Shown here: positions 1 to 47,238 of the stretch, piece after piece
Position numbering within the stretch: the first letter of the stretch is position 1
Layout of the letters: the number at the start of each line of letters is the position of its first letter
Position numbers and translations under genes: made by a program
The notes under the pieces: generated by a model
What the model was told of the DNA's origin: nothing
What the model saw: only the letters and a program-made list of their open reading frames with translations
The model's database searches: none
Origin: Nanobdellota archaeon
Lineage (GTDB): Archaea > Nanobdellota > Nanobdellia > Woesearchaeales > JACJVW01
Length of the DNA: 47,238 nucleotides
Direction of reading: 5' to 3'
Assembly: GCA_051819765.1 (NCBI GenBank)
Contig: JBNJGT010000003.1
Coordinates: 1 to 47,238, forward strand

Positions 1-135
1 TAAGCGATATCCACATTAAGGTTATCATACAACTGCAGCATATCCGACCCCTTTTTTATAAATGTGGCAGACAACATATAAAAAACTATTGCTTCCAATC
101 ACATTGTTTATATACAAGTACTCCCACACAGATAC

Positions 136-468
136 ATGCGACCATTCAAATGCACCCGTTGCGGTTTTTGCTGCCAACTCGATGTCACTGTGACAAAAGA
201 AGACATAAGCCTCATAGAGAGAACTGGGAAAGCTGATTTTTTTGAGGTGAAAAACGGCCTGGTCCTCCTGAAGAAACATGGTCCCTACTGCACATTCTAC
301 AATGACGGCTGTACGATCTATGATCTGCGGCCCTCGGTATGCCGACGATTCCCCCACGAAAAACAAGGGATTGTAAGCGAACGATGCACCACACGAAAGG
401 ATTTTGCCAGCCGGTGCGAACGACGACGCATCGAGTTCCTTATCGCTCATGAGTCCCAAACTTTATAA
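136..468 (+). CDS. YkgJ-family (CxxCxxCC) zinc/iron-chelating cysteine-cluster protein
   Basis: CTRCGFCC at N-terminus, then CTFY..GCTIYDLRPSVCRRFP; TTTATATA at 107-114, 29 nt upstream of ATG. Confidence 0.9.
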   Translation: MRPFKCTRCGFCCQLDVTVTKEDISLIERTGKADFFEVKNGLVLLKKHGPYCTFYNDGCTIYDLRPSVCRRFPHEKQGIVSERCTTRKDFASRCERRRIEFLIAHESQTL

Positions 469-491
469 ACAAGCATTCCCCTGATACACTA

Positions 492-2990
492 ATGCCCAAA
501 TCCTCTGTCGGATTAAAAAAGAGTCTCAGTTTCAAGACAATCATCTTCCTTACTGTCAACTCTATCATGGGAACAGGCATTTTCTTTCTTCCCGCAGTTG
601 GTGCAAAAGCGATGGGGACCTCCTCCATCATCGCCTGGGTCGTCCTATCCTTGATCTCAATCTATATCGCAACCCTGTTTGCCGAATTATGCTCCATGTT
701 CCCCAAAGCAGGTGGCATATACGAATTCGCAAAACAGGTCTACCCCAGGTCAATCTCATTCCTGATCGGATGGAGCGCCCTGCTTGCATCGAACATAACA
801 ATCGCCATGCTGACGATCGGCGCCATCCAATATCTTCTGCCATTCGAGATCCTGTACGTGAAAGAACTGGTCTCCATATTCTTCATAATCCTGTTCAACT
901 ATATCTCCTTCAAAGGAATCAAGACATCATCGACGATGCTTGTGACTTTTGCCTTCATCACCCTCGGGACCCTCAGCCTCATCATCATACCCAACTTCCT
1001 GAACCTGAATCCGGCAAACCTCACACCCACACCCTGGAATCTCTCAATCCTCCTGGTGACCATCTTCCTGATCGCTGAAACATTCTTCGGCTGGGAATCC
1101 CCCCTCTTCCTTGCAGAAGAGACCAAAAACGGACACATCATCGTCCCCAGAGCGCTTGTCATCGGCACTGTGTTCATCACCCTCATTTCCTTATTGCTTG
1201 TCATAAGCGCGCTTGGTTCTCTGGATCATCAGGTATTCGCAGCAGCAAAGGCTCCCTTGCTTGCCCTTGCTCAAAACAATTACGGCAGCCAGGCAATACC
1301 CATATTCACGATTCTCATCTATGTATCCCTTATCGGATCTGTTGCAGGATGGATCACCACCTCACCAAGGCTCATCCTTTCCCTTGCCCAGGATAAACTG
1401 TTCCCAAAAAGATTTGCAGAGATCCACCCGAAAAATGCAACACCCCACAAAGCCATACTATTCCAGGCCACGGTCTCTGTTGCGCTGGTGTTTATAGGTT
1501 CCGGCAATTACCACGCGCTTCTGGAGATGCTCCTTCCGCTTCTCCTATTGCTCTATTCAACAGTCATCATCACAGTAGCTATCCTTCGTATCAAAAGACC
1601 AGACATAAAACGCTATTTCCACGCCCCTTTTCCCCGCACCGGGCCGTTCGCGGTCATCATCTTCTTCGGAGTATTGTTCTACTTTTGGCTTACCCATTCC
1701 GACAATGCCATCCAATCCATCCAGCTTGCAGCTACCTTTATCGTGGTAGGTATCCCGGTCTATGGACTCATGCAGTTGCAATACGACCACCGCACTGTAA
1801 ACAAACTCAATAACCTGCTTGCTTACCTCACCCTTATGTTTGAAAGCATCGTTGTTCCCCGGTCAATCCGAAGCCAAATCACCCATCTGCTCGGAAACGT
1901 CAAGGGAAAGACAGTATTCGAATTCGGATGCTCAGTCGGGTCTCTTACCAAGCACCTCGCTGAAGAGGTCGGACCTGAAGGCAGGATATTTGCAACAGAC
2001 ATCTCCACAAAAAGCATAGACATCACCACCCGCAGGATGCAGCGCAATGGACATACCCATGTGAAAGCCCTCCAGGACCACCGCCACAGCCAAAGAGTCC
2101 ATCCCGAGATTCCCCATGTCGACAAGATCGTCTCAATCTCAGTCCTGGACAGTGTAGAGAAGCTTGACGATATCCTTTTTGACATGAACAATCGTATGGA
2201 GAAAGGAGGACGTATCTGCTTCGTGGAATACGATCGGTTCTTCTACATCTTCTCAAATCTTGAATGGATCAGCAGCGATACCATGATCAAGCACATATTC
2301 CGCCGCAACGGGTTTCTCGTGGGAGTCCAACGGCAGAAATCAATCCTGTGGGAGGTCATCTTCATCTATGGAAAGAAGATAAAGGATGTCGACAAACCCG
2401 AAGAATACCAACAGATTGACACTGCTCTCATCGCAAAAAAAGAACCAATCAGGCTCCACTCAATCATGAAAACCTACCTTATGTCCCATGAACACGAGAT
2501 TCTCAAACGTGAGATTGGAGTCGGATTCTACCACCACCCAAAGATCAGTGTGTATGCAAACCCTGAGTATTTCCAGAAAGTGCTCACCATCCTCACAGAA
2601 GTGAGCCTCTACAGCTGCCCAGACGGTGGTATCATCATCATCACCGCAAAAGAAGATGCCTCAGGCATTCACCTCCAGGTGCTCTCTCAGATACGTCGCA
2701 AAGTCCTCGTCCTCTTCCTTGATCCCTCAAAAGAGACCCTTGACGAAGAGACCCACACCTATAAGAAACATAGAAGCGATTTGGAGTACCTGGAAGCAAT
2801 AATCACTGCCATGGGCGGCACGCTTCTGATTGACCAGATTTGGGAAAAGCATGACCCAGTCAAGCTCAAGGAACTTGAAGTATTCATCCTGGGCATATAC
2901 GAAGAAAGCGTCATCCAGGAAGGACAAGACTATCTCAATATCGATATCCACTTGCCCCACCATGGAGGGAGTGATACTACTGGCAGGTAA
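492..2990 (+). CDS. APC-family amino acid permease fused to a class I SAM-methyltransferase-like domain and a degenerate HATPase-like C-terminal domain
   Basis: IMGTGIFFLP, AELCSMFPKAGGIYEF, FFGWE and about 12 hydrophobic segments in aa 1-430; VFEFGCSVGSLT..GPEGRIFATDIS at about aa 475-505; VYANPEYFQKVLTIL..DGGIIII..MGGTL in the C-terminal part. Confidence 0.85.
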   Translation: MPKSSVGLKKSLSFKTIIFLTVNSIMGTGIFFLPAVGAKAMGTSSIIAWVVLSLISIYIATLFAELCSMFPKAGGIYEFAKQVYPRSISFLIGWSALLASNITIAMLTIGAIQYLLPFEILYVKELVSIFFIILFNYISFKGIKTSSTMLVTFAFITLGTLSLIIIPNFLNLNPANLTPTPWNLSILLVTIFLIAETFFGWESPLFLAEETKNGHIIVPRALVIGTVFITLISLLLVISALGSLDHQVFAAAKAPLLALAQNNYGSQAIPIFTILIYVSLIGSVAGWITTSPRLILSLAQDKLFPKRFAEIHPKNATPHKAILFQATVSVALVFIGSGNYHALLEMLLPLLLLLYSTVIITVAILRIKRPDIKRYFHAPFPRTGPFAVIIFFGVLFYFWLTHSDNAIQSIQLAATFIVVGIPVYGLMQLQYDHRTVNKLNNLLAYLTLMFESIVVPRSIRSQITHLLGNVKGKTVFEFGCSVGSLTKHLAEEVGPEGRIFATDISTKSIDITTRRMQRNGHTHVKALQDHRHSQRVHPEIPHVDKIVSISVLDSVEKLDDILFDMNNRMEKGGRICFVEYDRFFYIFSNLEWISSDTMIKHIFRRNGFLVGVQRQKSILWEVIFIYGKKIKDVDKPEEYQQIDTALIAKKEPIRLHSIMKTYLMSHEHEILKREIGVGFYHHPKISVYANPEYFQKVLTILTEVSLYSCPDGGIIIITAKEDASGIHLQVLSQIRRKVLVLFLDPSKETLDEETHTYKKHRSDLEYLEAIITAMGGTLLIDQIWEKHDPVKLKELEVFILGIYEESVIQEGQDYLNIDIHLPHHGGSDTTGR

Positions 2991-3023
2991 TATTTATAAA
3001 CCAATTTCCATTCTTGTGCCCAG

Positions 3024-4292
3024 ATGAAACGGCGCACTTTTTTGAAAGCCCTGGCATGCGCAGGTGCAAGTCTTAGCTCAGGTCTTACCCCGGGTCTGGC
3101 CCAGGCTAGATCCTACGATGATATGCTTAAGCATCTCCTCCGGAAGGGAGAGCTATCTGACCAACAGGCCCGCTTCCTTGTAGACGAGGACAAACATGGC
3201 AACAAACGAAACCTCTGGTATGTTCCCTCACAGGTCAGGGACAAATCCCTGGAGCAAATCGCCCGGAATCCATCCAATTTTCACCGGGTCTCGGATGACA
3301 CCATGGTCCAGGGCATCTGGTGCTACCCGGGTTTCCAGAAAGGACAAAGCTTTTTCAAAAATCCCGACGTCATCGGCAGGCGAATCACCGATGGCATGTA
3401 TGCCGCAAACTTTGAGACACTCAAGCTGCTGGATGAGTTCAACGTGAACACAGTCTACATCTCCGCTCTCCACCACTTCAATGCCCTGGACGCCTGGGGC
3501 GCCCGTGATGACCGGCGAAAGCACTGGGCAGATTACCAAAACTTCACCCACATCCTGGAGACCTTTGCCCTTGCCGCAAACGACCCAGAGCTCATCAATC
3601 ACCCTGATCCCCGCTACCGGATACAACCAAAAGAGATCGCCATCCTCGGCTATGAAGATACCGTGTTCCTCGACTGGGACAAGAACCGCCTCCAAAAGGA
3701 TTTCTCCCAGCTCATACGAAACACTGCCCATATCGCCCGCAACTACCAGATTGATGTTGAACCCCATGCCATGGACCTGAAGGGTAACTACTTCCGGAAT
3801 AATCCCAGCAACAGAGAATTGCTCATGGAAAAATATCTTGACCTGTGCCAGACCATGTATGAGACCGCTGAGAATTTCAACCAAGAGAACAATACTGATG
3901 TCCGCTTCATTCCCGCAGTGCCCTACATCAGGCCACCAAATGTTCCCAGGAACGAAAGCATGGACTACCACGAGATTCTCAGGGAATGCGGCCATGAGGG
4001 GCTTGATGCGATCCCCTGCCATGAGCTTATCCTCATGAGCTATTCACCAACCCCTGAATCGCTCTACCACATGTGTAGACAGGATCCCGAGTTCCCCAAT
4101 ATCCAGACCCCCTTCACCCTGGCAAGCTCAAACTTTCCCAATGTATGGGACCCATACTTCAGGACAGCAGACGAACATAAGGAGATGCCCCATCAGATCA
4201 GAAAGATACAGGAGATCAACCCCAACTGCAAAGGGTACCAGATATTCTGCAATCTTTCACTGATGAATGAGAATCTACCAATAAAAAGGTGA
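3024..4292 (+). CDS. Twin-arginine signal exported protein, putative glycoside-hydrolase-like TIM barrel
   Basis: MKRRTFLKALACAGA..AQA signal; strand-like motifs GIWCY, VNTVYIS, YQIDVEPH, LILMSY; TTTATAAA at 2993-3000. Fold is inferred. Confidence 0.6.
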   Translation: MKRRTFLKALACAGASLSSGLTPGLAQARSYDDMLKHLLRKGELSDQQARFLVDEDKHGNKRNLWYVPSQVRDKSLEQIARNPSNFHRVSDDTMVQGIWCYPGFQKGQSFFKNPDVIGRRITDGMYAANFETLKLLDEFNVNTVYISALHHFNALDAWGARDDRRKHWADYQNFTHILETFALAANDPELINHPDPRYRIQPKEIAILGYEDTVFLDWDKNRLQKDFSQLIRNTAHIARNYQIDVEPHAMDLKGNYFRNNPSNRELLMEKYLDLCQTMYETAENFNQENNTDVRFIPAVPYIRPPNVPRNESMDYHEILRECGHEGLDAIPCHELILMSYSPTPESLYHMCRQDPEFPNIQTPFTLASSNFPNVWDPYFRTADEHKEMPHQIRKIQEINPNCKGYQIFCNLSLMNENLPIKR

Positions 4293-4296
4293 TAGA

Positions 4297-5013
4297 ATGA
4301 ACAAACTATATGTAGGATTAGCAGTTGCGGCACTTGCGGTTAGCGCAGGCGCATACGTCGCAGGTCAACACTCTGCAAACAATGAGATTGACACGCACAA
4401 AGTGCAGGAAAGCCAGCTTGAGCACATAGCACAGCAAGAAAAACCAAAAGTGATAGAACAAGAGGCCCAATCAGGATTCGTGGACCCTGACAACTACACT
4501 GGTACCATCGCAGACCAAGGTATTGAGATACACATCGGAGAGATTCCCGTGGACCGCTCTAGCTATCAACAGTTCGCAAAACTCATCCCTGTCACGATCA
4601 GGGTTCCCCAGGAGATGGAAGAACCTGGTCAGGAACGCTTCATCACCTATAGCCATAGCGAAGATGCTCACTATTTCATCCCAAACACCGGCAAGACGGT
4701 CACAGGAGAAATCAATCCTGAGGACGGAAATGTCTGGTACCAGACCACCCTCGACGCTGACGGCATGAAACTGCGGGCAGGACCGGGCGTTTCAAAAACC
4801 ACGACAGTTCCTGGACATTGCGGCGAACTGAACATCGTGTCTGTCCCAGGAGAGATGGCTGACATGCTGCCAAATAATATCAGCCTCCACGGTCTTGAAA
4901 GCTTTCAGGATATGTACTCAACCAAAGAGGTGCAAGCCCTGGTCAGCCCAGACCCTGTACAGATCTGCACCGGCGACAGCAAGTTTGAGCTACAGCTCAA
5001 ATACCCAAAATAA
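4297..5013 (+). CDS. Hypothetical exported or membrane-anchored protein
   Basis: N-terminal hydrophobic LYVGLAVAALAVSAGAYVA; AGGTGA SD overlapping the upstream stop; 4-nt gap suggests co-transcription. Confidence 0.75.
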   Translation: MNKLYVGLAVAALAVSAGAYVAGQHSANNEIDTHKVQESQLEHIAQQEKPKVIEQEAQSGFVDPDNYTGTIADQGIEIHIGEIPVDRSSYQQFAKLIPVTIRVPQEMEEPGQERFITYSHSEDAHYFIPNTGKTVTGEINPEDGNVWYQTTLDADGMKLRAGPGVSKTTTVPGHCGELNIVSVPGEMADMLPNNISLHGLESFQDMYSTKEVQALVSPDPVQICTGDSKFELQLKYPK

Positions 5014-5040
5014 CTTTTCTTTTTTTGTATGTCATTTTTT
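5014..5040 (+). terminator. Oligo-T tract, archaeal-type terminator candidate
   Basis: cttttcttttttt..ttttt immediately after the stop, between convergent genes. Confidence 0.45.
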
Positions 5041-5140
5041 ATATTGTTAGTTTATATCAGAAATCGGATATTACACAGAAATGATTAGTGTCAAAACAAA
5101 TCGTAAAATTTCTCAAAAAAAACATGGAAAAAAACATTAA

Positions 5141-6784
5141 CTACAACATACCTGGGATGTGAGGCACAAAGACTTCATTATACACATCTTTCTTTTTGTA
5201 CCCTGCCTCAAGATCAATCCCCAGTCTTTGCGCAGCGTCCAAGATTGCGACAGTTAGCGTGCCACTCTCCAGATAGCTTGGCAAATTTTTTAGGCCGGTA
5301 TACCCTTTTATGTCCGCATCAATAGCCGGTTTGCGATCCATTGCAGCAAGCATCAGCTCCTCGACTGCATTATCATAAATCTTTAGACGAGAACCCCGTT
5401 CTATCATAATACCCGTATCACCGACCTCATAAGTCTCCTTTATCATATCATCCTTATAAGGGGAATTCCTGGAATACCAGGAACCCTCAAATACCTCGAC
5501 AAAGGGATATGCGGCAATGGATGCTCCAGTCTCCCAATAGATCATAAAAGCCTGCAGATTGTCTCGAATCCCTGCAATATCGATATGCGGTGTACCCAGA
5601 ATGACATTTATCCAGGGTTCCAGTTCAGCTTCCAATGTCGCATCAAGTGTGTCAACAATCGTATCTACTGAAACCTTCTTATTGAGACTTTTTAGTCCTG
5701 TATCAGAAAAGCTCTCAACACCATACGCAATTGATGCAAAACCGCCCGCATGCAGAATATCCAAAAGATTCACATCCTCAAATTTCTTCTTACGCAATTC
5801 TTCAGGTAGTCGATGCGAGTACAATTCTTCCTGGGATATAAGAGAGGACAAATCAGGCGGGATATTATCAACCCGTGTTGCAGCAAGCATCGAGACATCC
5901 AGATCACGGTCCATAAACTTCAGAGAAAGTCCAGCCCCTCTCCGTTGCAACGGTTTGCCGAGCAAAAAATTATCTCCATTAAAATAGATCGTATCAATAG
6001 GTGGCAACTCTCCCACAACCCTATCAATCAATTCCACCAGATCATCTGATGGCAGATAATGAACTTTAGGTGTGCGGCCCGTAAACTCCTCATAGAAATT
6101 TGTTGACACACAAAAGGAACATTTTCCCAGGCAAGCGTTCACATCAACCAGCGAGACAATGACTTTACCAATTGCATCCCTATATTCTTCATAAGGGATT
6201 CTGTCATATTCGATTCCCATTCGAGCACGTCTAAAATCATCCTTATCCAATTGAGTGCCATATCCGGTCCAGTGATAAGAGCCATCTCCATTCATGAGAT
6301 ACAAAGACGGGATATTTTGAACAGCCTCCATAAGCCGCTTACCGGTCAACCTTCCCTCACGCTGTTTGACTGTATCAGCCTTATGCATAATCGCAGATAG
6401 TACATGCTCGCCCTCACCCATAACACCAATCTCAGCACGTGAACCCTGTGCCACGGGCTTCCTGTTGAACGTAGCTTCTTGGCCTCCAAAAAGAATAGGT
6501 ATCTCTGGATGCCTTCTCTTAATTTGATGGCTTAAGAAAAGGTCATGGGGGATAGTAGCGTGAAGTGAAGAGATACCGACCATATCATACTTTTTCCGAT
6601 CAAGCTCCCGCAAGACATATTCATCCGCAGAAATATTGTCCTTGAATCCGCCCAGATTGCCATCTATGACATCCGCTTCATGACCCTCTGAGCGCACCCA
6701 TGAAGCAAGACTATGCAACCCTAGTGAGGGACCATATCGTTCTCCATCCTTATCTATCCCTTGAATCAAAGCTATCTTACTCAT
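5141..6784 (-). CDS. Cobalamin-binding radical SAM protein
   Basis: N-terminal B12-binding domain (PSLGLHSLAS, DMVGIS, FGGQEAT, GEGE); CLGKCSFC = CxxxCxxC; YGVESFS..LKSLNK. Confidence 0.92.
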   Translation of the reverse strand: MSKIALIQGIDKDGERYGPSLGLHSLASWVRSEGHEADVIDGNLGGFKDNISADEYVLRELDRKKYDMVGISSLHATIPHDLFLSHQIKRRHPEIPILFGGQEATFNRKPVAQGSRAEIGVMGEGEHVLSAIMHKADTVKQREGRLTGKRLMEAVQNIPSLYLMNGDGSYHWTGYGTQLDKDDFRRARMGIEYDRIPYEEYRDAIGKVIVSLVDVNACLGKCSFCVSTNFYEEFTGRTPKVHYLPSDDLVELIDRVVGELPPIDTIYFNGDNFLLGKPLQRRGAGLSLKFMDRDLDVSMLAATRVDNIPPDLSSLISQEELYSHRLPEELRKKKFEDVNLLDILHAGGFASIAYGVESFSDTGLKSLNKKVSVDTIVDTLDATLEAELEPWINVILGTPHIDIAGIRDNLQAFMIYWETGASIAAYPFVEVFEGSWYSRNSPYKDDMIKETYEVGDTGIMIERGSRLKIYDNAVEELMLAAMDRKPAIDADIKGYTGLKNLPSYLESGTLTVAILDAAQRLGIDLEAGYKKKDVYNEVFVPHIPGML

Positions 6785-7458
6785 AACGCATCACGTAACA
6801 TATATGGGTCACCATATCCCATCTCTATCCAGTTCTCAATAAAATCCTGGTTAAATCCATGGAGCTGACAAAGCATTTCAGCTTTGATTGATTCTCCCTC
6901 ATATGCATCAAACCAGTCACTCAACACAGTAGTAGGCACAAGTTCCGATGCACTCATCAGATAATTCCGCAGGTCCCTTGCAGCATTTGAAATGAATGAA
7001 ATATTATCTGGAGCTTTGGTACCAAAATCAAACCACCTGATTGATTCACCAACCAATACATTACCACTGTGAGCATCACCATGATACTCCCCTAAACGAT
7101 GCAGCCTGTTTAATGCCAAAAAACCTGCGTAGAGAGTATCCTCAGTTTCCGGAACTTCGCCATCATAGGCTTTAGTGACCACGACTCCAGTCATATCCGT
7201 ACGGACCGGTTCAACAACATCCAACTGCTTATCAAAAAGACGAATCAGTTTGTTCTGCTCAAAATCATGACGATCTTCCGCATCCATGGGTTCAGTACAC
7301 GCTCCAAAGCACAAATGCTCAAAGGGAGCCTGAGCCTCGAATCGACTTCCATATTTCACATACAAGCCATCAAGCACGTACACATTAGAGACAAACCCCA
7401 CATTACGGTTGGCCTGTTTCAATCTATCCTGCAACTCTTTCCCCGGAATAAAACCCAT
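6781..7458 (-). CDS. Protein-kinase-like fold phosphotransferase (Kdo/Bud32/APH-like)
   Basis: LHRLGEYHGDAHSGNVLV..WFDFG catalytic loop and DFG; ATGA overlap with the radical SAM gene; ATG 7458 is 30 nt from a minus-strand TTTATATA (7488-7481). Confidence 0.8.
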   Translation of the reverse strand: MGFIPGKELQDRLKQANRNVGFVSNVYVLDGLYVKYGSRFEAQAPFEHLCFGACTEPMDAEDRHDFEQNKLIRLFDKQLDVVEPVRTDMTGVVVTKAYDGEVPETEDTLYAGFLALNRLHRLGEYHGDAHSGNVLVGESIRWFDFGTKAPDNISFISNAARDLRNYLMSASELVPTTVLSDWFDAYEGESIKAEMLCQLHGFNQDFIENWIEMGYGDPYMLRDAL

Positions 7459-7571
7459 AACCACTAGGAAGTAGAGGCAATATATAAATATTTGGAACTG
7501 TCCCGGAAAAATATTACTTGATAGTAGTTAAAAACAAAAAGAATAAAAAGCAAAAAGCAACCCTCTCAAAC

Positions 7572-8369
7572 ATGCACTTCTCAGTCTTCGATAAAGAACA
7601 GATTCCCCTCTTTGAAAGAATAGCCAAATGGGCAAAGAAAGAATTCAGAGCGGAGCCAGAAGCCATTATCTATCGGGGATCCAGAACATGTACACAGGAT
7701 AAAGACACAGATCTTGATGCATTGCTTATTTATTCAGACATAGAAAAACGTGATGAGCTCTATGAGGTTGGAGGATATCAGGTAGATATTAGTCTCATGT
7801 CTCCACAAGAGCTTCACAAGAGGATTACCAACATACATGATGACTCAATCGAGCGAACTTCCATGATGGCCCTATCTCACATTGTATGGGAAGGGGTAGT
7901 GGATACACACATAAACGCGATGTACCACACAATCATGAAAGATTTTCAAAGGTTCATATACGCTTCAATAAAAGATGATCCAGTGACATACGATTTGGAA
8001 GATGTACTCCTCTACCCTTTGATGCTGGATCTATACAGGTTGCCAACAATACAGGAACCTGCCCGACGCTTCTTAGAATCCCCGTATCTTGAAAGCAACC
8101 TGAAACAAAATGAAGATTCATTCAAGCGATACATCCAAGGACAGAGGTTCCAGCATGACTATGAGGATGACAACCAATTGCAACCAGTACCACCAATACG
8201 GCAATCTCCGCTCCGCAATTTCCCCCATGAATATTCGCTTGGCATGACACACCTGCCCAGAAACGAAGGAATCACCCAAACCGACCCATACAAAAAAATG
8301 CTTTCCCATTTTATGGAGACCAAAGACGGATACAAATTCATTCCCCGAGTAAAGGAGCTGTTAGAATGA
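7572..8369 (+). CDS. Pol-beta superfamily nucleotidyltransferase-domain protein
   Basis: IIYRGSR..DTDLDALLIY (hG[GS]..DxD) and a later YQVDIS acidic strand; first ATG at 7572 (ORF track starts at TTG 7518). Confidence 0.7.
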   Translation: MHFSVFDKEQIPLFERIAKWAKKEFRAEPEAIIYRGSRTCTQDKDTDLDALLIYSDIEKRDELYEVGGYQVDISLMSPQELHKRITNIHDDSIERTSMMALSHIVWEGVVDTHINAMYHTIMKDFQRFIYASIKDDPVTYDLEDVLLYPLMLDLYRLPTIQEPARRFLESPYLESNLKQNEDSFKRYIQGQRFQHDYEDDNQLQPVPPIRQSPLRNFPHEYSLGMTHLPRNEGITQTDPYKKMLSHFMETKDGYKFIPRVKELLE

Positions 8370-9388
8370 AAATAATCTCAATGTATGGAAAAAAACAGGG
8401 AACAGGTGGCATCGAAAGTCTTCTGAGCAATCAGAAAGGATTTGAGATACAGGACATCTGGACTAATGAGCCAGATCCTGAATCCGATGAGGCAGCAGAA
8501 GATATCTTCAACCAGTTTTATGCCGCATTACCAGCTGATCTTCTCCACATTCACTCACCCAATATTTATGCGGGGTATGTTGCAGCCATGGTTGCCAAGG
8601 AAGAAGGGATACCCTCCATCGCAACATTCCATTATGGCGGATACACCAATTGGCCGCATCTACAAGAAAGGGAAGAGATGATGCAGGATACATTCAATAT
8701 AGTAGATCATATAATATGCGTCAGCAAAGCCAGTCAAGAGGCCATAGAAAAGGAGAATTCATCCGTTATCTATAATGGGATAGAACCATCTCAGTTCTAC
8801 CCAATGGAAAAAAACAGGGACCAAGGGAATGATCTGAGAATCATCTATCCTGCAAAGATATGTCATAGCAAAGGCCAAAAGGATCTCGTCTATATTGGAC
8901 AAAAGCTTCTACAGGAAGGAGTTCCCTTTGAGATTAATCTTGTGGGAAAAAATGCAGACCCGCGGTATCGGTATGACTTGGAGACTGACATAAAAGAAAA
9001 AGAGCTTAGCGATTATATCCACATACACAAGCCGGTCCCATTAGACAAGATGAACGAATTGTACAACAAACACAATCTCCTAATCTTCCCCAGCAAAATG
9101 GAGGGATTAGGGTTGATATCACTTGAAGCACAAGCTGTTGGGATCCCGGTGGTACTGTATGATTCAGGTGGTATGAAAGAGACAATAATTGAGAATGAAA
9201 CAGGCTTCAGTGTAGAGTATAATGATACCTATGCTTTATTTGAGCGATCAATGCAACTTTACCATGATCCGAATCTCAGAAGAGAGATGGGGCGGAGAGG
9301 AATAATAAACGTCAAGGAAAACTTCACAATCGAACAAATGCTACACCAACAAAAGACTCTTTATGAAAGAATGATTAAAGGGCATTAA
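8366..9388 (+). CDS. Glycosyltransferase family 4 (GT-B)
   Basis: GGIE, HIICVSKA, VIYNGIE, KGQKDL, FPSKMEGLGLISLEAQAVGIPVV; ATGA overlap with the upstream gene. Confidence 0.93.
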   Translation: MKIISMYGKKQGTGGIESLLSNQKGFEIQDIWTNEPDPESDEAAEDIFNQFYAALPADLLHIHSPNIYAGYVAAMVAKEEGIPSIATFHYGGYTNWPHLQEREEMMQDTFNIVDHIICVSKASQEAIEKENSSVIYNGIEPSQFYPMEKNRDQGNDLRIIYPAKICHSKGQKDLVYIGQKLLQEGVPFEINLVGKNADPRYRYDLETDIKEKELSDYIHIHKPVPLDKMNELYNKHNLLIFPSKMEGLGLISLEAQAVGIPVVLYDSGGMKETIIENETGFSVEYNDTYALFERSMQLYHDPNLRREMGRRGIINVKENFTIEQMLHQQKTLYERMIKGH

Positions 9389-9420
9389 ATCAATTGCTCT
9401 ACAAACAACACAATCAAACC

Positions 9421-10122
9421 CTATTTCATAACATACTTTGGATCAGTATACACGTATCTGACTGATAACTCATCCGTTCCAAGGGTATCAAGCAACCTTT
9501 TTCCATGATCAAGTAGTTTGAATCCCTTATACACATTTTCCAAGCGCAGGACATTACCACCCTCGTGATCACAAAGAAGGATTTGAGTTCCCGCAATACG
9601 CTCTTTACCTGCTTGTGACCCATAATTGAAATGCTTCTTCTCCTCAAGTTGCGTGTCGCCGGCTCTAACTTCAAGCAGTCTGACTATCCCCTCAAGGTCA
9701 TCTAGCTGGTCCCGAGTTATTGTTACTTGTTTTTCCAAAGGATTCTCATCAATTGTTTTGAATCCACTATACGCAGCCTCATAATAGTCTCCTGGCTTCA
9801 TAGGAGGAGTGATATCCCAGACATACCCCCTATATACTGATCGTTTCGTCTCATGAACTTCCCCATCCTCATACTCATCAAATCGATATGCCGTGCCCAG
9901 ATAGCTCGCACGTGAGAAATGTTCATTAGTATAATCCACATCATTGTGAGTGATTTGATTCAAATCTACAATCGCCGGAAACCGCAAACGCTGCAATTCT
10001 CCTTCATTCATATAATTTGGATCCTCGCGAACTTTTTTCAATGCAGTCAGAGCACCTGAAGATTTCTTTATCTTCTTTCGTTTCCGGCGTCCAAATTTTG
10101 ATTTGAAATCATCCTTTGCCAT
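9421..10122 (-). CDS. Hypothetical protein with basic N-terminus
   Basis: Open frame of about 233 aa; ATG 10122 is 30 nt from a minus-strand TTTTTAAA; no family recognised. Confidence 0.7.
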   Translation of the reverse strand: MAKDDFKSKFGRRKRKKIKKSSGALTALKKVREDPNYMNEGELQRLRFPAIVDLNQITHNDVDYTNEHFSRASYLGTAYRFDEYEDGEVHETKRSVYRGYVWDITPPMKPGDYYEAAYSGFKTIDENPLEKQVTITRDQLDDLEGIVRLLEVRAGDTQLEEKKHFNYGSQAGKERIAGTQILLCDHEGGNVLRLENVYKGFKLLDHGKRLLDTLGTDELSVRYVYTDPKYVMK

Positions 10123-10226
10123 CTTAGAGAGGAACAACTAATGGTTTAAAAACATTTTGGAATGTTACTACTATAAAGTTTAATAAACTGATAAGATATT
10201 TAAATGCCAGCAACCTCCAAACAGAT

Positions 10227-12215
10227 ATGCTGGAATATCTCATAGGGTTAAGTGGAGTGGCCATGGACACAATTGACTATTCAATAAAATTTACCCTAGC
10301 AAGCAAGAACAAACCCAAAGAAAAAGAATATCCGGATTTATGGAAATCACTAGACGGCAAAATTGCATTCCTGGTGAATTTGTACGCCCCTGATGAGGAT
10401 AAGCTTGAAGAGCTGTCCTATTTACAAGAAAGAGAGAACTATAAGACATACCTTCCCTGGGTGCATCTTGCACTCAATAATGGAACAAAAAGTGACAAAG
10501 CACAGGTTCTCGAGCAAAACCCAAGGATCGGAGGAGTATACCTCTTTGGCCTGGGAAACGACAAGGCAGCAAACCTTGCCCACATCACCCAGCTACTCCC
10601 GGAATCAATCGACACAGTCGTCATAAAGGACTATTACAGCAAGATCAAGGACTTCTCGACCTTCCTCAAAGCAGTGTATGATTTCAGGGAGAGCGACGCT
10701 GCAGCCCTTGCAGTACCCATCGTTCCCAACAATGATCCGAACTGGTGCCAGAATCGCCTCCTTACAAGACTACAGGAACACGAGTATGACCTTGCCATGA
10801 ACCTCGGCCGCAGGGCACTAGGGTTATTGGGAGCCTCAACAGTCAGCGGTGCCTGCTCAGCATTCAAACGCAAAGCCTTAGAAGACTTGATTAAGCAGAA
10901 CAGCTATGACTGGATCGGTGAAGATTTCGAGAACTCAGTGCTAACCATCGGAAAAGGAAAAAAGATCTACTTCGATCCACGACCACAAGTGGTGACCACA
11001 CACTCACCCAGCAGCTACAAGCGGCTCTATCTTCAGCGAAGAGGCTGGGAACGTGCCCGCCTGAAAGTCACCAATGACAATCTGTTTACACCACTCAAGG
11101 GCCTCTGGAAGGATTTCAAGGAGAATAATACCTACAAGACACTTGCAAAAGGCCTCTCAAAAGAGAACCTCACGAATCGTGGAAAAACCGTGGGAAAAGA
11201 TGCAGCCTTTAGCTATCAATTCTATATCCAAAACTGCCTCTTTGAGACCCTCGGTATGATACCAAAAGCCTACAGTATCCCGATCATCGGTCTTGCCGCG
11301 GCAAACTTCATCGAGACAAACCTGGGCTCAAACATACTGCCCGAAACCATAAAACTCTTTCCCACCGACATCGAAGTCTCAACCAGCGCAAAGGCCTTCA
11401 AAGTATATGCGACAGGACTGGCCGCCTGGTCAGGACTCAATCTCTTTCACCTCAGCCAGAGCGATCTGCCGCACAAGAGAAAACGGATCAAGGCTGCAGC
11501 ATTATTTCCCGTGTACAAACTGGGCCTTCTAGGCCCAAGCTTTGCAGGAGCGACAAGATTCACAAAAGAATTCTATCGTATGAACATCAAAGGTGACAAG
11601 AGTGTCAACCGGTTCGAGGAATGCGCAGGATCACTTCCCATACAGATCAGATATGACGCAAACAAGACTACAGAGCTCTCCGCTGAACTGAACAGGTTCT
11701 CCGGTGACAAGCAATACTTCAACAACATCTTCTACAAGACAGATTACCACGACATCATGGTTGCAAAGCTTGACCCGGCATTCCAAAAAGCATTCAACCT
11801 GCCAGAGGCAGAATACCATGCCGCCGCAAACCTGATTAACAAGGAATTAAGCATCTATACACTCGAGGAATTCACAAGACTATTGGCACCCCAACTGTCA
11901 GTCGAAGATATCGAACTAAAACCGCAGAAATCAATCACCCAGGAAGGATGGCTTCAGAACAAGAAGAGAGCAGTCCACACACTCTACACAATCAACACCC
12001 AGGACAGGGCACAAGTATTCTACTCACAGCACAAGCGCAAGCACAAATTCACCTACCTGGGCAACACAACCCCTGCCCCACTCGAACCCCACTCATTTGA
12101 GCTGGATCTGTTATACGATGAAGATGACAATAGGTTTACCTGGTACAAGGATGAAGAAGAAATAATATCCGGTGATATCAACATTGAAGAGATATCACCA
12201 GAACCATATGCCTAA
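10227..12215 (+). CDS. Processive-type GT2 membrane glycosyltransferase (PgaC/hyaluronan/chitin synthase-like) with C-terminal extension
   Basis: KAANL, LQEHEY, SGACSAFKRKAL, GEDFE, LYLQRRGW (QxxRW-like), followed by hydrophobic segments. Confidence 0.82.
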   Translation: MLEYLIGLSGVAMDTIDYSIKFTLASKNKPKEKEYPDLWKSLDGKIAFLVNLYAPDEDKLEELSYLQERENYKTYLPWVHLALNNGTKSDKAQVLEQNPRIGGVYLFGLGNDKAANLAHITQLLPESIDTVVIKDYYSKIKDFSTFLKAVYDFRESDAAALAVPIVPNNDPNWCQNRLLTRLQEHEYDLAMNLGRRALGLLGASTVSGACSAFKRKALEDLIKQNSYDWIGEDFENSVLTIGKGKKIYFDPRPQVVTTHSPSSYKRLYLQRRGWERARLKVTNDNLFTPLKGLWKDFKENNTYKTLAKGLSKENLTNRGKTVGKDAAFSYQFYIQNCLFETLGMIPKAYSIPIIGLAAANFIETNLGSNILPETIKLFPTDIEVSTSAKAFKVYATGLAAWSGLNLFHLSQSDLPHKRKRIKAAALFPVYKLGLLGPSFAGATRFTKEFYRMNIKGDKSVNRFEECAGSLPIQIRYDANKTTELSAELNRFSGDKQYFNNIFYKTDYHDIMVAKLDPAFQKAFNLPEAEYHAAANLINKELSIYTLEEFTRLLAPQLSVEDIELKPQKSITQEGWLQNKKRAVHTLYTINTQDRAQVFYSQHKRKHKFTYLGNTTPAPLEPHSFELDLLYDEDDNRFTWYKDEEEIISGDINIEEISPEPYA

Positions 12216-13198
12216 CTGATGATCAAAGGCCGATAGACAGTCCGGTGTTTCTCAGCTGACCAGATATCAAGTCGCACACCATATTCACCTGCAGGGGCAT
12301 CCTGTGGGATCTCAAGCAAAAAGACATACGACTCTTTGTCTCCTGAATCAAAGTCACTCAGTCTTCTTTTCGGCGCAATCACACTCAACTCGGGGATTGA
12401 GACCCTGACAGTCGCTTCTTCATAATCAAAATCTCCCGTGTTTTCAAAAGCGACCCGCATATTGACAACGGTTCCCGCTTCAACTGGTTCAAGCTCTCCA
12501 CCAAGTGTGTTGAAATGTGGGACACCGATATTATCTTGGGTAGACTCCTCTTCCACATCTGCACCATCAAGGGCATAAGTACACGGCCAATTATACCGGT
12601 TGTAGACCACGTTGGTTGTATTAGGGATAGTGAAGCTGTAATTGTAGCAACCCTCGCCAACGACTTCCAAGTCGTCATCATAACTGAAGTTATTGTCCCC
12701 ATTCTGGTCGTACCTACATAAGTCGATGACTCCGTCACCATCAGTGTCATTATACCATTCATCGAAACTCTCATTGTTTGGATTTGGGACCAGATAACTG
12801 TAATCACTATCAACATAGATTGCCTCAAAGACACCATCAAAATCCATATCATAAGTATACACATCAGCAATCCCATCATCATTACTGTCGTAGTTCTTCC
12901 GATCATACAATCCGTCCTCGTTCAGGTCCGCATACCAATGATTCACAGTCTGTCGAGAATCAGGATACGTACGGGTGGTATATTCTGCATAGCAATTCCC
13001 GTCCAGATCATACTGGAAGTAATCAACGCGACCATCCTGGTCTACATCGTAATTCCATCGATCGAACTGTCGATCATCTGTTGTATCAGCATACCACGAA
13101 TCCGTGTTGCCGTCATTGTAAAGTCTGTCCTCATTCTGTTCATAGAGACCATAAACAGAAAGAGCCAGTACCACCAAAAGTATAAGCGCTTTCTTCAT
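12212..13198 (-). CDS. Secreted protein with DxDxDG Ca-binding-type repeats and a C-terminal Ig/CARDB-like domain
   Basis: MKKALILLVVLALSVYG signal; repeated WY.D.D.DG..D..YD.D.DG; VAFENTG..PQDAPAGEYGVRL; GGAGGA SD and ATGA overlap place the start at 13198. Confidence 0.8.
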   Translation of the reverse strand: MKKALILLVVLALSVYGLYEQNEDRLYNDGNTDSWYADTTDDRQFDRWNYDVDQDGRVDYFQYDLDGNCYAEYTTRTYPDSRQTVNHWYADLNEDGLYDRKNYDSNDDGIADVYTYDMDFDGVFEAIYVDSDYSYLVPNPNNESFDEWYNDTDGDGVIDLCRYDQNGDNNFSYDDDLEVVGEGCYNYSFTIPNTTNVVYNRYNWPCTYALDGADVEEESTQDNIGVPHFNTLGGELEPVEAGTVVNMRVAFENTGDFDYEEATVRVSIPELSVIAPKRRLSDFDSGDKESYVFLLEIPQDAPAGEYGVRLDIWSAEKHRTVYRPLIIS

Positions 13199-14373
13199 TG
13201 TGTCTTCCTCCATTGTTTGTATAAATCGCTTTGTTGGATAAAATCATCGGAACCTATTCCATGATACGCGACTGAAAATGAGACACCCGGCCGATCCAGC
13301 ACACCAAAAGCCTTTTGAAGTTCCCGATGACAATCATCGTAATCCTTACCAGGCACATTGAAACTGACTCGATCCCGGCTTTCCTTGTACGGGTACATCT
13401 CTTTGAATGCCTGTTGAGAGAAATCAGAGGTCTCAAACCCTGCAACAAGATGACAATCAGCATGGCTGGCATAGGCAAAGAATGGCTTGAGCCGATCGAT
13501 GATACCATCCTCCGGACCATGGATATCCCCCTCCGCAAAACTACGATAAGCAGTAACATCAATCCGATCCAGGATGTCCATCGCATGCTTGTAAAATTCC
13601 TTTTCCTTACCTTCAAACTCAAGCACCTGGTTCCACCAGGAATCAACAGTGAACGACACAATCAGATCCCGTTCACTGCCATAGGCATGATACTCCTTCA
13701 TCAACCCAAGCAATGCCCTGTTTTGCTCACGTGCCTCATCACCCTCTACATGGGAATAGAGCTCGGCATTGAAGATGATACCGCGCAACCCAGGGTCTCC
13801 ACTATTATTGAACTCAGCAATATCATCCATGATACGCTTACCGATATTCGGTTTATCCAGCACAGGATTTTTCGTCTGATCAAAATCAGTGGACACAGCC
13901 ACCATTCCCTCAAGACCAGTCGAATCAAGAAAATCACGAACCCTATCAGGGTGCTGGTTCAGGTATTCACTAGCGCGACAATAATCATTGTCATTCTTTG
14001 CAGGGTCCTTGTGTATAAAGCCAAGATAAAGCAGGTTCACATCCAAAAAATCATTGATACGGTTGAATTGGGAAAGATCATCCCGAAGTATTGTATCCTC
14101 AAGGTACCATGCCCACCTGGATGCATTGAAAGACACTTCATGTGATTCATACCCTTTCAATTCTCCTTCAGCTACAGACCGGCTCACATAAGATTCCACC
14201 TTGGTAGTATCAAGCCTTTGTTCGTTTCCGTTGCAAAAGGGGATGAATGGCAACGCCAAAAGGGCTGCTCCCACGAGATAATGTCCTGCCTTAGGCCGCT
14301 TGAACTGACCAAACCGATTCTTAAGACCCGCCATCCGGGGCTGTTTGTCCAGTTCAATATCTATATCAACCAT
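13195..14373 (-). CDS. Membrane-anchored glycoside-hydrolase-like (GH18-like TIM barrel) protein
   Basis: One TM segment (YLVGAALLALPFIPF); WAWY, VNLLYL, GIIFNAELY, SFTVDSWW, IDVTAYRSFAEG, LVAGFET, VAYH pattern. Fold is inferred. Confidence 0.6.
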   Translation of the reverse strand: MVDIDIELDKQPRMAGLKNRFGQFKRPKAGHYLVGAALLALPFIPFCNGNEQRLDTTKVESYVSRSVAEGELKGYESHEVSFNASRWAWYLEDTILRDDLSQFNRINDFLDVNLLYLGFIHKDPAKNDNDYCRASEYLNQHPDRVRDFLDSTGLEGMVAVSTDFDQTKNPVLDKPNIGKRIMDDIAEFNNSGDPGLRGIIFNAELYSHVEGDEAREQNRALLGLMKEYHAYGSERDLIVSFTVDSWWNQVLEFEGKEKEFYKHAMDILDRIDVTAYRSFAEGDIHGPEDGIIDRLKPFFAYASHADCHLVAGFETSDFSQQAFKEMYPYKESRDRVSFNVPGKDYDDCHRELQKAFGVLDRPGVSFSVAYHGIGSDDFIQQSDLYKQWRKTQ

Positions 14374-14375
14374 GG

Positions 14376-17276
14376 TTATCGTGGAAGGATACCAGCCTCA
14401 TTGCTGAGTTTCAGATAGGTCTGCCGCAAGGCATCTCTAGGAAGCTTGCCTACCTTGTGATAATTATGCTCAGGATCAGCTGCAGAATACAACATCTGGA
14501 CTTGATCAGCGACGATACTGCCAGGGACTGGCCCGTTACCATCACAGAACTCCCGTATCCCCTCGTAAAATTTGTAGGCGTTTGCGACAAGTGCATTCAC
14601 ATCCTCCTGCGGTTCGACGAGAAAAGACAAGTGTTTCGCGATATAACCCACATGCAACAAGGTCTCATCAGTGAGAGAGTCAGCCGCATCAAACAGATCT
14701 GTCCACGCGTTTGCTACCTTAGCTATGGAACGATAATTATACTGTTGACGTGGCGTATAGCGAGAGCTGTTCGGCTCAATACCAGGAATCTGGACCTCAA
14801 GATCAGGGATCTGTATCAGTTGGGATGTTATCTCCTGTACCGCGTCAAGCCCGATTCCATGAGAGTAAGCGCCATTGATGACATCCCCCGTCTTTCGCAC
14901 GTAAAGCAGCCGTGATTCGTTTCGCTCATCATTGCATTTCTTATTGAAGAATTCTAGAAAGTCCAATGCAGCAGTATAAGAGACAGCTCCATCCTCGATA
15001 GCTTCAATGTTACCAAACTCCGCCGCAGCCCTAAACAGCTTCTCAGCGTAGATACCAGCAATATCAAGTCCCTCATAGTAAGCATGCTCCGATGTGCCAA
15101 TCTTTGAGAGATCAACGGAATCAAAGGCATACTCGCTCAGATTCAATGCCTCAACACCCTGGAGTATATCGATTCTTGCTTCATCAGTGAGGTGTGGTGT
15201 CCGTGCCCGGTACTGCTGGATTGATTTCTCAAGTATGTTTGGGTTATCCTTGAACAACTGATTTGCTTCAGGTTTGAAAGCCTTGACTGCAGCAAGAATC
15301 GCATCCTCAGTCTCATAGAAATTTTCCTGCGGTGTTTTCATGATATCATTAGCAAGCTTTTCAGGTTGTAATATGCCAAGTTCAGGCTTGCCTTTGTACA
15401 CATGAGGCCGCCTCTCCATATCCACCTTTGTCTCCTGCCAGGATTCCATGACCGAATCCATACGTTCAAGCGTCTCATCCAGAGTAAGCCCCACGTTGTC
15501 CATGAATTGGACAATCTTTACCGCGGGCTTTACAAACACATTCGGAACCAGATCATACTTTTGGGATTCCAGAAAATTCTCCTGTGACATAGAATGCAGA
15601 ACCAGCCGATTGAACACCTGCTCATAGGAGTCAACCTGCCCGGGTTCCAGGGAATCCAACACAGACGCGACAGCACCAGCATACTTCTCAGGGTGCAGGT
15701 ACCCTTTCTCTGAAGGTGCAGTCTGTGCAATAAGTGCCATCGCATCAGCGATCTGGTCCAATGAATGCCCGTTCCTGCTTCCAGCCACAAGCATAAGATT
15801 CGCATTCTTCACATAATAAGCAAGCTTGTCCTTATCCGTTGCAAACTCTGCGAAATCCTCCAGAAACTCAAGGGAGTCTTTGAAGGAATAACCAGCAAGT
15901 TCTGCAGTGACTGTGAAATCAACTGCATTGTTGATCAATTCGTACGTGTAGCCCTGGATTCGTTCAAGAACGGGAAGCTGCTTGAGCTTGCTCTCGCTCG
16001 GATCAAAATCAGTGAATCCCCCTACCACCGGCAACCGTGACAGCGTCTTGAACGCCTTTCTGCACTGGGATTCCAGATCAGAATCAACTTGGAGGTCATT
16101 CATATCCGCAGTCTCATGCAGTTTATCTTTCCAGAAATTCGCCTCATTCAACGGCCTGTAACGCCCCTTGAACTGCAAGGCCTCAATATTCTCAGTGATG
16201 AACGGTACTGACATGATTGAATTATAAAAGGCAAGCGTATCAGGGGTCTTTGTGAGTTTTTTCTTGAAGACATGTTCTTGTACCATGCTTGCCTGATAGC
16301 CTTCAACAGGCATCTTGAGTGCAAGGCCAACCACAGTTTCAGGGGTGAGGTTATGGCCCTTTTCACGCAGAAAATTTCCTGCATCCTCCAAATCACTCTT
16401 CATCTCCTCGAAAGTCCAGCTGATATCCTTGCTTTCCTGTAAGGACTTCAGTCTACCATACAGCTCGCCCGCAAGCCGTGTGTAAGTGACCGGACTCTCA
16501 GCTTGCGGTACACTCTGCACCAGGATGTCAAGAACACTATTGTAATCATCATTCGCACCCCAACCGTCTGTATTGATGAGACCCTCACTATGCCGGAGTG
16601 CCTCCAGAAGTGTTTCCGGGTCATGGAACTTTTTATCCTCAGATATCTTCGAAAGATACGCAAGCCGTGTAAGCGTGGAATCCGGGTCGACCTTAGGGAA
16701 GTTGTCCACCAGGCTTGACGCAGGTTCCGAAAGTGCGCTGTACGTATCCTGCGTTCCACAGGCGTGCAGAAACCCTCGAGCGAGATCCAGCTTATCTCTC
16801 GGCCTATCCAGCACCAACTCCACAGATGAAGCCAAATCACCTACAGTCCACTTATGCTTACCATTGGGAGCAGGGGCCAGGATTTCATGATCGCTTACCA
16901 CCTCCGCAAGCGTCTGCAAGGTCACATCATGTTCATTGGCATAATCTATCAAACGACGCGTAACATCTGGTATCAGATTGTCATGCTCCAAAAAGTAACC
17001 CTTCGGAAACGTATGCACATTCAAGGCATCCGCTACATAAGCCATGAGCGTTATTTCAGTATCTCTGAATTCGGCGAACTCACCCTTATCATCCATGTAG
17101 GAATCATAATTTTCCTCAATGATCCGTTCGATCCGATTACGCTCCTGGCCGGTAACCCCAATGCTCTCTGTGATTTTTTCTGCGTTCGGTGAATACCAGA
17201 AAAAAGCCTGCGCCGGCTGTGTGGCAACTGTTGCAGCAAGTGCGGTACCAAGTAAAAGACTAGTAAATTTATTCAT
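14376..17276 (-). CDS. Large (966 aa) secreted, probably alpha-helical protein of unknown function
   Basis: Sec signal MNKFTSLLLGTALAATVATQPAQA; ATG 17276 overlaps the upstream stop; amphipathic helical patterns throughout. Confidence 0.8.
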   Translation of the reverse strand: MNKFTSLLLGTALAATVATQPAQAFFWYSPNAEKITESIGVTGQERNRIERIIEENYDSYMDDKGEFAEFRDTEITLMAYVADALNVHTFPKGYFLEHDNLIPDVTRRLIDYANEHDVTLQTLAEVVSDHEILAPAPNGKHKWTVGDLASSVELVLDRPRDKLDLARGFLHACGTQDTYSALSEPASSLVDNFPKVDPDSTLTRLAYLSKISEDKKFHDPETLLEALRHSEGLINTDGWGANDDYNSVLDILVQSVPQAESPVTYTRLAGELYGRLKSLQESKDISWTFEEMKSDLEDAGNFLREKGHNLTPETVVGLALKMPVEGYQASMVQEHVFKKKLTKTPDTLAFYNSIMSVPFITENIEALQFKGRYRPLNEANFWKDKLHETADMNDLQVDSDLESQCRKAFKTLSRLPVVGGFTDFDPSESKLKQLPVLERIQGYTYELINNAVDFTVTAELAGYSFKDSLEFLEDFAEFATDKDKLAYYVKNANLMLVAGSRNGHSLDQIADAMALIAQTAPSEKGYLHPEKYAGAVASVLDSLEPGQVDSYEQVFNRLVLHSMSQENFLESQKYDLVPNVFVKPAVKIVQFMDNVGLTLDETLERMDSVMESWQETKVDMERRPHVYKGKPELGILQPEKLANDIMKTPQENFYETEDAILAAVKAFKPEANQLFKDNPNILEKSIQQYRARTPHLTDEARIDILQGVEALNLSEYAFDSVDLSKIGTSEHAYYEGLDIAGIYAEKLFRAAAEFGNIEAIEDGAVSYTAALDFLEFFNKKCNDERNESRLLYVRKTGDVINGAYSHGIGLDAVQEITSQLIQIPDLEVQIPGIEPNSSRYTPRQQYNYRSIAKVANAWTDLFDAADSLTDETLLHVGYIAKHLSFLVEPQEDVNALVANAYKFYEGIREFCDGNGPVPGSIVADQVQMLYSAADPEHNYHKVGKLPRDALRQTYLKLSNEAGILPR

Positions 17277-18522
17277 TTCTATCCCTCTCAGTAACATCAA
17301 GTGTTCCAACTTTCAGTGGGACCTTATAATCCCACCCAAGACCAAAATAGAGACTATGCAGTGGATCCGCGTCAACATACGTATCACGTTGGAATCCAAG
17401 AATAAATTCAAGCTGGTTTTGATGATTGATTCCATTCTCATCAGCAAGACCGAGTTGTTCAGAGAAAAAAAAACCCTTTACCATGCCATCTGTGAGTGGC
17501 ACTCTGCCAAATAGTTTTCCGCCTCCTTCACTGTCGATACGCGCATCAAGCCCAAACAGATATCCCACATCCATCTTCTGGTATTCAGGCTCATGCAAGA
17601 TTTCCGGACGAAGGAAATAACTGGTGAGTGCAAGGGTGAGGATATCACGCTTGCCATAATCATCATCATATCCCAAGCCAAGGGAATTGAGAGTATTGAT
17701 TCCATTTACCTGCCCCCGTGGAAAATACTTGAACCAAGCCTCATTATGATCAGCATATCTTCCGAAGGCATGCATGTATTCAAGCCTGAGCATATCATCG
17801 AATCCGAAAGCCGTCCTAAGCGTAAGAGGATCATTCTCGATTTCCTGCAGTTCAGGAACATCATCAGGGTAATTAGGACTATTAAGGGAGAACTGCTTCT
17901 CTATACCAAGGCCGAACTGCAGGTACCTGATAAGTGTACCAAATTCAGGCTTATTGTAGGTAAGCCCATCATTACCGACCAGACCAATCTCCTCCCGATC
18001 AACAAATAGATTCGCAAAGAGGCCTGGTGTCAGAAAGAGGCTGGTCTCACGCACCGAATCATCACCATAATCCACACTACTACCAAGCATCATTAAATCA
18101 AGGCTCGGTTCAAGAGTATAGTATCGAAACACCTTTCCCCATTCTCCATCCAATTCCCTTTTATGGATTCCATCAACACCAACCTGGGCCTTTGTCAAAT
18201 CATACTCATGGTTCCCTGCAGAAGTATCAAGCTCAAATGATTCATAGCCGACTTCACCCGTTACATCGGCTTCAAAACTCTTATCCACAGATCGATAGAG
18301 TTTCCGGGTCGCCTTCGCCTCAACCCCTGTTTTCCCACCAACATGAGCCATCACATCAACCCCATACGTCGGCTCTTCGTAATGCCGGGACACCTGATAC
18401 TCTCGTTCAGGTATACGTGCCGACTCATCAACATTCATCGCATATGTATCTGCCCCGAACAGCACAGTGAGAGGCAAAATGATATGAGTACCTACAAATT
18501 TACTTAGTGACTGTTTGACCAA
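17269..18522 (-). CDS. Exported beta-strand-rich protein, outer-membrane beta-barrel-like
   Basis: TTG start with AGGAGG SD; N-terminal hydrophobic segment; many alternating-pattern strands (e.g. YLQFGLGIEKQF, YLFGLDARID, LYFGLGWDYKV). Confidence 0.6.
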   Translation of the reverse strand: MVKQSLSKFVGTHIILPLTVLFGADTYAMNVDESARIPEREYQVSRHYEEPTYGVDVMAHVGGKTGVEAKATRKLYRSVDKSFEADVTGEVGYESFELDTSAGNHEYDLTKAQVGVDGIHKRELDGEWGKVFRYYTLEPSLDLMMLGSSVDYGDDSVRETSLFLTPGLFANLFVDREEIGLVGNDGLTYNKPEFGTLIRYLQFGLGIEKQFSLNSPNYPDDVPELQEIENDPLTLRTAFGFDDMLRLEYMHAFGRYADHNEAWFKYFPRGQVNGINTLNSLGLGYDDDYGKRDILTLALTSYFLRPEILHEPEYQKMDVGYLFGLDARIDSEGGGKLFGRVPLTDGMVKGFFFSEQLGLADENGINHQNQLEFILGFQRDTYVDADPLHSLYFGLGWDYKVPLKVGTLDVTERDRNE

Positions 18523-18708
18523 GAATACCCCCTCCTTATGTATCCATCTTAAAGTAGTTAATGTTTTGGAGTAAGATTACTTTCAGATATATAAAAGTTT
18601 TCTAAAATATTCTAAAATACCCTTCAAAAACAAGGTCTCTCCCAAGTGACGAAACAGCCACAGAAACCTTTATAAAAAGCAATGCGTATAATATCTGATG
18701 GTGGAAAG

Positions 18709-19068
18709 ATGGCAAAAGTAATGGTTGTTGACGATTCAAAACTCATCAAACGGATGGTGCGTGACATTGCCGAAAAGCAACAATGCACTGTGACCGAAGC
18801 AAGCAATGCGGATGAGGCAGTCCGAAAATACAAGGATGAAAAACCTGACATGGTTTTCATGGATATCATGCTCGGGACAAAAAACGGTATCGAAGCACTC
18901 AAGGAGATCAGAGAATTCGACGAGAAAGCCATCGTGATAATCTGCACCTCAATCATAGGGCAAGAAGAGGTCATCGAAAAGGCTTACAAATTCGGGGCGA
19001 GCGAATATATAACCAAACCGTTCTCTGATGAAGAGATTGAGGATATCATCAAACGGTATAACGGCTAA
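18709..19068 (+). CDS. Single-domain CheY-like response regulator
   Basis: KVMVVDDS, PDMVFMDIML (phospho-acceptor Asp), IICTS, YITKPF; ATG 18709 follows a GGTGG SD-like sequence. Confidence 0.93.
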   Translation: MAKVMVVDDSKLIKRMVRDIAEKQQCTVTEASNADEAVRKYKDEKPDMVFMDIMLGTKNGIEALKEIREFDEKAIVIICTSIIGQEEVIEKAYKFGASEYITKPFSDEEIEDIIKRYNG

Positions 19069-19142
19069 TTTTTCGGATTTATTGAAAATCCATCATTCCC
19101 CGTATATGAAGACATATAAAATGCAAACCGCCCCTATGAGTC

Positions 19143-20468
19143 ATGCGCAAAAGCTTCGAAGAGATAATCACCCAATTTGAATTTGAAGAACTTTTGCTCC
19201 AGGCGTATACCAAATATGTCGACAGGAGTCAAACCCAGGGGTTTGAAAATACATTCCTTCTTGACAGCCTGATCCATCTTCAGGCGATCTCTGCCAAACC
19301 CCCCTATCCCAATCCACGCGAGATCCACCCCAATCACACACAGACCCATGATTACTGCACAGACGAAGTCGTGAATGGTTTGATGCGGGCCAGACTTGAT
19401 GCCAACCCACAAAAACCCCTTGTGGACCATGCTCTGGATATGCTTCGGGATACCCCTTCTGGAAAGTCACGCACAAAGCGTCCTCCTGAAACCTCATTTG
19501 AACAGATTGAGAACAATGACAAGCAAAAGAGAACTACTGCATTCATGGAAACGATAACAAGATACGAACAGGAAAGACCGGGTAATCTGATACAGGAACT
19601 GTACGAAAAGCAAGCCTACCTTGAAGCACTAGAACGCACACTTGAAACCAATGAGACCCACCTACTTGAGGATATCCTTACAAAGCTGGAGTCCCAACCC
19701 TCAAAGACACTGGATACACTACCTCCAAAAGCAAAGGAGCTCATGGCACATCGTTTCTATGAGAAGGGCAGTTACCAGTCTGCAGCTGAGCTCCTATCAA
19801 ATCTTGCACCCTCCCCCCAGCTTGTCGATTGCCACTATCAACTCGGAGACTATGCAAAAGCAATCCGATCCTTTGAACAACTGGAAAGCACTGATACCCT
19901 CAGCCTGGAAGCGGGCGCCTGCTCATACCTCGCTGACGGACATCTTGAGCAGGGCGCACGACTCCTGGAAGTGCTGGCACTCAAACGACAAAGTCCAGAG
20001 ATACACAGCCTGTTGGCTGACACATATCTGAAACTATCAGAATACCAGCAGGCACTCCACCACATCAACCAATGTGATGGCTCTCCCGAAAACCGCATGC
20101 TGCAGGCAAAGGTGCATCTCTATCAAAACCCGGCCGATAGCCACCTCATAGACGAAACGATCCAAACCCTCCCTGAGGAAATGAAACACTCATTCCTTAT
20201 GGAATGTGCAGAACTCTACCCAGCAAAAGAAGCAGTCCCTCTTCTTGAACAAGCAATTGAGATGCATCCGCAAAGGGACTGCTACCTGAAGCTTGCAGGC
20301 GCATATGAGCGCCTCCTCGACTTTCGGTCCGCATTCAATGCCTATGAACAGGCGCTAACCCTTGAGTCTGACAGACAGACCCTTCAGGATCAGATCAGGG
20401 TAGCCCGCCGCATCGGCGAATGGACAAAAGTCAAACGCAACAACGACATGATCCAGTATGAGTATTGA
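19143..20468 (+). CDS. Tetratricopeptide-repeat protein
   Basis: CHYQLGDYAKAIRSFEQ, LLADTYLKLSEYQQALHH, YLKLAGAYERLLDFRSAFNAYEQAL. Confidence 0.8.
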   Translation: MRKSFEEIITQFEFEELLLQAYTKYVDRSQTQGFENTFLLDSLIHLQAISAKPPYPNPREIHPNHTQTHDYCTDEVVNGLMRARLDANPQKPLVDHALDMLRDTPSGKSRTKRPPETSFEQIENNDKQKRTTAFMETITRYEQERPGNLIQELYEKQAYLEALERTLETNETHLLEDILTKLESQPSKTLDTLPPKAKELMAHRFYEKGSYQSAAELLSNLAPSPQLVDCHYQLGDYAKAIRSFEQLESTDTLSLEAGACSYLADGHLEQGARLLEVLALKRQSPEIHSLLADTYLKLSEYQQALHHINQCDGSPENRMLQAKVHLYQNPADSHLIDETIQTLPEEMKHSFLMECAELYPAKEAVPLLEQAIEMHPQRDCYLKLAGAYERLLDFRSAFNAYEQALTLESDRQTLQDQIRVARRIGEWTKVKRNNDMIQYEY

Positions 20469-20921
20469 CTCCGCAGTCTGGAAAAAAGCTGACAACAGAC
20501 ACAGCCTTCGAAGGTTCCCCGTATCCAAAATCCTAAAAGCCAATGCAAACTCATCCATGACCGTCTCTGAAATACGAAGCCCAAAAGAACCTCGCATGAA
20601 AAGGGGAGACAATACCCTAACGAGAACTGCAGCAACTGATACACATTTCCACAACCAATGCATGAGACAATAAGACTCATCATAATTTATTCAAACTATG
20701 GAACAAAGCCTGCGAAGAAACGCCAACCACAAGTATTCAGAAAAACTTCGAGGATATAGCTCCTCAGAAAGAGACCCATATAAGACAATCTACCTCAGAT
20801 GCGACATGCGATTCCCTGACAGATTCTCCAACCATAAGCAATGGGATTTCAATTCGACATTTACTAATAAGACCCACATATTCCAGAAATCTTTTTATAC
20901 GATTGACACAACATGAGTCCA

Positions 20922-21485
20922 ATGGACCTACCTGACAGGATCATAGTCAAACAAAAAGTCGAGGCATTTGAGGTGTTCACCGACTTTGAGACCACAAACC
21001 GTTATCAGATCGTTGACATGAACAACAATGAACTTTTCTATGCATTTGAGGAAGGCAACTTCTTTGCACGCAATATACTGGGAACCCGCAGACCACTTAC
21101 ACTCAAAGTCATTGACCCCCGAAAACAACAGGTTCTCTCAATCACAAGGGATTGGTTCCTCTTTAGGGCAGGTTACCGGGTCACAGGAGAGGCTGACGGC
21201 GCAATTGTCCAGAAACGCTGGATCTTAGGCGCTTCATTTGAGATTCTCAATAAAACCCCAATACTGAAATGTGTAAGCAGATTCCCCCACCTCTGGACAT
21301 TCAAGATCCTGGACCACGGCCAGGAGGTAGGCCGTATAACAAAGCGCTGGAGCGGCGCAAAGGAATTCTTCACAGACGCAGACAATTTCCTCGTCGACTT
21401 TGGTACGGTAAAGAAAGAATACCGCCCCATGGTGCTTGCAACCGCACTTGCGATCGACACCCGTGTCTTTGAAGGCAGGAAATAA
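20922..21485 (+). CDS. Phospholipid scramblase / LURP-one-related protein
   Basis: FTDFETTNRYQI, RRPLTL, VGRITKRWSGAKEFFTDADNFLVDF; ATG 20922 fits TATA spacing better than 20913. Confidence 0.85.
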   Translation: MDLPDRIIVKQKVEAFEVFTDFETTNRYQIVDMNNNELFYAFEEGNFFARNILGTRRPLTLKVIDPRKQQVLSITRDWFLFRAGYRVTGEADGAIVQKRWILGASFEILNKTPILKCVSRFPHLWTFKILDHGQEVGRITKRWSGAKEFFTDADNFLVDFGTVKKEYRPMVLATALAIDTRVFEGRK

Positions 21486-21581
21486 TCCCCACCAATTCTT
21501 CAGTTTACATGAGATGAGAACTCTCTGGATGAAAGACCGATCGTGATCGCCAGAGATTTTCCAGAAATAATAGAAAGCGTA

Positions 21582-21603
21582 ATTCTCGAGAATTCTCGAG
21601 AAT
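21582..21603. repeat. Perfect 22-bp palindrome built from a tandem 10-mer
   Basis: attctcgagaattctcgagaat equals its own reverse complement; abuts the stop of the convergent minus-strand gene. Confidence 0.85.
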
Positions 21604-22067
21604 CAGCGGTTTCCGTAGTAGAAATATTTTTCAAGGTCCACGTTGGTAGGATTGAAATCTCCCTGCCGTGGATGGGATTCAGCCTTTTGAGGAGCCGCAG
21701 GTTGGGGACCAGCCGGTGCCGGATGGGCGGCCTGAGCAGGCTTGCTCATGTCCTTAAGGGCCTTGAGCTCCTCCCAGATCTTTCTCATCTCCGTCGCGAT
21801 GGCCTGGTTATTCTGCTTGAGAGTATTTGTGAACTTGCGTTCAAGCAAATCCACAGATTGGCTGACATGCTCAGAGTTAGACTGCGGGACACTCTGAGCC
21901 TGGACATGTGAACACGGAGCTTTAGCTTCCTGTTGTCGCTCTTCAGGCATGGCATTCTCATACATGCTTGATGCCTTATCAATTGCATCTTCAAATGATG
22001 TTACCATACCGGACTTTGTAAGTTCCTTTATCATAAAGTTCATCTTCTTTGTCTGCTCCACGTCCAT
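21603..22067 (-). CDS. Hypothetical protein co-transcribed with ftsZ (coiled coil plus aromatic C-terminal peptide)
   Basis: 10-nt gap after ftsZ with AGGTGG SD; helical middle, Pro/Ala linker, ends HPRQGDFNPTNVDLEKYFYYGNR. Confidence 0.8.
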   Translation of the reverse strand: MDVEQTKKMNFMIKELTKSGMVTSFEDAIDKASSMYENAMPEERQQEAKAPCSHVQAQSVPQSNSEHVSQSVDLLERKFTNTLKQNNQAIATEMRKIWEELKALKDMSKPAQAAHPAPAGPQPAAPQKAESHPRQGDFNPTNVDLEKYFYYGNR

Positions 22068-22077
22068 TTATTTCCAC

Positions 22078-23139
22078 CTAAATAAAGTTTATATCAAGCT
22101 CTCTGCTAAGACCCTTTGTCTTCTTTGCCATCTCCTTTTCAGTCTCCTTGCCCATGATCCATGGCGAATTCACACCAGTCATGATAGTCATAACACAGAT
22201 CTTACCAGTCATGTCGCTTGACACCCGCGCACCCCAGATGACGTTTGCATCCTCTTCAAGATAGCTGGTCACCTCGTCACCAATCCGTTCAACCTCTTCC
22301 AGCGTCATATCGTCTCCGCCTTCGATATGGATCAATGCGCCATCAGCACCCTTGTAGTCGATGTCAAGGAGAGGGTTGCTAAGCGCGCCGGAAACAGCCT
22401 CTTCAGCGCGCTTAGTGGTATCTGAGTAGCCTACTCCGATAGCCGCAACACCGCCCTCCTTCATGATCGCTTTAACGTCGGCAAAATCCAGATTGACAAG
22501 AGAAGGCACTGAAATCGTCTCAACAATGCCTCTGATCATTGTAGCAATCAGTTCATTTGCGACAGCAAAAGCCTGCTGTACTGGGAGATTCCCCGCCATC
22601 TTGACGAGCCGGTTATTATCCAGAACAATAACCGTATCACACACTGAACGTATCTTATGCAGCCCTTCCTCAGCCTTATCAAGCCGGGCACGCTCAATAC
22701 TAAAAGGCATGGTCACCGTACCGATAACGATACTTCCAAGCTCAGCAGCGGCCCTGGCAATAAGAGGAGCGGCACCAGTCCCGGTACCTCCTCCCATTCC
22801 AGCACAGACAAATGTCATGTCCGTGTTCTGCAACACCTCTTTTATCTGCGGCAGATTTTCTTTGGCTGCCGAAGCACCCTTCTCAGGGAAACCTCCGCAA
22901 CCAAGCCCTTTCGTGATTGACTCACCGATCAGGAATTTCTTATCAGATTCAGTTATATTGATGTGCTGCTGGTCTGTATTTAACGCAATGATCTCGGCTC
23001 CCTTGATTCCCTTCCGGTAAAGCCAACTGACCATATTATTACCGGCACCACCACATCCAATAATCTTGATGCTTGCCTGCCCGACATTATCAACGTGAGG
23101 AACGCTACTTTTTACATTATCCAAATTGAACAGTTCCAT
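22078..23139 (-). CDS. ftsZ: Cell division protein FtsZ (archaeal type)
   Basis: GCGGAGNN, GMGGGTGTGAAP tubulin signature, PSLVNLDFADV T7 loop; GAGGTG SD places the start at ATG 23139. Confidence 0.97.
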   Translation of the reverse strand: MELFNLDNVKSSVPHVDNVGQASIKIIGCGGAGNNMVSWLYRKGIKGAEIIALNTDQQHINITESDKKFLIGESITKGLGCGGFPEKGASAAKENLPQIKEVLQNTDMTFVCAGMGGGTGTGAAPLIARAAAELGSIVIGTVTMPFSIERARLDKAEEGLHKIRSVCDTVIVLDNNRLVKMAGNLPVQQAFAVANELIATMIRGIVETISVPSLVNLDFADVKAIMKEGGVAAIGVGYSDTTKRAEEAVSGALSNPLLDIDYKGADGALIHIEGGDDMTLEEVERIGDEVTSYLEEDANVIWGARVSSDMTGKICVMTIMTGVNSPWIMGKETEKEMAKKTKGLSRELDINFI

Positions 23140-23335
23140 TGAAGACACCTCTTCTATACCTATATTACCAACATGTCTTCTAGTATATAAATATTACTAT
23201 TTTGTATACTAATGTATTAATTACATATTCTTTTTCGCAATTACAGAAAAGTGACGACCACAGGCTCCCACAGTTACAACTTCAAGGTACTCCCTAAAAA
23301 TTTAAATAGCCCACCCCTCTCAATTCTTATAAACT

Positions 23336-23932
23336 ATGTCTGGCGAGCAAACACAGGAACAACAAGCTCCAGAAGAGCAACACACTGAATCAGCGGATCA
23401 TCAAACAGAGCCTAACTCCGAAAGCCAAGTCACGCCTCCCAAAAAGGAAGCGACAAAGATCAGGGCTGAGGACAGTTCCCGTCAGGAAGAACAGACCCAA
23501 TCCAAAGAAAGCATGCAGGTAGTAATCCTCACCCTGATCGGAGAATACTTCGGTCTTTCTATCGAGTACATAACCGAGATCATCAAGGCAACAGAGATAA
23601 CAGCCATCCCCAATGCCCCAGACTACATAGAAGGCGCGATCAATCTGCGGGGAAAGATAATCATCATTGTTGACCTGGCCAAAAAACTAAGCGTGAGCAA
23701 GAAGAGCGATAGCAAGGATACCCGCATCATCGTAGTGGAGATAGACGACGAATGGATAGGGCTTCGGGTTGACAGTGTCACTGAGACAATCATAATCGAT
23801 AAAGCCAAGGTACATGACCCTCCCTCATTGATAAAGGAAAAGATAGGTGACGAGCACATAGTAGGAGTCACCCGGTTCAACAATGAGACACTCCTGACAA
23901 TAATAGACCCATATAAGATACTGGAAAAATGA
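23336..23932 (+). CDS. cheW: CheW-domain protein with an acidic, disordered N-terminal extension
   Basis: YFGLSIEYITEII..IPNAPDYIEGAINLRGKII..IGLRVDSV. Confidence 0.92.
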   Translation: MSGEQTQEQQAPEEQHTESADHQTEPNSESQVTPPKKEATKIRAEDSSRQEEQTQSKESMQVVILTLIGEYFGLSIEYITEIIKATEITAIPNAPDYIEGAINLRGKIIIIVDLAKKLSVSKKSDSKDTRIIVVEIDDEWIGLRVDSVTETIIIDKAKVHDPPSLIKEKIGDEHIVGVTRFNNETLLTIIDPYKILEK

Positions 23933-24372
23933 GCAAGAAAATCGTTGAGTTCAACCTGAACAATGAACGCTTTGGCCTGGATATCAATATCATTAAGGAA
24001 ATCATCAAAGTACCCCAATACACATCCCTTCCAAAAGCAGATCCAAGCGTTGAAGGGGTCATAAACCTGCGAGGAAAAGTGATTGCAGTGGTGGACCTCG
24101 CAAAAAAGCTAGGCTTTCCCTACAAGGAGACCGACCATAACACAAGAATCATAGTTATCGAACGAGGTAGCGAATATGTGGGCCTCCGTGTTGAAGGAGT
24201 CGATGAAGTCCTCACCGTCAACGAAGAAGACATGCAAAAGACACCGGGCATGAGCGCATCCCTTGACGCAGAAATGCTCGAAGGAATAATCGTAGAGGAA
24301 GAAGGCATGCTTATCATTATGGACATCGACAAGATCATTTCTGTTGAAGAAGCAAGCAAACTGAAAGGCTGA
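23929..24372 (+). CDS. cheW: CheW-domain protein
   Basis: RFGLDINIIKEII..VEGVINLRGKVIAVVDL..VGLRVEGV; ATGA overlap with the first cheW. Confidence 0.94.
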   Translation: MSKKIVEFNLNNERFGLDINIIKEIIKVPQYTSLPKADPSVEGVINLRGKVIAVVDLAKKLGFPYKETDHNTRIIVIERGSEYVGLRVEGVDEVLTVNEEDMQKTPGMSASLDAEMLEGIIVEEEGMLIIMDIDKIISVEEASKLKG

Positions 24373-24529
24373 TTTTATCGTAAAACAAATTTAACCTCTC
24401 CAGGGTTATTGCTAAACTATAGGAACACATAGACACGATAGACTCAGACCCAGTAGGGTACTCAAGTCGACCAAAAACTCCCATACACAACCTGCACAGA
24501 ACCCATGAAACAGCTGGATGGTTGAATCC

Positions 24530-25162
24530 TCAGAATTCCAGGAAACCCAATGCTTTATTTACATGACTCTTCCGTATGACAAATATGGTATCTCTCCAAC
24601 ATGAAAGGAATTCTATTATGTTAACGCCATTCTCAGCAAAAAGAGAGGTCAGATAGGAGACAACACCTGGAACTTTCTCAATCTCTTCAGGACTGACAAA
24701 GTCGATCATAGCAAGATCACTTTGATGCATTACCACGTCCTGGAAGGTTCCAGTAATCATATGTGCATATCTATCCTGTGTTATTATAGTATAATTATTG
24801 CTCCCCTCCAGAAGATAAAGGATCCCGTTCTGAGCCTTGCTGTCTTTTTGAATGCCTATAAGGGCATCCAAGTCTATGTTCCGGCTCAGGATTATCACAG
24901 ATATCCGATTTTTTATCCCGATCTCAGACTTTGAAAGCAGGCCACGTATCTTCTTTTCATTGACTGCCTCCGTTTTCAACCGCTCACTATATCTTCTCGC
25001 TGCAATCAATATGGCCTCATGACTGCTCTTTTTTTCAATCTTCAATTCCGTGGCTATCATCCTTGACAAGGCTGAATAATTAATGAGTCCCTTTTTCAGG
25101 CAGTGCTTGATATGAGGATGCTCCTTGATATATCGCACCGTCAGTTCAGTAGTTGAGGTCAT
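24530..25162 (-). CDS. ACT-domain protein with a putative N-terminal DNA-binding helix region
   Basis: GLINYSALSRMIA N-domain; C-terminal ACT PGVVSYLTSLFAENGVNIIEFLSCWRDTIFVI; TATAAATA 30 nt upstream of ATG 25162. Confidence 0.85.
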   Translation of the reverse strand: MTSTTELTVRYIKEHPHIKHCLKKGLINYSALSRMIATELKIEKKSSHEAILIAARRYSERLKTEAVNEKKIRGLLSKSEIGIKNRISVIILSRNIDLDALIGIQKDSKAQNGILYLLEGSNNYTIITQDRYAHMITGTFQDVVMHQSDLAMIDFVSPEEIEKVPGVVSYLTSLFAENGVNIIEFLSCWRDTIFVIRKSHVNKALGFLEF

Positions 25163-25208
25163 AACCAATTCCTCGCATGTAAGGTATTTATATTTTTCTA
25201 TGATTATC

Positions 25209-25237
25209 TACATTGTTCTGAATAGAACATAAATGTA
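25209..25237. promoter_or_regulatory. Inverted-repeat operator candidate between divergent promoters
   Basis: TGTTCT-gaat-AGAACA (25214-25229) flanked by TACAT/ATGTA. Confidence 0.45.
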
Positions 25238-25448
25238 TAAGCTTGTCCGAGAAAGGTCATAATACATAAAGCCCTCCTCCTACACTATAGAGTAAGACCA
25301 AACATCACGACAAACCCAGACACATAAACACAACATAAAGCAAGTCTGGTATAATCATCCAGTAAAATCACCGGGAAAGGCAGACCTCATGAACACCTAG
25401 CAAAAATCACCCAAAAAAGTACATGGTCAAAAAATGGACAACTGAGAG

Positions 25449-26063
25449 ATGATACAGATGTATTATAGCCCGCATATGAAAATGGAAAATATCATCCCTG
25501 ATGATATGTTGGAATCAGACATACATGATAATGGAGAGTCATTCACCCAACTCTACCCGAATCATCGTATTATCACCCACCCATGCTATATACGCAGCAG
25601 TGTGAGATCAAAACTTGATAAAGCTATATCAGCTCTTCCGGAAGCCTACAGCCTCGTAATCCTTGATGCCTATCGCCCACTGGCAATACAGAAAAAGATG
25701 TTCACAGAGTGCATGATTGAGATGCAAAGGATACACCCTCCAAAACTTGCCTATCAGAAAGCATCACTGTTTGTGGCTCCACCAAACATCGCGCCCCATT
25801 GCACAGGTGGTGCGGTTGACGTGACCCTTGCCTATAATGGAAAACCCCTTGATATGGGAAGCGACTACAGGACAAACACTCCGGCATCATACTCTGTGAG
25901 CCACCACATAAGCGTTCAAGCAGCAAACAATAGATCCATCCTATTCCAGACAATGCTTGAGGCAGGATTTGTCAACTATCCAAGCGAATGGTGGCATTGG
26001 TCATATGGAGACTCTTACTGGGCAGCTGTCAACAAGACAAAGACACTCTATGATCGAAAATGA
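25449..26063 (+). CDS. D-Ala-D-Ala dipeptidase (VanX/DdpX, peptidase M15)
   Basis: ILDAYRP..Q, PHCTGGAVDVTL, LDMGS, EWWHWSYGD zinc motifs; exact start uncertain. Confidence 0.92.
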   Translation: MIQMYYSPHMKMENIIPDDMLESDIHDNGESFTQLYPNHRIITHPCYIRSSVRSKLDKAISALPEAYSLVILDAYRPLAIQKKMFTECMIEMQRIHPPKLAYQKASLFVAPPNIAPHCTGGAVDVTLAYNGKPLDMGSDYRTNTPASYSVSHHISVQAANNRSILFQTMLEAGFVNYPSEWWHWSYGDSYWAAVNKTKTLYDRK

Positions 26064-26692
26064 AAACAATCGGAATACTTGGAGGGATGGGACCCAGTGC
26101 ATCTTGTGAGTTCTATTCCCGCATCATTCAGGACTGTCAAAAACGAGGTGCAGTCCAGGACACAGATTTTCCACCCATGATACTGTATTCCCTTCCTCTA
26201 CAGGGTTTTGATGAGACAGGCATTGTCGACAAAAAGATGGTCCTCAAACAGTTGATCCAAGGGATCCGCACCCTCGAATCAGCCGGCTGCGATTTCATAA
26301 CCATACCCTGCAACACTGTCCATGTATTCATGACAGAACTCCGGAAGAATAGCAGCATACCCATACTCAGCATCGTTGAAGAGACGAAGAAAAAGGTAAA
26401 GCATCCATCCATAGCAATAGGTTCAAAGACAACAATGGGATTGGACATATACCAGATGGAGACTGTCAACGATCAGGACAGCATAACGCAACTGATACTC
26501 GAGGTCATGAGCTCCCAGGTAAGATCAGAAACCAAGCAAAGGGTACTTACCCTAATCAGGGACACAGGCAAAGATGTGGTCCTGGCATGCACAGAATTAC
26601 CGCTCGCAATCACCCAGGCTGACCTGAATATCAAAGTCTACGACACACTGCAGATACTCGCGGAAGCAGCCGTGGATCACATGCAAAATTGA
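26060..26692 (+). CDS. Aspartate/glutamate racemase family amino-acid racemase
   Basis: MKTIGILGGMGP, catalytic PCNT and ACTELP; ATGA overlap with the dipeptidase gene. Confidence 0.93.
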   Translation: MKTIGILGGMGPSASCEFYSRIIQDCQKRGAVQDTDFPPMILYSLPLQGFDETGIVDKKMVLKQLIQGIRTLESAGCDFITIPCNTVHVFMTELRKNSSIPILSIVEETKKKVKHPSIAIGSKTTMGLDIYQMETVNDQDSITQLILEVMSSQVRSETKQRVLTLIRDTGKDVVLACTELPLAITQADLNIKVYDTLQILAEAAVDHMQN

Positions 26693-27366
26693 AAGGGTTA
26701 TGGGGCCTTCTATTAGATTAATATTTTCAAGAGACAGTAAATCCCTAGAATCACCTGTATATACGTGATATGCACATACCATCCAACTCCTCTCAACCAA
26801 TAAGGACGTGATATGCTTATGACTCGCCTGTCAATCAACAAACAATATCGACAATCCCCCTCCTGAGATGCCTCACATTGGTTTCCAGTCTTACTATCCA
26901 AAAAAAAACGTCCTCCAGATGTGGTTCTGCTCCAGGCAATCGATAGAAACCACCACCCCCCTATGGCTGATGAAGGGATATGCCAGTAAAAGTCACACAA
27001 CTGACATAATCCCAAGAAACCAGTATTCTCATCTGTGCCATCAGAGCTATGGACCTTTATTGTAACTCACTCTGAAGACGTATCCCAACACCGTTACTAT
27101 CCTCTCCATGGATGAATAAGGGATAAGATAACAGCAAAACAATCAACACCCTTACACCTAGTGAGGTAATCCTATCAATGGGCAAAACATAAGATACAAT
27201 ATCACTAGAGCCTAGAGAAATATACATTATTTATCATATATCAAAGATATCAACCTAGACCAGAAAGTAGGTGATATATTGAATCAAAAAGACCACCCGG
27301 ACATAGCAGAACAATTCCAAAAAGCAGACTTGGATTAGCAAGTTCAAGCAAGGAGAATCATGAGAA

Positions 27367-27834
27367 TCAGGATTGACTGCTTCGGACAATCTGAGCCTGG
27401 AATTCATGCAAGAACTCATCACTATCCATGCCCATGGAGAAGGTGAACCAATCCAGGTTCTTGTTCTTGATGAATTCGATGAATGCACCTTGGATCTTGG
27501 CATCCCACTCTTTGAATTGCTTCGCAGTGGCGCACAGGTACTTTACCTCACAATGCCCCACCCGCTTGTCACTGCCGTGGATTTCTGGATGCAACGGGCA
27601 CATCACCTGGGTCTCTGACTCATCAGTGAATATCACGTTCCGGCAGACCCCACAAGGACGAAGGCACTGCGCCCGATCCCGAAACTCCTCAAGATTCTTG
27701 TAATAGCGAAACTCCCGGGTGTTCTGCCTGATACCCTCGCAAACCTCTTCGAAGCTCCCGTAATCACGACCACAGCACCCCATGCAGATCAAGTCGCCAA
27801 TCACACAAACCTCTGATACAGTCCGTTCCATCAT
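27367..27834 (-). CDS. Cys-rich putative metal/Fe-S-binding protein, translationally coupled to uvrB
   Basis: 11 Cys including CMGCCG, CGVC, CPLHP, HC..YLC; ATGA overlap with the uvrB stop. Confidence 0.75.
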   Translation of the reverse strand: MMERTVSEVCVIGDLICMGCCGRDYGSFEEVCEGIRQNTREFRYYKNLEEFRDRAQCLRPCGVCRNVIFTDESETQVMCPLHPEIHGSDKRVGHCEVKYLCATAKQFKEWDAKIQGAFIEFIKNKNLDWFTFSMGMDSDEFLHEFQAQIVRSSQS

Positions 27835-29732
27835 TCCTCCTTGAGTTTTCTCACCCGTTCTCGAAGCTCGATCGCTCGCTCGAAATTGAGCTGCTCTGCG
27901 GCTTCCTTCATCTCAGCCTCAAGCTCGATTATCAGGTTCGGAATATCCTTCTTCGGGATATGCTTTGTGTCCTTGATCTCAACGCTTTTCGCCTTTATCG
28001 GCTTCTGGATAGTTTCAGGCGTGATATTGTATTTCCGGTTATGCTCCATCTGGATTTCCCGACGACGGTTGGTCTCATCGATCGCCTGGCGCATGGAGTG
28101 GGTCATGCTATCAGCATACATGATCACCCGGGACTCGACATTTCGCGCCGCCCGGCCGATGATTTGGATCAGACTACGGTAATCCCGCAGGAAACCTTCC
28201 TTATCAGCATCAAGGATCCCGATCAGACCCACCTCGGGGAGATCAAGCCCCTCACGCAATAGGTTAATCCCGACTAACACATCAAAGGTTCCAAGACGCA
28301 GTTCCCGGATGATTTCACTTCGCTCCAGGGTATCAATCTCCGAATGCAGGTACCGTGTCTTCACCTGCTTTTCCGCCAGGAAATCAGTAAGCTCCTCCGC
28401 TAGCTTCTTCGTCAGCGTAGTGAGCAAGACCCGGTATCCCTTATCGACAGTCTTCTTGATCTCTTCAAGCACGTCAGGGATCTGTCCATCAACCGTACGC
28501 ACCTCCACCGGCGGGTCAACAAGCCCGGTAGGTCGGATGATCTGCTCCACGACCCGGGAGTTCTTCCGCTCATACTCACCCGGTGTCGCCGAGACAAAGA
28601 CAACCCGCTTCATCCACTTCTCAAACTCCGGGAACCGCAATGGTCGGTTATCGAAGGCGCTCGGCAACCGGAAGCCATAATCGACCAGCGCTTTCTTCCG
28701 TGAATAATCACCCTTATACATACCGTGCAGCTGCGGGATCGTCTGGTGGCTCTCATCGATGAACATCAGGAAATCGTCCGGAAAATAATCAAGCAACGTG
28801 TAGGGGGCTTCCCCGGTTTTCCGGAAATCGAAATGCCGGGAATAGTTCTCGATGCCTTTGCAGTACCCGGTCTCCTCGATCATCTCGATGTCATACAGGG
28901 TCCGCTGCCGCAGCCGGTGCGCCTCGATCATGCCCAGTTTGGGCAACTGTTCCTCAAGCTCAGCCCGGATCGACGCGATTGCGCTCTGCTTCTCATCCTC
29001 AGGGATCACGAAGTGCCGGGCCGGGAACACATAGAAATATTTCATGTCCTCCTTGATATCAAGCGTTGCCTTATCAAGTTCCCTGATAGCATCAACCTCA
29101 TTGCCGAAGAGTTCAATCCGGATGATATCATTGAAATACGCGGGGATGAGATCGATGGTATCCCCCCGCACCCGGAAGCGCCCCGGCATGAGCTCTGTGT
29201 CATTGCGCTCGTACTGGATATTCACAAGCTTTGCGATGAGATCCCGCCGTTCGATCTTGTGCCCCACGTTCAGCTCGAACCCAAGATCCTTGTAGTTCTC
29301 CGGATTTCCCAGGCCGTAGATGCAGGAGACAGAACTCACCACGATCGTATCAGGTCGAGAAAGGATGGATGCCGTCGCTGACAACCGCATCTGTTCGATC
29401 TTCGGGTTGATCTGAGCATCCTTCTCTATGTACTGGTCTTTCTGCGGGATATAGGATTCAGGCTGATAGTAATCATAATAGGAAACAAAATACTCCACCC
29501 GGTTGTCAGGAAAGAAATCCTTGAATTCATTATACAACTGGGCCGCAAGCGTCTTGTTATGCGCGATCACCAGCGTGGGCTTGTTGAGCCTTGCGATCAC
29601 ATTCGCCATCGTGAAAGTCTTACCCGAGCCTGTCACACCAAGCAGCGTCTGGAACTGTTTTTTCTCAACAAGCTTTTTGATCGCCTTCGGTTGGGAACCA
29701 CGGGGAGCATAGGTGGATCTTAGTTTGAACAT
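27831..29732 (-). CDS. uvrB: Excinuclease ABC subunit B
   Basis: GVTGSGKT, YYDYYQPE, DESH, GINLLREGLD, C-terminal UVR domain (EAAEQLNFERAIELRE). Confidence 0.98.
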   Translation of the reverse strand: MFKLRSTYAPRGSQPKAIKKLVEKKQFQTLLGVTGSGKTFTMANVIARLNKPTLVIAHNKTLAAQLYNEFKDFFPDNRVEYFVSYYDYYQPESYIPQKDQYIEKDAQINPKIEQMRLSATASILSRPDTIVVSSVSCIYGLGNPENYKDLGFELNVGHKIERRDLIAKLVNIQYERNDTELMPGRFRVRGDTIDLIPAYFNDIIRIELFGNEVDAIRELDKATLDIKEDMKYFYVFPARHFVIPEDEKQSAIASIRAELEEQLPKLGMIEAHRLRQRTLYDIEMIEETGYCKGIENYSRHFDFRKTGEAPYTLLDYFPDDFLMFIDESHQTIPQLHGMYKGDYSRKKALVDYGFRLPSAFDNRPLRFPEFEKWMKRVVFVSATPGEYERKNSRVVEQIIRPTGLVDPPVEVRTVDGQIPDVLEEIKKTVDKGYRVLLTTLTKKLAEELTDFLAEKQVKTRYLHSEIDTLERSEIIRELRLGTFDVLVGINLLREGLDLPEVGLIGILDADKEGFLRDYRSLIQIIGRAARNVESRVIMYADSMTHSMRQAIDETNRRREIQMEHNRKYNITPETIQKPIKAKSVEIKDTKHIPKKDIPNLIIELEAEMKEAAEQLNFERAIELRERVRKLKEE

Positions 29733-29928
29733 TGTATGCACAAATCAGAGGCCAGTTAAATGCTTTTCTGATACCAGGTGTTCTAAGTCATATATCAGAT
29801 AAAATAAATTATGTGCATTAGAAGGGTCCGGACCATCTAAATGATAAATACCCCCTTCCAATTTTTGGCCGTATCTCCAGCCCTGCAAAGATTACCGATT
29901 GAGACTGACATGAAAACAGAAGGCCACC

Positions 29929-30267
29929 CTACCGCATGATACACGCCTGCACGCACTCGATACCATGCTTCTCGCAGAAATCAACCGCTTCTGTGCTCTC
30001 GCTTCCAGGCTGCATCCACACATGCTTGATACCAAGCGCCTTCACATCTTCAAGCACCTTACGGGTCACCTTGGGGGGCACCACGAATATGACCCGGTCC
30101 ACACCCCCTGGGATAGCAGCAAGATCCGTATACACATCAAGCCCCAGAATCACCCCACCCTTCGGATTGACCGGGACAATATCCTCACCAGCTTCCAACA
30201 GGTGCTTTAGCACTTTGAACCCATACTTTGATACATCAGTTGTTGCGCCTACGACTGCCGATATCAT
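29929..30267 (-). CDS. CoA-binding protein (YccU-like)
   Basis: AVVGAT..KYG..PVNP..VD.V..VVPP..VWMQPG..ACI; ATG 30267 is about 30 nt from a TATA box. Confidence 0.92.
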   Translation of the reverse strand: MISAVVGATTDVSKYGFKVLKHLLEAGEDIVPVNPKGGVILGLDVYTDLAAIPGGVDRVIFVVPPKVTRKVLEDVKALGIKHVWMQPGSESTEAVDFCEKHGIECVQACIMR

Positions 30268-30683
30268 ACCACCAGATGAGTTCCACATATATAAAAATCC
30301 AACGGTTCTGCAGTTTTTCGAATTCCGGTAGCACCGACTTAGACCCAATTTATTTAAAAAAGAGGCGACACCATAGGAATTCGGGACTTCACGCTCCAAA
30401 CCTTGCAAACAACCCCTCTTATACAGGGATACTGGCCTGCGTAACTATGACATTTCTTCGAAAAACTCGGTTCTGCGGCAATAATCATAAGATTTGGTAT
30501 CTTCAAAATCCCCTTCTTATGCTCTTTCCCTAAAGCACCTCCGCGATGAACTCTATGAAAAAAAGACCTGACAAGTCCTCAAATAACACACAAAGAAAGT
30601 TCTGGAGCCAACATGAATTGATCCAGATCTTCCATGAGTTGACCAGGAGTTATGAGCTTAATTGAAAGGTTCCCCCAGGGCGT

Positions 30684-31787
30684 CTATCGACTGTTTACGA
30701 GCCCATCTACAATATCCGGCACAGTCGTGATGCGATCGATAGAATCAATCTCTGTCCCTGCTGAGTACAGCCCTTTGTAGATAGCATTGCCATGCGCTGC
30801 ACAATTACCATCCTTGGGCTTGAGATACCGCTCAGGGCATTTACCCACTTTGGGCTCACCCAAGCAAGTAGCGCTCAACAGACCACTTCCGATGCAAAAA
30901 TAATTTCCCCGCTTCTCGTGAGGAGAGGCCTTAAGATACCGAAACGGCATCATTGCCGGTGAACCCCACTCCTCATCACCAGTCATGACATCATCATTAG
31001 AGCCTGCTATGAGTGCCCTTCGATAATCATCAGTCGCACCAGAGTCTTGCGTTGCGATGAACGGCGTGGCCACCTGGACTGCGGTCGCGCCCTTGTCCAT
31101 CGCTCGCGTGATATCCTCATACGTCCTGATGCCTCCTGCCACTATCACTGGTATATCAAGCTTCTTGTCATCCAGATAATCCATAAGGCTTGGTAGCAAT
31201 ACATCCATCAGATCATACGTGCCAAGGAAATCGTCCCCTGCATTTTTGATATCCGCATAGCTCCAGCCAAGATGACCGCCTGCTTTAGGACCTTCAAGCA
31301 CCAGTGCATCCGGCCTGTATCCTTGTCTCTCCCATTTTCGGAGAATCAGGTCTGCAGCTCGTGTCGATGAGACAATAGGTGCAAGAGCGATATCATGCTC
31401 CTTGCCTGCATATTTGGCGACTTGTCGCGGAAGACCGGTTGGAAGACCAGCCCCCGAAACGATCATATTTGCCTTTCCCCGTACTGCGCCTTCAACAGAT
31501 TCCTCAAAATCAGCCACTTTTGACATGATATTCATCGCGCAGTATCCGCACAACTCCTTTGCCTCCCGTACCTGCCGTTCCGCAGCCTCCATCGAAGAAT
31601 GCTTCTCCTGCGTGCGCAGTGAAACCACCTGATCAAGAGCAACACTTGAGCCAGTGCCCAGTATGCCTGCATCCCCACAGGCAACCACAAGATCCAAGCT
31701 TGAGATGTTAACCCCCATACCTCCCTGCAAGATCGGATATCTGGGCCGATCCATACCCTTCATGAAAATCCGCTGCTCAAGTGCCAT
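30684..31787 (-). CDS. Nitronate monooxygenase / FabK-like flavin-dependent oxidoreductase
   Basis: PILQGGMGV, SGAGLP, PIVSS, EGPKAGGHLG, PVIVAGGI, GATAVQVAT. Confidence 0.9.
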   Translation of the reverse strand: MALEQRIFMKGMDRPRYPILQGGMGVNISSLDLVVACGDAGILGTGSSVALDQVVSLRTQEKHSSMEAAERQVREAKELCGYCAMNIMSKVADFEESVEGAVRGKANMIVSGAGLPTGLPRQVAKYAGKEHDIALAPIVSSTRAADLILRKWERQGYRPDALVLEGPKAGGHLGWSYADIKNAGDDFLGTYDLMDVLLPSLMDYLDDKKLDIPVIVAGGIRTYEDITRAMDKGATAVQVATPFIATQDSGATDDYRRALIAGSNDDVMTGDEEWGSPAMMPFRYLKASPHEKRGNYFCIGSGLLSATCLGEPKVGKCPERYLKPKDGNCAAHGNAIYKGLYSAGTEIDSIDRITTVPDIVDGLVNSR

Positions 31788-31964
31788 TTCCTAGGAGAGA
31801 TGCCCAATTTTTTAAAAAACTGCCTCTCGAGCACTAAAACCTCCGATTTTGCACCATCCGATAACTCAGGACCTCGATTACGGTAGATGAAGACCCAAGT
31901 CACCTCGCATAAGCCAACGGGCATTATCGTCAGAGTTATATATGCCAGAAGAATCCCTTCAGGG

Positions 31965-32636
31965 ATGGAAAAACTCTACCTCAGTGCTCATCTGGAACGA
32001 TATGAACGGGATTTCATGAGAAAAGGGCACAAAGGATGGAAGAACACAGGCTATTACCCCCAACAACCCTACAAATTTCTCAATGCCCTTGAAGAGATTG
32101 CCAAACAGTATCAAGAGCCGCAAAGATTTCTTGACCTTGGAAGCGGATTAGGCCTCCCTGTTGTGGCCGCTGCATCACAAGGGATAGATTCCACAGGGAT
32201 AGAGATCAACAGTTTGCTTTTTGAAGGCTCAAAAGGACTCATTACCCTATCATACGAAAATCAGATGATTCCTCCAACGACTCAGTGTATTGTACGCAAC
32301 AAAAGCTATTACCCCTCAGATTACATCCACCGAAGAGAGAATGGACTAGGCATCGCTGGAGCGTATGAGAACAATGAAGAACGGGGAAAGGACGTCTTTT
32401 TTCCAGAAGCAAGCGACATAGAGCCCACATACTTGCAGAGCTTCGATTGCATATTCGCCTATTGTTGGCCAGTGCAGATCCCAAGCATACTTGAGATGTT
32501 CAACCTCTATGCGGCACATGATGCGATACTCATGATGGATTCTCCCGGCAAACCCAACAGATACAATACGCTTCTTAAGGACCTGGAATTACAGTGGAAA
32601 ACAGACACCTTTGATATTCTCATGAAACAACGCTGA
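31965..32636 (+). CDS. Class I SAM-dependent methyltransferase-like protein
   Basis: FLDLGSGLG, GIEIN, FDCIFAYCWP; TTATATAT at 31936 supports ATG 31965. Confidence 0.82.
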   Translation: MEKLYLSAHLERYERDFMRKGHKGWKNTGYYPQQPYKFLNALEEIAKQYQEPQRFLDLGSGLGLPVVAAASQGIDSTGIEINSLLFEGSKGLITLSYENQMIPPTTQCIVRNKSYYPSDYIHRRENGLGIAGAYENNEERGKDVFFPEASDIEPTYLQSFDCIFAYCWPVQIPSILEMFNLYAAHDAILMMDSPGKPNRYNTLLKDLELQWKTDTFDILMKQR

Positions 32637-33301
32637 ACCGACAAAAACACGAGGCACCTATAGGAGTAAAAGTGATCCATATGACCCTCGATAACAAAGG
32701 CAACCCGAGGGTATTAATAAAAGATCCCACATCCTTTACAGACCAGACCATTGTACAAGAACCAAGCCGCAAGCACCATTGCCCTAAGCCCCACTGCAAT
32801 CATCGCCCATAGCAACCGCGATACACAGATATCATTCTACCGAATCAGGTGAGATCAACGGAAAGGGAGGTATCAAGCGCCCCGTTCAACCGGCCAAAAT
32901 AGGGCGCATAGGTATAGACAAGCCCCACTGTAAGGGCTCCCTGGAGCACATTCCATCCTAAAAGACAGATGGACCTCCCATAGGCAAGGCCAGAAAACAG
33001 CTTGATGGTCTTTGACTTCAACTGGCTTGCCCATATCCAATCACGAAAGATTGCCAGATGAGCACCATGCAAAACCACAAAAATAGGCTAACAGCTATAC
33101 ACAATATAAGAACGTACAATCAACACAAGTTCTAAATCTTTATAAAAAAAAGGCATCTCCATGGTATCTAAAACTCGGATTCCCTTGAGAAAGGGATAAG
33201 GGTTTCAGGACTGCTTGACAACGATATTGAGGTCATCGCGACAAATCGGCATCACGGGAGACCGCAATAAACAAAGGGAGGGACTCAGCAGTTGAAACAG
33301 T

Positions 33302-33622
33302 ATGATACAGGCAACCGCGGAAAGTAACCAATTGCAACGAGGCCTCATGCAGGAACTCAATCTAAAAGGGATTGGCCACAATTGGAGCCAAGAGAGAATC
33401 ATAAGTTCCGTTCCCATGCAAATGCAACAGGCACTGGAATCCTCATACCTCAAATTCTACGTGGAAGACAGCACAGGGAAAGGGGCAGAAGCACTCATAC
33501 ACTCCGTGCCTTTTGTCACCTACGCCCTGCATGCAGGATTTGCATCCGGCCATCACAACTCATGTGCGCTCCGCCTGTCAGCCATGCGTGAGTGGTTTGG
33601 AGGGCCACGGACAAAAAAATGA
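33302..33622 (+). pseudogene. Probable remnant of a gene coupled to the TVP38 gene; identity unresolved
   Basis: Its TGA overlaps the TVP38 ATG (ATGA); orphan TTTATAAA at 33139; upstream frame broken by stops. Confidence 0.35.
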
Positions 33623-34245
33623 GAATTGCTCAAGCCATAGCCTTTGTGCTTGCAATCGCAACCATTGCGTATACAGTGAACGCGTTAGGTCTCCTGAAGC
33701 TTGAGAACCTTCGCTATCTGGTGGACGCTACAGAACCCTGGGGAGTTGTGGTCTTCGTATTGATCTACATTGCAATCACCCTCACAAACATTCCAGCCTC
33801 GATCTTCACCATTTCCGCAGGGGTGCTGTTTGACCTCCCAGTGGCCCTTGCCGCCGCTGTCATTGCATCGACAACCTCAGCAATCATCGCATTCTTCATC
33901 GCAAGACATCTGTTCGGTGATGCTGGGAGGTTTGCATGGCTCACGAAAAAAATCGAGGAGCAGGCAGCATCAAACGGATTCACCACCGTTGCCATCCTCA
34001 GGCTTAGCTTCCTCCCCTACATGCCCCTGAGTTATGCCGCAGGTCTCGTGAAAAACCTCAGAGCCAGGGACTTCATCCTGGCAACATTTCTCACTAATAT
34101 CCATGGCAATTTCATATTCATCATCCTTGGCGCATCATTCACAGAAAGCCTTCCCTGGTTCCTGGCAGCAATAGTGCTTGTCCTCTCCTTCACCCAGGGA
34201 CCAAGGCTCATAAGGAAATATGAACAGTCAAAGACATCACAATAA
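33619..34245 (+). CDS. TVP38/TMEM64 (DedA/VTT, SNARE-associated) membrane protein
   Basis: IPASIFTISAGVLF, AFFIARHL, ILRLSFLPYMPLSYAAGL. Confidence 0.92.
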   Translation: MRIAQAIAFVLAIATIAYTVNALGLLKLENLRYLVDATEPWGVVVFVLIYIAITLTNIPASIFTISAGVLFDLPVALAAAVIASTTSAIIAFFIARHLFGDAGRFAWLTKKIEEQAASNGFTTVAILRLSFLPYMPLSYAAGLVKNLRARDFILATFLTNIHGNFIFIILGASFTESLPWFLAAIVLVLSFTQGPRLIRKYEQSKTSQ

Positions 34246-34253
34246 TCGCAAAT

Positions 34254-34658
34254 GGAGGCATCGCAAGGTCGCTCCAATTCACCCATGCGACTAAACCTCA
34301 GTCATCATCAACAACCTCCCCCTTCAAGAAACGTCTCAATTACGACATCATGGGTCACCTACACTGGGATTGCCACATTTGGCCTTCGCGAAAAGGAACT
34401 CAGATCCTACGAAAGACTCACCTACTATCTAGAAGACGACCGCTCAGTGGTGGAGAACAGCTTATCCTTTTCATCAAAAACCAAAAGATCCTGGGCGGAT
34501 CCATGATAGCACCAAACGCATGCGAACTAATGCAAGAGCTGGTCCTTGCAAACAGCACGGGTCTTACTCATAAGCATCTCTTCCAGAAGATCTACGCCTA
34601 CCCTACTGGAGACAAACAAGCAGATCATCACAGATTACATGGCCAGAAAGCTAAATAG
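34254..34658 (+). pseudogene. Frameshifted C-terminal remnant of a pyridine nucleotide-disulfide oxidoreductase (mercuric reductase/lipoamide dehydrogenase-like)
   Basis: Pieces in different frames: GGIARSLQFTHA / SVIINN / SPFKKRLNYD / SWVTYTGIATFGL..EDDRSVV / KILGGSMIAPNACELMQELVLA..KIYAYPT. Confidence 0.75.
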
Positions 34659-34690
34659 AAAGACAAGAAAGCCTAGGCTGATGTACAGGA

Positions 34691-35002
34691 TCATTCCCTG
34701 AAGCGGTCCTTGTCCCGTATCCTGCACTTCTCAAGGGTCTTCTCGTAAGCCTCGTTCAGATCCACACCCAGGGCATTTGACATGCAGATGATCGTGAACA
34801 ACAGGTCCCCCATCTCTCCTTCAATGGACTCATGGACCTCATCCTTCTTTTTTTTCTTCTCACCATAGACATGATTCAAAAGCCGCGCGAGCTCCCCTGT
34901 CTCCTCAGTCAACCGGGCCATCATGGACAAGGGCGCCCAATACCCCGGTGTCTTGGTTGTGATCCATGCATCGATTTCACCTTGCATAGTTTTCATATCC
35001 AT
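34691..35002 (-). CDS. MazG-like nucleotide pyrophosphohydrolase (YpjD-like)
   Basis: GYWAPLSMMARLTEETGELAR..GEKKKK..EMGDLLF; TTTATAAT 30 nt upstream of ATG 35002. Confidence 0.92.
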   Translation of the reverse strand: MDMKTMQGEIDAWITTKTPGYWAPLSMMARLTEETGELARLLNHVYGEKKKKKDEVHESIEGEMGDLLFTIICMSNALGVDLNEAYEKTLEKCRIRDKDRFRE

Positions 35003-35074
35003 ACAACCCCATAACAGCAGGAACATTATAAACATTGCGGCGATTACTTAATATAAAAAAATATCCTGCATAAC

Positions 35075-35350
35075 ATAATCCCTAAGACATTTGAAGTTCA
35101 TGCGAGCCAACAACAAAAGGCTCAAACAACAATAGATGACTTCTTCATTGAAACCAAGGACCATGTGATGAAGTATTATAATATGCACCCCAACACTTCC
35201 AGATACAGTCTGGTGACCTCAACGTACCATTATGAAAAAATAAGCAACGACAGATTCACATACCTCACATACAAATAGGAGATTCTGGCAGCCGTATTCG
35301 AAAAACGAAAACACTCAAACCACATTAGGTGCACTTCCGTCCTGAAGCCT
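35075..35350 (+). pseudogene. Decayed small hypothetical gene (ATA at start position, in-frame TAG); 3' end approximate
   Basis: TATA-like element at about 35048; 67 open codons IIPKTFEVHAS..FTYLTYK, TAG at 35276, then protein-like EILAAVFEKR in the same frame. Confidence 0.5.
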
Positions 35351-35370
35351 GCAACCTCCCATCCAAGGGT

Positions 35371-37020
35371 CTATAAAGGCGTGAACTCATCGAACCGCTC
35401 GATGCCATAGCGCAGTGGTCGCCGCCAGTTTGGATAGCCCATATCCCCGGGTTTGTTCTGCGGTTTTCTCTCACCCCAGAAATCTTCGATGTTGAAGAGC
35501 TTGAACTGTGCTTCACTTTCATGCATGTAGCGCACCAATGATCGGAATGCCTGCTTTGGAGTACGCATCGGATAACCAAGCTGTTTCAGGTCATCCAATA
35601 CCCGCGTATCGTGACGTATCTGCTCAGCAAACAAAAGCAGGTCATGGGTATTCACACAGGTCATCCCCTTTGTCTGTTCCAGACCAAACTGCATGACATG
35701 CATGCCCAGCAATCCATGCCGATCCATTGCCGAATTCACCTCCCGCGGAACAATCCCCAGGTTCTCACCGATGAGACAACACTTGTTGCGATGGCTCTCC
35801 AGACACAGCACTGCATAGAACTCCTCCCAATGATAATGCACATACACACCATAACTCCAGAACTGACGGTGGAAACCCATCACATGGTCAAGCCGCAGGA
35901 AATCTGCAAACTTCATGTGATGTCGCAACGTCTTGACAAAATAGGAGTAATGGTCATCGCGGACCTTCTCAGGGTGCAGCGCATGAAATCCCCAGTCCTG
36001 CCCCTTCCTGAACATGTCATCCGGCGGCGCCCCCACCGTGGCCGTAGCAAAGCAATCAAAATGCCTGGCATCAAAGCCTTGGGAATGCACTCCCAACGGG
36101 CGGTCAAAATACAGGGAAACCCCCCGCGCATCCGCATAATCACGCACCGCCAAAAGCTCCCTATGCGCCAGGTACTGCCCATACCCATACGGCTCTCCAC
36201 GAAAGCGTGCATAGGCCAAGACATCAGGGTTCTCTTGAAGGAACTCCTCATACCTCCCAACCTTCGCACGCCGCAAACCAGCAAGCCTTTTTTTCAAAAG
36301 CTCACCATAATCAACCAATGAGCCTGGCACATAGCGCCCCCTGCTCACATAGAGTTCATTCCACATGAGCTGACTTACCGGCGAGTATGGACTCGGATCA
36401 TCTGCAAACACCGGGAGTAATGGAAGGGTTCCGAACACAGCAATATCATGCCGCCCCACATAATCGATCATATCACGCAACAATGAATACTCGCACCCAC
36501 GCTGTTGATTGTACAGAGCATACAGAGGCGCAAATACCCCCGTGAAAGTTCCTTCAGGGATATAGGCCCACTCAGGAGCAGAGATGATGAGAACATCAGA
36601 ACCCAAGACATGCAGATGATGATAACCGTACGGCACGACAAGCGACACTTCCCGTTGCACATACTCAGTGTTCAATCGAACTCCCTGGGACACCGCAATG
36701 TCAGACAGAGTCACCCTCCCCTTGTAGACCGATCCGTCCTCAAGCACCAGTGCATAGTCAACAGTTGAACGGGAAGCCTGCAGCCTGAAGGGTATTGTCA
36801 GATGCCCGTCCCAGGCAACAAGCACCGGTGGCATCCGGCTCCAGAACGATTCCTCCCAACGCCTGATCTCCTTTTGGATAGAGAATGTATCCTGGACTGC
36901 GACGCCAAACTCCGAAAGCGCCTTCCTGACAGCAGACTCCCTGGCTGTTCGTCTTTTACCCAACCCATCCACATACGCGGGTTGTATCCCATACAATCCA
37001 GCAAGGGTTCCCAGGCTCAT
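35371..37020 (-). CDS. malQ: 4-alpha-glucanotransferase (amylomaltase, GH77)
   Basis: PSPYSPVS, GAPPDDMFRKGQDWG, LRLDHVMG, GENLG, NTHD; ATG 37020 overlaps the treY stop. Confidence 0.9.
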   Translation of the reverse strand: MSLGTLAGLYGIQPAYVDGLGKRRTARESAVRKALSEFGVAVQDTFSIQKEIRRWEESFWSRMPPVLVAWDGHLTIPFRLQASRSTVDYALVLEDGSVYKGRVTLSDIAVSQGVRLNTEYVQREVSLVVPYGYHHLHVLGSDVLIISAPEWAYIPEGTFTGVFAPLYALYNQQRGCEYSLLRDMIDYVGRHDIAVFGTLPLLPVFADDPSPYSPVSQLMWNELYVSRGRYVPGSLVDYGELLKKRLAGLRRAKVGRYEEFLQENPDVLAYARFRGEPYGYGQYLAHRELLAVRDYADARGVSLYFDRPLGVHSQGFDARHFDCFATATVGAPPDDMFRKGQDWGFHALHPEKVRDDHYSYFVKTLRHHMKFADFLRLDHVMGFHRQFWSYGVYVHYHWEEFYAVLCLESHRNKCCLIGENLGIVPREVNSAMDRHGLLGMHVMQFGLEQTKGMTCVNTHDLLLFAEQIRHDTRVLDDLKQLGYPMRTPKQAFRSLVRYMHESEAQFKLFNIEDFWGERKPQNKPGDMGYPNWRRPLRYGIERFDEFTPL

Positions 37021-39242
37021 CCGAGAACACCCCAAGGAAATCTCACGAAGAGATCCTTCAAATACGCATCCCCCTGCACCGCAACACCATTCAGGATACA
37101 ATGATACGCGCCAGGAGGCAATCGCACACAGGTATCCTCCCAGCAATCACCCACCGGGATCTCATCTTCAGACACAACCCGGGAGAAGAACCGCGGCACA
37201 ATCACCACTGCCCTCTCCTCACCTCTCCGTTCAAAAGCAATGACACAATCAGCATATTTGCCCTTCACCCTCAACGGACGGTAACTCCCGGAACGGATGC
37301 ACTCATGGGTATTGCGGAACTGGAGCGCACGATAGGTAAGATACAGCTTGATGCGCCCATCCTCATAATTTCGCAACAGGGATGAGGGATCCTTCATACC
37401 CATCACCTGGCGCAGGTATCGCCGTCTTAGTCCATAATCCACTGGCCGCCTATTATCCGGGTCCACCAGGTTGAAATCCCAAAGCTCGCATCCCTGATAG
37501 ATATCAGGACGTCCCGGACAAAGCAATTTCAGGAGCACCTGTGAGAGGCTATTGTACACGCCAAAAAAACACACCTTCCTCAGGATCGACGAGACATCAT
37601 GCATGAAGGATTTCGAGAAAAGCCAGTCCACAAAACCCAAGGCCCGCTGTTCATAACCCTCATCGGGTTTCAGCCAGCAGGTCTTCCTCTTCTCTTCACG
37701 CAGTGCTTTGATAGTGTAGGCCTTCAGCCGTTCCCTAAAGCCGTCATCCTGGAAGGGATATGCACCGATAAACGTCTGATATATGAGATATGCGTCATTC
37801 CGGGTGATGGGAAGGCCATTCAACCTGCCCTTCAGAAAGCTTCGCCATTCCCCCGGGAACTCTGAGAGCGCGCACAATCGCATGCGCACATCCTCACCCC
37901 GTTTAGTGTCATGGGTAGCTGTCGCATTCATGCTCACACGCTTTCCCATAAAGGAATGGAATTCAGCAACACTGTTGGACCATACTACCGGATCACCGCC
38001 GACCTCGTTATGCGCAAGCATTCGGTTATACCGGTATAGAGTGGTATCCTCAAACCCCTTCGCCATCACCGCACCGGTGTACTGGGCAAGCTTCATGAAA
38101 CAGTGCTCTGCCCGCTTTTCCTTCAAGAGCCCCCGCATCTCCCTGAGTATCGCCGAACCCGACAAAAGGGACAAGAGCTCCGGATCCGCAAGCTCATAGT
38201 ACCGGTATTTCCTCATCCGGACAACAACCTCAATCAGCGCATCCCTGATCTCATTGACAGGATGATCCATGAACTCACTGAATCGGCGAGCCACCCGTTC
38301 AAAGTCACCCATGAAATAGCGTCGGATGACCAGCCGCTTGGATTCCTCGATTGTCTTGGAATAAGACATACCCGAGATCCCAGAATACACTGCATCAAAT
38401 GCTTCTCTCGAAGAAGGCTCGGTAAAGAGCCACGTCATCCGGTTGCAGAATTCATACCCTGTTGTCTGCCAGCTGCATGATTCAGCTGGCGCGGTTATCT
38501 TCTCAACAACAATATCCGGACACGTTTTAGCAAGTCGGCGCATGTATTGCTTTGGATCATACAGGCCATCAATATGATCGACTCGCACTGCATCAACCGG
38601 AAATTTGAACAGGTGGCTATGTACTTCATCAAAGACCTCCTGTCTCTCTGTGTTCAGGGCAATCAGCTCATTCACAGAGAAGAAGCGTCGATAGTTCGGC
38701 TTGCTCTTCCAATGGCATAATCGGTAGTACTGCATCCCAAGAATCTCAGCCTTATGGTGATCATTAAGATACGATAGGAACTCTCTGCGCGCCTTCTTCA
38801 AAGAACAAATGTAATCAACCGACTCTTGCGACAGCGGAAAGCGATGCTCAAAGTAGCGAATGCAGAACTCACCATCATGATCGATCCGCACGTTATCGTA
38901 TGACTTCTCTCCCAAAAATGGCGCATCCACCTGGCCATCATGCCAGTCGATATCAAAGAACCCATGATAGGGAGAACCAGGTCCTTTCCTGAAGATATCA
39001 TGCAGATACACATTGTGATAATACATGTGATTCGGGACGATATCCTGCAGCCACCCCAGACCCAACTGATGCGTTTGCTGAAGAAGCTTGCCAAGTTGTA
39101 CCCGAAAGTGGGAATAGTCTACCACATCATACCCATGATCGCTCTGCGAAAGCGTGACAGGAGCAGCATAGAGTGTTGTTATCCCAAGCTTCTTAAGATA
39201 CTCAAGAGGTGGTCGTAAATCCTGTAACCGATAACTAGTCAT
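37017..39242 (-). CDS. treY: Malto-oligosyltrehalose synthase (GH13)
   Basis: SYRLQ, HGYDVVD, DIVPNHM, NYRRFF, RVDHIDGL, THDTKRGED, LVDPDNRRPVDY. Confidence 0.94.
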   Translation of the reverse strand: MTSYRLQDLRPPLEYLKKLGITTLYAAPVTLSQSDHGYDVVDYSHFRVQLGKLLQQTHQLGLGWLQDIVPNHMYYHNVYLHDIFRKGPGSPYHGFFDIDWHDGQVDAPFLGEKSYDNVRIDHDGEFCIRYFEHRFPLSQESVDYICSLKKARREFLSYLNDHHKAEILGMQYYRLCHWKSKPNYRRFFSVNELIALNTERQEVFDEVHSHLFKFPVDAVRVDHIDGLYDPKQYMRRLAKTCPDIVVEKITAPAESCSWQTTGYEFCNRMTWLFTEPSSREAFDAVYSGISGMSYSKTIEESKRLVIRRYFMGDFERVARRFSEFMDHPVNEIRDALIEVVVRMRKYRYYELADPELLSLLSGSAILREMRGLLKEKRAEHCFMKLAQYTGAVMAKGFEDTTLYRYNRMLAHNEVGGDPVVWSNSVAEFHSFMGKRVSMNATATHDTKRGEDVRMRLCALSEFPGEWRSFLKGRLNGLPITRNDAYLIYQTFIGAYPFQDDGFRERLKAYTIKALREEKRKTCWLKPDEGYEQRALGFVDWLFSKSFMHDVSSILRKVCFFGVYNSLSQVLLKLLCPGRPDIYQGCELWDFNLVDPDNRRPVDYGLRRRYLRQVMGMKDPSSLLRNYEDGRIKLYLTYRALQFRNTHECIRSGSYRPLRVKGKYADCVIAFERRGEERAVVIVPRFFSRVVSEDEIPVGDCWEDTCVRLPPGAYHCILNGVAVQGDAYLKDLFVRFPWGVLG

Positions 39243-41628
39243 TTTCAAATGAGATATGAAGCAATTCGTTCAACTGTTCGAACAACCGGACACCTTGACC
39301 GCTCATGCCATCAAAGATAGCCCTGCCTTTTGAGAACATGATGTTTTGCGCCTGCCACAGGTTCAGATTAAGGGGCAAAGTGTACAATGCCTGCAACAGT
39401 TTGACTATCCGCTCCAGCCGATCACGATTCTCATGATCTTCCAGGAATTCCTTGATCTCATCATACACACGAGCGCTTGCAACCAGACTGATAAGCTTCT
39501 CATCAAGAGTGACGCCATACTTCTCCACATCACGGCACAACTTTTTGAGGTGCCCCAGGTCTCCCTCAGGAGATTGTATTATCGATTTTATATCAGCATT
39601 GATGACCACGTCTGCAGCCACCTGCAATGCATTGAGGTTCTGGATCCCAAGCTCATGCATGTAGGTTGTTATGGTATAATTATCCTCGAAGATCTCCCGA
39701 TACAGTGACTCAGCCTTGCTCACTGAATCCTTAAGCAACTGGTTCACGATTGAACGCTGCTCATCCTTGAACAGGCTTTTGAGACTATAGATATCAGACC
39801 CGAAGTAATCATTGATGAGCTTGATGACCTGCTGGATATCAGCTTTGTCAAACGGCCCTTTCACGTCATTCAATATTTTCGTGAACTCCTCATGATTCCG
39901 GAATTCCTTGACCCCACCTATCACATTATGGTCTCCCAACCAAAGTACTGCAAACTCCAGCTCTCGCTCATCCCAGGTGATCTCAGAATAGATATTCGCC
40001 TTTCCCACATGGAGCCGCAGCTTCCCCGCATACAGCATCTCATGGTAATCCTCAAGCACCCGGTATGAGAACACCCGCAGACCATCCCGCTTTTCATTCC
40101 CGCTGAACACTGAGGATATTGCATAGTGTGCCCCGATCTTATGGATATCCACAAAAGCAGGTTTCACGAATGTGTGATATACCTGACTACCATCTGTGAA
40201 GACATTACTGGGCGCGTGAGCCAGTGTACCTACAAAGTCGCCTTCAAAATCCTGGTTTGAGATCTCCCGTGCAAGCTGGATGACACGAGCCGCATACTCC
40301 ATGACCTGGACCGTCTCAATCCCTGATAGCTCATCAAAGAACCACCCGCAGCTCGTATACTGGAGCATGGCATGGCGCTGCATCTCCAACAGTTTGAGCA
40401 CTGTCCGTTTCTCATCATCATTCAGGTGATGGCTGGCATGCGATTCAAAGAAATGATCAACTACCTCGATTTCGCGATCAAGGATAATCTTGATATAGTC
40501 ATTACGTGCCTCCCAGGGGTCCTTTAGGTACTTCTTCCCTTCTTCCTCGAAGATATCTGAGACACGGTCCCGCAGATGATCCATTGCATTACGCAGCGGC
40601 TCTCGCCACTTCTGGTTCCACCCAGGCTTCATACCGCTATTGCAACCACAATCAGTATACCATCGCTTGATCCCATGCATGCAACTCCAGGAGGTCTTTT
40701 CCTTTATCACGACCTCATGCTCAGGAGGAAAGAGCTCAAGATATTCCCCATAATTGGTGATGCGGGCAAGCCCGTGCCGCTCGAAATGATGCATTGCATA
40801 GGCAAGTGTCATATCCCCGTACATCCGGTGATGCCCATAGGTCTCACCATCTGTTGCGATATGCACCAGCTGCGTCTCATCCTTATCATCGAATGCTTTG
40901 ACCAGACGGTTGGCAAATCGCTCACCATTTTCAAGCAGATCGTTGAAGGCAAGCTCTTGCGAGGTGAACCCGTCATAAAAGAACACCGCGATTGATTTGC
41001 CACGAGAGAGCCTGACAAAGTATGGTTTTCGTGGATCGATTCCCTCAGATACATCCTCCCACTCACCCTCTTTGTGTCGCATCTTTTCTGCCTGACTTGG
41101 GGCAAGCAAGACGAACCGGATCCCATGATCCGCAAACACCTGCAACGTTTCAGTATCGACCGCAGTCTCAGGAAGCCACATACCCTCGGGAAACCGCCCA
41201 AAACGACTCTCGAAATCCTTGATGCCCCACCTGACCTGGGTTATCTTGTCCCGCTTGTTGGCAAGGGGCATGATCATATGGTTATATACCTGTGCCATGG
41301 CAGACCCATGACCGCCAAACCGTTCCTGACTCATGCGGTCAGCCTCAAGAATCGCACTGTACACCGCTGGCCGGTTGGCCTGCATCCAGGAAAGGAGCGT
41401 CGGCCCGAAGTTGAAGCTCATCTTGGAGTAATTATTGACAATATTCACGATGTACCCATTTGTATCTTTGATACGCGAGTACGCGTTTGGAGCGTAGCAT
41501 TCCTCAGTAATCTTCTCATTCCAGTCATGGAACGGATAGGCTGAATCCTGCAGTTCAATCTCCTCAAGCCAGGGATTCTCCCGTGGGGGCTGGTAGAAAT
41601 GCCCATGGATACACAAGAATCTATTCAT
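39235..41628 (-). CDS. GH57 glycoside hydrolase with DUF3536 domain
   Basis: CIHGHFYQPPRENPW, SFNFGPTLL, GMWLPETAVD, ATDGETYGHH, YTSCGWFFDE. Confidence 0.93.
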   Translation of the reverse strand: MNRFLCIHGHFYQPPRENPWLEEIELQDSAYPFHDWNEKITEECYAPNAYSRIKDTNGYIVNIVNNYSKMSFNFGPTLLSWMQANRPAVYSAILEADRMSQERFGGHGSAMAQVYNHMIMPLANKRDKITQVRWGIKDFESRFGRFPEGMWLPETAVDTETLQVFADHGIRFVLLAPSQAEKMRHKEGEWEDVSEGIDPRKPYFVRLSRGKSIAVFFYDGFTSQELAFNDLLENGERFANRLVKAFDDKDETQLVHIATDGETYGHHRMYGDMTLAYAMHHFERHGLARITNYGEYLELFPPEHEVVIKEKTSWSCMHGIKRWYTDCGCNSGMKPGWNQKWREPLRNAMDHLRDRVSDIFEEEGKKYLKDPWEARNDYIKIILDREIEVVDHFFESHASHHLNDDEKRTVLKLLEMQRHAMLQYTSCGWFFDELSGIETVQVMEYAARVIQLAREISNQDFEGDFVGTLAHAPSNVFTDGSQVYHTFVKPAFVDIHKIGAHYAISSVFSGNEKRDGLRVFSYRVLEDYHEMLYAGKLRLHVGKANIYSEITWDERELEFAVLWLGDHNVIGGVKEFRNHEEFTKILNDVKGPFDKADIQQVIKLINDYFGSDIYSLKSLFKDEQRSIVNQLLKDSVSKAESLYREIFEDNYTITTYMHELGIQNLNALQVAADVVINADIKSIIQSPEGDLGHLKKLCRDVEKYGVTLDEKLISLVASARVYDEIKEFLEDHENRDRLERIVKLLQALYTLPLNLNLWQAQNIMFSKGRAIFDGMSGQGVRLFEQLNELLHISFEND

Positions 41629-43288
41629 ACACAACAAACCTCTTTTCCTCAAGTGTCAAAGAATGCTCATCCTTTATAAATATTGGGGCTGGCCCATAGG
41701 CTGCAGAGTCAATTAATACCCGGCCAGGAATCCTCACCCGTTTCGCCTCGCCCAGATTGAAGACCGCTGTCACATCCCCTGAAAGATACAGCAACCCACC
41801 TCTGCGAGTGACCGAATCCATGCGATACTTGCGCAGGGCAATGAGATCCCTGTAGAGCCGCACCAACTCTTTGTCTTTCCTGCTCCAGCTGAGCCGGGAC
41901 GCAGTGAATGTGGAGACATGCGCGGGATCAGGAACATCATCATACCCGAACTCCTGCCTTCTGCCTTCACGCACCGCCGCATTCAACCCATCGTCAGTAT
42001 GATCGACAAAATACAGGAATGGATTGGTCTCTCCGTATTCCTCCCCCATAAAGATAAGAGGGACATACGAACTCAAGAGCATCAGTCCTGCAGCAAGCTT
42101 GTATGAATCGAAATCCACCAACCGGGACAGACGTTCACCCTGAGGTCGGTTCCCAACCTGATCATGGTTCTGGATGCACACGACAAAGGATTCCTTTGCG
42201 ACTCCCGCGCTGGTCCTCCCATACCGCCGTTTCCGGGATTTCGAATAGGCGCCGTCATACACATGTCCATCCCGCAGGGCCTTTTGCAGGTGCCGCACAC
42301 CTCCATAGTCCTGGTAATACCCAGACCGCTCACCCGTAAGGAAGGCATGCACCGAGTGATGGAAATCATCCATCCACAAGCCATCCAATCCATAACCTCC
42401 AGATGATGTGGGAAGCACAAGCCGCGTATCATTGCGATTGCACTCAGCAATCAGATGACTGCCAGGAAACTCCTTATGCACACGACCCCCCAGTTCCTCG
42501 AGGAAGGGGTAGCCGCTCCGGTCCATGATCGCATGCACAGCATCAAGACGAAGCCCGTCGATATGGAATTCCCGCATCCAGTAGAGGGCGTTCTGGATGA
42601 AATACTCACGCACCCCATCAGAATACTCTCCATCGAAATTGATCGCATCCCCCCAGGGAGTCTTGTAGACATCAGTGAAGTAGGGCGCAAAATGCCCCAG
42701 ATAATTTCCATCAGGACCAAGATGATTGTAGACCACATCAAGGATAACCGCTAAACCTTCCTCATGGCAGGCATCCACTAGCCGCTTGAGCCCACCAGGC
42801 CCACCGTATGAGTTCTGGACCGCAAAGGGGTAGACACCATCATAGCCCCAGTTGCGCCTGCCAGGGAACTGCGCCACCGGCATCAATTCAATGGCTGTTA
42901 TCCCTAACCGCCGCAGTTCAGATAACCGTGGGATGATAGCGTCAAAGGTACCCGATTTAGTGAAGGTCCCCACATGCAACTCATAGATCACAAGATCCTG
43001 CTTTGCCACTCCTTGCCACTCATCATCACTCCACCCGAAAGCATGATCCACAACAGCCGAGGGACCATGTACCCCTTCTGGTTGGGAGTGGGAGGCAGGG
43101 TCAGGCAAGGGCTCATTGTCGATGACATACCAATAGCGCTCACCAGGCTTGCATGCTACGGTAGCATACCAGTATTCCCCCTTTCGCGTCATGTCATGCT
43201 CCGTATCAGACAGCAGCAACCCGGGTCTCTTGTGGGGAGACCACACGCAGAATGTACAGCTTTTGTCATACCAGGCACCGACACGCAT
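41621..43288 (-). CDS. treZ: Malto-oligosyltrehalose trehalohydrolase (GH13)
   Basis: DPASHSQPEGVHGPS, YELHVGTFT, NWGYDGV, DVVYNHLGP, GLRLDAVHAI, QNHDQVGNR. Confidence 0.94.
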   Translation of the reverse strand: MRVGAWYDKSCTFCVWSPHKRPGLLLSDTEHDMTRKGEYWYATVACKPGERYWYVIDNEPLPDPASHSQPEGVHGPSAVVDHAFGWSDDEWQGVAKQDLVIYELHVGTFTKSGTFDAIIPRLSELRRLGITAIELMPVAQFPGRRNWGYDGVYPFAVQNSYGGPGGLKRLVDACHEEGLAVILDVVYNHLGPDGNYLGHFAPYFTDVYKTPWGDAINFDGEYSDGVREYFIQNALYWMREFHIDGLRLDAVHAIMDRSGYPFLEELGGRVHKEFPGSHLIAECNRNDTRLVLPTSSGGYGLDGLWMDDFHHSVHAFLTGERSGYYQDYGGVRHLQKALRDGHVYDGAYSKSRKRRYGRTSAGVAKESFVVCIQNHDQVGNRPQGERLSRLVDFDSYKLAAGLMLLSSYVPLIFMGEEYGETNPFLYFVDHTDDGLNAAVREGRRQEFGYDDVPDPAHVSTFTASRLSWSRKDKELVRLYRDLIALRKYRMDSVTRRGGLLYLSGDVTAVFNLGEAKRVRIPGRVLIDSAAYGPAPIFIKDEHSLTLEEKRFVVYE

Positions 43289-43361
43289 ACAGGTTCTCCC
43301 GCACCCAGAGTTTAAATAATTTATCCAAAGTTTTATGTACCATACCATCATTCAGCCATCC
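43289..43361. promoter_or_regulatory. Back-to-back promoters for the treZ operon and polB
   Basis: Minus-strand TATTTAAA 30 nt from treZ ATG 43288; plus-strand TTTATGTA 30 nt from polB ATG 43362. Confidence 0.55.
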
Positions 43362-45626
43362 ATGCACGGATATATCGTCTATGGCACGTACCGCATCACC
43401 GATGAGACACCCATCATCCACCTCTATGGCAGGTTTCTGGACGGTAAAGGCTTTCTCGCAAAGGTGCCATTCAGACCATACCTCTACATTCCCGCAGACG
43501 CCAAGGTCAAGACCAAGGAAAAGACCAATCTCAAGGATTTCTCAGGCAAGCCCGTAGCAAAGGTCTACGCAAAGATACCGTCTGAGATACCCGAGCTCCG
43601 GAAAGGGTTCGAGGAAGCAGGTATAACCACCTATGAAGCAGACATCCGCTTTGTGCAGCGATACTACATTGACCACGACATCCAGGGAATCATCGATATT
43701 GAAGGAAAACACACTGAAGAGGACGGACTGCTGGTGTTCGACAACCCAACCATAACACCAAAGCCTCCCTATGAGGTGAAGCTAAAGACCCTTGCCCTTG
43801 ACATTGAGACCGACAAGCAGGCAAAGCAGATCTATTCAGTAAGCCTCGTTGACCATGACATCAATGAGGTCCACATCATAAGTGACAAGACACTCAAACA
43901 GGCAACACCCTATGCAGATGAAGCATCCCTCCTGAAAGGACTCATCAGGCGCATCCAGCAACTTGACCCTGACATCATCACCGGCTGGAACGTCATCGAC
44001 TTCGATTTCAAGGTCATCCGAGAACGATGCAGGTTCCATGAGATCCCCCTGAACCTGGGACGGAATAAGGAAGAGGCGAAAATCAGGGTCCAGCATGATT
44101 TCTTCAGGGAAAGCTCCGCCGATATCCCCGGCCGCATCGTCTTCGACGGTATCAGCCTTCTCAAACAGGGTTTCTACAGTTTTGAGGACTACAAGCTGGA
44201 CACCGTTGCATCAGAGATCCTGGGTGAGAACAAGGTAGAGCTTGAAGACGGCTTCTGGGACAATTTCGAGGAGATCATCAGGACCGACCCCCAAAAAATC
44301 GTCGATTACAACCTCAAGGACTCCCAGCTCGTGATAGACATCCTCAAGAAGACCAAGATCATCGAACTCATGATAAAAAAATCCCTTATTACCGGCCTCC
44401 AGCTTGACCGGGTGAAAGGCAGCATCGCTGCCCTGGACTCCCTCTACATCAGGAAAGCCCACAAGCACGGCTATGTCTGCCCTAATGCAGGCTTCGACGA
44501 CAGCGGCGAAAAGATCAAGGGCGCCTATGTCATGACCCCAAAGCCTGGCATCTACGAGAATGTTGCAGTGCTTGATTTCAAATCCCTCTATCCCTCCATC
44601 ATACGCACCTTCAACATAGACCCCATCGCCCACAGCCCCGATGGCACGATTGTCGCTCCCAACAACGCCCGCTTCCGCAACGACGAAGGAATTTTGCCCA
44701 AGATCATCGTGGAATCCTGGAAGGAGCGTGACAAAGCAAAAAAAGAGAAGGACGAAGTCAAGAGCCAGGCAATCAAGACCATCATGAATTCCTTCTACGG
44801 CGTGCTTGCCAATCCCACCTGCCGCTTCTACAGCCTTGAGATGGCAAACGCCATAACCGCCTTCGCCCGTGACATCATCAAAGAGACCGTACGCATCATC
44901 ACTGACAAAGGATACACCGTCCTATACGGAGACACCGACAGTGTGTTTGTAGACCTCAGGGCAGACGAGAGGCAAGCAACAAAGCTGGGCAACCAGGTCG
45001 CAAACGAGATCAATACCCACTTCCGTGAAGAGATCAAGCGACAGCACGATCGCACCTCCATACTTGAACTGGAGTTCGAAAAGATGTTCAGGGTCCTCAT
45101 CCTGCCGCGCATCAGGGGCAAGACCGGCGGCGCCAAGAAACGCTATGCAGGACTCCTCCTCAAAGACGGCAAAGAGCAGATAACCGTCACCGGCATGGAG
45201 CTCGTCCGACGTGACTGGACAGACCTTGCAAAGGAGTTCCAGATGGAACTCTTGAAACGGGTCTTTCACAAGAAGGAAGTCTCACAATACATCAAGGACA
45301 CCATCAAGAACGTGCGACAAGGCAAATTTGACCACAAGCTTGTCTACCGCAAATCAATCCGAAAAGACCTCGATGAATACACAAAGACCACGCCGCCCCA
45401 TGTCAAGGCAGCCCGAAAACTACCCCTGCTCAGATCAAACATCATAACCTACCTGATAACAGTAAACGGCCCTGAACCCCTGGAGAAGTTGGAAAGCGAG
45501 ATAGATTACGAGCATTACATCGACAAGCAGCTCCGCCCCATCGCCCAGACGATCCTTGAACTCTACGATGTGGACTTCGACGAGCTCATGAGCGGCACCT
45601 CACAAAAGAGCCTCTTCGATTACTGA
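43362..45626 (+). CDS. polB: Family B DNA polymerase, DNA polymerase II-like
   Basis: ExoI DIETD, GWNVIDFD, DFKSLYPSII, KTIMNSFYG, YGDTDS, KKRYAGL; C-terminal QKSLFDY clamp-binding-like motif. Confidence 0.96.
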   Translation: MHGYIVYGTYRITDETPIIHLYGRFLDGKGFLAKVPFRPYLYIPADAKVKTKEKTNLKDFSGKPVAKVYAKIPSEIPELRKGFEEAGITTYEADIRFVQRYYIDHDIQGIIDIEGKHTEEDGLLVFDNPTITPKPPYEVKLKTLALDIETDKQAKQIYSVSLVDHDINEVHIISDKTLKQATPYADEASLLKGLIRRIQQLDPDIITGWNVIDFDFKVIRERCRFHEIPLNLGRNKEEAKIRVQHDFFRESSADIPGRIVFDGISLLKQGFYSFEDYKLDTVASEILGENKVELEDGFWDNFEEIIRTDPQKIVDYNLKDSQLVIDILKKTKIIELMIKKSLITGLQLDRVKGSIAALDSLYIRKAHKHGYVCPNAGFDDSGEKIKGAYVMTPKPGIYENVAVLDFKSLYPSIIRTFNIDPIAHSPDGTIVAPNNARFRNDEGILPKIIVESWKERDKAKKEKDEVKSQAIKTIMNSFYGVLANPTCRFYSLEMANAITAFARDIIKETVRIITDKGYTVLYGDTDSVFVDLRADERQATKLGNQVANEINTHFREEIKRQHDRTSILELEFEKMFRVLILPRIRGKTGGAKKRYAGLLLKDGKEQITVTGMELVRRDWTDLAKEFQMELLKRVFHKKEVSQYIKDTIKNVRQGKFDHKLVYRKSIRKDLDEYTKTTPPHVKAARKLPLLRSNIITYLITVNGPEPLEKLESEIDYEHYIDKQLRPIAQTILELYDVDFDELMSGTSQKSLFDY

Positions 45627-45890
45627 TAATGCCGACAGGAGATTGAATATGAGGTTCTGCCACAGGTCAAAAATTACCCCCTCCGTCATTCGAGACCTCC
45701 CAATCATAATAGTGCTAAGTGTTTTGCATGCTGCACGGACTTGCGTCATAGCGTTCACCTGTAGGAAACGATCAAACAAAAGTTGCTGAATGAAGGAACA
45801 ACCAAAAGGAGAGGACTGATTCAAGGGATATACACTCATAACTTCGTTGTTCGAGAGAGATAGATATATTATAAATCCCCTGATTGAAAA

Positions 45891-46973
45891 ATGGCAAAGC
45901 AAACACTCAAATCAGGTATCAAAAATGGTTTCAAAAGAACCGTAGATAGGGATACAAGAATAAGAAATGCCTATCTGCTCGTTCATTCTGATAAATTGAA
46001 TACTCACATGAATTTGGCTAGAGGAAAAACAGGAGATTTCAAAGCTGACACGAATCAACCGATCCATCTGGCAAGTGTGGGCAAGTTATTCACTGCGACA
46101 ATCATAAGTAGCCTGTATGAGAAAGGCAAATTAGATTTTGATGATAGGATAAGTAAATATTTGGATCCGGAATTAATGGATGGCCTCCATATCTACAGAG
46201 GGAAGGATCATTCAGACCAAATAACAATAAGACAGTTATTGATGCAAACTTCAGGATTATATGATGTTTTCTACCATTTGTTAGAGAAGATGTCAAAAGA
46301 CAGTTCTTTCAAACCAACAACAAGAGAGGCTATCTTTTGGGGCAAAGAAAATCTGAAACCTGTCGCGGTTCCAGGGAAAATACATTTCTATACAGATACG
46401 AATTATCATCTATTAGGATTAATTATCGAATCCATCACAAAAAAACCATTCTACAAAGTGGTTCATGAGTTGATCTTTGATCCTCTTGAGATGAATAATG
46501 CATATATGTATGGTTTCTCAAAACCCAGACTAAAATCAAGTTACCCTCTTGCCGATCTGTTTCTTGATGGCATAGACTTCAAATCAGTGAAAGGCATTCA
46601 TAAGATTGATTATGCAGGAGGAAGTGTTTGCGCACCGCTCGAAGAATATCTATTGTTTTTCAAAAGATTAGTTGAAGGTAAAATAATAAGAGAAGAGACC
46701 TTCAAAAGAATGATAGATGATGATATATATATGGGGTTTCCAACTCTTGGGTTTAGATATGGTTATTCAATATGGAAACCCATAACAATTCCTCTATTGA
46801 TGCCAAAAAAATATTTCTGTTTTGGTTGTGTGGGTGTGACAGGAGCTTTTATGTTCTATCATCCAAACACCCGATCATATATGATTGGAAGTTTTAATGA
46901 TTCTTCGTACAGAGCAAAAGCGCTTCAATTCATGATCTCCAAAGTTATCAAAGAACTGCTAAAATGTGATTGA
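45891..46973 (+). CDS. Serine hydrolase, beta-lactamase class C / D,D-carboxypeptidase family
   Basis: LASVGK (SxxK), ITIRQLLMQTSG, FYTDTNY, YAGGS; visibly AT-richer than its neighbours. Confidence 0.9.
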   Translation: MAKQTLKSGIKNGFKRTVDRDTRIRNAYLLVHSDKLNTHMNLARGKTGDFKADTNQPIHLASVGKLFTATIISSLYEKGKLDFDDRISKYLDPELMDGLHIYRGKDHSDQITIRQLLMQTSGLYDVFYHLLEKMSKDSSFKPTTREAIFWGKENLKPVAVPGKIHFYTDTNYHLLGLIIESITKKPFYKVVHELIFDPLEMNNAYMYGFSKPRLKSSYPLADLFLDGIDFKSVKGIHKIDYAGGSVCAPLEEYLLFFKRLVEGKIIREETFKRMIDDDIYMGFPTLGFRYGYSIWKPITIPLLMPKKYFCFGCVGVTGAFMFYHPNTRSYMIGSFNDSSYRAKALQFMISKVIKELLKCD

Positions 46974-47051
46974 AGACATAATGAGATGTAGTAAACCCCT
47001 TAAAGAAGCGTTCCCATCAAAGAATACAAGTCCCACAAGCCTAACGAAACA

Positions 47052-47237
47052 CTAATTCTTTTGTTTCCCAACCTGCGCGTTCCCCTTCTTGGCCGGTTGC
47101 TTGGGTTGTGTGGACTTGGCCGGTTTTCCACCCTGCACATTCCCCTTCTTGGCCGGTTGCTTGGGTTGTGTGGACTTGGCCGGTTTTCCACCCTGCGCGT
47201 TTCCCTTCTTGGCCGCTTGTTTGAGTTGTACGGTCTT
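47052..47237 (-). CDS. 3' end of a gene running off the window; Lys/Gln/Pro-rich 20-aa repeat tail
   Basis: Frame reads KTVQLKQAAKKGNAQGGKPAKSTQPKQPAKKGNVQGGKPAKSTQPKQPAKKGNAQVGKQKN*, TAG at 47052-47054. Confidence 0.65.
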   Translation of the reverse strand, partial: KTVQLKQAAKKGNAQGGKPAKSTQPKQPAKKGNVQGGKPAKSTQPKQPAKKGNAQVGKQKN

Positions 47238-47238
47238 G
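47064..47238. repeat. 60-bp tandem repeat, about 3 copies, truncated by the window end
   Basis: Unit ccctgc(a/g)c(a/g)ttccccttcttggccggttgcttgggttgtgtggacttggccggttttcca recurs at 60-nt spacing. Confidence 0.92.

Follow-up and report, generated by a model that had tools for sequence, protein, structure and literature searches.

What would a porin-like barrel do in an archaeal cell that is thought to have a single membrane? This unexpected combination is predicted from the window, as we call the whole analysed stretch of 47,238 nucleotides from a tiny, symbiont-type Nanobdellota archaeon, in which a preliminary description had seen a processive-type GT2 next to four exported proteins and had proposed an exopolysaccharide synthesis and export system. 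We find a genuine, and surprising, barrel operon, for which the export reading is plausible only by analogy. The operon (12212-18522) may encode a genus-specific envelope apparatus of the DPANN archaea Woesearchaeota around an exported barrel channel of about 16 predicted strands, a tentative reading to which we give somewhat less than an even chance. It is supported by the anatomy of the operon, translational coupling, a conserved upstream box, the barrel model, glycosidase-type matches, the Ig-like domain of the last product, neighbouring glycosyltransferase genes, RNA-library contigs and collinearity among related genomes.

Results

A compact operon for four putatively exported proteins

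The genome is archaeal: it contains ribosomal protein S8e, and homologues of the proteins carry the name Woesearchaeota in their source. ORF coordinates agree with the gene positions given previously, and the four minus-strand genes are as tightly packed as had been described. The barrel gene (17269..18522, 417 aa, TTG start) comes first, and ATGAATAA is common to its stop and the start of the next gene (14376..17276), whose product is an exported orphan of 966 aa. For this gene, the ORF list offers an alternative TTG start at 17309, yielding 977 aa, whereas the length of 966 aa fits the likely start, ATG 17276. By ORF coordinates, its stop lies 2 nt from the start of the gene for a 392-aa anchored protein (13195..14373), which in turn overlaps by 19 nt with the last gene, encoding an acidic exported protein of 333 aa (12212..13213). 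The export signals ascribed to all four products also held up, as each N-terminus shows positive charges and then a hydrophobic segment, a pattern shared by the orthologues, as judged by eye on the sequences.

Upstream of the operon, the minus-strand region 18528..18600 is conserved with respect to two congeners. It contains the TATA-box-like AAACTTTTATATATCTG (18600-18584), and the leader ends in the Shine-Dalgarno-like AAGGAGGGGG (18537-18528), 5 nt ahead of the TTG start of the barrel gene. Both blocks are invariant in a three-genome alignment, in which the spacer around them varies, and we infer from the sequence that this region is the operon promoter. Contigs from three RNA libraries (95-100% identity) cover all four genes; since such libraries may contain DNA, the contigs are no proof of transcription, nor can their depth, which is low over the barrel gene, rank genes.

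The operon has two divergent plus-strand neighbours, a CheY-like receiver (18682-19068; Response_reg, E 5.9e-27) and a 441-aa protein matching TPR families (19143-20468), both of which also adjoin it in a congener. The TPR protein is probably cytoplasmic, since by eye it has no N-terminal hydrophobic segment. Two glycosyltransferase genes lie beside the locus, a GT4 gene (8366-9388) and the GT2-like gene (10227..12215, plus strand). The latter converges on the operon with overlapping stop codons, as had been noted, the two ORFs sharing 4 nt (TAA at 12213-12215 for GT2, TAG at 12212-12214 on the minus strand for the 333-aa gene). The window also encodes a VanX-like dipeptidase, a racemase and a beta-lactamase-fold protein, and several of its genes are of bacterial type.

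The first product is a predicted outer-membrane-type barrel

The AF2 model of the 417-aa protein, built on a 7-sequence alignment, is all-beta with about 16 strands (mean pLDDT 71.7, pTM 0.69); pLDDT is at least 70 in 276 of the 417 residues and below 50 in 92, and the five models agree within 65-72. By eye, strand 52-62 has a dyad pattern, Y53/V55/V57/A59/V61 alternating with T52/G54/D56/M58/H60, and the final strand carries L391/F393/L395/W397/Y399. Foldseek returned 81 PDB matches at E<=1e-3, those listed being outer-membrane barrels. In VIA-align, 476 of the 998 Foldseek-ranked chains reached Z of at least 8, and the 50 listed are almost all outer-membrane barrels. PelB was the best match (Z 17.2, rmsd 4.0 Å, 269 residues aligned), a top rank that amounts to a tie with CdiB (16.8) and CymA (16.3), with OmpG (15.6) 1.6 Z lower; BcsC (15.4) and PgaA (14.9) followed. 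The protein is thus predicted to be an exported, single-chain outer-membrane-type beta-barrel, bearing out its earlier description as beta-barrel-like. The comparison with exopolysaccharide porins did yield matches to BcsC, PgaA and AlgE, but it is unspecific: CdiB, CymA and OmpG score alike, and general porins (OmpG, OmpF/C-type, OprP) match nearly as well.

Could the model be an artefact, a shallow alignment having imposed a barrel on a soluble beta-rich protein, or could the contig be bacterial contamination? The seven aligned sequences, the mean pLDDT and the bacterial-type genes of the window would be compatible with this. However, the number of residues at pLDDT of at least 70, the agreement of the five models and the outer-membrane barrels among the listed chains argue for a genuine fold, and FtsZ and the same neighbours adjoin the locus in three genomes, the TATA-like box is conserved and contamination of the genome amounts to 0.82%. 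We therefore regard an artefact as highly improbable.

The three other operon products

The signal peptide of the 966-aa protein ends in AQA/FFWYSP, kept in orthologues (by eye). Its only relative among 5.8 billion proteins is a 53%-identical congener; Pfam, Atlas and PDB gave no sequence match, and no TPR, Sel1, TPS or haemagglutinin-type domain was matched in sequence searches. The rank of CdiB, together with FhaC (Z 14.8), among the best barrel matches recalls two-partner secretion, in which the barrel would export the 966-aa protein as TpsB does TpsA, the other two products being accessory. Translational coupling of the two genes and the large size and signal peptide of the putative cargo fit such a pair. 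Against it, only about 25 residues separate the signal peptide of the barrel protein from its first strand, leaving no room for POTRA domains; the genome has no Omp85-family match, and the cargo has no match of the TPS or haemagglutinin type, so that we see but a slim chance for this arrangement.

The 392-aa protein had been described as a membrane-anchored, GH-like enzyme. An anchor is suggested by its sequence, with a hydrophobic N-terminus and an invariant, lipobox-like Cys47. Besides the query, only two relatives were found, both named Woesearchaeota; C47, E204, D244 and E314 are invariant across the orthologues. The AF2 model is of low confidence (pLDDT 47), with beta/alpha alternation at residues 114-278 and the invariant acidic residues at strand ends. 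Its best VIA match is a GH18 protein (4wiw, Z 10.4), followed by GH114 (9.1), Sph3 (9.0) and PgaB (8.6), Z of 8-10 being near the background quoted by the tool; the Foldseek matches listed are GH84, GH18, GH20 and PelA. These matches are mostly glycosidase TIM barrels, the exopolysaccharide hydrolases PelA, PgaB and Sph3 among them, and the body of the protein may be a glycosidase-like TIM barrel; the resemblance to glycosidases is there, but it is marginal.

In the 333-aa protein, the previously noted Ca-binding and Ig-like features are recognizable as motifs, with at least five Dx[DN]xDG Ca-type loops (by eye) and a putative C-terminal Ig-like (NEW3/CARDB-like) domain, for which Pfam support (NEW3/NPCBM_assoc, 17.3 bits) stays below the cut-off of 24.4. 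Residues 246-313 match the NCBIfam model 'putative S-layer protein' (E 2.9e-5). Full-length matches are confined to the genus (79-80% identity), whereas matches of the C-terminal domain extend to 182 of 301 genomes in the order, with large surface-type proteins among them, which connects the operon with the surface of the archaeon itself. The same domain and the S-layer match would suit a structural porin in a proteinaceous sheath or S-layer-like coat that exports no polymer, like the toga arrays of Thermotogae, and so would the near-equal scores of general porins. A preprint (bioRxiv 10.1101/2022.09.22.508938) describes toga arrays as beta-barrel trimers. A major coat protein, however, would be expected order-wide, whereas the barrel occurs in one genus, and the RNA contig depth over its gene is low, although depth ranks no genes; a sheath porin is accordingly doubtful, and we assign it a small probability.

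A locus confined to one genus

Full-length copies of all five proteins (GT2 and operon) occur only in three genomes of one genus. The barrel gene is single-copy, and its product is 54-55% identical within the genus; in 1.84 billion representative proteins, no more than 5 relatives were found. Outside the genus, none of 398 genomes of the order matched the barrel profile. In both congeners all five genes keep their order, inside a larger collinear block. Being confined to one genus and to this block, they cannot be linked by synteny as GT2 and operon, and co-occurrence is equally uninformative, because the flanking genes (for a 238-aa protein and the TPR protein) have the same genus-only distribution.

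A narrow, fast-evolving family of this kind is a pattern typical of interaction genes, and DPANN archaea are mostly host-dependent. The barrel could hence be part of a host-contact device, delivered into a partner membrane or junction as a pore for metabolite uptake, with the other products serving as adhesin and wall-clearing factors. This would agree with the result that none of the three genus genomes has an Omp85/BamA match for self-insertion, and with three products of the window that target components of the bacterial wall, the VanX-like dipeptidase, the racemase and the beta-lactamase-fold protein. But the barrels of known pore-forming toxins are assembled from several subunits, and no single-chain 16-strand barrel is known to insert spontaneously into foreign membranes, which makes such a device rather unlikely.

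A motif-degenerate GT2-like neighbour

The 662-aa GT2-like protein consists of a GT-A domain (44-279), weakly hydrophobic segments (327-445, by eye) and an extra C-terminal domain (460-662). Homology of the GT-A domain to NodC/PgaC-like synthases stands, as hhalign pairs it with canonical Woesearchaeal synthases (probability 97.9%, E 6e-13) and the best NCBIfam match is TIGR03937 PgaC_IcaA (E 3.9e-7, 29.4 bits against a cut-off of 422). Its assignment as a processive-type GT2 is less secure. Pfam PF13632 (Glyco_trans_2_3) scores 26.7 bits, just below the cut-off of 27, and of the motifs invariant in 3/3 orthologues (N84-N85-G, D135-Y-Y, E232-D233, Q270-R-R-G-W), the catalytic ED and Q270 and W274 of QxxRW are kept, whereas the canonical D, DxD and R of QxxRW are replaced by N85, D135-Y-Y and G273. 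In canonical enzymes such as BcsA, binding of nucleotide, metal and diphosphate falls to the residues that are replaced here. Pfam shows no PilZ or c-di-GMP module in the GT2-like protein. The same genome encodes, on another contig (C66), a canonical synthase in which all four motifs are present; it has strong hydrophobic segments after the motif where those of the GT2-like protein are weak (by eye), and BLASTP between the two gives E 0.34. Its sequence marks the GT2-like protein as a paralogue of NodC/PgaC-type synthases with degenerate motifs of its own. Weak GT-A matches occur in 19 other genomes of the order, and the four proteins scanned are canonical GT2 synthases.

Do this protein and the four exported ones nevertheless make up a single synthase-dependent counterpart of Pga, Pel, Bcs and Alg? 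The GT-A homology, the retained ED, Q270 and W274 and the immediate adjacency, with overlapping stops conserved in both congeners, would favour this, and barrel, TIM barrel and GT2 all point to systems for GlcNAc-type polymers. However, the gene is convergent with the operon and has a separate promoter, and is thus not co-transcribed with it. Its replaced residues, its sub-threshold Pfam score and weak hydrophobic segments, the canonical synthase elsewhere and the BLASTP result against it, the genus-only distribution of the flanking genes, and the weak GT-A matches in 19 other genomes of the order, where the barrel profile matched none of 398 genomes outside the genus, also speak against a single system. 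The functional link of GT2 to the operon that the preliminary description had proposed finds nothing beyond adjacency in its favour, and we consider a single system including GT2 unlikely.

Discussion

In the envelope apparatus that we tentatively propose, all four operon products would be exported through Sec. The Cys47 anchor would hold the TIM-barrel-like protein on the outside of the cytoplasmic membrane, and the predicted barrel, with strands in which hydrophobic and polar residues alternate, would lie in an outer layer, either lipidic or proteinaceous. The 966-aa protein would bridge or scaffold, and the Ca-loop/Ig-like protein, whose domain is typical of Woesearchaeal surface proteins, would decorate the surface. 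The most likely cargo would be a glycan chain, perhaps made by the adjacent GT2-like protein or the canonical synthase on C66, trimmed by the TIM-barrel enzyme and passed through the barrel, so that the module would act as the outer half of a Pel/Pga/Bcs export system. No outer membrane is known from archaea of this group, and the Omp85/BamA result leaves barrel insertion unexplained by the proposal.

How does this apparatus compare with known systems? Predicted fold parallels appear throughout (PelB/BcsC/PgaA for the barrel; GH18 chitinases, PelA, PgaB and Sph3 for the putative TIM barrel; NodC/PgaC for GT2), each being unspecific, and no sequence family in Pfam, NCBIfam or sequence searches ties any of the four operon proteins to Pel, Pga, Bcs or Alg. 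TpsB proteins such as CdiB and FhaC resemble the barrel in fold and in the large exported protein encoded directly downstream, but differ in their POTRA domains and Omp85 family membership. BcsC (Z 15.4 and 14.6) and AlgE (Z 11.7) also match the model, and AlgK/AlgE share with our locus a separate large partner encoded beside the barrel; unlike in these systems, the partner gave no TPR or Sel1 match, and Pfam showed no PilZ or c-di-GMP module in GT2. PgaABCD offers a barrel (PgaA, 4y25), a TIM barrel (PgaB, 4f9d) and the best family match of GT2, which scores far below the PgaC cut-off and is without three signature residues; deacetylase domain and PgaD were not found here, and the genes do not form one transcription unit. 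The NodC/chitin-synthase-like synthases of Woesearchaeales, including that on C66, are shorter (about 410-420 aa against 662 aa), the GT2-like protein adding a 200-aa C-terminal domain to the homologous GT-A domain. In PelB of the Pel system, the barrel is preceded by a long, fused TPR domain; here it directly follows the signal peptide. Sequence identity is 9%, with no sequence-profile match, and a PelC-like lipoprotein and PelDEFG were not found at this archaeal locus. Nevertheless, PelB of the PelB/PelC exporter (PDB 9h80) aligns over model residues 36-403, both proteins being single-chain barrels of the 16-strand type, and both loci encode a TIM-barrel hydrolase-like partner (PelA hydrolase domain, 5tsy, against the 392-aa model, Foldseek E 6.9e-4).

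Results

Gene arrangement of the locus

The gene for GT2, a 662-aa glycosyltransferase-like protein (10227-12215, plus strand), converges with an operon of four minus-strand genes, whose products comprise 417 aa (17269-18522, TTG start; hereafter the barrel protein), 966 aa (14376-17309, an ORF of 977 aa that yields 966 aa if started at the ATG at 17276), 392 aa (13195-14373) and 333 aa (12212-13213). The TAA stop of GT2 (12213-12215) overlaps the minus-strand TAG of the 333-aa gene (12212-12214), the barrel gene stop and the 966-aa gene start have ATGAATAA in common, and the remaining junctions consist of a 2-nt gap (966-aa/392-aa) and a 19-nt overlap (392-aa/333-aa). Since ORF coordinates, stop overlap, the shared ATGAATAA and the gap and overlap sizes all agree, the gene anatomy of the preliminary description, with its ORF positions, overlapping stops and tight operon junctions, is correct. 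Signal peptides, strand pattern and motifs were all judged by eye.

An apparent 620-nt gap 5' of the barrel gene contains the gene of a CheY-like single-domain receiver (18682-19068, plus strand; Response_reg, E 5.9e-27), followed by that of a 441-aa TPR protein (19143-20468, plus strand; TPR families in Pfam) which by eye carries no export signal. Both genes are kept in a congener, that is, one of the genus's other two genomes, and this unit is divergent from the barrel operon, with two conserved TATA-like boxes in the spacer between them. Within this spacer, AAACTTTTATATATCTG and the leader end AAGGAGGGGG, just 5' of the TTG start, are invariant in the three genomes, while the remainder varies. 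We infer that AAACTTTTATATATCTG is a putative archaeal TATA-type promoter and AAGGAGGGGG a putative ribosome-binding site; the receiver and the TPR protein could form a regulator pair for the operon. Bacterial-type scans, a model unsuited to archaea, gave 19 promoter-like sites where 16.0 +/- 3.7 were expected, and 13 terminator-like sites where 8.5 +/- 3.5 were expected, neither count clearly exceeding chance. Neither Rfam nor tRNA scanning of the window yielded a match, and PADLOC gave none either.

The window (contig C3) belongs to a 1.58-Mb genome in 97 contigs, with a completeness of 91.9% and a contamination of 0.82%, which encodes the archaeal/eukaryotic ribosomal protein S8e and whose closest homologues are labelled 'Candidatus Woesearchaeota archaeon' by their sources. 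The barrel locus occurs in two public records, one titled 'uncultured Methanosarcinales archaeon' and the other Woesearchaeota, which suggests a binning or labelling discrepancy. With the same locus recurring in congeners, we hold it to be extremely improbable that the whole is an artefact.

The barrel protein

The barrel protein, encoded by a single-copy gene, has no match in Pfam, NCBIfam, PADLOC or PDB sequences. Exhaustive HMMER searching of 1.84 billion representative proteins returned five relatives, one from a congener (55% identity) and four metagenomic (29-34%); in the barrel alignment, the remote homologues P0004-P0007, from source contigs of 2.7-10.4 kb, have identities of 25-32%. 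The barrel alignment (A1) holds no segment conserved strongly enough to serve as a search query. Scanning genome_contigs yielded the locus only twice, at 55% and 53% identity, two metagenome scans gave no relative of it, and viral_contigs, plasmids and phages gave no match.

From an alignment of seven rows, comprising the HMMER sequences and the congener protein read from its locus, AlphaFold2 produced a model with a mean pLDDT of 71.7 and a pTM of 0.69, in which 276 of the 417 residues reach a pLDDT of at least 70. It shows a signal-peptide helix and then about 16 long antiparallel strands, as counted by eye from DSSP. In membrane barrels, hydrophobic and polar residues alternate along the strands; by eye, strand 52-62 has Y53/V55/V57/A59/V61 on one face and T52/G54/D56/M58/H60 on the other, and the final strand carries L391/F393/L395/W397/Y399. 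A Foldseek search of the PDB gave 81 matches at E<=1e-3, the rows listed being outer-membrane barrels. VIA-align against 48,161 representative chains placed PelB (9h80_M, from the PelB/PelC entry) first, with a Z score of 17.2, an rmsd of 4.0 A and 269 aligned residues, followed by CdiB (16.8), CymA (16.2), OmpG (15.6), BcsC (15.4), PgaA (14.9) and FhaC (14.8), with Wzi (11.8) and AlgE (11.7) lower down. Re-ranking Foldseek's best 998 chains left the order unchanged, with Z at least 8 in 476 of the 998. As the matches listed by both programs are almost all outer-membrane barrels, an outer-membrane-type fold class is well supported for the model, and the earlier wording 'beta-barrel-like' is borne out.

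The preliminary description had also proposed comparing this protein with the exopolysaccharide porins BcsC, PgaA and AlgE. All three do match in fold, and a 16-18-strand outer-membrane porin, as found in exopolysaccharide systems, is present at the level of the fold alone, but barrels from outside such systems score equally. A special likeness of the modelled protein to exopolysaccharide porins is not supported, because the best-scoring rows tie within one Z unit. Likewise, the prominence of CdiB and FhaC might point to a two-partner-secretion-like pair, in which the large exported 966-aa protein could be the partner; however, the barrel protein has neither an Omp85/TpsB family match nor POTRA domains, and only about 25 residues separate its signal peptide from the first strand. 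We regard such a pair as very unlikely. The four matches of a BFVD search, all weak, were to phage-borne porin or autotransporter barrels. A purely structural porin of a sheath is highly improbable in our estimate. Omp85 (PF01103) was found in none of the three genus genomes, whereas it was matched in seven diderm control genomes.

The other operon products

By eye, a clear signal peptide (...AQA/FFWYSP) begins the 966-aa protein, whose sole relative in 5.8 billion proteins is that of a congener (53% identity). It has no matches in Pfam, Atlas or the PDB. In exopolysaccharide systems a TPR/Sel1 scaffold is joined to the porin or accompanies it; TPR was not detected in the 966-aa protein at E<=1.

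Relatives of the 392-aa protein occur in the genus only. A long N-terminal anchor ends in an invariant cysteine, Cys47. Its AlphaFold2 model is poor (pLDDT 47, pTM 0.51), with beta/alpha alternation over residues 114-278. VIA-align of this low-confidence model listed mostly glycosidase TIM barrels, at Z scores near the tool's quoted background: 10.4 for the GH18 entry 4wiw, 8.2-9.6 for other GH18 enzymes, 9.1 for GH114, 9.0 each for GH191 and Sph3, 8.6 for PgaB and 8.2 for dispersin. Foldseek, with the same model, returned GH84, GH18, GH20, the PelA hydrolase domain and sugar-phosphate isomerases at E values of 3.5e-5 to 1e-3. TIM-barrel glycosidases carry their catalytic residues at strand ends, and the model predicts the invariant acidic residues E204, D244 and E314 at such positions. 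The catalytic motif of GH18 chitinases is DxxDxDxE; in the GH18 alignment derived from this low-confidence model, the E204 strand reads GIIFNAE by eye, without that motif. The protein has no sequence family and no Pfam match, Glyco_hydro_18 included, and Atlas ranked a GH18 cluster only 26th, with a weak score of 0.88. Because the match scores lie near background, the designation 'GH-like' in the preliminary description stays a lead suggested by the model, not a result. Exopolysaccharide systems also have a hydrolase, deacetylase or lyase that modifies the polymer in the periplasm, for which the 392-aa protein would be a tentative candidate.

The best conserved product is the 333-aa protein (79-80% identity within the genus), in which five or more Dx[DN]xDG loops were recognized by eye. 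Its C-terminal Ig-like domain gives sub-threshold matches to NEW3 (PF10633, 17.3 bits against a cut-off of 24.4) and to 'putative S-layer protein'. Proteins of 128-2931 aa share this domain in 182 of the order's 301 genomes, a count that takes in six unpublished genomes (G134, G209, G207, G184, G211 and G245); the domain links the operon to the surface of the archaeal cell. PDB sequence searches with GT2 and the four operon products gave nothing meaningful.

The glycosyltransferase-like protein

GT2 scores 26.7 bits with Pfam PF13632 (Glyco_trans_2_3), under the gathering cut-off of 27, and its best NCBIfam matches, PgaC_IcaA (E 3.9e-7) and NodC, are both far under their cut-offs. Full-length relatives are confined to the genus (64-65% identity); weak matches to the GT-A domain only came from 19 further genomes among the 401 of the order, including the unpublished genome G123. 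All four of these GT-A proteins that were checked have clear Pfam GT2 matches (Chitin_synth_2 in three), and profile-profile comparison of GT2 with the four gave a probability of 97.9% and an E value of 6e-13 over residues 44-279, so that homology to GT2 synthases is supported despite the sub-cut-off Pfam score.

Processive GT2 synthases have the signature motifs D, DxD, ED and QxxRW. At these positions GT2 reads N85, D135-Y-Y, E232-D233 and Q270-R-R-G-W, with only ED intact, and the residues are invariant in all three orthologues. The counterparts of the three replaced residues contact nucleotide, metal and diphosphate in canonical synthases, as known from BcsA. Because these contact residues are replaced, GT2 may use an unusual donor or may be non-catalytic. 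Of the 'processive-type GT2' proposed earlier, the GT-A homology thus stands and the processive signature does not.

A canonical NodC/PgaC-like synthase of 422 aa is encoded on another contig of the source genome (C66, 4903-6171, minus strand), with NDGS, DAD, ED and QRIRW motifs, strongly hydrophobic segments and orthologues in both congeners. It is the better candidate for a processive synthase than GT2, with which it aligns in BLASTP at E 0.34. Its neighbours are two large exported proteins, each with a membrane anchor at the C-terminus (1101-2369 and 2379-4169). The full preliminary model made GT2 the synthase of an exopolysaccharide export system; GT2 has the homology for such a role and adjoins the operon, but lies on the opposite strand and convergent to the export genes instead of in one operon with them, and we consider this model unlikely.

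Distribution and surroundings

All five genes are collinear in both other genomes of the genus, within a wider collinear block reaching as far as FtsZ in one direction and the GT4 and radical-SAM genes in the other. The barrel profile matched 3 of 61 relatives, 3 of 401 genomes of the order and 3 of 401 genomes of the phylum, all from the genus. The same restriction to the genus holds for the flanking 238-aa and TPR genes, which were not found in the family's one other genome (75% complete), and phyletic co-occurrence was rejected as a linkage test on these grounds. The synteny expected from the preliminary description thus exists; however, because the neighbours are equally collinear and equally genus-restricted, synteny and co-occurrence cannot tell a linkage of GT2 with the operon apart from a neighbourhood that is specific to the genus.

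The region 5' of GT2 (5141-9388), collinear in a congener, encodes a radical-SAM protein that binds B12, a 227-aa protein in which a kinase-like HGDxHxxN motif is seen by eye, an orphan of 283 aa and a GT4; it may be a separate glycosylation cluster, with GT2 included. Further upstream lie an 832-aa protein in which an amino-acid permease is fused to a SAM-methyltransferase domain and a further C-terminal third (492-2990, plus strand) and two more exported orphans (3024-5013, plus strand) of 422 aa, with a twin-arginine signal (TIGR01409), and 238 aa. Paralogy of the 392-aa protein with the 422-aa protein (3024-4292) was considered, and no similarity was found. FtsZ (22078-23148) is flanked by a scramblase-family and a CheW-like protein (20913-21485 and 23336-23932, plus strand). 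A VanX-type D-Ala-D-Ala dipeptidase (Peptidase_M15), an Asp/Glu racemase and a beta-lactamase-fold protein (25449-26692 and 45891-46973, plus strand) are peptidoglycan-related functions in an archaeon. An alpha-glucan/trehalose cluster (35371-43351, minus strand) comprises a GH77 4-alpha-glucanotransferase, two alpha-amylase-family proteins and a GH57/DUF3536 protein.

Fifteen sequencing runs sharing 31-mers with the operon were listed. Twelve of them, drawn from three studies, are RNA runs that carry the label of salt-lake metatranscriptomes, and each holds part of the operon's 31-mers. We mapped contigs of four runs (three RNA, one DNA) to 7500-21500. RNA-library contigs, the longest of 741 nt (12138-12878), fell on all four operon genes, mostly at an identity of at least 99% and otherwise at 95-99%. 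The operon is apparently expressed in salt-lake communities, although such contigs neither prove transcription nor rank the genes. GT2 has almost no RNA cover, from which nothing follows, as the runs were picked by operon sequence and only contigs were used. One DNA-run contig joins 13603 to 14353, skipping 749 nt within the 392-aa gene; with 21 letters on one side, under the trust limit, it is too weak for a deletion variant.

Discussion

Outer-membrane-type transmembrane beta-barrels count as a defining trait of diderm bacteria and of the organelles descended from them. Under most readings of the locus, the surprise is a predicted single-chain barrel of this type in an archaeon lacking BamA. 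Our literature search found no report of such a barrel in Woesearchaeota; the nearest statement, in PMC12228718, is a passing remark on a possible distant PopA relative in Altiarchaeales.

We tentatively favour a genus-specific envelope module built around the exported barrel, whose most likely role, by analogy, would be glycan handling at the cell surface. Its parts would be the outer-membrane-type barrel, a lipid-anchored TIM-barrel-like enzyme, the large exported partner and the Ca/Ig surface protein. A host-contact pore seems to us decidedly unlikely.

Whichever role the proposed envelope module plays, a further and somewhat doubtful possibility is that the archaeon makes a genuine membrane-embedded single-chain 16-strand barrel without BamA/Omp85, as the core of a previously undescribed envelope-spanning apparatus for export or exchange. 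This would imply either that the genus has an outer lipid layer, so far unrecognised, and a separate route for barrel insertion, or that the barrel is a conduit placed in the membrane of a partner cell. A real barrel channel would bear on how reduced DPANN cells build their envelopes, on the exchange of material between these cells and their hosts, and on a possible insertion of barrels without BAM. The operon is small and kept in three genomes, and its products are directly testable. Should the glycan-export reading be true, the outer export stage of the Pel, Pga and Bcs systems would have its first archaeal counterpart.
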